From: a virus
Taxonomy: Duplodnaviria; Caudoviricetes
Length of the DNA stretch: 43,568 nt
IMG/VR virus record: IMGVR_UViG_3300017648_000005
Location: 1 to 43,568 of that record
Reading direction: 5' to 3' (one strand)
Both the position numbers and the translations under genes were made by a program. The notes beneath the pieces are model-generated. The model had not been told where the DNA came from and searched no databases. It saw nothing but the letters and a program-made list of their open reading frames with translations. Below, piece after piece: positions 1-43,568 of this stretch. How positions within the stretch are numbered: position 1 is the stretch's first letter; each line of letters opens with the position of its first letter.

Positions 1-123
1 GACGATGCTGCGCGAGAGCTGGGATTGGCTTCCGAAGTAGGCGGTCAATATGTAGTCACCAAGAGCGTTAAACAAGCGTTAGACCGATATAAGAAGCTTA
101 CGACGGATGAAGGCATAAACGCC
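1..123. repeat. Terminal overlap, identical to 43446-43568 (circular contig)
   Basis: Exact 123-bp identity of both ends; falls inside a continuous ORF. Confidence 0.97.
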
Positions 124-1389
124 TTCCTGAATGCCTTTGACGCGGCACAAAGCTTCTGGAAACGCACGACATTGTTCTCGCTTCCGTACCACCTTAGAAA
201 CGCTGTAGGCGGTATGTTCAATAATTACGTAGGGGGGATGAACTCCGCGAGTCTCATAAAGTATACGGAGCAAGCGCGGAGAGATGTATACGATGCGGTA
301 ATCAAGGGTAAGGAGACGGAACTTTTCAAGGAATACCGTAAACAAGGGTTAGGTTCATCGTCTCTATCTGGCGTTGAATTTGCACGGGGCGGCGTAGAAC
401 CGGAAGAGGCTATTGCCAAGACGATTCAGAAGAGAAGTCAATTCGACGGAACGCTCGGAGGCAGGCTGAAAGCCGAAGCCAAGAGCCTAAAGAACCCCAT
501 GAACGCCTTTGAGACGTCAAGAGAATTCGGGGATTTCATCGACCAGATCAACCGTTTTGCCCTGTTTAAATGGGCGCGTGACAAAGGGATGTCACCGGAA
601 CAGGCCGCACAAAAGGTTAGAGAAGTGCAGTTTGATTATACTCGCACAACGCCTTTTGAACGTGAAGTGATGGTTCGAGCCATGCCGTTCTATCGATGGA
701 TGCGTAATAACCTTCCATTCCAAATACAGCAATTTCTTAACGATCCTCGTAAGTACGCAAACGTTAATAAGCTTCGTCTAAACGCAACAGAAGCCGCAGG
801 GATCGAAGATGAGGATGTTCCGGATTGGATGAAGGAACAATTTGCAATACCGGTATTTGGAAACGAGGAAGGTGCGAAGGCATTAGGGTTTAACCTTCCT
901 ATTGGAGACTTGGCGAGACTGAACGATCCGTTGAAGATGATTATGGATTCGATCACTCCGGCCGCGAAACTCCCGGCAGAATTGGCCTTGAATCGCAGCT
1001 TCTTCTATGACCGACCCATCCAAGAATTCGAAGGTCAGGAGCGTCAATTGGCGATTCCTGAATCCTTCTATGGCATTCCAATTCCCGGTGGAGGAACCCG
1101 GCTTCCGTCCTCCTTGGAGCCTAACGAAACACTGGCCTATATCCTTGAACAGATCGGTGGTCAGCCCGTTAGACAAACCCTTAAAACATTGGCCGCGCCG
1201 GAAGGGGAGGATCAGAAACGGAAATTCCTTGATCCTGTTCTAGGCATCAGTTCTATGTTAAAGGATATCAACCCGCAGCAATCGCAGTATTTCCAACGAT
1301 TAGAGGAACTTCAACGACTCCAAGACCTGATGGATTATATCGAGCAGCAGACAGGACAACGACCGAGAACAATCAATGAGATTCGCTAG
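1..1389 (+). CDS. C-terminal part of large internal virion/DNA-ejection protein (joins 41973-43445 across the origin, ~953 aa)
   Basis: Frame open from base 1 and continuous with the ORF starting at 41973; VREVQFDY...PFYRWMRNNLP motif resembles large podovirus internal proteins; last structural gene before lysis. Confidence 0.7.
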   Translation, partial: DDAARELGLASEVGGQYVVTKSVKQALDRYKKLTTDEGINAFLNAFDAAQSFWKRTTLFSLPYHLRNAVGGMFNNYVGGMNSASLIKYTEQARRDVYDAVIKGKETELFKEYRKQGLGSSSLSGVEFARGGVEPEEAIAKTIQKRSQFDGTLGGRLKAEAKSLKNPMNAFETSREFGDFIDQINRFALFKWARDKGMSPEQAAQKVREVQFDYTRTTPFEREVMVRAMPFYRWMRNNLPFQIQQFLNDPRKYANVNKLRLNATEAAGIEDEDVPDWMKEQFAIPVFGNEEGAKALGFNLPIGDLARLNDPLKMIMDSITPAAKLPAELALNRSFFYDRPIQEFEGQERQLAIPESFYGIPIPGGGTRLPSSLEPNETLAYILEQIGGQPVRQTLKTLAAPEGEDQKRKFLDPVLGISSMLKDINPQQSQYFQRLEELQRLQDLMDYIEQQTGQRPRTINEIR

Positions 1390-1399
1390 GAGGGAGGAT

Positions 1400-1588
1400 A
1401 TGATCGAGATGCAGCCATGCGCCGTGTCTCCACGAACAATCACAATACTACGAAAATTTGAACCGGACATTGCCGATCAACTCTATTTCGAACCACACGA
1501 AGTCCATCAACTGGCGGTGAATCGTCTTGTACGATTTGATTATCGACAGCATATCCATCATGTGGAGGAACGGCTTAACGCTGTCTAG
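1400..1588 (+). CDS. Hypothetical protein
   Basis: ATG after GGAGG RBS. Confidence 0.55.
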   Translation: MIEMQPCAVSPRTITILRKFEPDIADQLYFEPHEVHQLAVNRLVRFDYRQHIHHVEERLNAV

Positions 1589-2108
1589 CGTCGGAGCCGT
1601 TCTTGTGCTTCTTCTGAAAAATCGCCGTCTAAAGCGATATATCAACCTCCACTTACCACGAATCCTAAGAGACCAGGACGACGAGCGATTGAAGCGATTA
1701 GAATCCAAAATCGACTATCTCATTGAAAGAGAGGGAGGGTCATGCCATGTAGACTTGAAGCACTTAACCAACGATACCCGAAAGAACTCATTGAACTATT
1801 TACCCCGATTCCGTGTCCTTTCTGCGGGGTCTATCATGAAAAAAATGGCTATACGAGAATGTATAAGGAGGATGAAAAAGATGTTGCAAAAGTTGAAGAG
1901 TAGGAAGTTCATTCTGGCTGTGGTATCCGCAGTTCTCGTTGTTTTGAATGATGGACTCGATTTGGGAATAGATCAGGAAACAGTTCTCACATTCGCAGGA
2001 CTGGTTGCCACTTGGATTATAGGAGAAGCGGCAGTCGATGCAACAAGAGCGAAAGGGGCAGCGCAAAATGGCACCGACTACAATGCGTCAGAAAACGTTG
2101 GCGAATGA
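1527..2108 (+). CDS. Membrane lysis protein; C-terminal 78 aa (1872-2108) is a holin-like two-TM protein with its own RBS
   Basis: TTG start after GGCGGTGA; N-terminal TM; internal AGGAGG-ATG at 1872 giving MKKM...KSRKFILAVV; precedes endolysin. Confidence 0.75.
   Translation: MYDLIIDSISIMWRNGLTLSSVGAVLVLLLKNRRLKRYINLHLPRILRDQDDERLKRLESKIDYLIEREGGSCHVDLKHLTNDTRKNSLNYLPRFRVLSAGSIMKKMAIRECIRRMKKMLQKLKSRKFILAVVSAVLVVLNDGLDLGIDQETVLTFAGLVATWIIGEAAVDATRAKGAAQNGTDYNASENVGE
1742..1903 (+). CDS. Nested out-of-frame 53-aa ORF with CPFCG motif
   Basis: GGGAGGG upstream of ATG 1742 (short spacing); my translation MPCRLEALNQRYPKELIELFTPIPCPFCGVYHEKNGYTRMYKEDEKDVAKVEE. Confidence 0.4.
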   Translation: MPCRLEALNQRYPKELIELFTPIPCPFCGVYHEKNGYTRMYKEDEKDVAKVEE

Positions 2109-2832
2109 CCTTCCTTTTCAACTGAACGCGATCCAAGACATTACCGACGCGTTGCCGAAAAACCCTAAAGGCGATTGGCTCACGATGCCTACGCGCAGGG
2201 CAAACGGTCATCTAACCACAGGCCCACGCCCGTTCGGGGATATCAAACGTATATCCATCCATCATACGGCTGTAGAAGGAAAACCTGAGGGTCATGCGAG
2301 GTATCATATCGACAAAGGTTACGGTGGAATCGCGTACCATGTTTATGTGAAGGGAAATCAGATTTATCAGGTGAACGACCTTCTCACACTAACATGGCAC
2401 ACACCTTCTAATAACTTCGATACGATCGGAATCTGCGTAGAAGGGGATTTCACCAAACGTCAACTGACAGAAGCCGAACGCATGAATTTGTATGGGGCGA
2501 TTATCACGGTTATGGAACTGTTCAACATCCCTGTTGAGCAAGTGAGAGGGCATCGAGAGATATCGGGGGGCACGTCTTGCCCTGGATTCGATATGAACCG
2601 CGTGCGCAATGATCTCAAGCAGATCAATATGGAAATGGCCTATCGCCGGTCGGAGGAATACCGCACCGCCGCCATTACGCAGCTCGCCGCAAGGGTACAT
2701 CATCTGCAATCGATGGTGGCGCGGCGTGATCCCTATTGGGAAGATGCGGAGCGTAAGCTTTTTACTCTGTATCAGCTCGCACAGGAATATGAACTCATGT
2801 CTCCCGATCAAGTCGGAAAATCGATTGCATAA
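2068..2832 (+). CDS. Endolysin, N-acetylmuramoyl-L-alanine amidase (Amidase_2/PGRP-like)
   Basis: IHHTA, IAYH, IGICVEGDF, GHRE...SCPG zinc-amidase motifs; follows holin. Confidence 0.9.
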   Translation: MAPTTMRQKTLANDLPFQLNAIQDITDALPKNPKGDWLTMPTRRANGHLTTGPRPFGDIKRISIHHTAVEGKPEGHARYHIDKGYGGIAYHVYVKGNQIYQVNDLLTLTWHTPSNNFDTIGICVEGDFTKRQLTEAERMNLYGAIITVMELFNIPVEQVRGHREISGGTSCPGFDMNRVRNDLKQINMEMAYRRSEEYRTAAITQLAARVHHLQSMVARRDPYWEDAERKLFTLYQLAQEYELMSPDQVGKSIA

Positions 2833-2862
2833 GAAAAGGAGTGGTCTGTTGCAAGAATTATT

Positions 2863-3156
2863 TTAATTATTTATCAAAGTCGGGTTTGTTATAGGAAATG
2901 GATATAAGAAAATGTTAAACCGATGTATGCAAAGCAACGTATTAGGTATATAATAACATTCAGAGTTAATCGCTACTATTCCTATGGGATGGTAGGTCAA
3001 GAGCAGAGCGGGAGGGCAGAAATGTCTCTCCCGTTTCTTTATTATGGAGGGGAAACGCAGGGTGTATGCATCGTCCAAGTAAATTTTTATCGCTTGCGGA
3101 GTTAATGGTATTCTTAGTTCAAATATAACGTCACCGTTATCATCTTTAATTTTCAT
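2863..3156 (-). CDS. Hypothetical protein (3' half doubtful)
   Basis: ATGA-coupled to upstream 3153-3314 gene; AGGAG RBS. Confidence 0.45.
   Translation of the reverse strand: MKIKDDNGDVIFELRIPLTPQAIKIYLDDAYTLRFPSIIKKRERHFCPPALLLTYHPIGIVAINSECYYIPNTLLCIHRFNIFLYPFPITNPTLINN
2961..3040 (+). ncRNA. Candidate ~80-nt small RNA
   Basis: TATAAT 2949-2954; hairpin 2973-2995; GAAA-loop terminator 3009-3033 plus T tract. Confidence 0.5.
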
Positions 3157-3314
3157 CCCTTATTCTCCTTTCTTAATCGTTCTTCCCACATAATCTTAGT
3201 CTGACGAGAAAATTCACCATGTTCCAACCGTTTAAGCTTATTGTACAGTTCCATATCCTCCTTGTCGCTAAGTTTGAACGAAACACTTTTTAGCCTGTAA
3301 TCCTTATTCGCCAT
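3153..3314 (-). CDS. Small ribbon-helix-helix-like protein (53 aa)
   Basis: MANKDYRLKSVSFKLSDKEDMELYNKLKRLEHGEFSRQTK...; GGGGTGA RBS; TATAAT upstream. Confidence 0.6.
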   Translation of the reverse strand: MANKDYRLKSVSFKLSDKEDMELYNKLKRLEHGEFSRQTKIMWEERLRKENKG

Positions 3315-3390
3315 GCTGTCACCCCAGTTATGGAATTATAGAAATGTATGTAATTTATATGCCCCCGAAGGGGCGAAGGAGGGAGAAAGG

Positions 3391-3621
3391 CTAGTTAAGG
3401 TAATTCGAATGATTTTTCTCAAAACGTGCTTTTTCTTGCTCAAGCCATAGGATCGTTTCTTCTTCTAATTGCTTCAGTCTCGCTCGGTGTTCTCTAATCG
3501 TGGGAATAATCCCTTTCGTCTCATAGGAAACCCTGCCACCGACAATGTGTAAGTAAATCCAGAAAGCGCCACATAACCATATAAAACCGATGGAAATCCA
3601 TGCGAATATTTCTGCTATCAT
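3391..3621 (-). CDS. Small single-TM membrane protein
   Basis: Hydrophobic N-terminus, charged tail; GGTGG RBS. Confidence 0.65.
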   Translation of the reverse strand: MIAEIFAWISIGFIWLCGAFWIYLHIVGGRVSYETKGIIPTIREHRARLKQLEEETILWLEQEKARFEKNHSNYLN

Positions 3622-3654
3622 CTTCCCACCACCTATATAGAGTGGATCGCTGCA

Positions 3655-3990
3655 TAAAAACCTTGATACAACGGCATTTACAGCTTATTTATGATAAAGT
3701 GCTCGCATATAGACCGGGGATCATATTTATATGCCGCGTGATCCAGCGCGGAATGCAACGGTTGACACCTTCCCATTTCCGTCTCAAACGGCCAACCACT
3801 TACCAGATTGTCAATCCCTACGACCTCATGGGTGGGTTGGAAAACCTTGATGGTACTCAGTTGCATTTTTAATAATAATTTCCCCACTCATACTGAACCG
3901 CGCGACGCGTGACCGTTAGCGCATGAGCAGGGTAAGATATTTGTCCGGTTCTGGGAACACATCGTTGAGAGGTGCGAACCGGTTCCATGT
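3655..3990 (-). ncRNA. Candidate large structured non-coding RNA or long 5' leader
   Basis: TGgTATAAT promoter at 3995-4003 (minus); stems 3945-51/3976-82, 3882-93/3921-32, 3752-59/3860-67, 3734-38/3747-51. Confidence 0.55.
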
Positions 3991-4030
3991 ATTCATTATA
4001 CCATATTGTGGATACGGTGTATATATAAAA

Positions 4031-4076
4031 TAGTTATCATTTATTGGTCAATAAACAAACCATAGAATGATAACTA
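4031..4076. other. Putative attP
   Basis: 46-bp imperfect inverted repeat with perfect outer arms TAGTTATCATT/AATGATAACTA, overlapping the integrase stop; central dinucleotide AA at 4053-4054. Confidence 0.7.
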
Positions 4077-5618
4077 CTTAATAATCCTCGGATCGATCTC
4101 CAACTTAAATTCCCCGCCTCGTTGATCGTTTCCTTTCCAGTATCGGATTTCGGCTATGACTTCTTTTAGGAACATGTTTTTCCGTTTCACGTCTTTAGAG
4201 GAGACGTAGTATTTCAGAACATTCTCCAACTTAGGCAATAGCTCGGTTTGATTCTGCTTCCGTTGGCGTTCCTGTTCTAGTTCTCCTTCCAACTTTTCGA
4301 GCTGCTTTGTCGTTTCCTCGATTCGCTCTGAAAGTGTTCGAGATCGCTCCAAGAAAATCTCCTGCGTATAGATACGCTGTTCCAATAGATCAAATTGGTT
4401 CGCCCGTTGTTCCTCATATAATTTTAATTGATCTCTCTTTTCTTGGACAAGCCTTTCTTTTAATTGTAAAGCATGCGATGTCCGGGGCTTTCGTGTCTTA
4501 ATCTCGACTTTCAAGTCCTTAATCCACGCTCGCAGGAAATTCAATACTTTATCCTCGATCAGATCGTACCGAACACTGCGGTTATCACAATGCTTATTGT
4601 TGCATTTGAGATAGAAGATTTCGTGATTCTTGGGATGACGTTTCAGAACCAATGTGAAGCCGCATTTCCCGCACTTCACGATCCCGGCCAACGCATTGAT
4701 CGGGGGATAGGCTTTTTTATTTCGTATAAGGATGTTGTTTTTCTTCTTCTCCTGGACACGAAAAAACAAATCCTCGTCAATGATGGCAGGATGCAGGCCG
4801 GGAACGTCGATGATCTTTTCTTTCGGTCTTTGTCTGATGTCGTATTTCTTATCCGGCAAATTTACCTTTTTGCGAGATTGCTTCCTAAACTGGATGCGAC
4901 CAATATAAACGGGATTCTTGAGAATTTGAAGGATGACATTGAAATTCCACGCCTTTCCGTTATACGACGGTATTTGCAGTTCATCCGTCAGCTTACGGGC
5001 AATTTCCGTCGAGCTTATACCTTCATCGTACCATTGGAACATGAGTCTGACGATATCCGCTTGTTCATTCGGTTTAAGCGTCCTCACACCGTCCTGATGG
5101 TGGATGTCGTAGCCATAGGGCGGTCGGGTGCCGATATACTTTCCTGACTCCGCAGAGATGTCACGACCCCTCTGAAGGCGTCTGGTGATCATTCTCAGCT
5201 CCTGACGAGCGAAAAGAGAGGTTATGTCAGCCTGGAATTCGTCGGATTCGTCATTGAGGTCAAGGACTTTATGCGGGGATACGATCAGGACATTGTTGGA
5301 TCGGAATGAATTCAGGATGAACCCTTGTTCCTGCATGTTCCCACGCGAGAGCCGGTCTTGATCCATGACTAATACGCCGCGTGTCGGACGTTCATTGATC
5401 CAGTCCAATAAACGCAGCATTTCCGTCCGGTCGCTCAGTCGTTCGCCGGATATGACTTCTTCGAAGATTTCCACGATATTTAATTTATGATGATTTGCGA
5501 ACTTCATTAGAACGGATTTATGTTTCGCCAGCGTTTCTCCTTCGCCGCGCAGTTCTGCTTCCAGATCGGCGCGGCTCTTGCGTAGATAGATGACGTATTC
5601 ACCTTGAGGTAGGTTCAT
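4074..5618 (-). CDS. Large serine recombinase (integrase)
   Basis: YLRKSR catalytic Ser, DRLSRG, PPYGY recombinase domain, CGKCG zinc ribbon, coiled coil. Confidence 0.95.
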   Translation of the reverse strand: MNLPQGEYVIYLRKSRADLEAELRGEGETLAKHKSVLMKFANHHKLNIVEIFEEVISGERLSDRTEMLRLLDWINERPTRGVLVMDQDRLSRGNMQEQGFILNSFRSNNVLIVSPHKVLDLNDESDEFQADITSLFARQELRMITRRLQRGRDISAESGKYIGTRPPYGYDIHHQDGVRTLKPNEQADIVRLMFQWYDEGISSTEIARKLTDELQIPSYNGKAWNFNVILQILKNPVYIGRIQFRKQSRKKVNLPDKKYDIRQRPKEKIIDVPGLHPAIIDEDLFFRVQEKKKNNILIRNKKAYPPINALAGIVKCGKCGFTLVLKRHPKNHEIFYLKCNNKHCDNRSVRYDLIEDKVLNFLRAWIKDLKVEIKTRKPRTSHALQLKERLVQEKRDQLKLYEEQRANQFDLLEQRIYTQEIFLERSRTLSERIEETTKQLEKLEGELEQERQRKQNQTELLPKLENVLKYYVSSKDVKRKNMFLKEVIAEIRYWKGNDQRGGEFKLEIDPRIIK

Positions 5619-5658
5619 GGTTTAGGCTCCTATTAGGTAAGAATAAGCCCTGCGTAGA

Positions 5659-6306
5659 TTAATTCAAATTAACATCTTCGTTTCTTTCATATTTCCTGGT
5701 GGCTATAGCAAGGATTGAATTGGCAACTAACAATTCAAGCGGAAGTAAAGGTAATCTAAGAAGTAAATAAATCAGGCCGCCTTGCCACCAGTAGAACACA
5801 AATGCGAGTATTATTAGAACCAATAATACAAGGCCACAAACTGATTCGATTGTCGCTTTCATTGACCCGTTTCCGTATCTACCGATTGAGTAGATAATAC
5901 CAAACACAAAACTAGAAAGCATCATGATAGACCAAATAAGATCAGGTTTAAAGAATTCATATAATCTGTATACTTCTGGACTAATATATGATTGAACGAA
6001 GAGTATTGAAAATAAAATAAGTCCATGTCTCAAGAAGGGGTAATTATCTTTAATGGGAAGAGACGTATTAATTAGGAACGAAAAAATGATTGCCATGATG
6101 TAGTATGTGAATACATTATAACCAAATATGTACAATATCATCGTTTGAAAAATTGTGCAGATAAATAAATACCAAAGAAATCGGAAAAACAAACCGATAA
6201 AATAGCCTTGAGTGTGACCATTCATACTTTTCACCATAAAATTTCCCGATCGGCTCGGGGATTTGCTAATTTTTAATGGATTCATCTTCTTCTGAGGATT
6301 TCTCAC
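5659..6306 (-). CDS. Multi-pass membrane protein (start uncertain)
   Basis: About 6 hydrophobic segments; AT-rich. Confidence 0.7.
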   Translation of the reverse strand: MRNPQKKMNPLKISKSPSRSGNFMVKSMNGHTQGYFIGLFFRFLWYLFICTIFQTMILYIFGYNVFTYYIMAIIFSFLINTSLPIKDNYPFLRHGLILFSILFVQSYISPEVYRLYEFFKPDLIWSIMMLSSFVFGIIYSIGRYGNGSMKATIESVCGLVLLVLIILAFVFYWWQGGLIYLLLRLPLLPLELLVANSILAIATRKYERNEDVNLN

Positions 6307-6601
6307 TCAGACCAACAACAACCATAACGATAAGGCCGATCACGAATGCTATTATTCCTGCATATCGATCATCCAGGTGGGCTTGTCCAGCTAAATATGT
6401 AATAGCGAAACTACCGAGAATCCAGATTAATAGAAATAAGACCGTGCCAAGTATCCATCGGTTTGTTTTATTGGTTATATCTTGGTTCTGTTTTTCGACT
6501 GATTGAACAGCAATAGCATCATCGGTTAAAAGTTTATTCCCGCATTGACCGCAGAACTTTTGTGCTGGATTGGTATGTCCGCACTTTGAACAGACGATCA
6601 T
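6266..6601 (-). CDS. Zinc-ribbon plus two-TM membrane protein
   Basis: CSKCG...FCGQCG followed by two TM segments; GGAGG RBS. Confidence 0.8.
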   Translation of the reverse strand: MIVCSKCGHTNPAQKFCGQCGNKLLTDDAIAVQSVEKQNQDITNKTNRWILGTVLFLLIWILGSFAITYLAGQAHLDDRYAGIIAFVIGLIVMVVVGLSEKSSEEDESIKN

Positions 6602-6645
6602 TAATAACCAAACCTCCAATAATCTTAAAATTTCGACAAAATGTA

Positions 6646-6674
6646 TGGAAAAGAAAACGATTTCATGGTACTAT
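6646..6674 (+). promoter_or_regulatory. Promoter driving the c-di-GMP aptamer
   Basis: TGGAAA-17bp-TACTAT with extended -10 TG. Confidence 0.55.
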
Positions 6675-6685
6675 ATCCATTACCT

Positions 6686-6786
6686 ACTAAAAAACGACAA
6701 ACGGCAAACCTTCCGAAAGGATGGGACGCAAAACTATAGGGGCTACGGTCACTTTGACTATGCCAGCCAGGTGCCGAAAGTTTAGT
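6686..6786 (+). ncRNA. Cyclic di-GMP-I (GEMM) riboswitch aptamer
   Basis: GGCAAACC-ttcc-GAAA-ggat-GGGACGCAAA...GGGGCTACG...ATGCCAGCCAGGTGCCG matches the GEMM consensus, including the GAAA tetraloop. Confidence 0.9.
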
Positions 6787-6863
6787 TTTTTTGTCTCTTT
6801 TTATATAGTTCACTCATGGGTGAACTTCTTGTTCCCGAATGGCAATTTGTGAATTTGCCATTA

Positions 6864-7097
6864 TTACCGATCCCGATTCCGAGAGGGAGTTTCTTTCCAT
6901 ACATATAGATCATCTATAGGAACCATGAAATATTCAGCGATGGTTTTGGCCGTCTGGATCGACATGACCTTTCTCATATTTGCGTAATCAGACAGTTGAG
7001 ATTTCGATATTCCCAACGCAAGTGATAGTTCTTGAGCTTGCATTTTTCTCTCTCGGATTAGTTCGGGGATTCGGCATTTTTCGGGAACAAATGCCAT
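6864..7097 (-). CDS. Small XRE-family HTH regulator
   Basis: Cro/C1-type HTH (LGISKSQLSDY); followed by hairpin 6838-6862. Confidence 0.85.
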   Translation of the reverse strand: MAFVPEKCRIPELIRERKMQAQELSLALGISKSQLSDYANMRKVMSIQTAKTIAEYFMVPIDDLYVWKETPSRNRDR

Positions 7098-7224
7098 AAA
7101 ATACCCCTTAAAATATTTTTGCTCTACATGTTGTGTTCTGGTATCAAATTATCAAGGAGAGTGAGAACATGAATACAATATATTGAATTCTCTAAATAAT
7201 TGCTTAAAATCAGCCATTGAAATA

Positions 7225-7238
7225 GGAACAGTCGTTCG
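7225..7238. promoter_or_regulatory. LexA (Cheo) SOS box inside a + strand promoter
   Basis: GGAACAGTCGTTCG vs consensus CGAAC-N4-GTTCG, between TTGAAA (7217) and TATAAAAT (7239). Confidence 0.8.
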
Positions 7239-7298
7239 TATAAAATAGTCATGTAGCCTGTCGCAAAAGTCCCTGAATACATAATGGGCGGTGTTCGC

Positions 7299-7457
7299 AT
7301 GGTGGAATCATCGTTTATAGAGTTTATAAAGAACGCTAATTATGAACAATTAAGTTCCTTGATAGAACGATTACCGTGCCATACTTGTGATTGTTCAAAG
7401 AAGTGTAATTTGCTAGAGCTTTTGATTGAACGACAGTCTATTGACCCTCGTCTTTGA
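7299..7457 (+). CDS. 52-aa Cys-rich protein, SOS-controlled antirepressor candidate
   Basis: GGCGGTG RBS; MVESSFIEFIKNANYEQLSSLIERLPCHTCDCSKKCNLLELLIERQSIDPRL. Confidence 0.55.
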   Translation: MVESSFIEFIKNANYEQLSSLIERLPCHTCDCSKKCNLLELLIERQSIDPRL

Positions 7458-7800
7458 GGACTCGGGCTAAATCATCAAAAAGTTTACGTTTGTGCGGCGG
7501 CATATTAAAATATGCTTCCGCTATTTTACGTGTGTTTTCATCATTCATGATATTGACACTGTAAGCTGCAGATGGTTCTTTTAGTAAAGTTTTATTTACT
7601 TCCCTCCCTGTTAACAACCAATCGATGTCAACGTGATATAATTCTGCTAGTTTTCTCAGGATTTCTGTATCGGGATCGCGGTAATCTCTTTCATATCCAG
7701 ATAAAGTACCATTGGATATTCCGAGTTTTTTTGCCACTTCTACTTGGGTCAATCTGCTGTTTTCACGCGATTTCTTTAACCTCGAACCAAGCGTCTTCAT
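7438..7800 (-). CDS. Phage immunity repressor (XRE HTH, no S24 protease domain)
   Basis: HTH_3 motif; divergent from cro-like gene. Confidence 0.9.
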   Translation of the reverse strand: MKTLGSRLKKSRENSRLTQVEVAKKLGISNGTLSGYERDYRDPDTEILRKLAELYHVDIDWLLTGREVNKTLLKEPSAAYSVNIMNDENTRKIAEAYFNMPPHKRKLFDDLARVLKDEGQ

Positions 7801-7840
7801 AGATACACCCCCAATACATCAAATATCATTATAACAATTT

Positions 7841-7941
7841 TAAGCGTAGCGAATAAGTTTTTGCGCGAAAAGCAAAATTTCATGTTGACTAAGCGTAACG
7901 CGCAATGCTATATTGTAATCATCAACTAAGCGTAACGCTTA
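7841..7941. promoter_or_regulatory. Genetic-switch operators and early promoter
   Basis: TAAGCGTAACGC(G/T)(C/T)AA copies at 7890 and 7927, degenerate at 7841; TTGACT 7885 / TATATT 7909. Confidence 0.85.
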
Positions 7942-7961
7942 ATCGAAAGTGAGGTGATTCT

Positions 7962-8192
7962 ATGAACCCAATCGAATTGATGGAACAAACAAGGAAACGC
8001 AAAGGAATCACAAAAACCCATATCGCTAGGCATTGCGGTCGTTCTGTATCGTGGTATGCCGACATAGCGAAAGGACGACGAAGAGTTTACCTTGATGACT
8101 TTATGATGATCGCAGATGCAATGGGCGAAAATGTAACAAATTTTTTTAGAAACCAATTAAGCGTAACGCGCAATACGAAAGAGTCCGCGTAA
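7962..8192 (+). CDS. Cro-like HTH regulator
   Basis: HTH; first gene of early operon; operator copy at 8158-8173. Confidence 0.85.
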   Translation: MNPIELMEQTRKRKGITKTHIARHCGRSVSWYADIAKGRRRVYLDDFMMIADAMGENVTNFFRNQLSVTRNTKESA

Positions 8193-8332
8193 AAGGAGTG
8201 ATTCAATGACTGAACATGAAATCATTAACCACTTATTGAAGCAATTTGACGAAGATGTGTCCATCAGCTTGATTGCTCAATACGCCGAAGAGGAATTCTT
8301 CATACCTTACAAAAGGGCGGTGAGAGTCATTT

Positions 8333-9232
8333 ATGACTCAGTTAAGCCAGAAGTTTGATTACGACATCGTAGATGAAAATACATCCAGATTCCTTAAAGA
8401 AAAAGAGTTGAACATGAGATCTATCGTTCAAGATGTTGCCCCGAAGCTTGGAAAAGAACTCAAAGAGGCACAGGACGAGTTGGCAAAGCATGGTTACGGA
8501 TGTTTTGAGCAATGGTACGAATCCTTAGGGTTTAAACGACAAACCGTATACAACTACATCAACTCTTATTCGTTCCTCCAACAGTTGGAGGAACAAGGAC
8601 AAGAAAATATAGCAAACACCATACCCGCAAATCTCATGTATGAAGTCGGGAAAAAGACGGCTAATCCAGAAGCTGTTCAAGCTGTAATCAGCGGCGAAGT
8701 AACTTCCTTGAAAGAGTATAAGGCATTGGAGAAGGCACTACAAGAAGCAGAGCAACGAGCTGCTGAAGCCGAGGTCGAAGCGAGACGTTGGAAAGATATT
8801 GCAAAGTCGGCTCAGAATCAGCCGCCGCAAGTCATAACCAACACCATAGAAAAAATACCCGACCACATCAAAAAAAAGATGGAAGAGGATGAAATCAAAC
8901 TACGCACCCTACGAGCTGGACTAGACGAAGCGACAAAGGAACTCCAACAATACAAGCTCCAAGACACAGTGGAATTTGACGAAGTGCAGAGTCAGATTCA
9001 AAAGAAAAAACTCCAACACGAAGCCGACATGGAAGCCTTACAACTAAGCATCGCTTACAAGCAATTCATCGAAAAGGCCGCAATTGGCACTTATCAACTT
9101 GGCGCATTAGCTATTGCTGAACCGGCAGAAAAACAAAGACTTCTCGAACGTGTCGAAATCGTTCAAAAAATCTTAAATGATACCAAATCAGCCCTACAGG
9201 GGCGCAAATTAGGAGGCGTTATCAATGAGTAA
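8333..9232 (+). CDS. Phage coiled-coil protein (DUF3102-like)
   Basis: G-F-W...GF...AYNYI N-terminal motif, coiled coil. Confidence 0.6.
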   Translation: MTQLSQKFDYDIVDENTSRFLKEKELNMRSIVQDVAPKLGKELKEAQDELAKHGYGCFEQWYESLGFKRQTVYNYINSYSFLQQLEEQGQENIANTIPANLMYEVGKKTANPEAVQAVISGEVTSLKEYKALEKALQEAEQRAAEAEVEARRWKDIAKSAQNQPPQVITNTIEKIPDHIKKKMEEDEIKLRTLRAGLDEATKELQQYKLQDTVEFDEVQSQIQKKKLQHEADMEALQLSIAYKQFIEKAAIGTYQLGALAIAEPAEKQRLLERVEIVQKILNDTKSALQGRKLGGVINE

Positions 9233-9674
9233 ATCCCTCAAAGCAGTATCCACAGAAAAGCAAGTATTCTCCATCATCGAACCGATCTTGAAGAAGCAGC
9301 TCGAACGTCAGGACGAACAAGGAAAGGCCATTCACCTGATGTTTGAAAGCATCAAATCCATGTACTCCGAATTCACGGAAGGCATGGGAGAAATGAAACA
9401 AATGGTACAAGAAGTCCGCGATTCCGTAACCCTCACCAACGCAGAGTGCACAATGATCCATTCCGATGTCGCCAAAAAATCCATCGAATTGGCGAAAGAT
9501 CGATTCGGCGAAGAAGAAGATGACTTCAGCAAAGTGGTTGGATTCTATCGTCGGTTGATCTGGAAACACCTCAAAGCAAAGTACAACGTCCCCAAATATA
9601 ACTGCATTCGTCATATCGATTTTGATGAAGCATGTGCATTTGTCCGTTCGTTCAAACCGGAACTTTACCTGTAA
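9225..9674 (+). CDS. ORF6C-like antirepressor-family protein
   Basis: C-terminal KAKYNVPKYNCIRHIDFDEA motif. Confidence 0.65.
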   Translation: MSKSLKAVSTEKQVFSIIEPILKKQLERQDEQGKAIHLMFESIKSMYSEFTEGMGEMKQMVQEVRDSVTLTNAECTMIHSDVAKKSIELAKDRFGEEEDDFSKVVGFYRRLIWKHLKAKYNVPKYNCIRHIDFDEACAFVRSFKPELYL

Positions 9675-9687
9675 GGAGCCTGATCCC

Positions 9688-9906
9688 ATGAAAAACAGGG
9701 TAGTCCCCTTCCCGAAAGTGCATACACCTATACAGGGTGATGCTATGGGAATCGTCATGGAGTACATGGATGGAGACGCATTAATCGTCGTCACTGATCG
9801 ATATTACGCCAATAAAACGCCGGAACAAGATCGGATTGACCGGGAACGTTTAGCCGAATCGATCTACGACCTGTTCGAAAGCACTATTGATGGGGAAGCT
9901 GTATAG
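9688..9906 (+). CDS. Hypothetical protein
   Basis: AGGAG RBS; operon context. Confidence 0.55.
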   Translation: MKNRVVPFPKVHTPIQGDAMGIVMEYMDGDALIVVTDRYYANKTPEQDRIDRERLAESIYDLFESTIDGEAV

Positions 9907-10131
9907 CCTTCCCATGCTGGACAAGCATCAATTTTCCATCTTATCACAATAAAGGAGGTATCGCCATGTTAGGCAAAGCGAGTGAGATATCGATAACAAA
10001 TGCCTTATGCAGGCCTGATGCTGTCAGAGAATGGCTAAAGGATCATCCGAACACCATCATCCTGAACATTACCACCACGGAAACCGATGGAGAAGATTAC
10101 TTTTACATCATTTACAGAGAGGGTGAATCCA

Positions 10132-10395
10132 ATGGCTAGCCCTGAACGAATAACGGAGCACCAAGTCGAAATCATTCCCTTCCCCATCGTCCAATGCGGC
10201 TGCGGCTGCGGAACAATCGACGTAAGAGAGCATGAATTTCTCTACTCCATGGCTAACGGCGAATTCTACGTTGACAAGTTCTGCATCATCTCTCATATGG
10301 CAGAGGAATCGAACGGTAAGGTGCTATGGATGGATCACTTATTGAGCGTTGAAGAATTCTTATTTCAAGTAATGGAGGTTGTTGTACATGACTGA
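10132..10395 (+). CDS. Hypothetical Cys-containing protein
   Basis: RBS; CGCGCG motif. Confidence 0.6.
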   Translation: MASPERITEHQVEIIPFPIVQCGCGCGTIDVREHEFLYSMANGEFYVDKFCIISHMAEESNGKVLWMDHLLSVEEFLFQVMEVVVHD

Positions 10396-10591
10396 ATTAA
10401 TCCAATACCTACGCCAACAAGCCTATGCCGCAAATCTCATAGCAGACGCGCTAGAAGCCGGAGAGAGCATTGAAGACCTGAAATGGATGTCCGACCTCAA
10501 TGTGGAGTGGGAAATGGAAATAGCGAGGATTCACGGACAACTGGAACTGAACCATGAGCTACGGGAAGCAATCGAGCGTGAAGCATCATGA
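10388..10591 (+). CDS. Hypothetical protein
   Basis: GGAGG RBS; overlaps neighbour. Confidence 0.6.
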   Translation: MTELIQYLRQQAYAANLIADALEAGESIEDLKWMSDLNVEWEMEIARIHGQLELNHELREAIEREAS

Positions 10592-10856
10592 ATTGGATCA
10601 AACGATTCAACGCATGGCGTATACGGAAGATGAAAGAAGGCTTGGACGCAAGGAAGATTGAGAGGATGCAAAGGAGAGGACACTGAATGAACTTTCATGA
10701 TCTTATCTTAGCTATTGAAGACATGCTGAAAGCTCACGGGGCTACCAAAGACGACATCATTTACATTCAGCATCCGGATGGAAGTTGTCACAAGGTAGAT
10801 GGATTTTTCCGGGGTGAAGATGGTCGTATTTATATCAAGTGAAAGGAGTGCTCTAT

Positions 10857-11045
10857 ATGTTCCGTATTAAGAATCCTAACTATATCCCGCCAAACAATGA
10901 TCCGTTTTATCCTGACGCCTACCATATCGCGGATCATACGCTGGATTGTACATGTGATGAAAACGAAGAAGAGTGCAGGTATCACATGTACGACGAATCT
11001 TGCCCGTACTGCAAAAGACCAGATCAATTATGCAAATGCCCATGA
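10857..11045 (+). CDS. Small Cys-rich hypothetical protein
   Basis: AAGGAGTG RBS; 6 Cys. Confidence 0.55.
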   Translation: MFRIKNPNYIPPNNDPFYPDAYHIADHTLDCTCDENEEECRYHMYDESCPYCKRPDQLCKCP

Positions 11046-11052
11046 AAGGAGA

Positions 11053-11415
11053 ATGGTCGTGCCGAATGAACGAGGATTTTACACGAAAGAAGAAGTTCTT
11101 GCAACCGGATTACCTTACTACATTCCTGCATCAAAGCGTTGGACATCAACACCTTATGAATTCGCAGTACTGCTCTCAAAAACACGCTGCAAAGAATTCA
11201 GAATGCCGGTTATGGGGAATGGAGTAATCAAAGAGGACGGCAGCGGAGAATACCCATCAGCATTTCGATATGCCGCTGCTGCTGGTACGGGTACAGATGA
11301 TAAAACACATAGATATATCCCCTTATATGACCGTACCGATGTCTGGAAATCAGGCGAAATAAGCCTGGATAAGCTGTATGAACACGAGATTATGAGAAAG
11401 GAGGACAAGACATGA
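11053..11415 (+). CDS. Hypothetical protein
   Basis: AAGGAG RBS. Confidence 0.65.
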   Translation: MVVPNERGFYTKEEVLATGLPYYIPASKRWTSTPYEFAVLLSKTRCKEFRMPVMGNGVIKEDGSGEYPSAFRYAAAAGTGTDDKTHRYIPLYDRTDVWKSGEISLDKLYEHEIMRKEDKT

Positions 11416-11606
11416 AACCCATCTCATACCTTGAAATCGCCCAGTATGCCCTTGAAACCGGGAACTATCGGCTATTCATCACAGCCGTGAGAAATCGTCG
11501 TAGGGTCTTGAAAAAGCAAATGAAGAAGGCCACGGCTGCAACCGTGACCCAAGGAAGTACCCCTTCAAAAGATACTTTGACTTCATATTACCAAAACGGA
11601 GCGTGA
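11412..11606 (+). CDS. Hypothetical protein
   Basis: ATGA coupling; RBS. Confidence 0.55.
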   Translation: MKPISYLEIAQYALETGNYRLFITAVRNRRRVLKKQMKKATAATVTQGSTPSKDTLTSYYQNGA

Positions 11607-11612
11607 ATGTGA

Positions 11613-12263
11613 ATGAACCTATATCAAAAACTCATCGAGGTTCGAAAAGAGGTTCCGTATTTGCAAAAGGACTCTCAAATGACACAAGGACAAAGCTATA
11701 AATACAACAGCAGCAGTCAAGTTATCGGCGCGGTGCGTAAGATGTTGGACGAATTGAACATTCTCCTTATCACCAAAATCATGGACAAGCGTGTACACAT
11801 GGACACTGTTGAATATATGGACGAGAAGCAGAAGCGCCCCAAACGAACAACAACATTTTTCACCGAGCTTGATCTTATGATGATTTGGGTTAATGGTGAC
11901 GATCCGAGCGAACAAATTGAAATCCCGTGGTACGGACAAGGCATTGACACCGCCGGGGAAAAGGGAGTCGGTAAAGCACTCACGTATGCGGAAAAAACAT
12001 TCCTGCTGAAAGAATTCAATATCGCAACGGATCAAATGGATGTTGATGCATTCCAGGATAAAGTTGAACGGACAACTGGGAAAGTCCTCGCATCAAATAC
12101 AATCGCACTTCTGAAATCCGAATGGATCGGCGCAGGCTATCAAGCAAACAAACTCAATCAGCGTGTGAAGGAATTGTATCAATGCAATGTCACTGAACTG
12201 ACAGAAGAACAAGCGGCTGAACTCCTTGGGAAAATCAAAGAGAAGAAAGGGAAGGCCTCATGA
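11613..12263 (+). CDS. ERF-family single-strand annealing protein
   Basis: GQGID...EKGVGKALTYAEKTFLLKEFNIAT motif. Confidence 0.85.
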   Translation: MNLYQKLIEVRKEVPYLQKDSQMTQGQSYKYNSSSQVIGAVRKMLDELNILLITKIMDKRVHMDTVEYMDEKQKRPKRTTTFFTELDLMMIWVNGDDPSEQIEIPWYGQGIDTAGEKGVGKALTYAEKTFLLKEFNIATDQMDVDAFQDKVERTTGKVLASNTIALLKSEWIGAGYQANKLNQRVKELYQCNVTELTEEQAAELLGKIKEKKGKAS

Positions 12264-13048
12264 AACTGACCCCGGAAAATTACTACAGTCCAGAAGCGAA
12301 TCGATATTACATGTCCGTGAGTCAGTTCAAAGATTTTCTGCAATGCGAAGCCGCAGCATTGGCAAAGTTGAACGGATGGGACGATGAAAAGAAAGATGCT
12401 TATGTATTCGGCTCATATGTTCACGCCGCAATTGAAGGGACGCTGGATCAGTTCAAGATTGATAATCCTGACATATTCAAAAAAGATGGCGACCTCAAAG
12501 CAGAATACAAAATTGCTGACAAAATGGTCAAGGCGATAATGGAAGACGAACTTTGCCGCAAAATGCTTGAAGGGGAAAAGGAAGTCATCGTGACTACGGA
12601 CTTGTTCGGAATCCCGTGGAAAGCCAAGTTAGACGTTGTATTTGTAGAAGAAGGACGATTAACCGATGTCAAAACATGCAGGTCGATTCGTGAACGCATC
12701 TGGATAGACGAAGAAAGAAGGTACGGTTCTTTTGTGGAAGCCTATAAATACCCACTACAGCTTGCGGTTTACGCGGAAATAGAAAGACTCCACAACAAAC
12801 GATTCGAAGCATTAGAACCGTTTATCGTGGCTGTCAGTAAGGAAGATGAACCTGATAAAGAAGTTATCTGTTTCGATGAATCGACATTGGCAAATGAACT
12901 CATGAAAGTTCAGCAGAAATTGCCGCGAATTGTTGCAGTAAAAGAAGGCATCGAGGAACCGACGCGCTGCGGATCATGCAGATATTGCAGGCAGACAAAG
13001 AAGGCCGGAATTGTCCATTATCTTGATCTATTGGAGGTCTCACAATGA
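12260..13048 (+). CDS. PD-(D/E)XK exonuclease (DUF3799/RecE-like)
   Basis: MSVSQFK, KAKLD, DVKT, YPLQLAVY, C-terminal CGSCRYC. Confidence 0.85.
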   Translation: MKLTPENYYSPEANRYYMSVSQFKDFLQCEAAALAKLNGWDDEKKDAYVFGSYVHAAIEGTLDQFKIDNPDIFKKDGDLKAEYKIADKMVKAIMEDELCRKMLEGEKEVIVTTDLFGIPWKAKLDVVFVEEGRLTDVKTCRSIRERIWIDEERRYGSFVEAYKYPLQLAVYAEIERLHNKRFEALEPFIVAVSKEDEPDKEVICFDESTLANELMKVQQKLPRIVAVKEGIEEPTRCGSCRYCRQTKKAGIVHYLDLLEVSQ

Positions 13049-13452
13049 TTAACCGAATCATCTTAATCGGACGCCTTACCCGCGATCCGGAACTAAGATA
13101 TACCCCGAACGGAAAGGCAACATGCACCTTTACACTTGCGGTTGAACGACCATTCTCCAACCAAAACGGAGAGAAGGAAGCCGACTTCATCCAAATCGTC
13201 ACATGGCGACAATTGGCTGAAACCTGCGCTAACTACACACGAAAGGGCCGTATGGTTGCCATCGAAGGACGAATTCAAGTACGACACTATACGCCGAGCG
13301 ATTCCGACCGTCGCGTTTATATCACCGAAGTTGTCGCAGACAACGTGCGATTCCTGGATCGTGGAGAGTCTACGAGAACGCAAGAAGCGCCCGATAACGC
13401 ACCGGCAGAAGGAAGTCCTGTTGATATAACTGACGATGATTTGCCGTTCTAG
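13045..13452 (+). CDS. ssb: Single-stranded DNA-binding protein
   Basis: MINRIILIGRLTRDPELRYT...DDDLPF. Confidence 0.97.
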   Translation: MINRIILIGRLTRDPELRYTPNGKATCTFTLAVERPFSNQNGEKEADFIQIVTWRQLAETCANYTRKGRMVAIEGRIQVRHYTPSDSDRRVYITEVVADNVRFLDRGESTRTQEAPDNAPAEGSPVDITDDDLPF

Positions 13453-13463
13453 GAGGTTCACCC

Positions 13464-13781
13464 ATGCTACCCTTTAACCCTTACCCAAAAAGCGTGCAAC
13501 TCTACAATAACCGTCAGAAGCTCACACGTCGTCAGAGAAGCGAACTAACACCTAAAGAAGATAAGAGACTCAAGGATCGATCAGGCGGCATATGCGAGAA
13601 ATGTAAGCGTCTGAGGGCAGTAGAACGGGCACATATCGAAAGGCGATGGAAGTCGGAACGAAGACCAACAGCAGAGGATTTCGTCCACTTATGCAAAGGG
13701 TGTCATATATATTGTGACGGATCGGCAGAAGGTAGGAAATGGTTATGGGAATTTCAATCTAGTTTGGTAGGGAGAGTATAA
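13464..13781 (+). CDS. HNH-like endonuclease
   Basis: CEKC...AHI...LCKGCH. Confidence 0.75.
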   Translation: MLPFNPYPKSVQLYNNRQKLTRRQRSELTPKEDKRLKDRSGGICEKCKRLRAVERAHIERRWKSERRPTAEDFVHLCKGCHIYCDGSAEGRKWLWEFQSSLVGRV

Positions 13782-13808
13782 AGACTCTCCCCCAAGCCCC
13801 TAACTCTA

Positions 13809-13845
13809 CGGCTACCGCTACGCTAAGCGGATTCGGCCGAATCGA
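13809..13845 (-). repeat. Family-A cassette-boundary repeat, copy 1 (inverted)
   Basis: Reverse complement is 34/37 identical to 20489-20525. Confidence 0.9.
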
Positions 13846-13873
13846 TGGCGGCAAAGCCGCAAAAGACGAAGGA

Positions 13874-14194
13874 GTGAGCATGATGCCAATAGTTAAAAAC
13901 GAGAATACCACGCAGTTAGAATTCGGTCACGGCGATATAGAAGTTGCCCCTGCACTCTTACAAAACGACGAGGTGATTGGTGCCGTGTGTTTCTTCCGGC
14001 GCAAGCACGCAAACCCGATTGGAGAGCGCGGTGACTTTGAGCCTAATATGGTCGTGGAGATGGAACATACACCTGTCCGCATGACTTTCGAAAAGATTGA
14101 ATCGATTGATGTGATTATAGACGCATTGGAGAAAACGCGGCGCATGATGGTAGAACGCATGACCAAAGGCTTCGAGACGACCGAATCCACCTAG
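13874..14194 (+). CDS. Hypothetical protein flanked by inverted family-A repeats
   Basis: AAGGAG RBS; stop codon lies inside copy 2. Confidence 0.75.
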   Translation: MSMMPIVKNENTTQLEFGHGDIEVAPALLQNDEVIGAVCFFRRKHANPIGERGDFEPNMVVEMEHTPVRMTFEKIESIDVIIDALEKTRRMMVERMTKGFETTEST

Positions 14195-14210
14195 CCGAAG
14201 GCGGGGGCCG
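14172..14210 (+). repeat. Family-A repeat, copy 2
   Basis: TCGAGACGACCGAATCC...GGGGGCCG. Confidence 0.8.
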
Positions 14211-14269
14211 TATAAGGGGACTCTACCCTAATAGTCAGTAGATCCATATTGCGAAGGAGGCATTTTGAA

Positions 14270-14443
14270 ATGGATTATAGCGAAATTGCTGAACGGTTAG
14301 AAGAAATAGCTGACGTATCTGACATGAATGATCTATTCCATCCTCAACAATACCACAGAAAGGGATTAGCTCGAATTGATACGGAAAGCGCCCAAGCCCT
14401 CCGGGAAGCCGCAAAAATTTTGAGAGAAAACAATGGGGGTTGA
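14270..14443 (+). CDS. Hypothetical protein
   Basis: AAGGAGG RBS. Confidence 0.6.
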   Translation: MDYSEIAERLEEIADVSDMNDLFHPQQYHRKGLARIDTESAQALREAAKILRENNGG

Positions 14444-14445
14444 GG

Positions 14446-14658
14446 ATGAAAAAAGGCATATTCACAGAATGCGGATGGGTTGCAGAAGTGAAGATTTTGG
14501 AAGATAAATCGGATCACGAGTGGGAGCGATATGCCCTAGAAGTGGTGCAAACAAAGCAAGAAAGCCCTATGTTCAAAACACCAAAAAATGGTCATACATT
14601 CGAAGTTTCCGCGCAAAGGAAGTATAGGGCATATGTAGACTGGAGTATAACGGTTTAA
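14446..14658 (+). CDS. Hypothetical protein
   Basis: Operon context. Confidence 0.65.
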   Translation: MKKGIFTECGWVAEVKILEDKSDHEWERYALEVVQTKQESPMFKTPKNGHTFEVSAQRKYRAYVDWSITV

Positions 14659-14707
14659 TGCGCAGTACGAACATTATACGACGAACTCAGGGGTACATAC
14701 TCCCCTA
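14657..14707 (+). repeat. Family-B dif-like direct repeat, copy 1
   Basis: AATGCGCAGTA-CGAACA-TTATACGACGA then ACTCAGGGG..TACTCCCCTA. Confidence 0.85.
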
Positions 14708-14738
14708 ACCCTATACAGCAAAGGAAGGAGAGATTGAG

Positions 14739-15068
14739 TTGTTACAAGAAATCAGGGACTCTTTCATGTGGGGAAAGGTAAATTTGGATCGAGGATTAGA
14801 CAACCTTGATGACGAGCAGATTGAATGGCTTATCAAACAGGCTGAAAAAGTTGCTTTGCTTGAATCCAGTTTGAAGGTTTACAAGGAAGAGTCAGATATG
14901 TACGAAAGATCGACGCACATTGAGGATTTCATGTACGAGATAAACGTGAATGAAAAAGGCGAGATCCCATGTCTTATAAAGGCAAATGGAGTTGAACATT
15001 CATTCGGAATCACCAAAAAGGATGCACTGAGTTTTGTTCATCTATTTCGAATGCATGAAATGGATTAG
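14739..15068 (+). CDS. Hypothetical protein between family-B repeats
   Basis: AAGGAG RBS; TTG start. Confidence 0.7.
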   Translation: MLQEIRDSFMWGKVNLDRGLDNLDDEQIEWLIKQAEKVALLESSLKVYKEESDMYERSTHIEDFMYEINVNEKGEIPCLIKANGVEHSFGITKKDALSFVHLFRMHEMD

Positions 15069-15070
15069 AT

Positions 15071-15118
15071 GTTGCACAGTTCGAACATTTTGCGACGAAC
15101 TCAGGGGGTACTCCCCTA
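15071..15118 (+). repeat. Family-B dif-like direct repeat, copy 2
   Basis: GTTGCACAGTT-CGAACA-TTTTGCGACGA then ACTCAGGGGGTACTCCCCTA. Confidence 0.85.
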
Positions 15119-15138
15119 TAAGGAGGGAACAAAGGGAA

Positions 15139-15453
15139 ATGGAACTCGGTGACAAAGTCACATTCGACCGATATGTGAAGCGTAACAACGCAAGTGTTGT
15201 CTTGAGTGACGATGATATTGAACTTCCATATGAACTAATCCGCATTGATGAAATATCGCTGCCCGAACCGATAACAGGCATCATCTGTGGCAAGCGCAGG
15301 GTCGTAAAATCTACTACGTTCTCATTCGGTGATTTTTATAGCGACGGATACCATCAGGAAAGCAAGGAGATTCAAGTATATCTTGTAGCCACTCGCATGG
15401 ACGGATTCTATCGCGTACCGGTGGAGTGGGTGAAGGAGGGAACAAAGGGATGA
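15139..15453 (+). CDS. Hypothetical protein
   Basis: RBS; operon context. Confidence 0.65.
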   Translation: MELGDKVTFDRYVKRNNASVVLSDDDIELPYELIRIDEISLPEPITGIICGKRRVVKSTTFSFGDFYSDGYHQESKEIQVYLVATRMDGFYRVPVEWVKEGTKG

Positions 15454-15881
15454 GCAATAACTTGATCTGCCGAGAATGCGGAATGACCATTAAACCGAAA
15501 GAGTTTCACCCCTACGAATTCTGCATCTTGTGGAAGAATGGACAGGATCCAAGGGAGTTGTATCAGCGGATTATACAACGCCAATCGTCCGATAAGCAGG
15601 AGGAAATCCAGCGTCTGCGGGCGGCATTGGAGGAAATCAAGAGTTTCCCTTATCTGCATCCGAACGATGATACGCGCACAATTCAGAGGATTGCCGACGA
15701 AGCCCTCACACAACCGGCAACGCATCAGATGGAAATAGAAAACATCAAACAACTTCTACAAGCTTGGAATTTCCGCAGTATAGCAGAACAGTTGGAAAGC
15801 TATGAACAGGGGGTTGTTGTTGAGTTAGTGGAGTTGTGTGAAAAGCTGGTTGGCGTGCGGGAAGGAGAAGAGAACGAATGA
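15450..15881 (+). CDS. Hypothetical protein
   Basis: ATGA coupling; CREC...HPYEFC. Confidence 0.65.
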   Translation: MSNNLICRECGMTIKPKEFHPYEFCILWKNGQDPRELYQRIIQRQSSDKQEEIQRLRAALEEIKSFPYLHPNDDTRTIQRIADEALTQPATHQMEIENIKQLLQAWNFRSIAEQLESYEQGVVVELVELCEKLVGVREGEENE

Positions 15882-16177
15882 TTAAATTGACTGGGACAAG
15901 CGGAACTGTAGTTTATATCAATCCGGATAAGATTATTGCCTTCAATGAGGATGACGGTAAAACGTTCATCGAGTATGGTAACGACCGTTATATTGTCACA
16001 GAACCAGCTGCCGAAGTCGCTCGTAAGGTGTTGGAGTATCGGTTGGCTGTGGAACGATATAAAGCCGCATATGCAGAAGAAGTTGTCCGTTATGAGAACC
16101 GCTCATTTATAACCGATGAAGTCAACTACGCAAAACGGGAACTAAAGGAACTTGCCGGATTGGAGGATCAAGCATGA
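15878..16177 (+). CDS. FlbD-like small protein
   Basis: MIKLT...YINPDKI...YIVTE pattern of the FlbD family. Confidence 0.6.
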   Translation: MIKLTGTSGTVVYINPDKIIAFNEDDGKTFIEYGNDRYIVTEPAAEVARKVLEYRLAVERYKAAYAEEVVRYENRSFITDEVNYAKRELKELAGLEDQA

Positions 16178-16262
16178 CCCATGAAAGTGATTGGGGAATG
16201 AAACTCTATGATCGCATCTACTATCTACCTATGGCGATAAGGTTTTGGATCAAAGCCTTATT

Positions 16263-16299
16263 CGGCCCCCGCTGACGCTGGGTAATTCGGTCGATTCGA
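16263..16299 (-). repeat. Family-A repeat, copy 3 (inverted)
   Basis: Reverse complement TCGAATCGACCGAAT...GGGGGCCG. Confidence 0.8.
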
Positions 16300-16319
16300 A
16301 GCAAAAACTAAAGGAGCGA

Positions 16320-16838
16320 ATGAAGATGATTCAATGTTTCAAAATGAAAAAAGGTACCGAGTACGCAAAAGCAGTGGAACAATACTTCGAACTTCGTCCC
16401 AAATGGAAAGGTGTCTTTCAACGTTTGAATGATTATCTCGGAGAGAATATCAAATCTATGCGACTTGATCCAGCAATATTAGAGATCGAAACTAATGATC
16501 TTACGAAAGAAGAAAACAAAAAACTCTTCACCAAAGACGGGCGATTGAAGAAAAACAGTAATGAAGCGAAGGAGCTTGGAAAAATATATAAATCCATCAT
16601 AAGTGACTTAGGATTGTCTATTTTCAAAAGCCTCTCCTATATCAATTTCTGTTACGGGGTTATGAGAATGAGCGGGGAAGAATTGGAGAGTTATACAGAT
16701 GATGACGGAGTCATTTATTTCAAAGCCGACTTTGACTTGGTAAAACGTTCGGGGAATGCAGTAGAGCCGATTACAGAAATTGAATATCAGGAACACTATT
16801 TGGAACTTATCAAAAACAAATCGGCAATAAGGGGTTAA
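16320..16838 (+). CDS. Hypothetical protein
   Basis: AAGGAG RBS just after family-A copy 3. Confidence 0.75.
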   Translation: MKMIQCFKMKKGTEYAKAVEQYFELRPKWKGVFQRLNDYLGENIKSMRLDPAILEIETNDLTKEENKKLFTKDGRLKKNSNEAKELGKIYKSIISDLGLSIFKSLSYINFCYGVMRMSGEELESYTDDDGVIYFKADFDLVKRSGNAVEPITEIEYQEHYLELIKNKSAIRG

Positions 16839-17062
16839 TACTTCTTATGGAGCAAATGACCATTGACGATATCCCGACAAAGCGATTCCCGAATCAGCGA
16901 GATGTGGGCTTTAAGTTCAAAATCAATGGCAATCCCATGGAAATCATCATTTCCAATGCATCTATGATGGTTATTTATGACATACGGAAAGAAAAGATTC
17001 ACCCACTTCGATTCGTAGAATAACGGGGCATATCCTGCCCCTTCAGGTAAAGGAGGGTAGAT

Positions 17063-17929
17063 ATGGCAGAAATCAAGTGGATCAAAATCACAACGGATAT
17101 GTTCGAGGACGAGAAAATCGACTTCATCTCAAGCTTACCTGAATCTGATGCAATCATCGTGATATGGATTCGTCTTCTCACATTAGCCGGGAAATGCAAT
17201 GCCGGGGGATATGTATTCTTGACCGAGAAAATCCCGTATACCGACGAAATGCTGGCTCATAAATTCAAAAAGCCATTGAATATTATCAAACTCGCGCTAG
17301 ATACATTCCGAAGGCTGGACATGATCGAGATGGACGAAAAGGGAATATACCTTCAAAACTGGGAGAAACATCAGAATTTCGAAGCCCTCGAAGCTTATCG
17401 AGAGCGTGAGCGGATTCGTAAGCAAGAATACCGTCAAAAGAAACGTTTGGAATTGTCCGGGACAAGTCCGGGACAGTCCCACAAAAATCCGCGCCTAGAT
17501 ATAGATATAGAAAAAGAATATGAAGAAGATTTAAGAAAGCCTGGAATCCTCGATGCTCATTATCAAGCATTCAAAAAATGGAACATGACATCAGCGATGG
17601 ATGATTATGTGAGAAACCTTAGAAACCGTGGTGTTCCTGAGGAATTTATCGTCGAAGTCATCTTAGAAATGGGTGAACGAGGGATCAGCCCGAACGTCAA
17701 GTACATGGTTAAAGTAGCGGAGGATTGGTTGAGTAAAGGCATCAAGAACAGAGAAGAAGCAAAAGCCTACAGCGAACGCTTGAAATCCAAAGTATCGCCT
17801 ATCAACAAGAACGGATCGAGTAGCAAACCCAAAATGCCCGTACACAAACCAAATAAAAGCACAGTCACAGATGAAGAATACGATGCCATATTACGCAAAA
17901 TCCGTGAGGCTGAGGCGTCAAATCAGTGA
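17063..17929 (+). CDS. Replication initiator (replisome organizer, DnaD-like C-terminal domain)
   Basis: MAEIKWIKITTDMFEDEKI N-terminus; YMVKVAEDWLSKGI motif. Confidence 0.9.
   Translation: MAEIKWIKITTDMFEDEKIDFISSLPESDAIIVIWIRLLTLAGKCNAGGYVFLTEKIPYTDEMLAHKFKKPLNIIKLALDTFRRLDMIEMDEKGIYLQNWEKHQNFEALEAYRERERIRKQEYRQKKRLELSGTSPGQSHKNPRLDIDIEKEYEEDLRKPGILDAHYQAFKKWNMTSAMDDYVRNLRNRGVPEEFIVEVILEMGERGISPNVKYMVKVAEDWLSKGIKNREEAKAYSERLKSKVSPINKNGSSSKPKMPVHKPNKSTVTDEEYDAILRKIREAEASNQ
17455..17510. other. Putative replication origin (iterons)
   Basis: GTCCGGGACA x2 plus GTCCCACA and ATATAG repeats inside initiator gene. Confidence 0.6.
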
Positions 17930-17972
17930 GCTGGAATCAAGTCAAGAAGTGGGAAATAGGGGAGGGAAAGGC

Positions 17973-18788
17973 ATGTTGACCTTCTACGATGCGTTTCACG
18001 GTATCGGAGGATTTAGATACGGATTAGAACAAGCTGGCATGAAATGTATCGGAGGCTGCGAGATTGATAAATATGCTTGTAAAGCATACGGGGTGATTAA
18101 CAATGAGCGATGCGAACCAACTGACATTAGACATGTGGATGCCGGAAGCCTTCCAAGCTTCGACTGTCTCGTTTTCGGATGGCCTTGCCAAGATAATTCC
18201 ATTGCTGGAAAGCGAAATGGACAACGAGAAGGAACTCGAAGCGGCCTATTGTTTGAAGCAGCTCGAATATTACGGGTTAAACAGCCCAAGTATTTTATCG
18301 CTGAAAACGTACCAGGTCTGTTTTCCGTCAATGACGGAATCGACTTCTACAAAACAATTCGACTGTTCACCGACTTGGGGTATGACTGTCAATGGCAAGT
18401 ACTTAATTCAAGGTGGTTTCTCCCCCACAATCGAGAGCGGATTTTCTTTGTCGGACATCTTGGAAGATTATCCAGACCAAGAGTATTTCCTTTCACTGAA
18501 CAGCATTGGATTTCTGGCGAATCACGCAGGGAAGAGGGGGCGATATCTCCTTGTTTACGAGCAAAGTTGGGGGGGGCTGATATCGAAGAAGTTTACGTCA
18601 TCGACCCAAATCGAGGAGTACGCCGCGCAACAATCTTGGAGCGTTTCCGTCTCCAAGGCTACCCAGACGAATGGTACTACAAATGCAAAGAAGCCGGCAT
18701 AAGCAAAACACAACTTAGTAAAATGGCAGGCAATGGAGTTAGTAGTCCAGTTGCAAGAGAAATCGGGAAAAGGTTGGTTGCATCATAA
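17973..18788 (+). CDS. DNA (cytosine-5) methyltransferase
   Basis: FHGIGG, GWPCQ, ENV, RERIF, GNGV motifs. Confidence 0.92.
   Translation: MLTFYDAFHGIGGFRYGLEQAGMKCIGGCEIDKYACKAYGVINNERCEPTDIRHVDAGSLPSFDCLVFGWPCQDNSIAGKRNGQREGTRSGLLFEAARILRVKQPKYFIAENVPGLFSVNDGIDFYKTIRLFTDLGYDCQWQVLNSRWFLPHNRERIFFVGHLGRLSRPRVFPFTEQHWISGESRREEGAISPCLRAKLGGADIEEVYVIDPNRGVRRATILERFRLQGYPDEWYYKCKEAGISKTQLSKMAGNGVSSPVAREIGKRLVAS
18103..18702 (+). CDS. Nested alternative-frame ORF resembling an M.EcoHK31I beta-type subunit
   Basis: 199 aa in shifted frame; GGGGTGA RBS; WGM..NG and SLSDILE..PD.EYFLS motifs. Confidence 0.6.
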   Translation: MSDANQLTLDMWMPEAFQASTVSFSDGLAKIIPLLESEMDNEKELEAAYCLKQLEYYGLNSPSILSLKTYQVCFPSMTESTSTKQFDCSPTWGMTVNGKYLIQGGFSPTIESGFSLSDILEDYPDQEYFLSLNSIGFLANHAGKRGRYLLVYEQSWGGLISKKFTSSTQIEEYAAQQSWSVSVSKATQTNGTTNAKKPA

Positions 18789-18811
18789 TTTTTATGGAGA
18801 GGAGCAATCAC

Positions 18812-19051
18812 ATGACACCCAAACAAGAAAACGAACTCTACGAAAGCTGGTTCAGCCTATATCCAGAAATCATGAACGATATCAAACACCGAGACATTGA
18901 CCAATTACAACATCGACTATTGCGAATCTATAACGAATGCGTGATGTTCGGCGTGCCGTGTAGAGCTGCAGAAGCGTTTTTGAGGGAACGGGCATGGGAA
19001 TTAGGCGTAACCTTTACCCCACCGAGTCGAACGCGAAGGAAAGCGGGGTGA
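18812..19051 (+). CDS. Hypothetical protein
   Basis: GAGGAG RBS. Confidence 0.6.
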   Translation: MTPKQENELYESWFSLYPEIMNDIKHRDIDQLQHRLLRIYNECVMFGVPCRAAEAFLRERAWELGVTFTPPSRTRRKAG

Positions 19052-19055
19052 GGAT

Positions 19056-19262
19056 GTGAGAGAGAAGATCGAACAGGTGATTAAGGAGTTGGAAGAACTC
19101 GAATCAGCTTCCGAAAGACTTGCAAGCATGTCGATTGATGACTACGACGTAGGAAGGCATGCAGGAAGATCAAATGCATATCGAATCGCAATTACCAAAC
19201 TCAATGCCATCATCGCAGAAGACCGTACCGCAGAAGCCGAGGAAACGAGGTGTAGAGGGTGA
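19056..19262 (+). CDS. Hypothetical protein
   Basis: Operon context. Confidence 0.55.
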   Translation: MREKIEQVIKELEELESASERLASMSIDDYDVGRHAGRSNAYRIAITKLNAIIAEDRTAEAEETRCRG

Positions 19263-19618
19263 AACTGATCATACCAGGACGACCAGTACCAGCAGTAAGG
19301 ATGACACAACGAAGCAAGTATAAAAGCAAGCAGGCGCAGCGATACCTTGACTATAAAGAGCAGATCGGATGGACAGCAAAAGCAGCAGGAGCACTACCAA
19401 GACATTCGCCATATGAAGTCACCGCAACCGTCTATATTGACCGAAAAAAGCCTGACATGGACGTTGATAACCTAGCAAAAGCATTTTTGGACGGACTGAA
19501 CACAATCGCGTGGCATGACGATCGGCAAGTGGTACTGCTGCACGTTAAGAAAATCTATGTCAACGGCGAAGAGGAATGTGCCGAAATCGAAATCAATGAG
19601 TTAGGAGGGATCGTATGA
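19259..19618 (+). CDS. rusA: RusA-family Holliday junction resolvase
   Basis: DVDNLAKAFLDGLN...WHDDRQV. Confidence 0.92.
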   Translation: MKLIIPGRPVPAVRMTQRSKYKSKQAQRYLDYKEQIGWTAKAAGALPRHSPYEVTATVYIDRKKPDMDVDNLAKAFLDGLNTIAWHDDRQVVLLHVKKIYVNGEEECAEIEINELGGIV

Positions 19619-19949
19619 AATGTTCTAAATGCGGGAAGTCAATGGTATTTGTTGTATCGAACAACGGAACGGAAGGAAAGTATATGTGCTTGAATGAAAA
19701 AAATGTTCAAGCGGAGGATGTGAATGAAAGGAGTGATAAAAATGCGCAAGATAGCACATTGGATAGATCGACCCCATTATAGTATCGCAGAAAATATAGA
19801 GGGAAAACCAGTAGGGGTTTTAATGCCGATAGAATCGTGCGAAAACAAAGCATTACCATTCAGGGGTACGAATACAAGTGGAGACCCGCCAAAGGGTGCA
19901 TAACCCCCTAGTAACACCTATCAAAAAACCTAACATGGAGGGTATTAGC

Positions 19950-20216
19950 ATGGCCTATTCACGCGATGAATACGAAACGACCTGCAATTATGATTATCTG
20001 ACCAAAACATGGGACGTGTACACGAGCGTTCCGACGCACATCACGAAGCTGTCGAAAATGAGCGAACCTTACTGGAAGGAGGAAGAACCGGACGTACACG
20101 GTAATCCGCGAATGATCGCGGGGAAATGGCGACTATCGAAAAGCCAAGTGCGATTTGCAAAGCTGATGGCGGTAAAAGCCGACGATGACGATGAAGCCGA
20201 AGAAGAAAGCGCATGA
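19950..20216 (+). CDS. Hypothetical protein
   Basis: GGAGG RBS; ETT..YD...W.VYT motif. Confidence 0.65.
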   Translation: MAYSRDEYETTCNYDYLTKTWDVYTSVPTHITKLSKMSEPYWKEEEPDVHGNPRMIAGKWRLSKSQVRFAKLMAVKADDDDEAEEESA

Positions 20217-20250
20217 GCAGGGAATATGCTTGGGAGGGGGTGAAAGAGGG

Positions 20251-20511
20251 ATGTTAGAAGTGGAATGGGATGATAACATTAATTGTTTTTGGTATGGCGC
20301 CAATGGTTGTGAATATATCGCATGGAAAGGATCTCATCATGTGTTCGTATTTCCTACATGGGAATATCCGAAACCGCCAAGCGAAATCATCCAACATAAC
20401 ACACGGATTGAAACGGTAGAAGAGTTTGAAAAAGCACTAGAGATGGGAGAGCGCATGAAAGTAACTTATGAACGCATGAATAGCAGCATCGAATCGACCG
20501 AATCCGCTTAG
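20251..20511 (+). CDS. Hypothetical protein (cassette-like)
   Basis: Ends in TESA* encoded by family-A copy 4. Confidence 0.7.
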   Translation: MLEVEWDDNINCFWYGANGCEYIAWKGSHHVFVFPTWEYPKPPSEIIQHNTRIETVEEFEKALEMGERMKVTYERMNSSIESTESA

Positions 20512-20525
20512 CGAAGCGGTAGCCG
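20489..20525 (+). repeat. Family-A repeat, copy 4
   Basis: TCGAATCGACCGAATCCGCTTAGCGAAGCGGTAGCCG. Confidence 0.92.
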
Positions 20526-20554
20526 AAAAATGATTGAAAGGGGTGAAAGAGGGG

Positions 20555-20773
20555 ATGAAAAAAGCAAAAGTAACGGTGACAATCACAAGGATTATTAATC
20601 TTGATCCAGACATCTTTAATTACTTGGAAAATGCCACGCCAGAAGCAATGTTGGCAGAGGAAATTCGGTATGCCGAGGATTTTCCGCATGATTGGATGGA
20701 AGAAAATAATGTGCAATGGAAAACAACAGGTGAGATTATCGAGGAAAACTCCGATCCGACCGAATCCGCTTAG
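20555..20773 (+). CDS. Hypothetical protein (cassette-like)
   Basis: Ends in TESA* encoded by family-A copy 5. Confidence 0.7.
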   Translation: MKKAKVTVTITRIINLDPDIFNYLENATPEAMLAEEIRYAEDFPHDWMEENNVQWKTTGEIIEENSDPTESA

Positions 20774-20787
20774 CGAAGCGGTAGCCG
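20751..20787 (+). repeat. Family-A repeat, copy 5
   Basis: Last 31 nt identical to copy 4. Confidence 0.92.
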
Positions 20788-20865
20788 ACAAAGGGCAGCT
20801 ATGATAATATAGTCATAGACATAACCTATGGACGGAACAAATATTATAGTTTGGAGTGATAAAGA

Positions 20866-21867
20866 GTGAATGAAAAATTAAGCTACAACGAAGCAATCGC
20901 ATTAGGACTTACAGAACTTTACCGTCGTCGTGACGAAATGGCCGATACGGGTGAAATCGACCCGAGCAATTGGAACACGATCCAGAACGCCATATCGCAC
21001 CTGGAGAGCCAACAGGCGAATGAGCAGGCGGCAGAAGAACGTCAACAGAAGCAAGCGGAACAAATCGATAAGCTACTGGCCGAGATTCAAGAAACAAACC
21101 CATTCGGCAAAATGTTTCCCAAGGAGACATTTGAAGAGTTGTTCGGCCCCAACGAATACACCGTTATGCAACAACAACTGCACCAGTTTATCTACGGATG
21201 CATCGTAGACGGCCAAAAATCGCTCGAAAAGCTATACAAAGACGAATTGGACCAGAAAAACGAGCAAATCCGCAAACTAACCAACGAAATCAAAGTTGCC
21301 GAAAATCAAATTGCCGAATTTATCGATCAACTCGCCACGTCGAATACAAATCTACAGCTCGCAAAGGAAGAGTTGAAAGAAGTATACCGAGAAAATAAGC
21401 AACTGAAAGATGAAGTCCGCGTCAAAGGCGAAGAAATCGCAAAGTTATCGGACAAACTGAAAGATCGTGATGAGCCGAATGTAGATACGGAAGGCGGCAT
21501 CCAAGAACGCGCTGGAAGTCTGAAACCGTTCGACGTTGATGCTATGATCGCACGATTCAATTCACGGCAGAAAGAAGATGAACATAAGGTGCCGATTGCA
21601 ATCCCGACGTTTGGGGGTGAGCCTGAAGGCGCATCGTTTCGTGAGGAAACTACTGAATCTGAGTCTGGAAACAGTGGGGTTTCTGCTACCGAAACGACTG
21701 AGGTAACGTTTCAGGAATCCACCGATAGTTCATCTTTCGGGCTATCTGAGAGTGCAGAGACGGATGATAGAGGAATGGGAACGGTCACGCGGGAAGAGTT
21801 TGAAGCGGCGTTGAAACGCATTGATCGGCTGGAAGAACGGGCAAATATTAATCGGGAGGTAGCGTAA
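20866..21867 (+). CDS. Coiled-coil protein with acidic C-terminal region
   Basis: 333-aa ORF; heptad pattern. Confidence 0.75.
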   Translation: MNEKLSYNEAIALGLTELYRRRDEMADTGEIDPSNWNTIQNAISHLESQQANEQAAEERQQKQAEQIDKLLAEIQETNPFGKMFPKETFEELFGPNEYTVMQQQLHQFIYGCIVDGQKSLEKLYKDELDQKNEQIRKLTNEIKVAENQIAEFIDQLATSNTNLQLAKEELKEVYRENKQLKDEVRVKGEEIAKLSDKLKDRDEPNVDTEGGIQERAGSLKPFDVDAMIARFNSRQKEDEHKVPIAIPTFGGEPEGASFREETTESESGNSGVSATETTEVTFQESTDSSSFGLSESAETDDRGMGTVTREEFEAALKRIDRLEERANINREVA

Positions 21868-21868
21868 A

Positions 21869-22090
21869 ATGGACGAGAAGATTCTTGAAGGAATGCGCGA
21901 ATGCGTCAAGGTACAAGGATACGATGGAAATTGGAACTATGATCCGTATATGCAGGGCATGTACAACGGTATGGAACTTATGCTTGCAATTGTCGAAGGT
22001 CACCAACCAGAGTACAAGGAAGCACCAGAAGAATGGAGAAAAGACATGCACAAGGTCGAAAAACCGGTAGCGCAGGAATCGGCATCTTAA
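21869..22090 (+). CDS. Conserved-looking phage protein
   Basis: GNWNYDPYMQGMYNGMEL; GGAGG RBS. Confidence 0.7.
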   Translation: MDEKILEGMRECVKVQGYDGNWNYDPYMQGMYNGMELMLAIVEGHQPEYKEAPEEWRKDMHKVEKPVAQESAS

Positions 22091-22110
22091 CACAAAGGAG
22101 GGCGTTCGGC

Positions 22111-22548
22111 ATGGATAGACTCAAAAGCTATCGCGATTTATGCAAAGAAATCGAACTTTGGGAAATCCGCTTATGGGACTTGGAAGGCGAACGTCGGTTA
22201 CTTATGAAGCAAATGATGAATCCCCCACAGGTCAAATTGTGTGCGAATTACAGCGGCATGCCGGGAGCTGGGGCACGGATCATCGACCTACCCAAAGCAT
22301 GGACGCAGATGCAGGATATCGAACAGCGGATCGGGGAATGTAAGGACGTGCTAAGTCTCAAGCGTGAAACCAAGCGACGCATGGAAAAGGTGCTGAGTGA
22401 GTTTGAAAGCTTGGAATATCGTGTCGCCTATATGCGGGATGTGGAGCAAAAGCCGTTGTACAAGATCGCCGAGGAAATGGGATACTCTTACGATTGGATT
22501 CGGCGTATTAGTTCAAGATTGCGCAGATTGGAGAAAATCCCCTCATGA
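22111..22548 (+). CDS. ArpU/RinA-like late transcriptional activator
   Basis: C-terminal sigma4-like HTH (KIAEEMGYSYDWIRRI); precedes packaging genes. Confidence 0.8.
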   Translation: MDRLKSYRDLCKEIELWEIRLWDLEGERRLLMKQMMNPPQVKLCANYSGMPGAGARIIDLPKAWTQMQDIEQRIGECKDVLSLKRETKRRMEKVLSEFESLEYRVAYMRDVEQKPLYKIAEEMGYSYDWIRRISSRLRRLEKIPS

Positions 22549-22562
22549 CGAGGGGGTTTTTT
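22534..22562. terminator. Bidirectional intrinsic terminator
   Basis: AAAATCCCCTC/GAGGGGGTTTTTT between convergent genes. Confidence 0.75.
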
Positions 22563-22577
22563 AGTCGTTCAGATATT

Positions 22578-22760
22578 TCATTTCTTTCGCCAGTGATCGG
22601 GATACGATGGATTAGGTTGCTCCTTTGCCAATATCCACGTCTTACCGATTAACCTCGCAACCACCTTGCCATTCCTGCACAGACGTTTGATATGGTCTTG
22701 GGTGAGACCCCAACGTTCGGCAGCCTCTTCCGTTCCCATGATTTGATCGAGTGGATTCAA
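22578..22760 (-). CDS. Small HTH DNA-binding protein (Aca-like autorepressor candidate)
   Basis: GTEEAAERWGLTQDHIKRLC...GKTWI excisionase-like HTH; AAGGAGG RBS. Confidence 0.8.
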   Translation of the reverse strand: MNPLDQIMGTEEAAERWGLTQDHIKRLCRNGKVVARLIGKTWILAKEQPNPSYPDHWRKK

Positions 22761-22783
22761 TATATCGCCTCCTTGCTGACTGA

Positions 22784-23215
22784 TTAAAATATTTTCGCGA
22801 TCACAACTGCATCTTTGATTAGGATTTCTCCCGGATCGGGATTATCATGATGTCCAACGCGGGTTCCTGCGATCACGTAGCAGTGGTATGAATTAAACAG
22901 CCCCACTAATGAATACTTATTGTCAGATTCACTCGGACGACCACTGCCCCAACCAGGGTAAAACTCGTCGTTGTACTCATACGGAGACATATCCCATGCA
23001 CTCGTGCCATCCAGTTCCGGAAGTTCGTCATACTCTTCCGTACCAAACTCGGGAAATTCCCGCTCGTCTTCCCGTTCAGGATTATGCTTGCTCCACTCGC
23101 ATTCCTCGCCGATTACACGCTCTCTATCCTCGAACCGCAATCCAATGTACCGATATTTCCCTTCGTTCTCGGCGTAGACCGATTTGACCCTTTCATACAT
23201 TTCAGTGACGTTCAT
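22784..23215 (-). CDS. Acidic hypothetical protein (anti-defence candidate)
   Basis: AAGGAGG RBS; about 32 D/E vs 15 K/R; own promoter. Confidence 0.8.
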   Translation of the reverse strand: MNVTEMYERVKSVYAENEGKYRYIGLRFEDRERVIGEECEWSKHNPEREDEREFPEFGTEEYDELPELDGTSAWDMSPYEYNDEFYPGWGSGRPSESDNKYSLVGLFNSYHCYVIAGTRVGHHDNPDPGEILIKDAVVIAKIF

Positions 23216-23235
23216 TTCGTATTCCTCCTTGGTAT

Positions 23236-23289
23236 GCCCGATATCGGACTTGTTGATTACAATATATCACGCCCGATAACGGGCGTCAA
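23236..23289 (-). promoter_or_regulatory. Promoter with two palindromic operators
   Basis: TTGACG-17bp-TATATT; ACGCCCG-TTAT-CGGGCGT over the spacer; GTCCGATATCGGGC downstream. Confidence 0.85.
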
Positions 23290-23312
23290 TAGGGTTTTAA
23301 AAGTTTTTTTCA

Positions 23313-23357
23313 TCGATCCGACCGAATCAGCTCAGGGAACGGATTGACCGGGGGCCG
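23313..23357 (+). repeat. Family-A repeat, copy 6
   Basis: TCGATCCGACCGAATC...GGGGGCCG with longer inner segment. Confidence 0.75.
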
Positions 23358-23484
23358 AAAGAGTACACAACAAGCCACAGACATCTAGTAATTATCATGA
23401 TAATATGATATCAGGATATTCACGCCGAACATCCCAAAGGAGTCAGCATAGCGCTGGCTCTTTTCTATTTGCGAAGGAGGAACA

Positions 23485-23826
23485 ATGATGAAAAAGAGAC
23501 TGACAAAGAAATGGATCAATCGATATATTAACCCACTCATTGAAAATCTGCCGACAACGAACATGAGAGGGTGGGAAATTGATAAGGAAGACGGCATAAT
23601 CGAGTGGGTCGAAGGATTAAACCATTCCATCAAAAGGGGGTACATCATGGACGAAGGCAATATCGTCCCCTATGGCGGTGGAATGAGACAAGAAATCATT
23701 CGCGCATCGGAAAACATCAAGAAGATCATGAGTACGTATAAACATGTTTATATCCGCGTAAAGCCGGAAACAAGAAATAATCGCTTATACATGCGACTTA
23801 TCACGGAGAAGGTGAAACAAATATGA
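23485..23826 (+). CDS. Hypothetical protein
   Basis: AAGGAGG RBS. Confidence 0.7.
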   Translation: MMKKRLTKKWINRYINPLIENLPTTNMRGWEIDKEDGIIEWVEGLNHSIKRGYIMDEGNIVPYGGGMRQEIIRASENIKKIMSTYKHVYIRVKPETRNNRLYMRLITEKVKQI

Positions 23827-24050
23827 AGGAACCGAAACGTTACGAATGCTTGGAATGCGGAGCAAAGAGCAAGCGATGCAAAGTATGGCGTCCTACTCCA
23901 TATATAGGATTCGCACGGTGCTATAAATGTCGCGGAACCGTGAAGGAACGGCAAGAGTGGCTAGATTGGTTGCACGATCAACAAAGGCGACAAATCGATA
24001 GTGCGAAGATGAACGGCGACGGAAAGATTTTAGGCGTTAATATAGTTTGA
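23823..24050 (+). CDS. Zinc-ribbon protein
   Basis: CLEC...CYKC. Confidence 0.6.
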   Translation: MKEPKRYECLECGAKSKRCKVWRPTPYIGFARCYKCRGTVKERQEWLDWLHDQQRRQIDSAKMNGDGKILGVNIV

Positions 24051-24182
24051 TATGGATAATATTGCTCTGTAAATGTCCAATTTTGGCGGGGGAATATCTG
24101 ATTTTATGAATTATCTACTCATACTCATGTGGGCGGTAACGCTCATTTTTACTTTTAGGGAAATGTGGAAGGAGTGAGAGGG

Positions 24183-24611
24183 ATGGCATTGACGGATAAG
24201 CAAGAATTATTCTGCATGGAGTATATGAAAGACCTCAATGCCACGCAGGCAGCAATCCGTGCAGGATACAGTAAGAACACAGCAAAGCAGATTGGAACAG
24301 AAAACCTTGCAAAACCTGCCGTTCGTGCGCGTATAGACGAATTGTTGGATATGCGCAAGGAAAAAATCGAAGTCGATGCAGATTGGGTGTTGAATCGACT
24401 CATGCAAATTGTAGATCGGTCGATGAAACAGGAACCTGTAATGAAATGGGACTACGAAAAACGAGAACTGATAGAAACCGGCGAATACGCATACGACAGC
24501 CAAGGCGCAAACCGAGCGCTTGAACTGCTCGGAAAACATCTTGGTATGTTTAAAGATAAAATCGAACACAGCGGAAATATCGGCGTACAAATCGTCGATG
24601 ATATCAAATGA
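24183..24611 (+). CDS. terS: Terminase small subunit
   Basis: LTDKQELFC.EY.KDLNATQAAIRAGYS; ALELLGKHLGMF. Confidence 0.95.
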   Translation: MALTDKQELFCMEYMKDLNATQAAIRAGYSKNTAKQIGTENLAKPAVRARIDELLDMRKEKIEVDADWVLNRLMQIVDRSMKQEPVMKWDYEKRELIETGEYAYDSQGANRALELLGKHLGMFKDKIEHSGNIGVQIVDDIK

Positions 24612-25927
24612 GATTGTCAGAGTGCATTGCGCCAAGCTTTTACGATGTACACAAAGACATTAAACAAGGTAAACATACGCATTACTGGCTTAAAGGCGGT
24701 CGTGGTTCAACGAAATCGTCGTGTGTCGCAATCGAAATCATACTCGGCATCATGAAGGACAAGAACGCCAATGCGGTTGCATTACGGAAGGTCAAAGATA
24801 CCTTACATGATTCTGTGTATGAGCAATTCGCCTGGGCGATTGATATATTAGGCGTGAACGAATACTGGGATGCAAAAATAAGCCCATTATCGTTTACCTA
24901 CTTACCAACCGGACAAAAAATTATATTCCGTGGCGCGGATAAACCCAAAAAAATCAAATCGATCAAATTCGCCCGTGGATATTGCAAATATATCTGGTAC
25001 GAGGAACTAGACGAATTCAATGGCATGGATGAGATTCGGATGATTAACCAATCGTTAATGCGGGGTGGAGAAAAGTTTTACGTATTCTACACGTATAACC
25101 CGCCAAAAAGCATTAACAGTTGGGTCAATACCGAAGCAAAACTGACAAGAGATGATCGTCTTGTTCATCACAGCACTTATATATCCGTTCCGCGAGAATG
25201 GCTAGGCGAACAGTTCATTATCGAAGCTGAGCATTTAAAGGCAACCAAGCCAAAGGAGTATGAACATGAATACTTAGGCGAAGAAACCGGGACAGGCGGC
25301 GAAGTATTCGATAATGTGCAGATTCGTCGGATTAGCAACGAGGAAATTGCGGAATTTGAAAATATATACCGAGGTCTGGACTTTGGATTTGCCATTGATC
25401 CGCTTGCTTACGTGGTCTGCAATTACGACCGCAAACACAAGCGGCTTTATATTTTTCATGAGCATTACAAAGTCGGATTATCCAACAAAGCAGCATATGA
25501 ACATATCTCGGAAGAGAACAAACGTAATGAGGTAGTATATGCTGATTCATCCGAACCAAAAAGCATTTACGAATTGATTCAATACGGACTTCGCGTGATC
25601 GGCGTTAAGAAGGGGCCAGATTCGGTTGAATACGGGATAAAGTTCTTACAAAGCATGGAATCCATCATAATCGACGACAAGCGTTGTCCTGAAACAGCAA
25701 GAGAATTCATGAGTTACGAGCTCGAAAAAGACGTGAATGGGAATTTTAAGTCGAAGTTTCCCGATAAGAACAATCATGCTATCGATGCTGTACGTTATGC
25801 GTTGAATCTTGAGTGGATCAAGCACAAGGAAAGAAAACCAGAAAAGAAAGTACCTTCCGGCTTTTACGTAGGCCGAGAACTCGAAGACCTGGGATATACC
25901 AAACGCGAGATTAGGAGGGCGAGATAA
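24608..25927 (+). CDS. terL: Terminase large subunit (PBSX-type)
   Basis: GGRGSTKS Walker A, WYEE Walker B, GLDFGF, NHAIDAVRY. Confidence 0.96.
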   Translation: MRLSECIAPSFYDVHKDIKQGKHTHYWLKGGRGSTKSSCVAIEIILGIMKDKNANAVALRKVKDTLHDSVYEQFAWAIDILGVNEYWDAKISPLSFTYLPTGQKIIFRGADKPKKIKSIKFARGYCKYIWYEELDEFNGMDEIRMINQSLMRGGEKFYVFYTYNPPKSINSWVNTEAKLTRDDRLVHHSTYISVPREWLGEQFIIEAEHLKATKPKEYEHEYLGEETGTGGEVFDNVQIRRISNEEIAEFENIYRGLDFGFAIDPLAYVVCNYDRKHKRLYIFHEHYKVGLSNKAAYEHISEENKRNEVVYADSSEPKSIYELIQYGLRVIGVKKGPDSVEYGIKFLQSMESIIIDDKRCPETAREFMSYELEKDVNGNFKSKFPDKNNHAIDAVRYALNLEWIKHKERKPEKKVPSGFYVGRELEDLGYTKREIRRAR

Positions 25928-26085
25928 TGGACAAGTGCCCACATTGCAAAGGGACAGACATCGACCGAGCAAAAAATGATTGCGGACATTTTAAAGGCGA
26001 TAAGACAAAGCCCATTCGTATGTATCAATACCTGTGTAAAACATGTGGATATGTCGGTACGTTCGCCAAGGAGGACAAGCCATGA
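25927..26085 (+). CDS. Small zinc-ribbon protein
   Basis: MDKCPHC...CKTCG; AGGAGG RBS. Confidence 0.6.
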   Translation: MDKCPHCKGTDIDRAKNDCGHFKGDKTKPIRMYQYLCKTCGYVGTFAKEDKP

Positions 26086-26339
26086 TTGAAGCAGGCGTAT
26101 TACTCGTTGGCATCATACTGGGATATCTGCTGTGCTATATTGCAACCAATCGACACACGACATTAAGCAAATCACGCGACGAGAACACTGTCATGGTCAA
26201 GCGCAGCCGAATGAGCTTGCGAAGCCCTTTGCAAACGAACCGTGTGCAGTATGACAAGTTCAAAACTCGCGGAACTGGATTGTATTCGCCGGTCAAACCC
26301 AAAAGCGATAAGAAAGAAGATGTTGAAGTAGGAAATTGA
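26082..26339 (+). CDS. Small membrane-anchored protein
   Basis: N-terminal TM; AGGAGG RBS. Confidence 0.6.
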   Translation: MIEAGVLLVGIILGYLLCYIATNRHTTLSKSRDENTVMVKRSRMSLRSPLQTNRVQYDKFKTRGTGLYSPVKPKSDKKEDVEVGN

Positions 26340-28279
26340 AAGAAGGTGACACATTGAAACTGCCTGAAGCATTTACAACCAACCAAGACATCGAACAACG
26401 AGATCCACGTACCGAAATCATGGATGAAGAAGAAATTTCATTATCGAACAACATACTGGAATGGTATCGGTCAGGATGGTTTGACAAGGATAACCGTAAC
26501 TTGTTCGACAAATGGGAATCCATAGACCTGTATTGGGAAGGTGACGCGAACGAACCGGAGAGCGACAATGATCCAGCGTCAAACACAAACATCGTTAATC
26601 CAAACGTTGAGGGCCAAGTTGCTTACCTGATCGAACAGAACCTTGCGATCCAGACTAAAGCTCGCGGACCTTCCGACATGGCATTTGCGGATACGGCGCG
26701 GATCATCATGGAATTCGTCAAAGACCGTAACAAGATGCGCCGTAAGTTGGACGTACATGAGCGTAGACGGATGAAATTCGGCACGGGGATATTCAGAGTA
26801 TTGTTCCAGCCTGATTATCTGGACGGTCTAGGATTGCCTGTAATCGACGTTTGCAATCCTGCCTATGTGTTCCCCGATCCGAATATCACGGACATTTACA
26901 AGGTGCAGGAAGGCCGCTTTCTGATCGAAGTCATGAACAAATCGATCTCATGGGCACGAGAAAGTGGATTGTATCCGGAAGATCGTGTGAAGGCCATCAT
27001 GCCGGGATATCATCCTATCTCAATGGACTTTTTATTCGGAGAAGAAGACGGAGAAGCGGATGCAATCAGCCGGGATCATTATCTGCACATGCTCGTCTGG
27101 TTTCGCGACAAGGTTAAGCAGAAAGAAATCGTAATAGAGACACGGACAGAGACAGTCGAAGAAACTGGCGAGGAAATCGAGGTTGAAGAGAAGGTCGAAA
27201 AAGAAGTCGAAGTCTACAAAATGCGGTTAATCGAAATGAGTGGCGATGGGATCATTCTTCGGGACACGAAGGACGATCCCTATTTTGTAATTCCCGGTGA
27301 CATTTACCCGTACTTCTTCACGCCTGACATGTACAGGGAAGGCACGGTATGGGCCAAATCAACAGCGGAATTGCTCGTTGACACGCAAGACCTGATAAAC
27401 GATATCGATGATCAGGTAAGGATAAATGGACGACTGACAGGAAATCCGCAACGGTGGGTGTCTACGGAATCCGGTGTTGATCCCGACAAATGGGATAATG
27501 ACGGAGGGTTGACATTGCCAACGGATTTTCCCGGTGGAAATCCAGGATTCGGATACTTGGAGCCGCCTAGCATGCCGCAGTATATTATCGAGCGACGAAA
27601 CCAAGCATTTCAGGAACGTCAAATCATCGCTCGTTTTAGCGATCAACAAAGTGGCGTAAAACAAGCCGGGGTTGATACGGCAACTGAAGCATTAGCATTG
27701 CAGCAAGGAGCGAATTCAGGCGTTAACCATAAGAAAATGCTGCTGGAAGAGACACTATCCGATATGTTCGAATATATTCTTGACCTGTGCATGGAGTATT
27801 GGGACCAAGAAATGGCGTTTGCGGTAACGGAAAAAGAGGACAGTTACATGTTCTTTCGACCATCTGACCTTAAAGAAGTGCCTGTTCTCATTCCAGCCAC
27901 AGAAGGATATCAGCGGAATTTCAATAAACAGCTTCAATTTATGGGAATCCAACCAGAACAAGCGCCGTCCTATATGCCACTTATGGGTGACGGGGGACAG
28001 CCTGAGACCAAGAAGGTCGCTTTGGATATTACGGTTACCGTAGGAGCTGGGTTGCCGCAAAATAAAGCGTTTATCTACAGCGTCATAAAAGAAAGTGCAA
28101 ACCTGCTTCAACCGCATACGTTATTGCGCCTGTTGCGTGATTATGTGGGATTGCCAGTGACGGACGAGGATATGATGCCACAACAACCAATGATGCCTCC
28201 AAACGCACCAATGGAAAATCCGGTGATTCAAGGGCTAACGCCACAAGGTAATCCGATGATGCCGCAGGGGGTGGTGTAA
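26336..28279 (+). CDS. Portal protein (P22-like)
   Basis: 647 aa after terL; G.G...V and TATE motifs; Q/P/M-rich tail. Confidence 0.85.
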   Translation: MKEGDTLKLPEAFTTNQDIEQRDPRTEIMDEEEISLSNNILEWYRSGWFDKDNRNLFDKWESIDLYWEGDANEPESDNDPASNTNIVNPNVEGQVAYLIEQNLAIQTKARGPSDMAFADTARIIMEFVKDRNKMRRKLDVHERRRMKFGTGIFRVLFQPDYLDGLGLPVIDVCNPAYVFPDPNITDIYKVQEGRFLIEVMNKSISWARESGLYPEDRVKAIMPGYHPISMDFLFGEEDGEADAISRDHYLHMLVWFRDKVKQKEIVIETRTETVEETGEEIEVEEKVEKEVEVYKMRLIEMSGDGIILRDTKDDPYFVIPGDIYPYFFTPDMYREGTVWAKSTAELLVDTQDLINDIDDQVRINGRLTGNPQRWVSTESGVDPDKWDNDGGLTLPTDFPGGNPGFGYLEPPSMPQYIIERRNQAFQERQIIARFSDQQSGVKQAGVDTATEALALQQGANSGVNHKKMLLEETLSDMFEYILDLCMEYWDQEMAFAVTEKEDSYMFFRPSDLKEVPVLIPATEGYQRNFNKQLQFMGIQPEQAPSYMPLMGDGGQPETKKVALDITVTVGAGLPQNKAFIYSVIKESANLLQPHTLLRLLRDYVGLPVTDEDMMPQQPMMPPNAPMENPVIQGLTPQGNPMMPQGVV

Positions 28280-28522
28280 ATGCTAACGAATCGCATCGGT
28301 CTAAATGAGTGGAAACGACACGCGCATAGTCACCCGTGGATCGGACAGATTGGCGGCGAAAAGCGAACCATTCAACATCCTGTGTGTCCACGTTGCGAGA
28401 AAATCGCGTTGAGGGATAAAGGATGGGCAGCCAATCGCATGGCGCGTTGTCCGGCATGTGGATGGTCTGGTCGAGCGCAAATGCTGCTGAACGAATATGT
28501 ACAAGAAAAAATGTGGAGGTAG
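28280..28522 (+). CDS. Zinc-finger protein
   Basis: CPRC...CPACG. Confidence 0.65.
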   Translation: MLTNRIGLNEWKRHAHSHPWIGQIGGEKRTIQHPVCPRCEKIALRDKGWAANRMARCPACGWSGRAQMLLNEYVQEKMWR

Positions 28523-28528
28523 ATAATC

Positions 28529-28705
28529 ATGGCAAAGTCAATGAAACCCGGTGGCGGTGGACGATTCCAGAAACTGACCAAGGAATTGCAGCGTGAAGGT
28601 AAATCCAAGGAATCAGCCCAAGCAATCGCCGCAAGTATCGGGCGTAAGAAATACGGTGAAAAGAAAATGGCACAATGGTCTGCGAAAGGCAGGAAGAAGA
28701 AATGA
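28529..28705 (+). CDS. Small basic protein
   Basis: MAKSMKPGGGGRFQKL...AASIGRKKYG; GGAGG RBS. Confidence 0.7.
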   Translation: MAKSMKPGGGGRFQKLTKELQREGKSKESAQAIAASIGRKKYGEKKMAQWSAKGRKKK

Positions 28706-29070
28706 ACCATCTTAACCGCACCACTTGTTGCAATCACCAATTCACAGCCAACGATATCAAAGGAAAACTGATGAACCAAAAAGAAGCGTTGGGCACCAAT
28801 GATCCGCATTTGTGGGGAGGAAATGTCCAGCGTTTTGCATATACCACATGTCCGAAGTGCAATAAAAAATATCTGATGTGGCTCAAGATAAGCCCTCCAA
28901 GCTTTAAGGTTATGACCTTGAGCGCTGTCGAGACTAAGGTAATCCCTTCACCGGATGATCGCGATGCATTAAAGGCATGGCTGGACGATAAGGGAATCGA
29001 GTACGCAAGGAACCTGTCCACTGACAAACTGTATGAAAAAGTATTAGAATCCCAAACCGCGCTTGTATAG
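28702..29070 (+). CDS. Hypothetical protein, Zn motif plus HeH/LEM-like C-terminus
   Basis: CPKC; LKAWLDDKGIEY. Confidence 0.65.
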   Translation: MNHLNRTTCCNHQFTANDIKGKLMNQKEALGTNDPHLWGGNVQRFAYTTCPKCNKKYLMWLKISPPSFKVMTLSAVETKVIPSPDDRDALKAWLDDKGIEYARNLSTDKLYEKVLESQTALV

Positions 29071-29206
29071 GCGGTTTTTCTTATGCCCATCGTATCGGGC
29101 TTTCGAAGATACGTCTCGGTGAGCATACACGGCATAAAAGCAGGGTTATCGGTTCCCTTTAAAAATCGCAAATCGTGGGTGACACGCAAAAACACGGAGG
29201 TTAACT

Positions 29207-30085
29207 ATGAACAATTCCAAGTATCGTTTTCCGTTGAATCTGCAATATTTCGCGGAGGAATCCGTCAATGAATCCGAGGTAGATGCGGGCGAAGATCAGC
29301 CGTTCACCATCGTGGATGATGAAGAGGATTTGCCGCCTGTTCAAGTAACGGATGACGGAGAAATCGAAATCAATACCGATGATTTGGAGGATGACAATGA
29401 AGAAGGGCAAACCGCAACCGATGGCGACAACGTGCAGCGGGAAGAAGAAGTAAAGGACGATAAACCTGAACCTAACGCCGCTGCGAAAGCGGCTATGGCT
29501 GAACGTAAGAAATTCCAAGAGCGCCTAAAGGCATACGAACAAAAAGCTGCGATTGCCGAAAAGGTTATGAAGGCTGCCGGTATCGACGATCCCGAAAAGT
29601 TCCAGCAGCAATTGGACGAGTTGGAAGCGAGGAAGCTCCAACAACAAGGAATGGACCCGAAAGTCGCTGCTGACCTAGTCGCACAAAAACGGGAAATCGA
29701 AGAGATGAAGCGTACTCTTTCACGTCAAAAGTTCGATGTCGAAGCTACGAAGCTGAAAGAAGACCCGTTCTTCGCAGATATCGAAGACTGGCGCGATGAA
29801 GTGGAGGATTTGGCTTCGCGGACGAATCAATCGCTAGAAGCGGCTTATATGGCGCTGAGAGGGCGCGAACGCATGCAGGAGTATCGTCGGGAATTGGAAC
29901 AGAAAATGCAGGCCAGCCAAGCGAAGAAGAACAGCGCGCGTATCAACACAACCGGGGGAAGCGGAACGATGCCGAAAACGGAAAAGCTCAATCTTACCCC
30001 CGATCAATTGGCAATGGCGAAAATCGCGGTTAAAAACGGAACGTTCAAAAGCGTGGCAGAATACGCAAAATACGCGAAAAAGTGA
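29207..30085 (+). CDS. Capsid scaffolding protein
   Basis: LNLQYFAE leader, acidic then coiled-coil; precedes capsid genes. Confidence 0.8.
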   Translation: MNNSKYRFPLNLQYFAEESVNESEVDAGEDQPFTIVDDEEDLPPVQVTDDGEIEINTDDLEDDNEEGQTATDGDNVQREEEVKDDKPEPNAAAKAAMAERKKFQERLKAYEQKAAIAEKVMKAAGIDDPEKFQQQLDELEARKLQQQGMDPKVAADLVAQKREIEEMKRTLSRQKFDVEATKLKEDPFFADIEDWRDEVEDLASRTNQSLEAAYMALRGRERMQEYRRELEQKMQASQAKKNSARINTTGGSGTMPKTEKLNLTPDQLAMAKIAVKNGTFKSVAEYAKYAKK

Positions 30086-30095
30086 GGGAATCTGA

Positions 30096-30524
30096 ATGAA
30101 ACGTGTCGTGTACAAAGGGAGTTTGGACGGAACGGCTCCCATTTATAAAGAATTTCCTGTGAATGACAACCAAACCATTCAAGAAGGTGACATTACGGTT
30201 ATCGCAACCGGGAAGGCCAGCATTGCGGCCGCTTCCGCAGCAACAGGAACAGTCTTGGGTCCATCCAATACGGAGATTGCCACCACTACAGCAACCGCAG
30301 ACGATGTGATCAAAGTCGATGTAAACCCGCATTCGGTTTATCGTATGGGTTATACCGGAACCGCGACGCCTGTTATCGGCACCAAATACAATTTGGGCGC
30401 AGCGGCTTATCAGTTTAACTCGGATAATACAACGGGTGGGTTTATCCAAGTGGTTGGGAATGTTGACGAAGATGAAAAAGAAGCGGATGTATTGTTGTGC
30501 AACCGCGTATTTACGGGGAACTAA
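30096..30524 (+). CDS. Capsid decoration/cement protein
   Basis: Small beta-rich protein between scaffold and capsid. Confidence 0.6.
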   Translation: MKRVVYKGSLDGTAPIYKEFPVNDNQTIQEGDITVIATGKASIAAASAATGTVLGPSNTEIATTTATADDVIKVDVNPHSVYRMGYTGTATPVIGTKYNLGAAAYQFNSDNTTGGFIQVVGNVDEDEKEADVLLCNRVFTGN

Positions 30525-30538
30525 GGGGGAATTAAACC

Positions 30539-31453
30539 ATGAAAATGACCAGAGATAACTTCCGAGAACTGCTTGAACCGATTCATAAAAAAATCGTTGC
30601 GGACACCTATGCACAACTTCCGCAACAATATACCCAAGTTGTCACAGTGGGCGATATGGATAAATGGCAAGTCTCTTATCCGCACATTGGAGCATTCGGA
30701 ACATGGAATGAAAACACTGAGGGCAACACGATTAACGAAACGGAAATCAGCCAAGGCGATGTCGCATACTTCACGGCACGCCGTTTTGATAACGGTTATT
30801 CCGTGACGTGGGAACTCACACGCGACAATCTCTACGGGCCTACGGGCGTATTGGCTGGATTCGGTAAAGGCGGCAGCGCAGGGGCGTTAGCTCGCGGCCT
30901 GAGACAAACAGAGGAAATCCAAGCAGCGGCACCGATCAATGGAGGTTTCACAAATGTCGGGTACGACGGCAAACCTCTATTTGCAAGCGATCACCCATTG
31001 ACGGATTCCAACAAAGTCGGAGATAACCTGATCGAAGGCGAATTGATCCCGGAAACCGTCAAAGAAGGCATGACCAAAATGCGCCATACGTTTAATGAAG
31101 CTGGCACAATCATTCCGGCACGAACAAAGCAAATCATTGTCGGACCTGAGAATGAATTCACGGTTATGGAAATTCTCAAATCCGTGAATCAGGCATTCGA
31201 ACTGTCCAATACAGCAAATGTCATTGAAGGTGTTCGTCCTATTGTGTGGGACTACATCGAAGGTTCGACTTTTATGCTGCGCGATCCGTCCTATGAAAAT
31301 CTGAAGCTGTTGTGGCGTGACAAGCCGCGTTTTGATTCGATGCCACTGCCGAAAACGGTGGACTGGTTCATGTATGGTTATGCGCGTTTTGACACGGGAT
31401 ACATGGACTGGCGCGGTCTTGTGGGTTGCACGGGCATTAAGCCTGCGCCGTAA
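30539..31453 (+). CDS. Major capsid protein (Mu gpT-like HK97 fold)
   Basis: GYDGKPLFASDHP and ARF..GY.DWRG motifs. Confidence 0.88.
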   Translation: MKMTRDNFRELLEPIHKKIVADTYAQLPQQYTQVVTVGDMDKWQVSYPHIGAFGTWNENTEGNTINETEISQGDVAYFTARRFDNGYSVTWELTRDNLYGPTGVLAGFGKGGSAGALARGLRQTEEIQAAAPINGGFTNVGYDGKPLFASDHPLTDSNKVGDNLIEGELIPETVKEGMTKMRHTFNEAGTIIPARTKQIIVGPENEFTVMEILKSVNQAFELSNTANVIEGVRPIVWDYIEGSTFMLRDPSYENLKLLWRDKPRFDSMPLPKTVDWFMYGYARFDTGYMDWRGLVGCTGIKPAP

Positions 31454-31464
31454 GGGGGATTACG

Positions 31465-31761
31465 ATGGCTAAAATTGTCTTGAACGACGGCCTGATCCTC
31501 TTCGACGAGGTGGTCGGCAATGTTACAGAAACGATTGACCCTGAATCAATCGGCGCAAACGGGACAGCTACGACGACTGTAACCATTACTGGTGCGGCAA
31601 TGGGCGATATTGTCATAGTCGCTCCCGGTGTGGATTTGCAGGGGATGGTGCATTCTGCATATGTTTCGGATGCTGATACGGTAACGATCGTCCTCTTTAA
31701 CCCGACAGCAGGCGCTATTGACCTGGCATCCTCCGAATGGAAGGTGAAGGTGTTGCGATAA
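31465..31761 (+). CDS. Virion structural/decoration protein
   Basis: Beta-rich; follows capsid. Confidence 0.6.
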   Translation: MAKIVLNDGLILFDEVVGNVTETIDPESIGANGTATTTVTITGAAMGDIVIVAPGVDLQGMVHSAYVSDADTVTIVLFNPTAGAIDLASSEWKVKVLR

Positions 31762-31922
31762 TGGCAAAGTGGAAAATAAGTGAAGGTGGTTCAAAAACGC
31801 CGAAGCTTCCCTATGTCGGAACGTGGGCACACTTTAACAAACTACCAGAAGAAGAGAAGTCCAAGCTATTTAACGCGATGCGTGCGGAACTTATCGCAAA
31901 TGGCAAGATGGAATCGAAGTAA
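31761..31922 (+). CDS. Hypothetical protein
   Basis: Coupled ORF followed by terminator 31922-31948. Confidence 0.5.
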   Translation: MAKWKISEGGSKTPKLPYVGTWAHFNKLPEEEKSKLFNAMRAELIANGKMESK

Positions 31923-31967
31923 GGGAGGGCGAAACGCTCTCCCTTTTTCATTATGTGGGGTGATTAT

Positions 31968-32897
31968 ATGACTTATGTCAAAATAACGGATAAAAATGGC
32001 GTTCCAATCGATGATGATAACCGACTTCCTGTCAGCATTGACGGAGGCGGCGGTGGTGGCGGTTCGATGAACGTCAACATCGCAAGCGACTCCGCAGGAC
32101 TCGCAACCGCAGCAGGCCAACAGGATATCGTAGATGCCATTCAAGCCCTTGGAGGCGGCGACGCATCAAGTGCTATCTATAGCGGCACAGCCAACGTTAC
32201 AACAACCGCAGCCGCATTGACAGCACAAGCGATAGGTGAGGTGATTATCCAAAACGACGCCGACAGCACGAATGACGTATTTATCGGCAATAACACCGCC
32301 CAAGATTGGCGTTTAAAGCCCGGAGAGTGGGTAAGCGTCAAAGTATCCAATCTTAACCTAATCTACGCTAAAACGTCCACAGGAACGGCGACATTGCGAT
32401 ATTTTGCGCGTAGTGCTGCGGGGATTGGCGGGGGTGGAGGATCGCCGGTACCTGTTCAGTTAACGGGGGGTAAAGTTGAAGTAACGACTATCATAAACGC
32501 TCAGTCTGTAGCGCCGGGAGGAAGTACCGGTAACGTTTCGATGGGTTTGGACGGAACCGAAGTCGAGGCATGGGTGAATATAACGATTGATAAGCAGCCG
32601 TGGACCTTACACGGGTCGTCAAATATTTATGTCAACACTGATGGAGGAACAAGGAGTGCGAAAACGTTTTACCCGAGTTACGAGAACCACACTAGCACTT
32701 ATTCAAGCGCTGTATCTGGTGCGCGCGCCTTATATTTGGGCATGAGCACATCCAATTCCGGGGTAAACGATCCCACTAATATGCAAGAAGCGAAGGCGAT
32801 TGCTATTCCCCCTGTGAGCGGGCGAAACTTGAGGATAGTCAATGGATCTGCGGAAAACGCTACTATTACGGTTAGAGTTTTAAGAGTTAAACGATAG
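31968..32897 (+). CDS. Fibre-like structural protein with Gly linkers
   Basis: Poly-Gly linkers separate domains. Confidence 0.6.
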   Translation: MTYVKITDKNGVPIDDDNRLPVSIDGGGGGGGSMNVNIASDSAGLATAAGQQDIVDAIQALGGGDASSAIYSGTANVTTTAAALTAQAIGEVIIQNDADSTNDVFIGNNTAQDWRLKPGEWVSVKVSNLNLIYAKTSTGTATLRYFARSAAGIGGGGGSPVPVQLTGGKVEVTTIINAQSVAPGGSTGNVSMGLDGTEVEAWVNITIDKQPWTLHGSSNIYVNTDGGTRSAKTFYPSYENHTSTYSSAVSGARALYLGMSTSNSGVNDPTNMQEAKAIAIPPVSGRNLRIVNGSAENATITVRVLRVKR

Positions 32898-32900
32898 GGG

Positions 32901-33110
32901 ATGTTGAGTATGACTGAACAACGAAAGCAAGAAATCATTGCGGCATTGCAGGCCATTTATGCAGCATTTACACCCACGGATGACGAACCTGAGTTGACCA
33001 TGTTCGGACTTATCAGCCGTTACAATGCCACAGGACAAAACACGGAATTGATCGGCGGGGATTGGGTCATTGCAAACTGCCCTGATCCGCTGAAAAGTCT
33101 GCCGGTCTAA
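32901..33110 (+). CDS. Hypothetical protein
   Basis: Operon context. Confidence 0.55.
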   Translation: MLSMTEQRKQEIIAALQAIYAAFTPTDDEPELTMFGLISRYNATGQNTELIGGDWVIANCPDPLKSLPV

Positions 33111-33138
33111 TTCACACGGTTCAATACCTAAACAAGGG

Positions 33139-33948
33139 GTGACAACCATGTATATGTATCAACCCTTTAAACCACAAGGTGACGCAGACCCTGGTCATGT
33201 CGTTTCGCCCAAAAAGTTTATGAGCGCGAATTCGCAAGGATTACAAACAGGGAATGTAGCGGATTACGCAGGGACATCCCCTATTCACGTTCAATATGTG
33301 GGAGGATACCCTGGGCAGATTCGCATACAGCTCCCCACGGGTTATTTCGAAGCGAATAACCCATCAGAACAAGTGTTCATTATGGACGGAAATTATACCG
33401 AAGAAAATATAGCAGATACTAAGTCCGTATTCGGCATGACAGGCACGTTTACCGCAGATGCCGATGCGACGGCGGCAGATATCGCAAACGGGAAAACGGC
33501 CTATGTAAAAGGACAAAAAGTCACGGGCACAATGCAACCAGCCGCATTTGCACCGTCAAAAGAAACCGCACAGGTTAACGCTACAGCATTTAATCAAAGC
33601 GATGATAGTTATGTGCTCTTGTTTAACGCATCCGTGCCGAATGTCACCGACAACCTACTCGGACTATCGATCACATTTATGACAGCCGGTGATGCGGCGT
33701 GGGAATATGAGTCGGGTAAGCACTTGGATATAACCGCCATGACATTTAACGTGATGGTTGCAAACGGAGAATTAGTTGCCAATCAACAGACGATTGATTT
33801 AGGTACGGCGTCAATGGTGGCCAATATCAATAATGCGGACATATCAGGCGGTACGGTTAGTTTTGATATTGTATTCACGCCAACCGCAGGGACATTTACG
33901 ATCAATAACAATCAACCGATGATGTCAGTCGATATATGGAGTTATTGA
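33139..33948 (+). CDS. Fibre-like structural protein
   Basis: ADATAADIANGKTAYVKGQKVTGTM fibre repeat. Confidence 0.7.
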   Translation: MTTMYMYQPFKPQGDADPGHVVSPKKFMSANSQGLQTGNVADYAGTSPIHVQYVGGYPGQIRIQLPTGYFEANNPSEQVFIMDGNYTEENIADTKSVFGMTGTFTADADATAADIANGKTAYVKGQKVTGTMQPAAFAPSKETAQVNATAFNQSDDSYVLLFNASVPNVTDNLLGLSITFMTAGDAAWEYESGKHLDITAMTFNVMVANGELVANQQTIDLGTASMVANINNADISGGTVSFDIVFTPTAGTFTINNNQPMMSVDIWSY

Positions 33949-33960
33949 GGGGGTGAGGGT

Positions 33961-35607
33961 ATGCCAAAAGTAAGTGAGTTAATGAGCAGCAGGATCGGAA
34001 ATGCCATGACCAATGTGCAGACATGGGGCAGCATAATTTATAATGTAAAGGATTACGGTCCGATTGGAAAAGGGAGAGATGGAACGACCATACAAAAGGC
34101 GCTGAATGATTGTAGTTTGAATGGAGGGGGCACGGTCAGAATTCCCCCTGGAAATTACATTTTGGATGTACCTTTGTATATTTTTTCAAACACACATTTG
34201 TATGTGGATAATGCAACTATTATTCGTGGATTCGTTGACAATCGGGCCATGCTTACAAATGGAAGAGAAGGAGCTCAATATGATGAATATGACGGGGAAA
34301 AAAATATCGTCATTGAAGGAGGGGTGTGGATATCCCATCCTAATCCTGTTGCATTTGGAGAACCTCGTAATCTCTTTGCCATGGCCAAAGGCGTCAACAC
34401 CATCATTCGCAATGTGACCTTCCGGGATGTAATCAGCTTCCATGCCCTTGATCTTAACGGCATGAAAGATGTGCTCATCGAAAATTGCCGATTTGAAGGG
34501 TTTACAGATGCCGGTGGTCGTGATTTTTCCGAAGCCATTCAGATTGCAAGTATGACCAATTTCATCACGTTTGGGAGTCATGACGATTCACCTTGCATGA
34601 ATGTCACGATCAGGAATTGTTATTTCGGACCATCAGATACTATGGGGTCATGGGGCACAGGTGTAGGGAATCACGGTGCAGCCTACAATAAATTCCAGCA
34701 AAATGTAATCATCGAAAATTGCTTTTTTGAAGGCTGCACATATGCGGGAGTCCGAACCTATCTGTTCAAGGATGTATCCATTCAGGGTAAAAATGTCTTC
34801 AAGAATTGCCAGCGTGGAATTCTTGTAAATAATCGGTTAGGGGATGGGGTAGTAGTTCCTCCACAATCTGGACAGAACCTACGTATTGTTGGAAACCTGT
34901 TTGACGGAACCATCACGAACGATATTAATATTCAAGGGGCCAGAAACGGTTCACAATACGACCTATTCGAGAATGTGGAGATTGCGGACAATGTCATTGT
35001 ACGTGATCCTTTGGATCAAGCGAACGCCATGTCCATTCGATTGGTAAAAAATCTCTCTATTCGGGGGAATCGTCTGGAATCATGCTTCCGGGGAATTCAG
35101 ACATGGTACTGTAGCGACGTCTATATTCTGGATAATCTCTTTACCAACATTGGAAGAGAAGCCATCATTACAGATGAAGATGACGTAAATCTCCCATCAG
35201 GGATGACGACCAGTCATCACATTGTGAATAACATCGTGAAGGGTGCTGGATACAATGGGATGTTCTTGCGATACATTAAAGGAATAATGGTTGTCCAAAA
35301 CTATCTTGAAGATACGGCAAATGCGGAAGAAAGTACGAGAAATGCCATATCGCTTTCTACTTTGATAGATGGGGGAATCGTGGCTCATAACCGGGTCAGA
35401 ATGGGTACTGGATTCCAAAATGCATACGGAATAAGTTTGTCGGCTTCTGCATCTAACGTCCAGTTATTCAACAACGATCTTCAGGGAAAGACGGGAAAAA
35501 TTTTAAACTCTGGCACAAATAACTTCGACGGATTCTATATTCATGCACCGAACGATACGAGATACCGAGTGACCGTTGATAATACAGGGGCAATTGTGGT
35601 AGTCTAA
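33961..35607 (+). CDS. Tailspike/depolymerase (pectate lyase-like parallel beta-helix)
   Basis: YNVKDYG...IQKALN...GGTVRIPPGNY; repeated I.NC.F beta-helix turns. Confidence 0.85.
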   Translation: MPKVSELMSSRIGNAMTNVQTWGSIIYNVKDYGPIGKGRDGTTIQKALNDCSLNGGGTVRIPPGNYILDVPLYIFSNTHLYVDNATIIRGFVDNRAMLTNGREGAQYDEYDGEKNIVIEGGVWISHPNPVAFGEPRNLFAMAKGVNTIIRNVTFRDVISFHALDLNGMKDVLIENCRFEGFTDAGGRDFSEAIQIASMTNFITFGSHDDSPCMNVTIRNCYFGPSDTMGSWGTGVGNHGAAYNKFQQNVIIENCFFEGCTYAGVRTYLFKDVSIQGKNVFKNCQRGILVNNRLGDGVVVPPQSGQNLRIVGNLFDGTITNDINIQGARNGSQYDLFENVEIADNVIVRDPLDQANAMSIRLVKNLSIRGNRLESCFRGIQTWYCSDVYILDNLFTNIGREAIITDEDDVNLPSGMTTSHHIVNNIVKGAGYNGMFLRYIKGIMVVQNYLEDTANAEESTRNAISLSTLIDGGIVAHNRVRMGTGFQNAYGISLSASASNVQLFNNDLQGKTGKILNSGTNNFDGFYIHAPNDTRYRVTVDNTGAIVVV

Positions 35608-35610
35608 CTC

Positions 35611-35638
35611 TTGTCATTTTCTGTCACTAAGTTATAAT
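35611..35638 (+). promoter_or_regulatory. Moron promoter
   Basis: TTGTCA-16bp-TATAAT. Confidence 0.7.
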
Positions 35639-35663
35639 TGGCTTAAAAACGGGACGTGCGATA

Positions 35664-36254
35664 ATGATTAAGACTAAAAAAGATTATCTGTTTTATGTTC
35701 AAGCAGACATGGCTTCATTCAAGGTAGATAAGTGGAAGCGAAGCTTAAAATACAAACACCCCACCTTGTATTTTCAACTGATCATGCGGAAAGTGGAATA
35801 TTTAAAAAGCCAGAAGAGTCAATTTTGGTGCCGGTTGCTTCTCAAATACTATCAACACAAGATGCTAAAAGTCGGTATTAATCTCGGATTGACGATTTAC
35901 CCAAACACCTTCGGACCCGGGCTTAAAATCTCGCACTACGGCAGTATCGTTGTAAACGGAAAGGTGAGAGTGGGGAAAAACTGCACGATTCATTCCTCGA
36001 CTAATATCGGACAGTACAAGGGGAAGGTTCCAAAGATCGGGCACAACGTGTACATCGGTCCTGGTGCGAAAATTTATGGTGAAATCACAATTGGCAATAA
36101 TGTGACGATCGGAGCTAATTCGGTTGTGAATAAAGACGTTCCTGACAATGTTACCGTAGCTGGGGTTCCGGCAAAGATAATTGGTGAAGGACCCGCTGTA
36201 AGGGGCCCTAGGGGAGCAGATATCGTTAGAAAACGTATGAACAGCACCCAGTAA
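35664..36254 (+). CDS. Hexapeptide-repeat O-acetyltransferase (WcaB/CysE-like)
   Basis: IGHNVYIGPGAKIYG...IGANSVVNKDVP...AGVPAKII; terminator 36241-36268. Confidence 0.9.
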   Translation: MIKTKKDYLFYVQADMASFKVDKWKRSLKYKHPTLYFQLIMRKVEYLKSQKSQFWCRLLLKYYQHKMLKVGINLGLTIYPNTFGPGLKISHYGSIVVNGKVRVGKNCTIHSSTNIGQYKGKVPKIGHNVYIGPGAKIYGEITIGNNVTIGANSVVNKDVPDNVTVAGVPAKIIGEGPAVRGPRGADIVRKRMNSTQ

Positions 36255-36289
36255 GGTGCTGTTTTTTACGTGGAGAAGAAGGTGAATTC

Positions 36290-36994
36290 ATGGCTAATGT
36301 TCAACAATTACTAGATACTGTGAACACGACATATCGAAATTCCTATTCTACGGCTCAAAAGGTCGAATGGATGGACGATACACAAAGACAAATCTTTCAG
36401 ACCGTCCGTCATGAAGCAGTTCCCTATGAGTTTACAACCGTGTCTGAATTTTCATTTTACCCTTTGCCTTATGATTGCGACCCGATGGGCGTAAAAAAAG
36501 TGGATATTGAAACGAAGGCCGGTTCGAATCGATTTTGTCAATTAACGTTCGTCAATATCGATTCGGGCGTAAGAGTATCCGAGCAAGACGAATTCTACAG
36601 CATTACCGCAAATCAAGACATTTACCTTAACCCGATTCCCACGGATAAAACTGAGGGAAAACGGGTTTTTGTTTATTACAACAAACGACCTGCTTCGTTA
36701 TCTATATCAAATCTTGCAGCATTTCCCGATTTGGAAGAAGACTTTCATGAACTTCTCGTTCTCGGGTGTTTAATGCGAATCACACGGGCGCGGGGAGAAT
36801 GGGACGATAATGCGGGATTTAAGGCTGATTACATGCGATTGTTGAAAGATTATCAAGACCTATACGCTCAACCCTTCCCGGAATACTCGGTTCCTGAAGA
36901 TCGCCTTCCGCGCAGGCGCGGTCAAGTGCATACGAAGGGATATCATAATCGATACCCGTATGGTTTACTGCCAACGGATTTGATTAAGGAGTGA
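36290..36994 (+). CDS. Head-tail adaptor-like protein
   Basis: Position; YLNPIP and FHELLVLG motifs. Confidence 0.6.
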   Translation: MANVQQLLDTVNTTYRNSYSTAQKVEWMDDTQRQIFQTVRHEAVPYEFTTVSEFSFYPLPYDCDPMGVKKVDIETKAGSNRFCQLTFVNIDSGVRVSEQDEFYSITANQDIYLNPIPTDKTEGKRVFVYYNKRPASLSISNLAAFPDLEEDFHELLVLGCLMRITRARGEWDDNAGFKADYMRLLKDYQDLYAQPFPEYSVPEDRLPRRRGQVHTKGYHNRYPYGLLPTDLIKE

Positions 36995-36998
36995 TCGA

Positions 36999-38387
36999 AT
37001 GGGATCGCAGAAACAACGTGCAGAGAACAATTTCAGCGGGGGGATTAATAACGAGCAATCCCCCTCTTTCGTTGGAGACAATGAAACCGTCGATCATGTC
37101 GGATTTGACTTCGATAATTACCCCACTTTGCGAACGCGAAAAGGAAAGGTCAATTACGGAGCATCTGGTGGAGCTGTCACACGTCTCTTAACGAACTTTC
37201 GAGAAAACTATTTGTTTCGATCTGTCGGAACGAAATTACAATATGATAATAACGGAACCTGGACGGATATAACCGGGACATACTCAAATTCTGATTGGGA
37301 CGCGGCGAACTTTGAAGTATCCGGGGATCATGCGCTTATACTTACGAACGGCGTTGATCCCGTGAAATACTATACCGGAGGTTCAATCGTATCGAATTTA
37401 TCCGCAAATTCGCCCGTAGGGAAATACGTTACTGCCGATCCTTCAAGGGTATTCATTGCGAAGGACGATATCCTCTATTGGTGCGGATTCCAAGATGCCA
37501 CAGACTGGACATCGGCAGAAAATTCGGGGTTTGCACAGTATTATACTTACGGGGGCGGTGACATCACCGCTTTATTTAATTACAAAGATATCAAATATGT
37601 ATTTAAGCGGAATTCGATGGCTGGCCTATACGGGACGAATTACTTCGATTTCCGCATCATTGAAGTGTCCAATAACATCGGCTGCGTGAGTTTCAAGACT
37701 GTACAGGAAGTCAACGGCCGTATGATTTGGTTGGGGGAACAAGACATCTATCAGTTCACCCAAGGGAATCCCATACCAATCGGAAACAAGGTGATGGGAT
37801 TTATCAAACGAATCAACTGGTCACAGGTAGGGAAATGCTGCGCCTTTACCGATGGGTTACGGTACTATTTGAATCTAGTCGTCGACAACGCCACAGAGCC
37901 GAATTTGCGTCTCGTATATGATACAAGATACGACCTATGGCGAGTCCCAGCCTATAACGAACAATTCCGATATGGCGCGTTCTTTAATAACAAACTATAC
38001 GCCGGGAATGCTTCAGGACAGACGATGATTGTTAATGAGGGCGATACCGACAACGGAACACCGATTTCATGGAGTCTAACATCGAAAGCTTTCAACGAAA
38101 ATGTCGGGGAAGCGGAGAAAGAGTACAAGGAAATCCATTATCAAGGGGAATTCTTCAACACTCAAAGCATGACGATTTCGATTTCCACCAATGATCAGGG
38201 CGAGAACTTCATGCCGCTAGAATACGATCCTTTAACGCATGGATTGGCCTCTGACAACAAGAACGTGATCGTTCCGATGGATACCACTCCCCTAGCCTAT
38301 TGGATGCGATATAGGCTATCTGGAAGCGGTCAAACGGCGTTCTATTTGGTGCAGCGATACTATCGGGTATGTCGAGTCCAACACTAG
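36999..38387 (+). CDS. Tail nozzle/stabilization protein (P22 gp10/T7 gp12-like)
   Basis: NFSGGIN start; NIGCVS...; beta-propeller-like composition. Confidence 0.7.
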   Translation: MGSQKQRAENNFSGGINNEQSPSFVGDNETVDHVGFDFDNYPTLRTRKGKVNYGASGGAVTRLLTNFRENYLFRSVGTKLQYDNNGTWTDITGTYSNSDWDAANFEVSGDHALILTNGVDPVKYYTGGSIVSNLSANSPVGKYVTADPSRVFIAKDDILYWCGFQDATDWTSAENSGFAQYYTYGGGDITALFNYKDIKYVFKRNSMAGLYGTNYFDFRIIEVSNNIGCVSFKTVQEVNGRMIWLGEQDIYQFTQGNPIPIGNKVMGFIKRINWSQVGKCCAFTDGLRYYLNLVVDNATEPNLRLVYDTRYDLWRVPAYNEQFRYGAFFNNKLYAGNASGQTMIVNEGDTDNGTPISWSLTSKAFNENVGEAEKEYKEIHYQGEFFNTQSMTISISTNDQGENFMPLEYDPLTHGLASDNKNVIVPMDTTPLAYWMRYRLSGSGQTAFYLVQRYYRVCRVQH

Positions 38388-38397
38388 GAGGGAAACT

Positions 38398-39066
38398 ATG
38401 CCTACACCGCAATTTCCGGGCGTACCGGATTATGATAAGAACAAGTCGGTCGAGTACAATTTATTCCAACTCTATGACGCGTATATTGGTGTAAACAGGT
38501 ATTTGACGTACTTACTCAGCGCATTAGATACACTGAATGTTAGTCGTTTAGACGCGAAGGTAATTATTGCGGGATCAATTACTGCCGACAAAATAGGAGC
38601 AGGACAAGTCACAGCAGATAAGATCGATGTAGCAGAACTATCTGCCATAAGTGCTAATTTAGGGACTATTATCGCGGGAAGCATCACATCCAACACGGAA
38701 ATCAATGTCGGGACTGATCTTCGCGTTGGAAATAACATTTATTTGGGCGATCAGAACAGTGGCGAATCAAAGTCATTTCAAATTTCCAATAGCTCAGGAT
38801 CAGCCGCAAGGATGAATTATCTATCGGGAGATATTGATTGGATTCTGGATGGGAATTTTAATGTAAATCCTTCTGGAAGCATGAATGTAACTTCCATGCT
38901 AAGACCAAATTCTATTCGATGCAATAATATCGCCACGAATGACGGTAGACCTTACGCACTGGAAGGTTTAGTCGGAACAAAGGAATATTACGTTTCACTC
39001 ACTCCTGGAGGTCCAAATAACCATAAAATCACTTTTGAAAATGGTATTTTAGTATCAGAAGGGTAA
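38398..39066 (+). CDS. Tail needle/spike-like protein
   Basis: ITADKI...LSAISANLGTI repeats; ITFENGIL C-terminus. Confidence 0.6.
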   Translation: MPTPQFPGVPDYDKNKSVEYNLFQLYDAYIGVNRYLTYLLSALDTLNVSRLDAKVIIAGSITADKIGAGQVTADKIDVAELSAISANLGTIIAGSITSNTEINVGTDLRVGNNIYLGDQNSGESKSFQISNSSGSAARMNYLSGDIDWILDGNFNVNPSGSMNVTSMLRPNSIRCNNIATNDGRPYALEGLVGTKEYYVSLTPGGPNNHKITFENGILVSEG

Positions 39067-39127
39067 TTGATGGTGATCCCATAATGTGGTATTGTGGATT
39101 TAGATAATTTGTGAACGGGGTGATTCA

Positions 39128-39298
39128 ATGATTTCACTATGTAAATTTCTTTTGCTGTACAGCTTCTTGGTGATCGGTCCAGAAGATAGTTACATCATTA
39201 AAGGAAATGAAATCAGAATAGATCGAACTAATGGGTATACTGACATCTTTTATCATACAGATATAGGAACACCATATTTCATTGAATACAAAAAATAA
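39128..39298 (+). CDS. Small hypothetical protein (56 aa)
   Basis: GGGGTGA RBS; ends at bidirectional terminator 39301-39326. Confidence 0.5.
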   Translation: MISLCKFLLLYSFLVIGPEDSYIIKGNEIRIDRTNGYTDIFYHTDIGTPYFIEYKK

Positions 39299-39327
39299 AC
39301 AAAAGGCTCCCTAATGGGAGCCTTTAC

Positions 39328-39657
39328 TTATGGTTTTGGTTTTTGAATATTACACTCCGGATTGAGACGTTCTATTTTTGCTGCTTCTTCATAATCGCGA
39401 TTTTCTTGTCTTTCAATCACGATCCAACAAACCGACACGATATATTTTTGAACATTGTTTCTCAAGCAATCATTCGGTTCATCTTCGCGTAGATGTTCTA
39501 ACAGACGAGATCGCAAATTTTTAGCTTGCCCAACATAAATAAAGCGCCAACTTTCATCTTTAAGTTGTACTCTGATGATATAAACACCTGGACTCATCGG
39601 GACTTTTGATGTGACCTGATCTTTATTATACGGAATATACGTCGAATAACTTGCCAA
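39328..39657 (-). CDS. Stand-alone GIY-YIG nuclease
   Basis: GVYII...IYVGQAKNLRSRLLEH...E...NPECN; TTG start after AGGGGTGA. Confidence 0.85.
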   Translation of the reverse strand: MASYSTYIPYNKDQVTSKVPMSPGVYIIRVQLKDESWRFIYVGQAKNLRSRLLEHLREDEPNDCLRNNVQKYIVSVCWIVIERQENRDYEEAAKIERLNPECNIQKPKP

Positions 39658-39691
39658 AAAAATCACCCCTAAATTGAAAGGATTGAAAAAA

Positions 39692-39907
39692 ATGAAAATC
39701 AAATTTATTCTGTCTGCAATCTGGAGTATACTTACAGGGAAGGCATCCGTGGTACCGAGAACATTTACGAGGGAAGACGTGGTAGTTGGGAGGTTTTCGA
39801 TCCACACGAGTACAAATTACACAAGAATAAGCTTAAATGGTCGTGAATTCTACTTTACACCAGATGGTGAATTTGATGGGACTGGCTCTAGCCTTTGTCA
39901 TGAGTAA
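39692..39907 (+). CDS. Hypothetical protein
   Basis: AAAGGA upstream; protein-like composition. Confidence 0.45.
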   Translation: MKIKFILSAIWSILTGKASVVPRTFTREDVVVGRFSIHTSTNYTRISLNGREFYFTPDGEFDGTGSSLCHE

Positions 39908-40015
39908 AAAACACCCCCTTTCCAAATAATGACAAGTCTCGACAACTTGTATTCTAACAGAATGGGGATATTTTACAACATTGCAGGTATAAACATCCTA
40001 TGCTATGCTTAAACT

Positions 40016-40126
40016 AACAAAAGGAGACGGTGCCAACGTCTCCCTTGTACAACATAGTTGGGTGGGTATCCTCCAACAAGCAGAAAATAACCCGTTCCCT
40101 TGGCGCTAACCTGGGCGGGTTATTTT
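40016..40126 (+). ncRNA. Putative type I antitoxin RNA
   Basis: TTGCAG-17bp-TATGCT promoter 39981-40009; terminator 40085-40126; convergent on toxin 3' end. Confidence 0.7.
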
Positions 40127-40203
40127 CGTTTTACGTATGTCAGTAACGCCAGCAAGAACATGCCGAACAACAACATATCGTGAAACGAAAACGACATAGG
40201 CAT
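40120..40203 (-). CDS. Type I toxin (holin-like 27-aa peptide)
   Basis: MPMSFSFHDMLLFGMFLLALLTYVKRK; AGGAGGT RBS sequestered in CCTCC/GGAGG hairpin. Confidence 0.8.
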   Translation of the reverse strand: MPMSFSFHDMLLFGMFLLALLTYVKRK

Positions 40204-40286
40204 ACCTCCTTTCTGGAGGATAGCCTTACCCACCGCAAGCTAGGTTGTACAATTACATTATACTATATTTTGGGAGAGGGTCATAT

Positions 40287-40499
40287 GTGAATATTCGTTT
40301 TACGAAGCATGCCAAATTCAGATGTATGCAACGGAAAATCCCCCAATCATGGGTAAGCGAACTGATAAAGGACATTCCCTATTATGAAGGGATATATAAT
40401 AGGATAAAGATAGACGGAACAAATTTAATAGTTGTATATCAGGACAGAAATGGTGTGAGGAATATCGTAACCCTTCACGCTGGTACACGAAAGAAATAA
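40287..40499 (+). CDS. DUF4258-like (RelE/BrnT-fold) protein
   Basis: FTKHAKFRCMQRKI...IVVY...IVTLH; terminator 40498-40519. Confidence 0.65.
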   Translation: MNIRFTKHAKFRCMQRKIPQSWVSELIKDIPYYEGIYNRIKIDGTNLIVVYQDRNGVRNIVTLHAGTRKK

Positions 40500-40538
40500 C
40501 CGCCAATGGGCGGTTTTTTATTTGAAAGGAGTGATCGT

Positions 40539-41960
40539 ATGGCAACAGCGCAGCAACTTGATCCGTCCTATCTCGGAGTGCGAGACACGCTTAAAAATCA
40601 GTTTAAAGTAACAGATGAACGTATCGGATATGATCCGAAAAGCGGGTATGTGACCATTGATGGTCAAAACATCTTCAAACCACCGACAAATGTACAAGGA
40701 ACGACCTATGCGCCACAATCCGTTTTTAACAGTGCAGCCGGTACAATCAATGCATTAAATCGTCAGTATGATCTTCAAAACCAAGTTCTGAACCCGCAAC
40801 AGAATACAAATCCGTATGACCAAAGGTTTAATGATTTGTTGGATCAGTTAACGCAACGTGTACAGACGCCCGCTCAGATTAACCCTTATGAATCAGCGCA
40901 ATATGAAGCGGCTCAAGCACAGATGCAAAGACAAGCCCAACAATCTACGAGACAAGCCCAAGAAGCTTTGGGTGGGGCTGGATTAGGACGTTCATCGGTT
41001 TTATCAGACCGGGCACAGCGTATTCAAAACGATGCAAATGAATACCTTGAAACACAGATTGTCCCTCAGATTGTTTCTCAGATTCAAGCGCAACAACAGC
41101 AAGAATTGAACAATCTCATGAATATTCTCGGTGCTATAGGACAGCAACAAAGTCTGTACGATAATCGAACTCAAAACCAGTTTGGCAACCAGTTTGATGT
41201 ATTGAATTTCCTTACTGGACGTCAAGACCGTGCACAGAATATTCAGAGGGAAGATGAAGCGATCGCACGTGAAATGCAACAACTTTCCGAAGAAAAAGCG
41301 TACCGTTCTCAGCGAGACACAGAAGAAGATCGTCGTTGGTGGGCTGATTACAATAGACGTGGTGAGGAATTCGCCCAACAAATGGGTTATAATTGGGCGC
41401 AGCTTAGCCAACGTGAGAAGGAAAGGTTAGCAGATGAAGCGTATCGCCAACAGTCGTTGAATTTGGAACGTCAATCCCTGGCACTCCAACAAGAACAAAA
41501 TAGATATCGAGACCAATTTAATCAAGGCATGCAAATTTTCCAATCCACAGGGAGCATGCCTGATTACATGAGAAATTTCGGGGTTAATGTGGACGGCCTG
41601 AACAACCAAGCCATGCAAGAAGAAATAATTGCGCTCTATGATGATTTAACTAACAAAAGAACGACACCGGAAAATGCATTAAAAATTATCGATATGGCTA
41701 GAAAAACTAAAGCCAAATCACCAGAACTTCTAAAACAACTTGAAGAAACTATTTACATGTACGATCCGAGTTTAAAAGGAAATCAAAGTGATAATAAAAA
41801 TATTCTATCTTTTAACCCGAAAAAACCTATTGAGGACGCTAAGAAATTTACTACCGCAGTTCCGGAATTCTTGGATAGCCAGGGTCAGATGTATAAGGAA
41901 TTCTTCAATTCAATTAGTTGGGATGCGCTTAGAGATGCATTAAAGACACCATTCAATTAA
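40539..41960 (+). CDS. Gln-rich internal virion/ejection protein
   Basis: AAGGAGTG RBS; Q-rich helical; GLGRSS motif; precedes largest gene. Confidence 0.7.
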   Translation: MATAQQLDPSYLGVRDTLKNQFKVTDERIGYDPKSGYVTIDGQNIFKPPTNVQGTTYAPQSVFNSAAGTINALNRQYDLQNQVLNPQQNTNPYDQRFNDLLDQLTQRVQTPAQINPYESAQYEAAQAQMQRQAQQSTRQAQEALGGAGLGRSSVLSDRAQRIQNDANEYLETQIVPQIVSQIQAQQQQELNNLMNILGAIGQQQSLYDNRTQNQFGNQFDVLNFLTGRQDRAQNIQREDEAIAREMQQLSEEKAYRSQRDTEEDRRWWADYNRRGEEFAQQMGYNWAQLSQREKERLADEAYRQQSLNLERQSLALQQEQNRYRDQFNQGMQIFQSTGSMPDYMRNFGVNVDGLNNQAMQEEIIALYDDLTNKRTTPENALKIIDMARKTKAKSPELLKQLEETIYMYDPSLKGNQSDNKNILSFNPKKPIEDAKKFTTAVPEFLDSQGQMYKEFFNSISWDALRDALKTPFN

Positions 41961-41972
41961 GAAGGTGATAGG

Positions 41973-43568
41973 ATGACGACCTTGTTTGGAAGAGGTTCCG
42001 GGGGCAAAACATTATTCGGAACGAGACCAGATGAAGACGATAAATACAACCTAGATCGAGTGGGTCGATCAATAGATAACGCTCGAACCCGAATAGAAGA
42101 TGCGGGATTCAATCCAGGCGATGCGGATAAGCGGAACTGGTTTGAGAAGGCCACTAATTTACCCGAGAATCAAAACTTTCTTTTTGATGCACTTGAACTA
42201 ATCGGAAGGCCGGGTCAAGCTGTCATGGGAGCTGTAGACGCTGCTGTAAGTGGAGGAAATCCACTTAAACAAGCTGTACAGGGATTTACTGGACAAGAAA
42301 AGTTTCGAGGATCGGAACTCATCGATGATATCGGAGTGGACAATAAAGTAGCAAGAGCGATATTAGGTACGGGTCTAGAAATTGCGCTAGACCCTCTTAC
42401 GTTTGTTCCTGGTGGCGCATTATTGAAGGGGGCAAAAGGAGTTGCTAATTTTGCGGCTAAACCACTTCAAGCGGGATATAATGCATTAGAAAGCGCATCC
42501 CCACAACTTCGACAGTTACGAGAACAAACTGTACAACCCGCATTAGAACGTACCAGAGACGCGCTAGGACGCGCCTTCGTGCCCGACTATAAGTTAGGCG
42601 AAGATTTATACGGTCGCGCCGACGACACAATTCTAAGGTCCAAGCAAGCCACGGAAAACACAATGCGCTATATGAACGAGAATCTTATGCGCAACGTGGC
42701 AGATGAAGCGAAAAAGGCCGGAGGGATTGAAACGGGCGTTGATGTTGGGCGAATCATGGAAGCTCCGTTGAGACAAACAAATAAAAAATTTACTCTTCCC
42801 GATGGGAACGTAACAGACAATGAAGATTATGTTCGAAAGCTTCTAAACGACAAGTACAAAGCCATTCGTGCAAGTGGACTTACTGCTGACCAACGAAATG
42901 TAATACGGGAAGATATCAAGAAATTACGTGATACCCTGAAGAATCCGACTGAGGAAGTGATTGAAAGGCCGGTTCGTGAACTATCTCAAAACCCTGCAAT
43001 ACGACAAGCTGCCGAAAATCTCATGCGATCCAACAATGAATTACGTCAATGGGCGCTTGATAACGGCATCCAAGTCGGTGAGTTGGAAGGGTACATGACG
43101 CACGTATTGGCGGCAGAAGAACGTAAACGCCGGAAAAACCTTAATGCCATGCCAATAGACCGTGGAAACTTTGGAACTGGTCAACCAAGCAAGAATGTCC
43201 TAAAACAACGCACGCTCATGGGAAGCGCGGAAGATGTAAATGAAGAAGTAGGGCGCCAGTTCTTCGAACCCAATGCCTTCTTCGCCACAGCCATCGGGCA
43301 AAAACGACTGATTGACTATGTGAACGCCGCAAAGTTCCGACGCGAAGTCTTGTCCAATCCGAACTTTGCGCAAAAATATGAGAAGGGTATGACGATCCCC
43401 AATAATGCGGTTGTCATCGATACCAATAACTATAAGTTCATCGACGACGATGCTGCGCGAGAGCTGGGATTGGCTTCCGAAGTAGGCGGTCAATATGTAG
43501 TCACCAAGAGCGTTAAACAAGCGTTAGACCGATATAAGAAGCTTACGACGGATGAAGGCATAAACGCC
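41973..43568 (+). CDS. N-terminal part of large internal virion/ejection protein (continues at base 1)
   Basis: AAGGTGA RBS; ATG 41973; in frame with 1-1389 across the overlap. Confidence 0.8.
   Translation, partial: MTTLFGRGSGGKTLFGTRPDEDDKYNLDRVGRSIDNARTRIEDAGFNPGDADKRNWFEKATNLPENQNFLFDALELIGRPGQAVMGAVDAAVSGGNPLKQAVQGFTGQEKFRGSELIDDIGVDNKVARAILGTGLEIALDPLTFVPGGALLKGAKGVANFAAKPLQAGYNALESASPQLRQLREQTVQPALERTRDALGRAFVPDYKLGEDLYGRADDTILRSKQATENTMRYMNENLMRNVADEAKKAGGIETGVDVGRIMEAPLRQTNKKFTLPDGNVTDNEDYVRKLLNDKYKAIRASGLTADQRNVIREDIKKLRDTLKNPTEEVIERPVRELSQNPAIRQAAENLMRSNNELRQWALDNGIQVGELEGYMTHVLAAEERKRRKNLNAMPIDRGNFGTGQPSKNVLKQRTLMGSAEDVNEEVGRQFFEPNAFFATAIGQKRLIDYVNAAKFRREVLSNPNFAQKYEKGMTIPNNAVVIDTNNYKFIDDDAARELGLASEVGGQYVVTKSVKQALDRYKKLTTDEGINA
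43446..43568. repeat. Terminal overlap, identical to 1-123
   Basis: Exact identity. Confidence 0.97.

Follow-up and report, generated by a model that had tools for sequence, protein, structure and literature searches.

A c-di-GMP-I riboswitch facing a YopS-like HTH gene recurs in phage decision modules and may gate antisense read-through

We describe a c-di-GMP-I riboswitch that precedes no sense gene and instead runs head-on into a small HTH gene related to yopS of SPbeta, in the immunity region of the phage IMGVR_UViG_3300017648_000005 (Caudoviricetes), of which we analyzed a stretch of 43,568 nucleotides (positions 1 to 43,568 of the record, hereafter the window). The same layout occurs in ten other phage or prophage loci, and a host lifestyle signal therefore likely gates a read-through transcript that would influence when the prophage wakes. 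In the reading that we favor, at a probability of about 0.45, the aptamer is a ligand-gated attenuator and the read-through RNA is antisense across the YopS-like HTH gene. The RNA family and the class of geometry are known; what is new is their recurrent context in phage decision modules. The window itself is a temperate phage, with genes for a serine recombinase, HTH regulators, replication proteins, a terminase, a portal protein and an amidase (Pfam, 43 proteins).

The Rfam covariance model of the c-di-GMP-I family (RF01051) matches positions 6693–6778 of the plus strand over its full length (model 1–87), with 72.3 bits (gathering threshold, 35 bits; E-value 2.1e-12), and this is the sole Rfam match in the whole window. 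A weak closing helix (6686–6691 with 6781–6786; −3.6 kcal/mol) lengthens the core to 6686–6786. The covariance model thus bears out the near-canonical GEMM aptamer that an initial annotation of this DNA, made from its letters, had placed at these positions, together with its identification of 6703 as the G expected of a c-di-GMP sensor. Indeed, in the alignment to the model, G6703 is equivalent to G20 and C6774 to C92 of the binding pocket, and the GAAA tetraloop is present as in the Vc2 type. We take A6730 to be the equivalent of A47. The 11 aptamers with the same layout score 63.9–80 bits and have intact pockets, with a G at position 20 in every one (one alignment row is shifted by one column). 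G20 reads c-di-GMP, and Vc2, which is of the G20 type, is reported to have a KD for 3'3'-cGAMP of only 10 µM versus picomolar for c-di-GMP (PMC6140456, which also describes the roles of G20 and C92 in the pocket). The alternative specificity for cGAMP (GEMM-Ib, A at position 20) was rejected on the basis of G6703 and of the G in all 11 loci. Stem pairing is maintained in 93% of 187 cells across the 11 aptamers, with both sides changed in 21 of them, and none of 500 shuffles matches this, in a test that ignores kinship among the rows and whose pair-level variant is matched by 52 of 500 shuffles. MFE folding does not pick out the aptamer (z = −0.22). Contigs from two runs of the probable source sample cross the riboswitch and the HTH gene with zero differences, although they are not independent of the window.

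Upstream of the aptamer lies a predicted sigma-A promoter with an extended −10 (TGGAAA-17-TG-N-TACTAT; 6646–6674, plus strand), from which transcripts would start near 6681–6682. It is the best-scoring site found by our script and plausible by eye, yet it falls below the threshold of the consensus scan and is missing from the 13 sites which that scan reports in the window; the aptamer's own promoter, which the initial annotation had taken as seen, is therefore only predicted. A perfect, putative Spo0A (0A) box (TGTCGAA, 6632–6638, minus strand; consensus from PMC2731898) lies 7 bp upstream of the predicted −35, and of 14 phage riboswitch loci, 5 have such a box in the 150 nt upstream, where 0.9 would be expected. 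0A boxes are also found at this distance in 20 of the 80 genome riboswitch loci listed (L075–L154; 3.5 expected), as well as in the yopR–yopS gap of SPbeta and phi3T (L214, L215), and double control by Spo0A and c-di-GMP may be common.

On the other side, the aptamer is followed directly, as had been claimed, by a U tract (U7 at 6786–6792), which continues through GUCUC into U5 (6786–6802), and an RNA of about 110 nt likely ends at this U-rich tail, of which L073, L178 and L102 have similar versions. No sense ORF with a usable Shine–Dalgarno (SD) sequence lies downstream of the aptamer in the window, where a 30-codon ORF at about 6817 lacks one, and no sense ORF behind the aptamer is conserved among the 11 loci. 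Two ORFs of 62 and 71 codons that overlap the aptamer were rejected as genes because they are not kept in relatives. The riboswitch is thus not in the usual position, the 5' leader of a sense gene. As initially described, it points at the convergent HTH gene 6864–7097 (minus strand); 85 nt separate the Rfam core from the stop codon of this gene, with no intervening sense gene, which gives it the geometry expected of a candidate antisense-acting riboswitch, a convergent gene within 500 nt.

The faced gene encodes a 77-aa XRE HTH protein (Pfam HTH_26/HTH_3) whose best annotated phage match is YopS of SPbeta (31 of 63 residues identical, 49%). A search of annotated phages with this protein returned 30 records at an E-value of at most 1e-6, 23 of them SPbeta-type at 46–49% identity; we found no description of YopS function in the literature searched. 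Between the U-rich tail and the HTH stop codon lies an 18-bp palindrome (6808–6825), which the initial annotation had counted, as a further hairpin (6808–6827), among the parts of the switch. Among HTH loci that lack a riboswitch, 20 of 25 (four being near copies) have a palindrome in the zone past the HTH stop, as do 5 of 11 riboswitch loci; the rate is 18% in shuffles and 5 of 36 in controls placed inside genes. SPbeta has an annotated 18-bp palindrome about 35–40 nt past the yopS stop. Because it is common to riboswitch-less loci and to SPbeta, we rejected the hairpin as a riboswitch terminator and assign it to the 3' cassette of the YopS-like gene. The palindrome of YopS-like genes (window 6808–6825, L162–L191) is variable, about 18 bp long and 40–60 nt past the stop, and is possibly the operator of each protein. 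Immediately past the stop codon of the HTH gene, an inverted repeat (6838–6862) has no U tract on either strand, and a similar hairpin follows yopS in SPbeta. The likeness to the yopR–yopS–yopT region of SPbeta extends further, since an SOS box is reported between yopS and yopT (PMC8270828) and the window likewise has one before a divergent small gene, in addition to the YopS-like HTH, the palindrome and a 0A box in the gap. The difference is that, where the window has the riboswitch, SPbeta has the end of the operon of yopR (the master repressor) and a reported AimR operator, placed between yopR and yopS in PMC8612738; the main text of PMC6458997, the source cited for this operator, does not mention yopS.

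Beyond the HTH gene, the consensus scan predicts a plus-strand sigma-A promoter (TTGAAA-18-TAAAAT, 7217–7246) that contains a LexA (Cheo) box (7225–7238), and a similar promoter and box precede a small ORF in most relatives. In the window this ORF (7299–7457, plus strand) has 52 codons, gave no homologs in database searches and overlaps by 20 bp the 3' end of the gene for a 120-aa HTH repressor (7438–7800, minus strand), which has HTH domains only and no autocleavage domain. A divergent cro-like HTH gene (7962–8192, plus strand) heads the early operon. Behind the riboswitch, leftward genes encode a zinc-ribbon membrane protein (6266–6601), a second membrane protein (5659–6306) and a large serine recombinase (4074–5618), all on the minus strand. 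On the minus strand we found no terminator from the HTH stop to these leftward genes (4074–6601), and on the plus strand no strong one between 6827 and 7299. Elsewhere in the window, a C5 cytosine methylase gene lies in the early region (17871–18788, plus strand) and a GIY-YIG nuclease gene (39328–39807, minus strand) stands on the opposite strand among the structural genes. Four other loci (L058, L155, L156, L180) have an extra gene between the recombinase and the HTH cassette, of LytTR type by Pfam in L058 and similar in appearance in the others.

With duplicates merged, a riboswitch faces a YopS-like HTH gene in 11 distinct loci, including the window, in Paenibacillus-type phages and prophages. 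All 11 keep the aptamer, a U tract or terminator, and the convergent HTH gene; eight adjoin a serine recombinase and a repressor, and the other three, at a prophage's lysis end, have no adjacent repressor. Since the layout recurs in Paenibacillus-type loci, the host of the window is probably a Paenibacillus relative. It also follows that the objection raised with the initial annotation, that relatives carry a downstream gene simply deleted here, is improbable at the level of the family, because the 11 loci share the layout without a conserved sense ORF.

These loci came from several searches. Exact-pattern scans of viral contigs yielded 64 + 8 + 21 loci, and an HMM of the HTH protein, run over all 93, found the gene convergent on the aptamer in five distinct contigs (L012/L068, L016/L070, L043/L072, L058, L073); L017 has it upstream of the aptamer and L074 behind a primase gene. 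The scan for other tetraloops had a YopS-like HTH at none of its 21 loci. The L074 aptamer (about 2966–3053, minus strand), an A20 (cGAMP-type) GEMM-I with a terminator, lies between DnaB-like helicase and Toprim primase genes in a 67-kb phage contig and could gate phage replication. A combined riboswitch and HTH pattern, whose loci are by design selected for HTH adjacency, matched 4 of 136 genomes of the Paenibacillus flagellatus family, three of them real and one (L158) rejected as a false match. In the Cohnella/Paenibacillus family it matched 3 of 401 genomes (with three control matches too), none with an aptamer core, and the layout was thus not found there. The HTH HMM alone hit 32 places in 23 of 71 genomes, and 5 of the 30 loci examined have a convergent aptamer, one of these five being in the genome on which this unselected set was centred. 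Conversely, a single locus among the 80 riboswitch loci listed by the genome scan, in a P. flagellatus prophage, faces a YopS-like HTH gene. The riboswitch is absent from 25 of the 30 YopS-like loci and is therefore an accessory input. The HTH proteins of the relatives share only 17–30 identical residues of 70–81 with that of the window, and on a tree of 36 HTH rows, riboswitch presence requires 7 changes versus a shuffled mean of 9.6 (starred branches force two), so that the riboswitch was likely gained or lost repeatedly. Other approaches returned little: an HTH homology search in viral contigs gave only two weak loci, blastn of the region in phage records chance matches only, and plasmids generic aptamer matches only. 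A scan for the tail pattern found 13 viral loci, including L073, and five others examined all lacked an aptamer core; a metagenome scan found three, of which one was the window, another was of Cohnella type, and in the third the regular expression had missed the core. Large viral contigs of 90–240 kb (L018/L220, L217, L020, L224, L229, L234) carry single or tandem GEMM-I aptamers before signal-peptide-like sense genes. The riboswitch-bearing prophage of G076 (L210, 6959–8800) is inserted in a Mn-catalase-family gene, which we take to be the spore-coat gene cotJC, and may be a phage that interrupts a sporulation gene.

As regards the expression platform, base pairing between leader and tail extends as far as the U tract in four loci (the window, L068, L073 and L178). 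This closing helix beats shuffled sequences in L068 (p = 0.002), L178 (p < 0.001) and the chromosomal locus L102 (p = 0.011), but it is no better than shuffles in the window (p = 0.45), L073 (p = 0.40) or seven other loci tested, so that switching may be weak or lost in this phage. Since the helix is strong in L068 and L178 and precedes a sense Hol_Tox gene in L102, we suggest that a closing helix ending at a U tract can act as such a platform; the riboswitch of the window is most simply read as an off-switch. Separate terminators are found in L058, L070, L164 and L165. The antiterminator candidates of such HTH-facing loci are not significant one by one (p = 0.07–0.41) and suggest different directions of control, and computed terminator probabilities do not separate the ligand-bound from the free state of the aptamer. 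In the Cohnella chromosomal loci L102 and L205, a c-di-GMP-I switch with a leader/tail helix at the U tract is followed in sense by a 32-aa Hol_Tox ORF. In L030/L071, a riboswitch lies between a recombinase gene and a convergent copper-amine-oxidase-N-domain gene, with an alternative aptamer/terminator pairing at p = 0.006.

Antisense-acting switches of this family have precedents. Whereas the window shares the full-length match, the GAAA tetraloop and the G20/C92 pocket with canonical c-di-GMP-I riboswitches of the Vc2 type, it departs from them in lacking a downstream sense gene and in facing a gene that converges on it within the immunity region of a phage. In Clostridioides difficile prophages, the c-di-GMP-I switches Cdi1_4 and Cdi1_5 are reported to drive the c-di-GMP-sensitive antisense antitoxin RNAs RCd11 and RCd12, the read-through product being the antisense RNA, with a terminated form of about 140 nt (PMC7699646, PMC3649979, PMC11477304). 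The RNA targeted in that system is reported to be a type I toxin mRNA from the lysis module, with a second promoter playing the larger part; the gene faced in the window encodes a YopS-like HTH protein rather than a small membrane toxin and, among our loci, lies mostly beside integrase and repressor genes. The orphan prophage switch put forward by the initial annotation is thus real in the window, but antisense-driving ones were already on record. A survey (PMC9943018) predicts 152 antisense versus 2,554 sense c-di-GMP switches and reports this family as the most enriched for antisense geometry; in the part of its supplement S3 examined, 18 rows face COG1396 regulators, nine of them in Paenibacillus, read as SinR-like. 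Those c-di-GMP-I loci facing XRE genes (e.g., Paenibacillus P40081_02330) belong to the same geometry class as ours, yet they are predictions only, associated with SinR-like biofilm control and given without phage context, and the example gene has 110 codons and lies 329 nt away.

From these comparisons and the layout we return to the attenuator, for which we infer transcription, ligand-gated termination, an antisense effect and an effect on induction. Transcription would start at the promoter 6646–6674 toward the HTH gene; because the helix that closes the aptamer stops at the U tract, bound c-di-GMP would favor the terminated RNA in this phage, and low c-di-GMP read-through. The read-through RNA would damp the HTH gene, either by duplex decay or by collision, and could extend as far as the antirepressor-like ORF under SOS control, and the sessile/motile signal of the host would thereby join the SOS input of the phage. 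The convergent layout argues for this reading, being found at 5 of 30 unselected YopS-like loci versus one among the 80 riboswitch loci listed, as does the facing of the HTH gene in all 11 loci, even the three at the lysis end. So do the aptamer stems, kept by compensatory changes although the HTH proteins have diverged, and two precedents, the antisense read-through of the C. difficile prophages and the AimR operator reported for the equivalent slot of SPbeta. The hosts of five such prophages have 9–22 GGDEF matches each (five genomes). Against it count the window's closing helix, similar to shuffles, the p values of the antiterminators, and the many YopS-like loci devoid of riboswitch. Moreover, antisense overlap with the repressor is reported as inconsequential in arbitrium phages (bioRxiv 10.1101/2025.11.23.689978), and the C. 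difficile riboswitch transcript as dispensable in tests (PMC7699646, PMC3649979, PMC11477304).

The same bioRxiv preprint describes an extended arbitrium module, aimR–aimP–aimX–aimC–aimL, in which AimX is a small antirepressor; riboswitches are not mentioned in the part of it consulted. The window resembles this module in having a predicted signal-gated antitermination upstream of a LexA box, a LexA-boxed small ORF overlapping the 3' end of a short HTH repressor without autocleavage domain, and a divergent cro-like gene, so that the ORF 7299–7457, the repressor and the cro-like gene correspond by position to aimX, aimC and aimL. It differs in having the riboswitch in the position of aimR and aimP and an opposite-strand HTH gene before the small ORF; no AimR-like family was found among the 43 window proteins scanned, the upstream genes encoding membrane proteins and the recombinase. 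Read-through might accordingly matter less for the HTH gene than for what it delivers, crossing that gene to reach the AimX-like ORF, with the riboswitch replacing antitermination by AimR. The lack of a strong plus-strand terminator on the path agrees with this, and so do L017 (2323–2540, minus strand), where the aptamer is immediately followed by the SD and start of a small ORF weakly similar to that of the window, and L037 (2087–2540, minus strand), where riboswitch, terminator, LexA box and small ORF follow in series. However, most loci provide the small ORF with a LexA-boxed promoter of its own, the three lysis-end loci have no adjacent repressor, and the small ORFs align weakly (26–34% identity), which makes delivery an unlikely main function in our view. 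The wider proposal that in Paenibacillus-type temperate phages a c-di-GMP riboswitch replaces AimR, gating antitermination into the YopS/antirepressor cassette and setting lysis versus lysogeny with SOS and Spo0A, is tentative, though somewhat better placed. L017 and L037 are its plainest cases and the most suitable loci in which to test whether a riboswitch controls induction. We found no report of a riboswitch tied to antirepressors, induction or the lysis–lysogeny decision, or of a phage RNA sponge, in a search of mostly open-access literature.

The riboswitch might also be a relic or a hitch-hiker, a cassette that lost its sense gene or occupies a cargo slot and now does little in this phage. 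A strong SD sequence and ATG with stubs of 3–11 codons are kept in L070, L170 and L183, the strongest indication that a sense gene was lost, and a 30-codon ORF follows the riboswitch in L156. The same type of platform precedes the sense small-toxin gene in Cohnella (L102, L205), the terminator of the window is weak, and presence on the HTH tree is patchy. On the other hand, the bit scores, intact pockets and compensatory stems of all 11 aptamers hold across very divergent phages, and none of the relatives found has a complete sense gene in this very slot. We consider decay about as improbable as antirepressor delivery.

A more doubtful explanation is a free aptamer acting as a sponge, that is, a constitutively terminated RNA of about 110 nt that would act as a buffer for c-di-GMP (lifestyle) or for a CBASS signal. 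It draws on the fact that the RNA in the window, L068, L073 and L178 is little beyond an aptamer closed by its 5'/3' helix at the U tract, and on reports that terminated riboswitch RNAs accumulate in C. difficile. G20, which discriminates against 3'3'-cGAMP, makes the sponge less likely; a single copy binding 1:1 would moreover face the many GGDEF proteins of its hosts and 6–18 riboswitches of their own (two genomes), would have no need to face one gene family in the immunity region each time, and uses a closed design that also precedes a sense gene (L102). Matches to prok_STING were found in none of five host genomes, where the control likewise matched nowhere. Of the two options in the initial annotation, antisense read-through thus fits the 11 HTH-facing loci, and the anti-CBASS sponge is weakly supported. 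Least probable is that the short RNA itself, complementary to a leftward HTH-to-integrase read-through mRNA, or a tiny translated ORF is the effector: no minus-strand terminator was found that would stop such an mRNA, and an "orphan" C. difficile switch later proved to have an unannotated ORF (bioRxiv 10.64898/2026.06.10.731418), but the leftward read-through is an assumption and no small ORF is conserved among the 11 loci, that of the window lacking an SD.

Should the element prove to be no more than a relic, or an accessory input of little strength, it would be an ordinary riboswitch in an unusual place. If the attenuator reading is true, a soil phage reads the biofilm/motility signal of its host by RNA alone and feeds it into its lysis–lysogeny switch, a protein-free counterpart of arbitrium antitermination. 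The prophage of P. flagellatus (L107) offers a cultured test case for antisense-acting riboswitches, very few of which have been validated, and the locus offers a handle on the unstudied YopS family.

Follow-up and report, generated by a model that had tools for sequence, protein, structure and literature searches.

Structured repeats as apparent marks of gene-swap slots in Paenibacillaceae temperate phages and possible folded single-stranded DNA recombination sites

Short-homology and illegitimate recombination still compete as explanations for the turnover of accessory genes, both gain and replacement, in temperate phages. Relevant to this debate is a 43,568-nucleotide stretch of DNA from a soil phage of the Caudoviricetes (IMG/VR record IMGVR_UViG_3300017648_000005; the window), in which six copies of a short repeat, here called family A, lie beside small accessory genes. 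A first-pass annotation saw in them attC-like folding sites for capturing and shuffling cargo genes. The observation is confirmed and the interpretation is partly supported: in our reading, the repeats mark gene-swap slots of temperate phages from the Paenibacillaceae and serve as recombination sites in the form of folded single-stranded DNA, and we give this reading an even chance.

All six copies were found at the places and in the orientations first described. The pattern matched six times in the window and never in 100 shuffles, and in a scan with a covariance model of 70 family copies, the copy at 14170 among them, the six scored 43.5 to 60.2 bits and the next match 13.2 bits. Strands of sites are given as the strand bearing the GNA loop. 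Site 1 (13809-13847, minus; 56.4 bits; GTA triloop), of the gene-start type, and site 2 (14170-14210, plus; 57.1 bits; GAA triloop), of the gene-end type, face inward around a gene for a 104-amino-acid cargo protein (13880-14194, plus; PHROG 31900, function unassigned), whose TAG stop codon is supplied by site 2; this is the cargo gene for which a site at each end had been noted. The outer flank of the slot is an HNH-like gene (13464-13781, plus). A gene-start site also follows 5 of 25 listed HNH-like homologs, with different cargo there. Homologs of the cargo gene were present in four Paenibacillaceae genomes, none with sites (0/4), and the protein had no relative among viral contigs. Compared with annotated phages and plasmids, the region 13400-16400 gave matches in the SSB region only. 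A second hairpin follows site 1 at 13848-13860.

Site 3 (16263-16301, minus; 60.2 bits; GTCA tetraloop) is a gene-start copy without a close partner site; on its TCG side lies a 170-amino-acid orphan gene (16326-16838, plus) of about 37% GC, against about 45% in the backbone. The tandem gene-and-site array described at 20251-20787 also held up: an 86-amino-acid orphan gene (20251-20511, plus) ends inside site 4 (20487-20525, plus; 59.1 bits; GAA triloop), and a 72-amino-acid orphan gene (20555-20773, plus) lies between this site and its direct repeat, site 5 (20749-20787, plus; 49.8 bits), both of them gene-end copies with the same core. Site 6 (23311-23357, plus; 43.5 bits) has a long, imperfect inner arm and turns its TCG end toward the promoter of a moron. 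As the annotation had it, three copies supply a stop codon, the proteins ending TEST-stop, TESA-stop and TESA-stop, and the other three sit upstream of a gene, with 33, 41 and 104 nt from the invariant 9-mer to the start. Only two of the six window copies form a close inward pair.

The family to which these six copies belong comprises at least 246 distinct full copies, and Paenibacillaceae prophages bear almost all of them, in their early regions. Family counts are lower bounds from the matches listed, in loci kept by script under a GC cut-off of 0.52-0.60; early scans gave mostly chance matches in high-GC DNA, and up to three recurring look-alikes were removed by motif from the later site collection. 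Pattern matches occurred in 51 of 401 genomes, one to six in each, and model matches numbered at most eight per host genome. Across the class Bacilli, the pattern scan matched 7 of 401 genomes, all already in the family sample; in Bacilli outside that sample, the model reached at most 26 bits, and the three weak matches inspected were unlike family copies. One site copy compared with annotated phages and plasmids gave chance matches only. Relative to transcription, copies lie either way round, 54 being of the gene-start and 127 of the gene-end type. No description of the repeat was found in a literature search that lay mostly outside subscription papers; other inverted repeats are described for Brevibacillus phages (PMC4909266, in excerpt).

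If the sites serve to shuffle cargo, as had been proposed, synteny between relatives should break at them, and it does. Comparisons across a site retained the partner gene in 0 of 80 cases, whereas junctions without a site retained it in 224 of 890, in loci chosen because they bear sites and with pairs inside one flank cluster that are not independent; for small genes only, the partner was kept in 0 of 64 comparisons across sites and in 100 of 610 at siteless junctions. In 30 pairs, the shared flank was that of the CGGC side alone, and in one pair that of the TCG side alone. These comparisons of loci show sites that keep fixed backbone positions while the DNA on the TCG side is replaced.

Neighboring sites at most 1.6 kb apart were predominantly inward (24 inward, 10 direct and 7 back-to-back; n = 41; p = 5e-6). 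Six slots among 46 inward pairs kept both flanks and both sites around unrelated cargo, and three homologous cargoes lay between inward pairs in unrelated flanks. Such alignments show whole cargoes of 0.3-1.3 kb exchanged by inward pairs. Inversion or excision as the main event was not supported, with 0 of 6 slot pairs inverted; mini-circle or inversion joints were seen in none of four sequencing runs, a result that is neutral either way, as it covers contigs only at a depth of about 10 or less. Pairing of partner sites with each other was rejected, and likeness within a pair did not exceed background. A division into left and right site types was likewise rejected, as the two ends are not distinct, and so was repeat family B as the partner site, being without any other copy.

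At the identical-core slot ends (5/5), identity stops 0, 0, 1, 0 and 1 nt past the 9-mer. The cores differ at 7 of 12 slot ends, and 6 of these 7 share merely 4-9 nt from CGGC. In one-sided swaps, the end of identity in eight same-core pairs scatters from -10 to +4 around the terminal G, some insertions begin after the second hairpin, and the far ends rejoin at short A-tracts. Exchange at any point of the invariant 9-mer would look the same as cutting at its edge, so the alignments do not single out one cut position.

The sites look like structured single-stranded DNA, not like terminators or RNA elements. GNA or GNNA loops cap 199 of 220 variable hairpins on the CGACCGAAT strand, where 148 of the 166 triloops and 51 of the 54 tetraloops are of the G..A kind; the opposite strand has 1 such triloop and 0 such tetraloops. 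The loops were absent from every search pattern. Only 11 of the 54 tetraloops are of the GNRA type, and 86 distinct hairpins occur among the 246 copies. The bias is equal in gene-start (39/44) and gene-end (88/98) contexts. GNA loops thus lie on the CGACCGAAT strand whichever strand is transcribed, which points to a single-stranded DNA signature, and their bias marks the CGACCGAAT strand as the favored one, opposite to the strand chosen in the first-pass annotation. That earlier placement of the fold on the CGGC strand stands for the outer stem, which favors it, whereas in the family data the inner hairpin favors the opposite strand. In 69 of 70 rows, the favored strand carries an A-C mismatch in its basal stem. 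DNA energies are equal between the strands (92 vs 90), and RNA energies favor the non-CGACCGAAT strand (133 vs 52).

Folding of single copies, also claimed earlier, was no better than that of shuffles on either strand (all absolute z < 1). Across the family, the inner helix is 97.5% paired with 29 compensatory cells, which 0 of 500 shuffles equaled. One A is invariant and unpaired, and the bulge is 6-8 nt against 1 nt; in attC, extrahelical bases lie near an L-box and the unpaired spacer is roughly symmetric. T-R-R was kept in 200 of 207 copies with a control pattern that left T-R-R free. The terminal C and CG are invariant in alignment A1 and are kept over a spacer of 2-5 nt; plain annealing would presumably not select such bases over a variable spacer, which counts for the recombination-site reading. 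A terminator or RNA element, the alternative that the annotation had set against its own proposal, is disfavored: 0 of 8 terminator-like calls overlap a family-A site, and there is no Rfam match.

On the CGACCGAAT strand, a site would form a basal stem, a bulge holding GAAT and a short stem with one flipped-out A, topped by the variable GNA mini-hairpin, which may resist SSB. Mini-hairpins of the GCGNAGC/GCGNNAGC type have greater stability in DNA than in RNA, show poor SSB binding and withstand 3' exonuclease (PMC13037366, in excerpt). An enzyme supplied from elsewhere would cut the folded stem at its foot; with exchange at the inner foot the hairpin would stay in the backbone, and with exchange at the outer foot it would move together with the cargo. 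Extended, this suggests a natural form of cassette exchange outside the integron, in which Paenibacillaceae temperate phages would have a common pool of accessory genes, served by inward pairs of folded single-stranded DNA sites, a putative recombinase would cut either foot and swap cargo without inversion or deletion, and attC-like GNA hairpins would have been reached independently; we hold this picture tentatively and with some doubt. The family offers a defined 40-nt element with about 250 natural variants and mapped swap points, making the question of accessory-gene gain directly testable in one system. Should a structure-reading enzyme be found, the integron would no longer be the sole cassette system based on single-stranded DNA, and Gram-positive bacteria might gain a tool for cassette exchange.

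Inverted site pairs also bracket exchangeable genes in pdif/Xer modules and in engineered recombinase-mediated cassette exchange, and family A resembles both in this respect; it differs from Xer/dif in having no 11-6-11 double-stranded dyad, in its varying spacers and arm lengths, and in ends that are not distinct types. At IS200/IS605 ends, a guide tetranucleotide pairs with the cleavage site. A guide of the IS605 type was rejected by eye, as five rows with an altered last base of GAAT retain A at the predicted partner. REP/REPIN elements carry a GTAG/CGTC tag, and family-A sites are without one. Boundary sequences, lambdoid linkers among them, are found in temperate phages with Rad52-like recombination. 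Like such boundary sequences, family A is a conserved short sequence at module borders in phages encoding an annealing protein; unlike them, it conserves a fold, with only about 15 invariant bases, variable spacers and no continuous homology (PMC3945230, in excerpt). With REP/REPIN and with TIRtron (PMC3733652, in excerpt) it shares short, structured, intergenic inverted repeat pairs that are likely read as single strands, but it is prophage restricted and low in copy number, and its pairs enclose genes. The PeSL of T4-type phages are also stem-loop repeats in a variable region where accessory genes are inserted, deleted and replaced, but they are units of a sigma-70 promoter plus a terminator stem-loop and are associated with mini-circles, whereas family-A sites have no terminator match, overlap a promoter-like match once and marginally, lie in either orientation and bear DNA-type loops (PMC2839356, in excerpt).

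Integron attC sites and phage CALIN likewise combine a variable hairpin, a GAA-type loop, G-T pairs and an extrahelical base on one strand, and their sites lie tight against small cargo genes, often supplying the stop, with the enzyme not adjacent (PMC5027507 and PMC9892861, in excerpt). The terminal structures of attC bottom strands mostly bear GAA (PMC5027507, in excerpt). Family A nevertheless does not belong to attC: the RYYYAAC/GTTRRRY R-box at the stem foot, an attC feature, was found in 0 of 250 full copies, and a strongly asymmetric bulge replaces R-box, spacer and L-box (PMC5027507, in excerpt). Unlike the co-oriented arrays of integrons and CALIN, where each cassette is followed by one site, family A occurs in both orientations, with inward pairs its commonest close layout (24/10/7), and its gene-end copies have the GAA strand as the coding strand, unlike attC.

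As first noted, the window encodes no candidate cassette recombinase. A co-occurring tyrosine or HUH recombinase, the partner then envisaged, did not emerge. Y1 transposases were found in 0 of 48 site-bearing viral records and in none of 102 site-adjacent or nearby ORFs, the search covering these viral records and ORFs, and no copy lay beside a Y1 gene, unlike RAYT/TIRYT repeats (PMC3733652, in excerpt). Tyrosine recombinases were present in 20 of the 48 records, and about 1.5 kb around each of 26 such genes was free of sites. The integron integrase TIGR02249 matched 0 of 251 Paenibacillaceae genomes in a search without a ringing positive control. A chromosomal array with its own integrase was considered and dropped, none being among the matched loci mapped.

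Short-homology recombination is a serious rival, although we judge it unlikely. It would make the sites passive boundaries, whose invariant boxes give short homology for phage exonuclease and Erf/Sak annealing, with no dedicated recombinase, and whose mini-hairpins would shield single-stranded donor fragments at their 3' ends. In an inward pair, each of the two strands ends 3' in a GNA hairpin, such mini-hairpins are resistant to 3' exonuclease (PMC13037366, in excerpt), and mosaicism is driven by Rad52-like phage recombinases (PMC3945230, in excerpt). The window encodes the machinery of this model, an Erf-like annealing protein, an exonuclease and an SSB (11613-13452, plus), whose tie to the sites is only proposed, and further loci with sites include ERF and Rad52/22 genes. 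The scattered one-sided junctions, the A-tracts at their far ends and the failure of the tyrosine recombinase, Y1 and integron integrase searches also fit passive boundaries. However, unrelated copies share just about 9 nt plus 4-5 nt, split by variable spacers and 86 hairpins. Homology-driven linkers would be expected to be driven toward identity, so this variety counts against them, as does the likeness of pair partners, which is no greater than background.

It is improbable that the sites are ends of non-autonomous, MITE- or REPIN-like elements whose inverted copies move the enclosed gene via a host transposase. Inward pairs are indeed enriched, the differing cores at 7 of 12 slot ends look as if the site arrived with the cargo, the family includes duplicated left ends and one truncated copy, and single copies lie just after pyrD in two chromosomes and are absent from 16 of 16 other genomes. 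Yet among the empty-allele comparisons listed, no clean pair had its two flanks joined and lacked both sites, and none showed a target duplication at the end marked CGGC, host genomes hold one to eight copies rather than hundreds, Y1 is absent from the 48 records, and identical cores remain with the backbone. We give equally little credence to a hairpin that does something other than recombination (as a signal for primase or single-strand initiation, as a hairpin promoter or as an RNA element), with breakpoints that merely reflect its intergenic position: the same loop strand in gene-start and gene-end copies, the missing terminator calls and Rfam matches, and the more frequent breaks at site than at siteless junctions all argue against it. 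In its favor, the phage G4 origin, plasmid ssiA and N4 promoters all contain mini-hairpins (PMC13037366, in excerpt), the outer stem as RNA pairs better on the CGGC strand, and a promoter-like match begins at the last bases of site 5, a single and marginal overlap.

The moron next to site 6 comprises two genes, of 143 and 60 amino acids (HTH; 22539-23289, minus), and has a promoter-like match of its own at 23261-23289 and a terminator-like one at 22539-22556. In loci L341 and L146, a family-A site is followed by a related moron, and locus L419 represents the L341 slot as an empty allele.

All six copies of the family-A repeat, each about 40 bases long, were recovered in the window where the first-pass annotation had placed them (13809..13847 (-), 14170..14210 (+), 16263..16301 (-), 20487..20525 (+), 20749..20787 (+) and 23311..23357 (+)), with 6 pattern matches versus 0 in 100 shuffles. 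A covariance model scored these copies at 43.5 to 60.2 bits, and the next match reached 13.2. It had also been noted that three copies provide the stop codon for the gene before them and that the other three sit ahead of a start; both points held. Folded singly, the copies did not outperform shuffles on either strand, so the argument for structure depends on the family.

We assembled the family by scanning viral, genome, and metagenome contigs and by searching whole genomes. After a GC filter, it comprised at least 250 full copies (at least 246 distinct) and at least 24 short copies. Pattern matches occurred in 51 of 401 Paenibacillaceae genomes, with 1 to 6 each, and the reversed control gave 4; some of these matches were coding look-alikes and were dropped from the family. 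The same search across class Bacilli returned no matches beyond genomes already in the family. Since copies of the repeat and homologs of the cargo genes occur in Paenibacillaceae, the phage host is likely a member. Among 20 mapped regions with sites, 18 are early regions of prophages, and the remaining two hold single copies in host chromosomes, 16 nt after the pyrD stop (L489:10065 and L490:10254); the genes beyond differ between the two loci, and the post-pyrD copy is absent from 16 other genomes.

Family-A sites form a conserved structured family that coincides with gene replacement. The expectation that gene-content breakpoints would fall at the sites was borne out. Over 1,048 co-directional gene junctions, comparisons across a site retained the partner gene in 0 of 80 cases and siteless comparisons in 224 of 890; restricted to genes under 200 aa, the figures were 0 of 64 and 100 of 610. 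Turnover lies on the TCG side, which faces the cargo gene, where 32 of 110 genes had a homolog within the set, versus 53 of 110 on the CGGC side, toward the backbone. Comparing 187 sites, we found pairs sharing a flank on the CGGC side only (30), the TCG side only (1), or both (2), and a looser flank test gave 83, 10, and 12, these shared-flank pairs being clustered and not independent. Among the cargoes are DNA methylases, PAPS-reductase-like and radical SAM proteins, and many orphan genes. Events can also be one-sided: in four empty/filled groups, the inserted DNA begins at the TCG end, with no site at its other end. In one-sided pairs with the same core, the points where identity ends scatter between -10 and +4 relative to the terminal G.

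Neighboring sites no more than 1.6 kb apart form inward-facing pairs in 24 of 41 cases (p 5e-6, tested against 0.25). In six slots among 46 inward pairs, both outer flanks are shared, both sites are kept, and the cargo is unrelated, with no inversion in any of the six; a seventh passes with a shorter flank window. At slot ends with identical cores (n = 5), identity stops 0 to 1 nt past the invariant 9-mer, and 6 of 7 other ends share only 4 to 9 nt from CGGC. We infer that these two stop positions are the two feet of a proposed basal stem. Three homologous cargoes sit between inward pairs with unrelated flanks. Among 25 listed homologs of the window's HNH-like gene, the slot behind it recurs in 5, and the four cargoes checked are all unrelated to the window's. 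A relative of the two-gene moron beside the sixth site (22539..23289 (-)) adjoins a family-A site in L341 and L146, and L419 is an empty allele. Homologs of the 104-aa cargo (13880..14194 (+)) lack sites in four genomes, and therefore the genes are not permanent cassettes.

Read on strand CGACCGAAT, a site consists of an optional second hairpin, C-W-N-CG, a 2- to 5-nt spacer, CGACC, GAAT, 2 to 3 nt, C-Y-Y-A, a variable 2- to 6-bp hairpin, and G-G-N-R-GCCG. Triloops on this strand are GNA in 148 of 166 cases, versus 1 on the other strand, and tetraloops are GNNA in 51 of 54 (GNRA in only 11), versus 0. With each distinct hairpin counted once, the bias is 51 of 68 versus 1. It is independent of transcription: the CGACCGAAT strand shows it both as the template (39 of 44) and as the coding strand (88 of 98). 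Pairing in the inner helix reaches 97.5%, with 29 compensatory cells, and on this strand its Y-G pairs read C-G or T-G. GCGNAGC-type mini-hairpins are DNA-favored, exonuclease-resistant, and poor SSB substrates (PMC13037366), and GAA lies in the terminal structure of most attC recombining strands (PMC5027507). Together, these features suggest a single-stranded DNA element. The first-pass annotation had folded the CGGC...ATTCGG strand, whereas the loops point to the opposite one for the inner hairpin. Counting the other way are an A-C mismatch of the outer stem on that opposite strand (69 of 70 rows) and folding energies, which tie between strands for DNA and favor the other strand for RNA.

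The chances seem about even that the sites act as folded single strands and that an enzyme supplied in trans would cut them at the foot of the stem. The main rival, a less likely one, is that the phage Erf/Sak system anneals at the invariant boxes, with exonuclease resistance of the ends as an aid (PMC3945230); the same junctions are expected under it, but it gives a poorer account of why bases remain invariant across spacers of variable length. Mobile-element ends fit worse and are improbable, and a priming or regulatory role, also a worse fit, appears just as doubtful.

For the enzyme model, a recombinase encoded elsewhere had been anticipated, and PHROGs and Pfam scans (sets of 48, 58, and a few more) indeed detected no tyrosine recombinase, HUH protein, or reverse transcriptase among the window ORFs. 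Y1 transposases were found in 0 of 48 site-bearing viral records. Tyrosine recombinase genes occur in 20 of the 48, most integrase-sized (about 400 aa), and none of 26 surrounding loci had a nearby family-A site. Integron integrases numbered 0 in 251 host genomes, in a search run without a positive control.

The proposed likeness to attC extends to the terminal structure; the element fails the attC R-box and orientation tests. The role resembles that of PeSL as described in PMC2839356, but the element fails the PeSL terminator test. Phage CALINs, unlike family-A, are true attC sites, and the passages searched in PMC9892861 do not mention Bacillus, Paenibacillus, or Firmicutes; TIRtrons, per PMC3733652, require a linked Y1 gene. 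A literature search, with most subscription papers outside it, found no description of the repeat. Family-A is a real family of phage gene-swap sites, apparently undescribed so far, and it would be categorically new if a structure-reading recombinase were found.

Unusual arrangements include an inward pair with just 72 nt and no gene between (L734:1368-1510) and back-to-back pairs with 44 and 62 nt between them (L378:3001-3110; L237:6006-6135). Short variants, at least 24 in number, lack the whole inner hairpin (L144:5285, L126:6655, L337:2772, and others), and one such slot still carries several different cargoes. One copy is cut off immediately behind ATTC, with a complete copy following, and two others have a doubled left end (L675:118-200; L665:1387; L683:909), possibly recombination scars. 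Directly before their sites, two otherwise unrelated cargo genes have a 3' tail of about 20 nt in common (repeat D3; 14153-14172 and 20470-20489), as if the tail were carried along with the site. Short G-run/C-run hairpins lie between early genes (13770-13797, 14690-14705, 15102-15115, and 17025-17041), some adjoining family-A or family-B copies. The two direct 35-nt copies of a second repeat, family B (14659-14693 and 15073-15107), flank a 109-aa ORF (14739-15068) and have a dyad with a dif/lox-like look; no further copy turned up in 229 loci, or in viral contigs searched with an exact pattern.

The window itself is a single virus record (43,568 bases, 123-nt terminal repeat) and, by its predicted genes, a temperate tailed phage. 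It carries a serine integrase (4074-5618), repressors, Erf/exonuclease/SSB, a DnaD-like initiator, a methylase, and RusA, followed by terminase and structural genes. Its immunity region contains a c-di-GMP-I riboswitch aptamer (6693-6778 (+), 72 bits) that precedes a T-run, runs antisense to the surrounding minus-strand genes, and has no obvious gene downstream. GIY-YIG nuclease and DUF4258 genes lie in the tail region (39328-39807 (-) and 40245-40499 (+)). Behind the tail spike, a 196-aa gene (35664-36254 (+)) matches only PHROGs of unknown function and has the look of a hexapeptide-repeat acetyltransferase.
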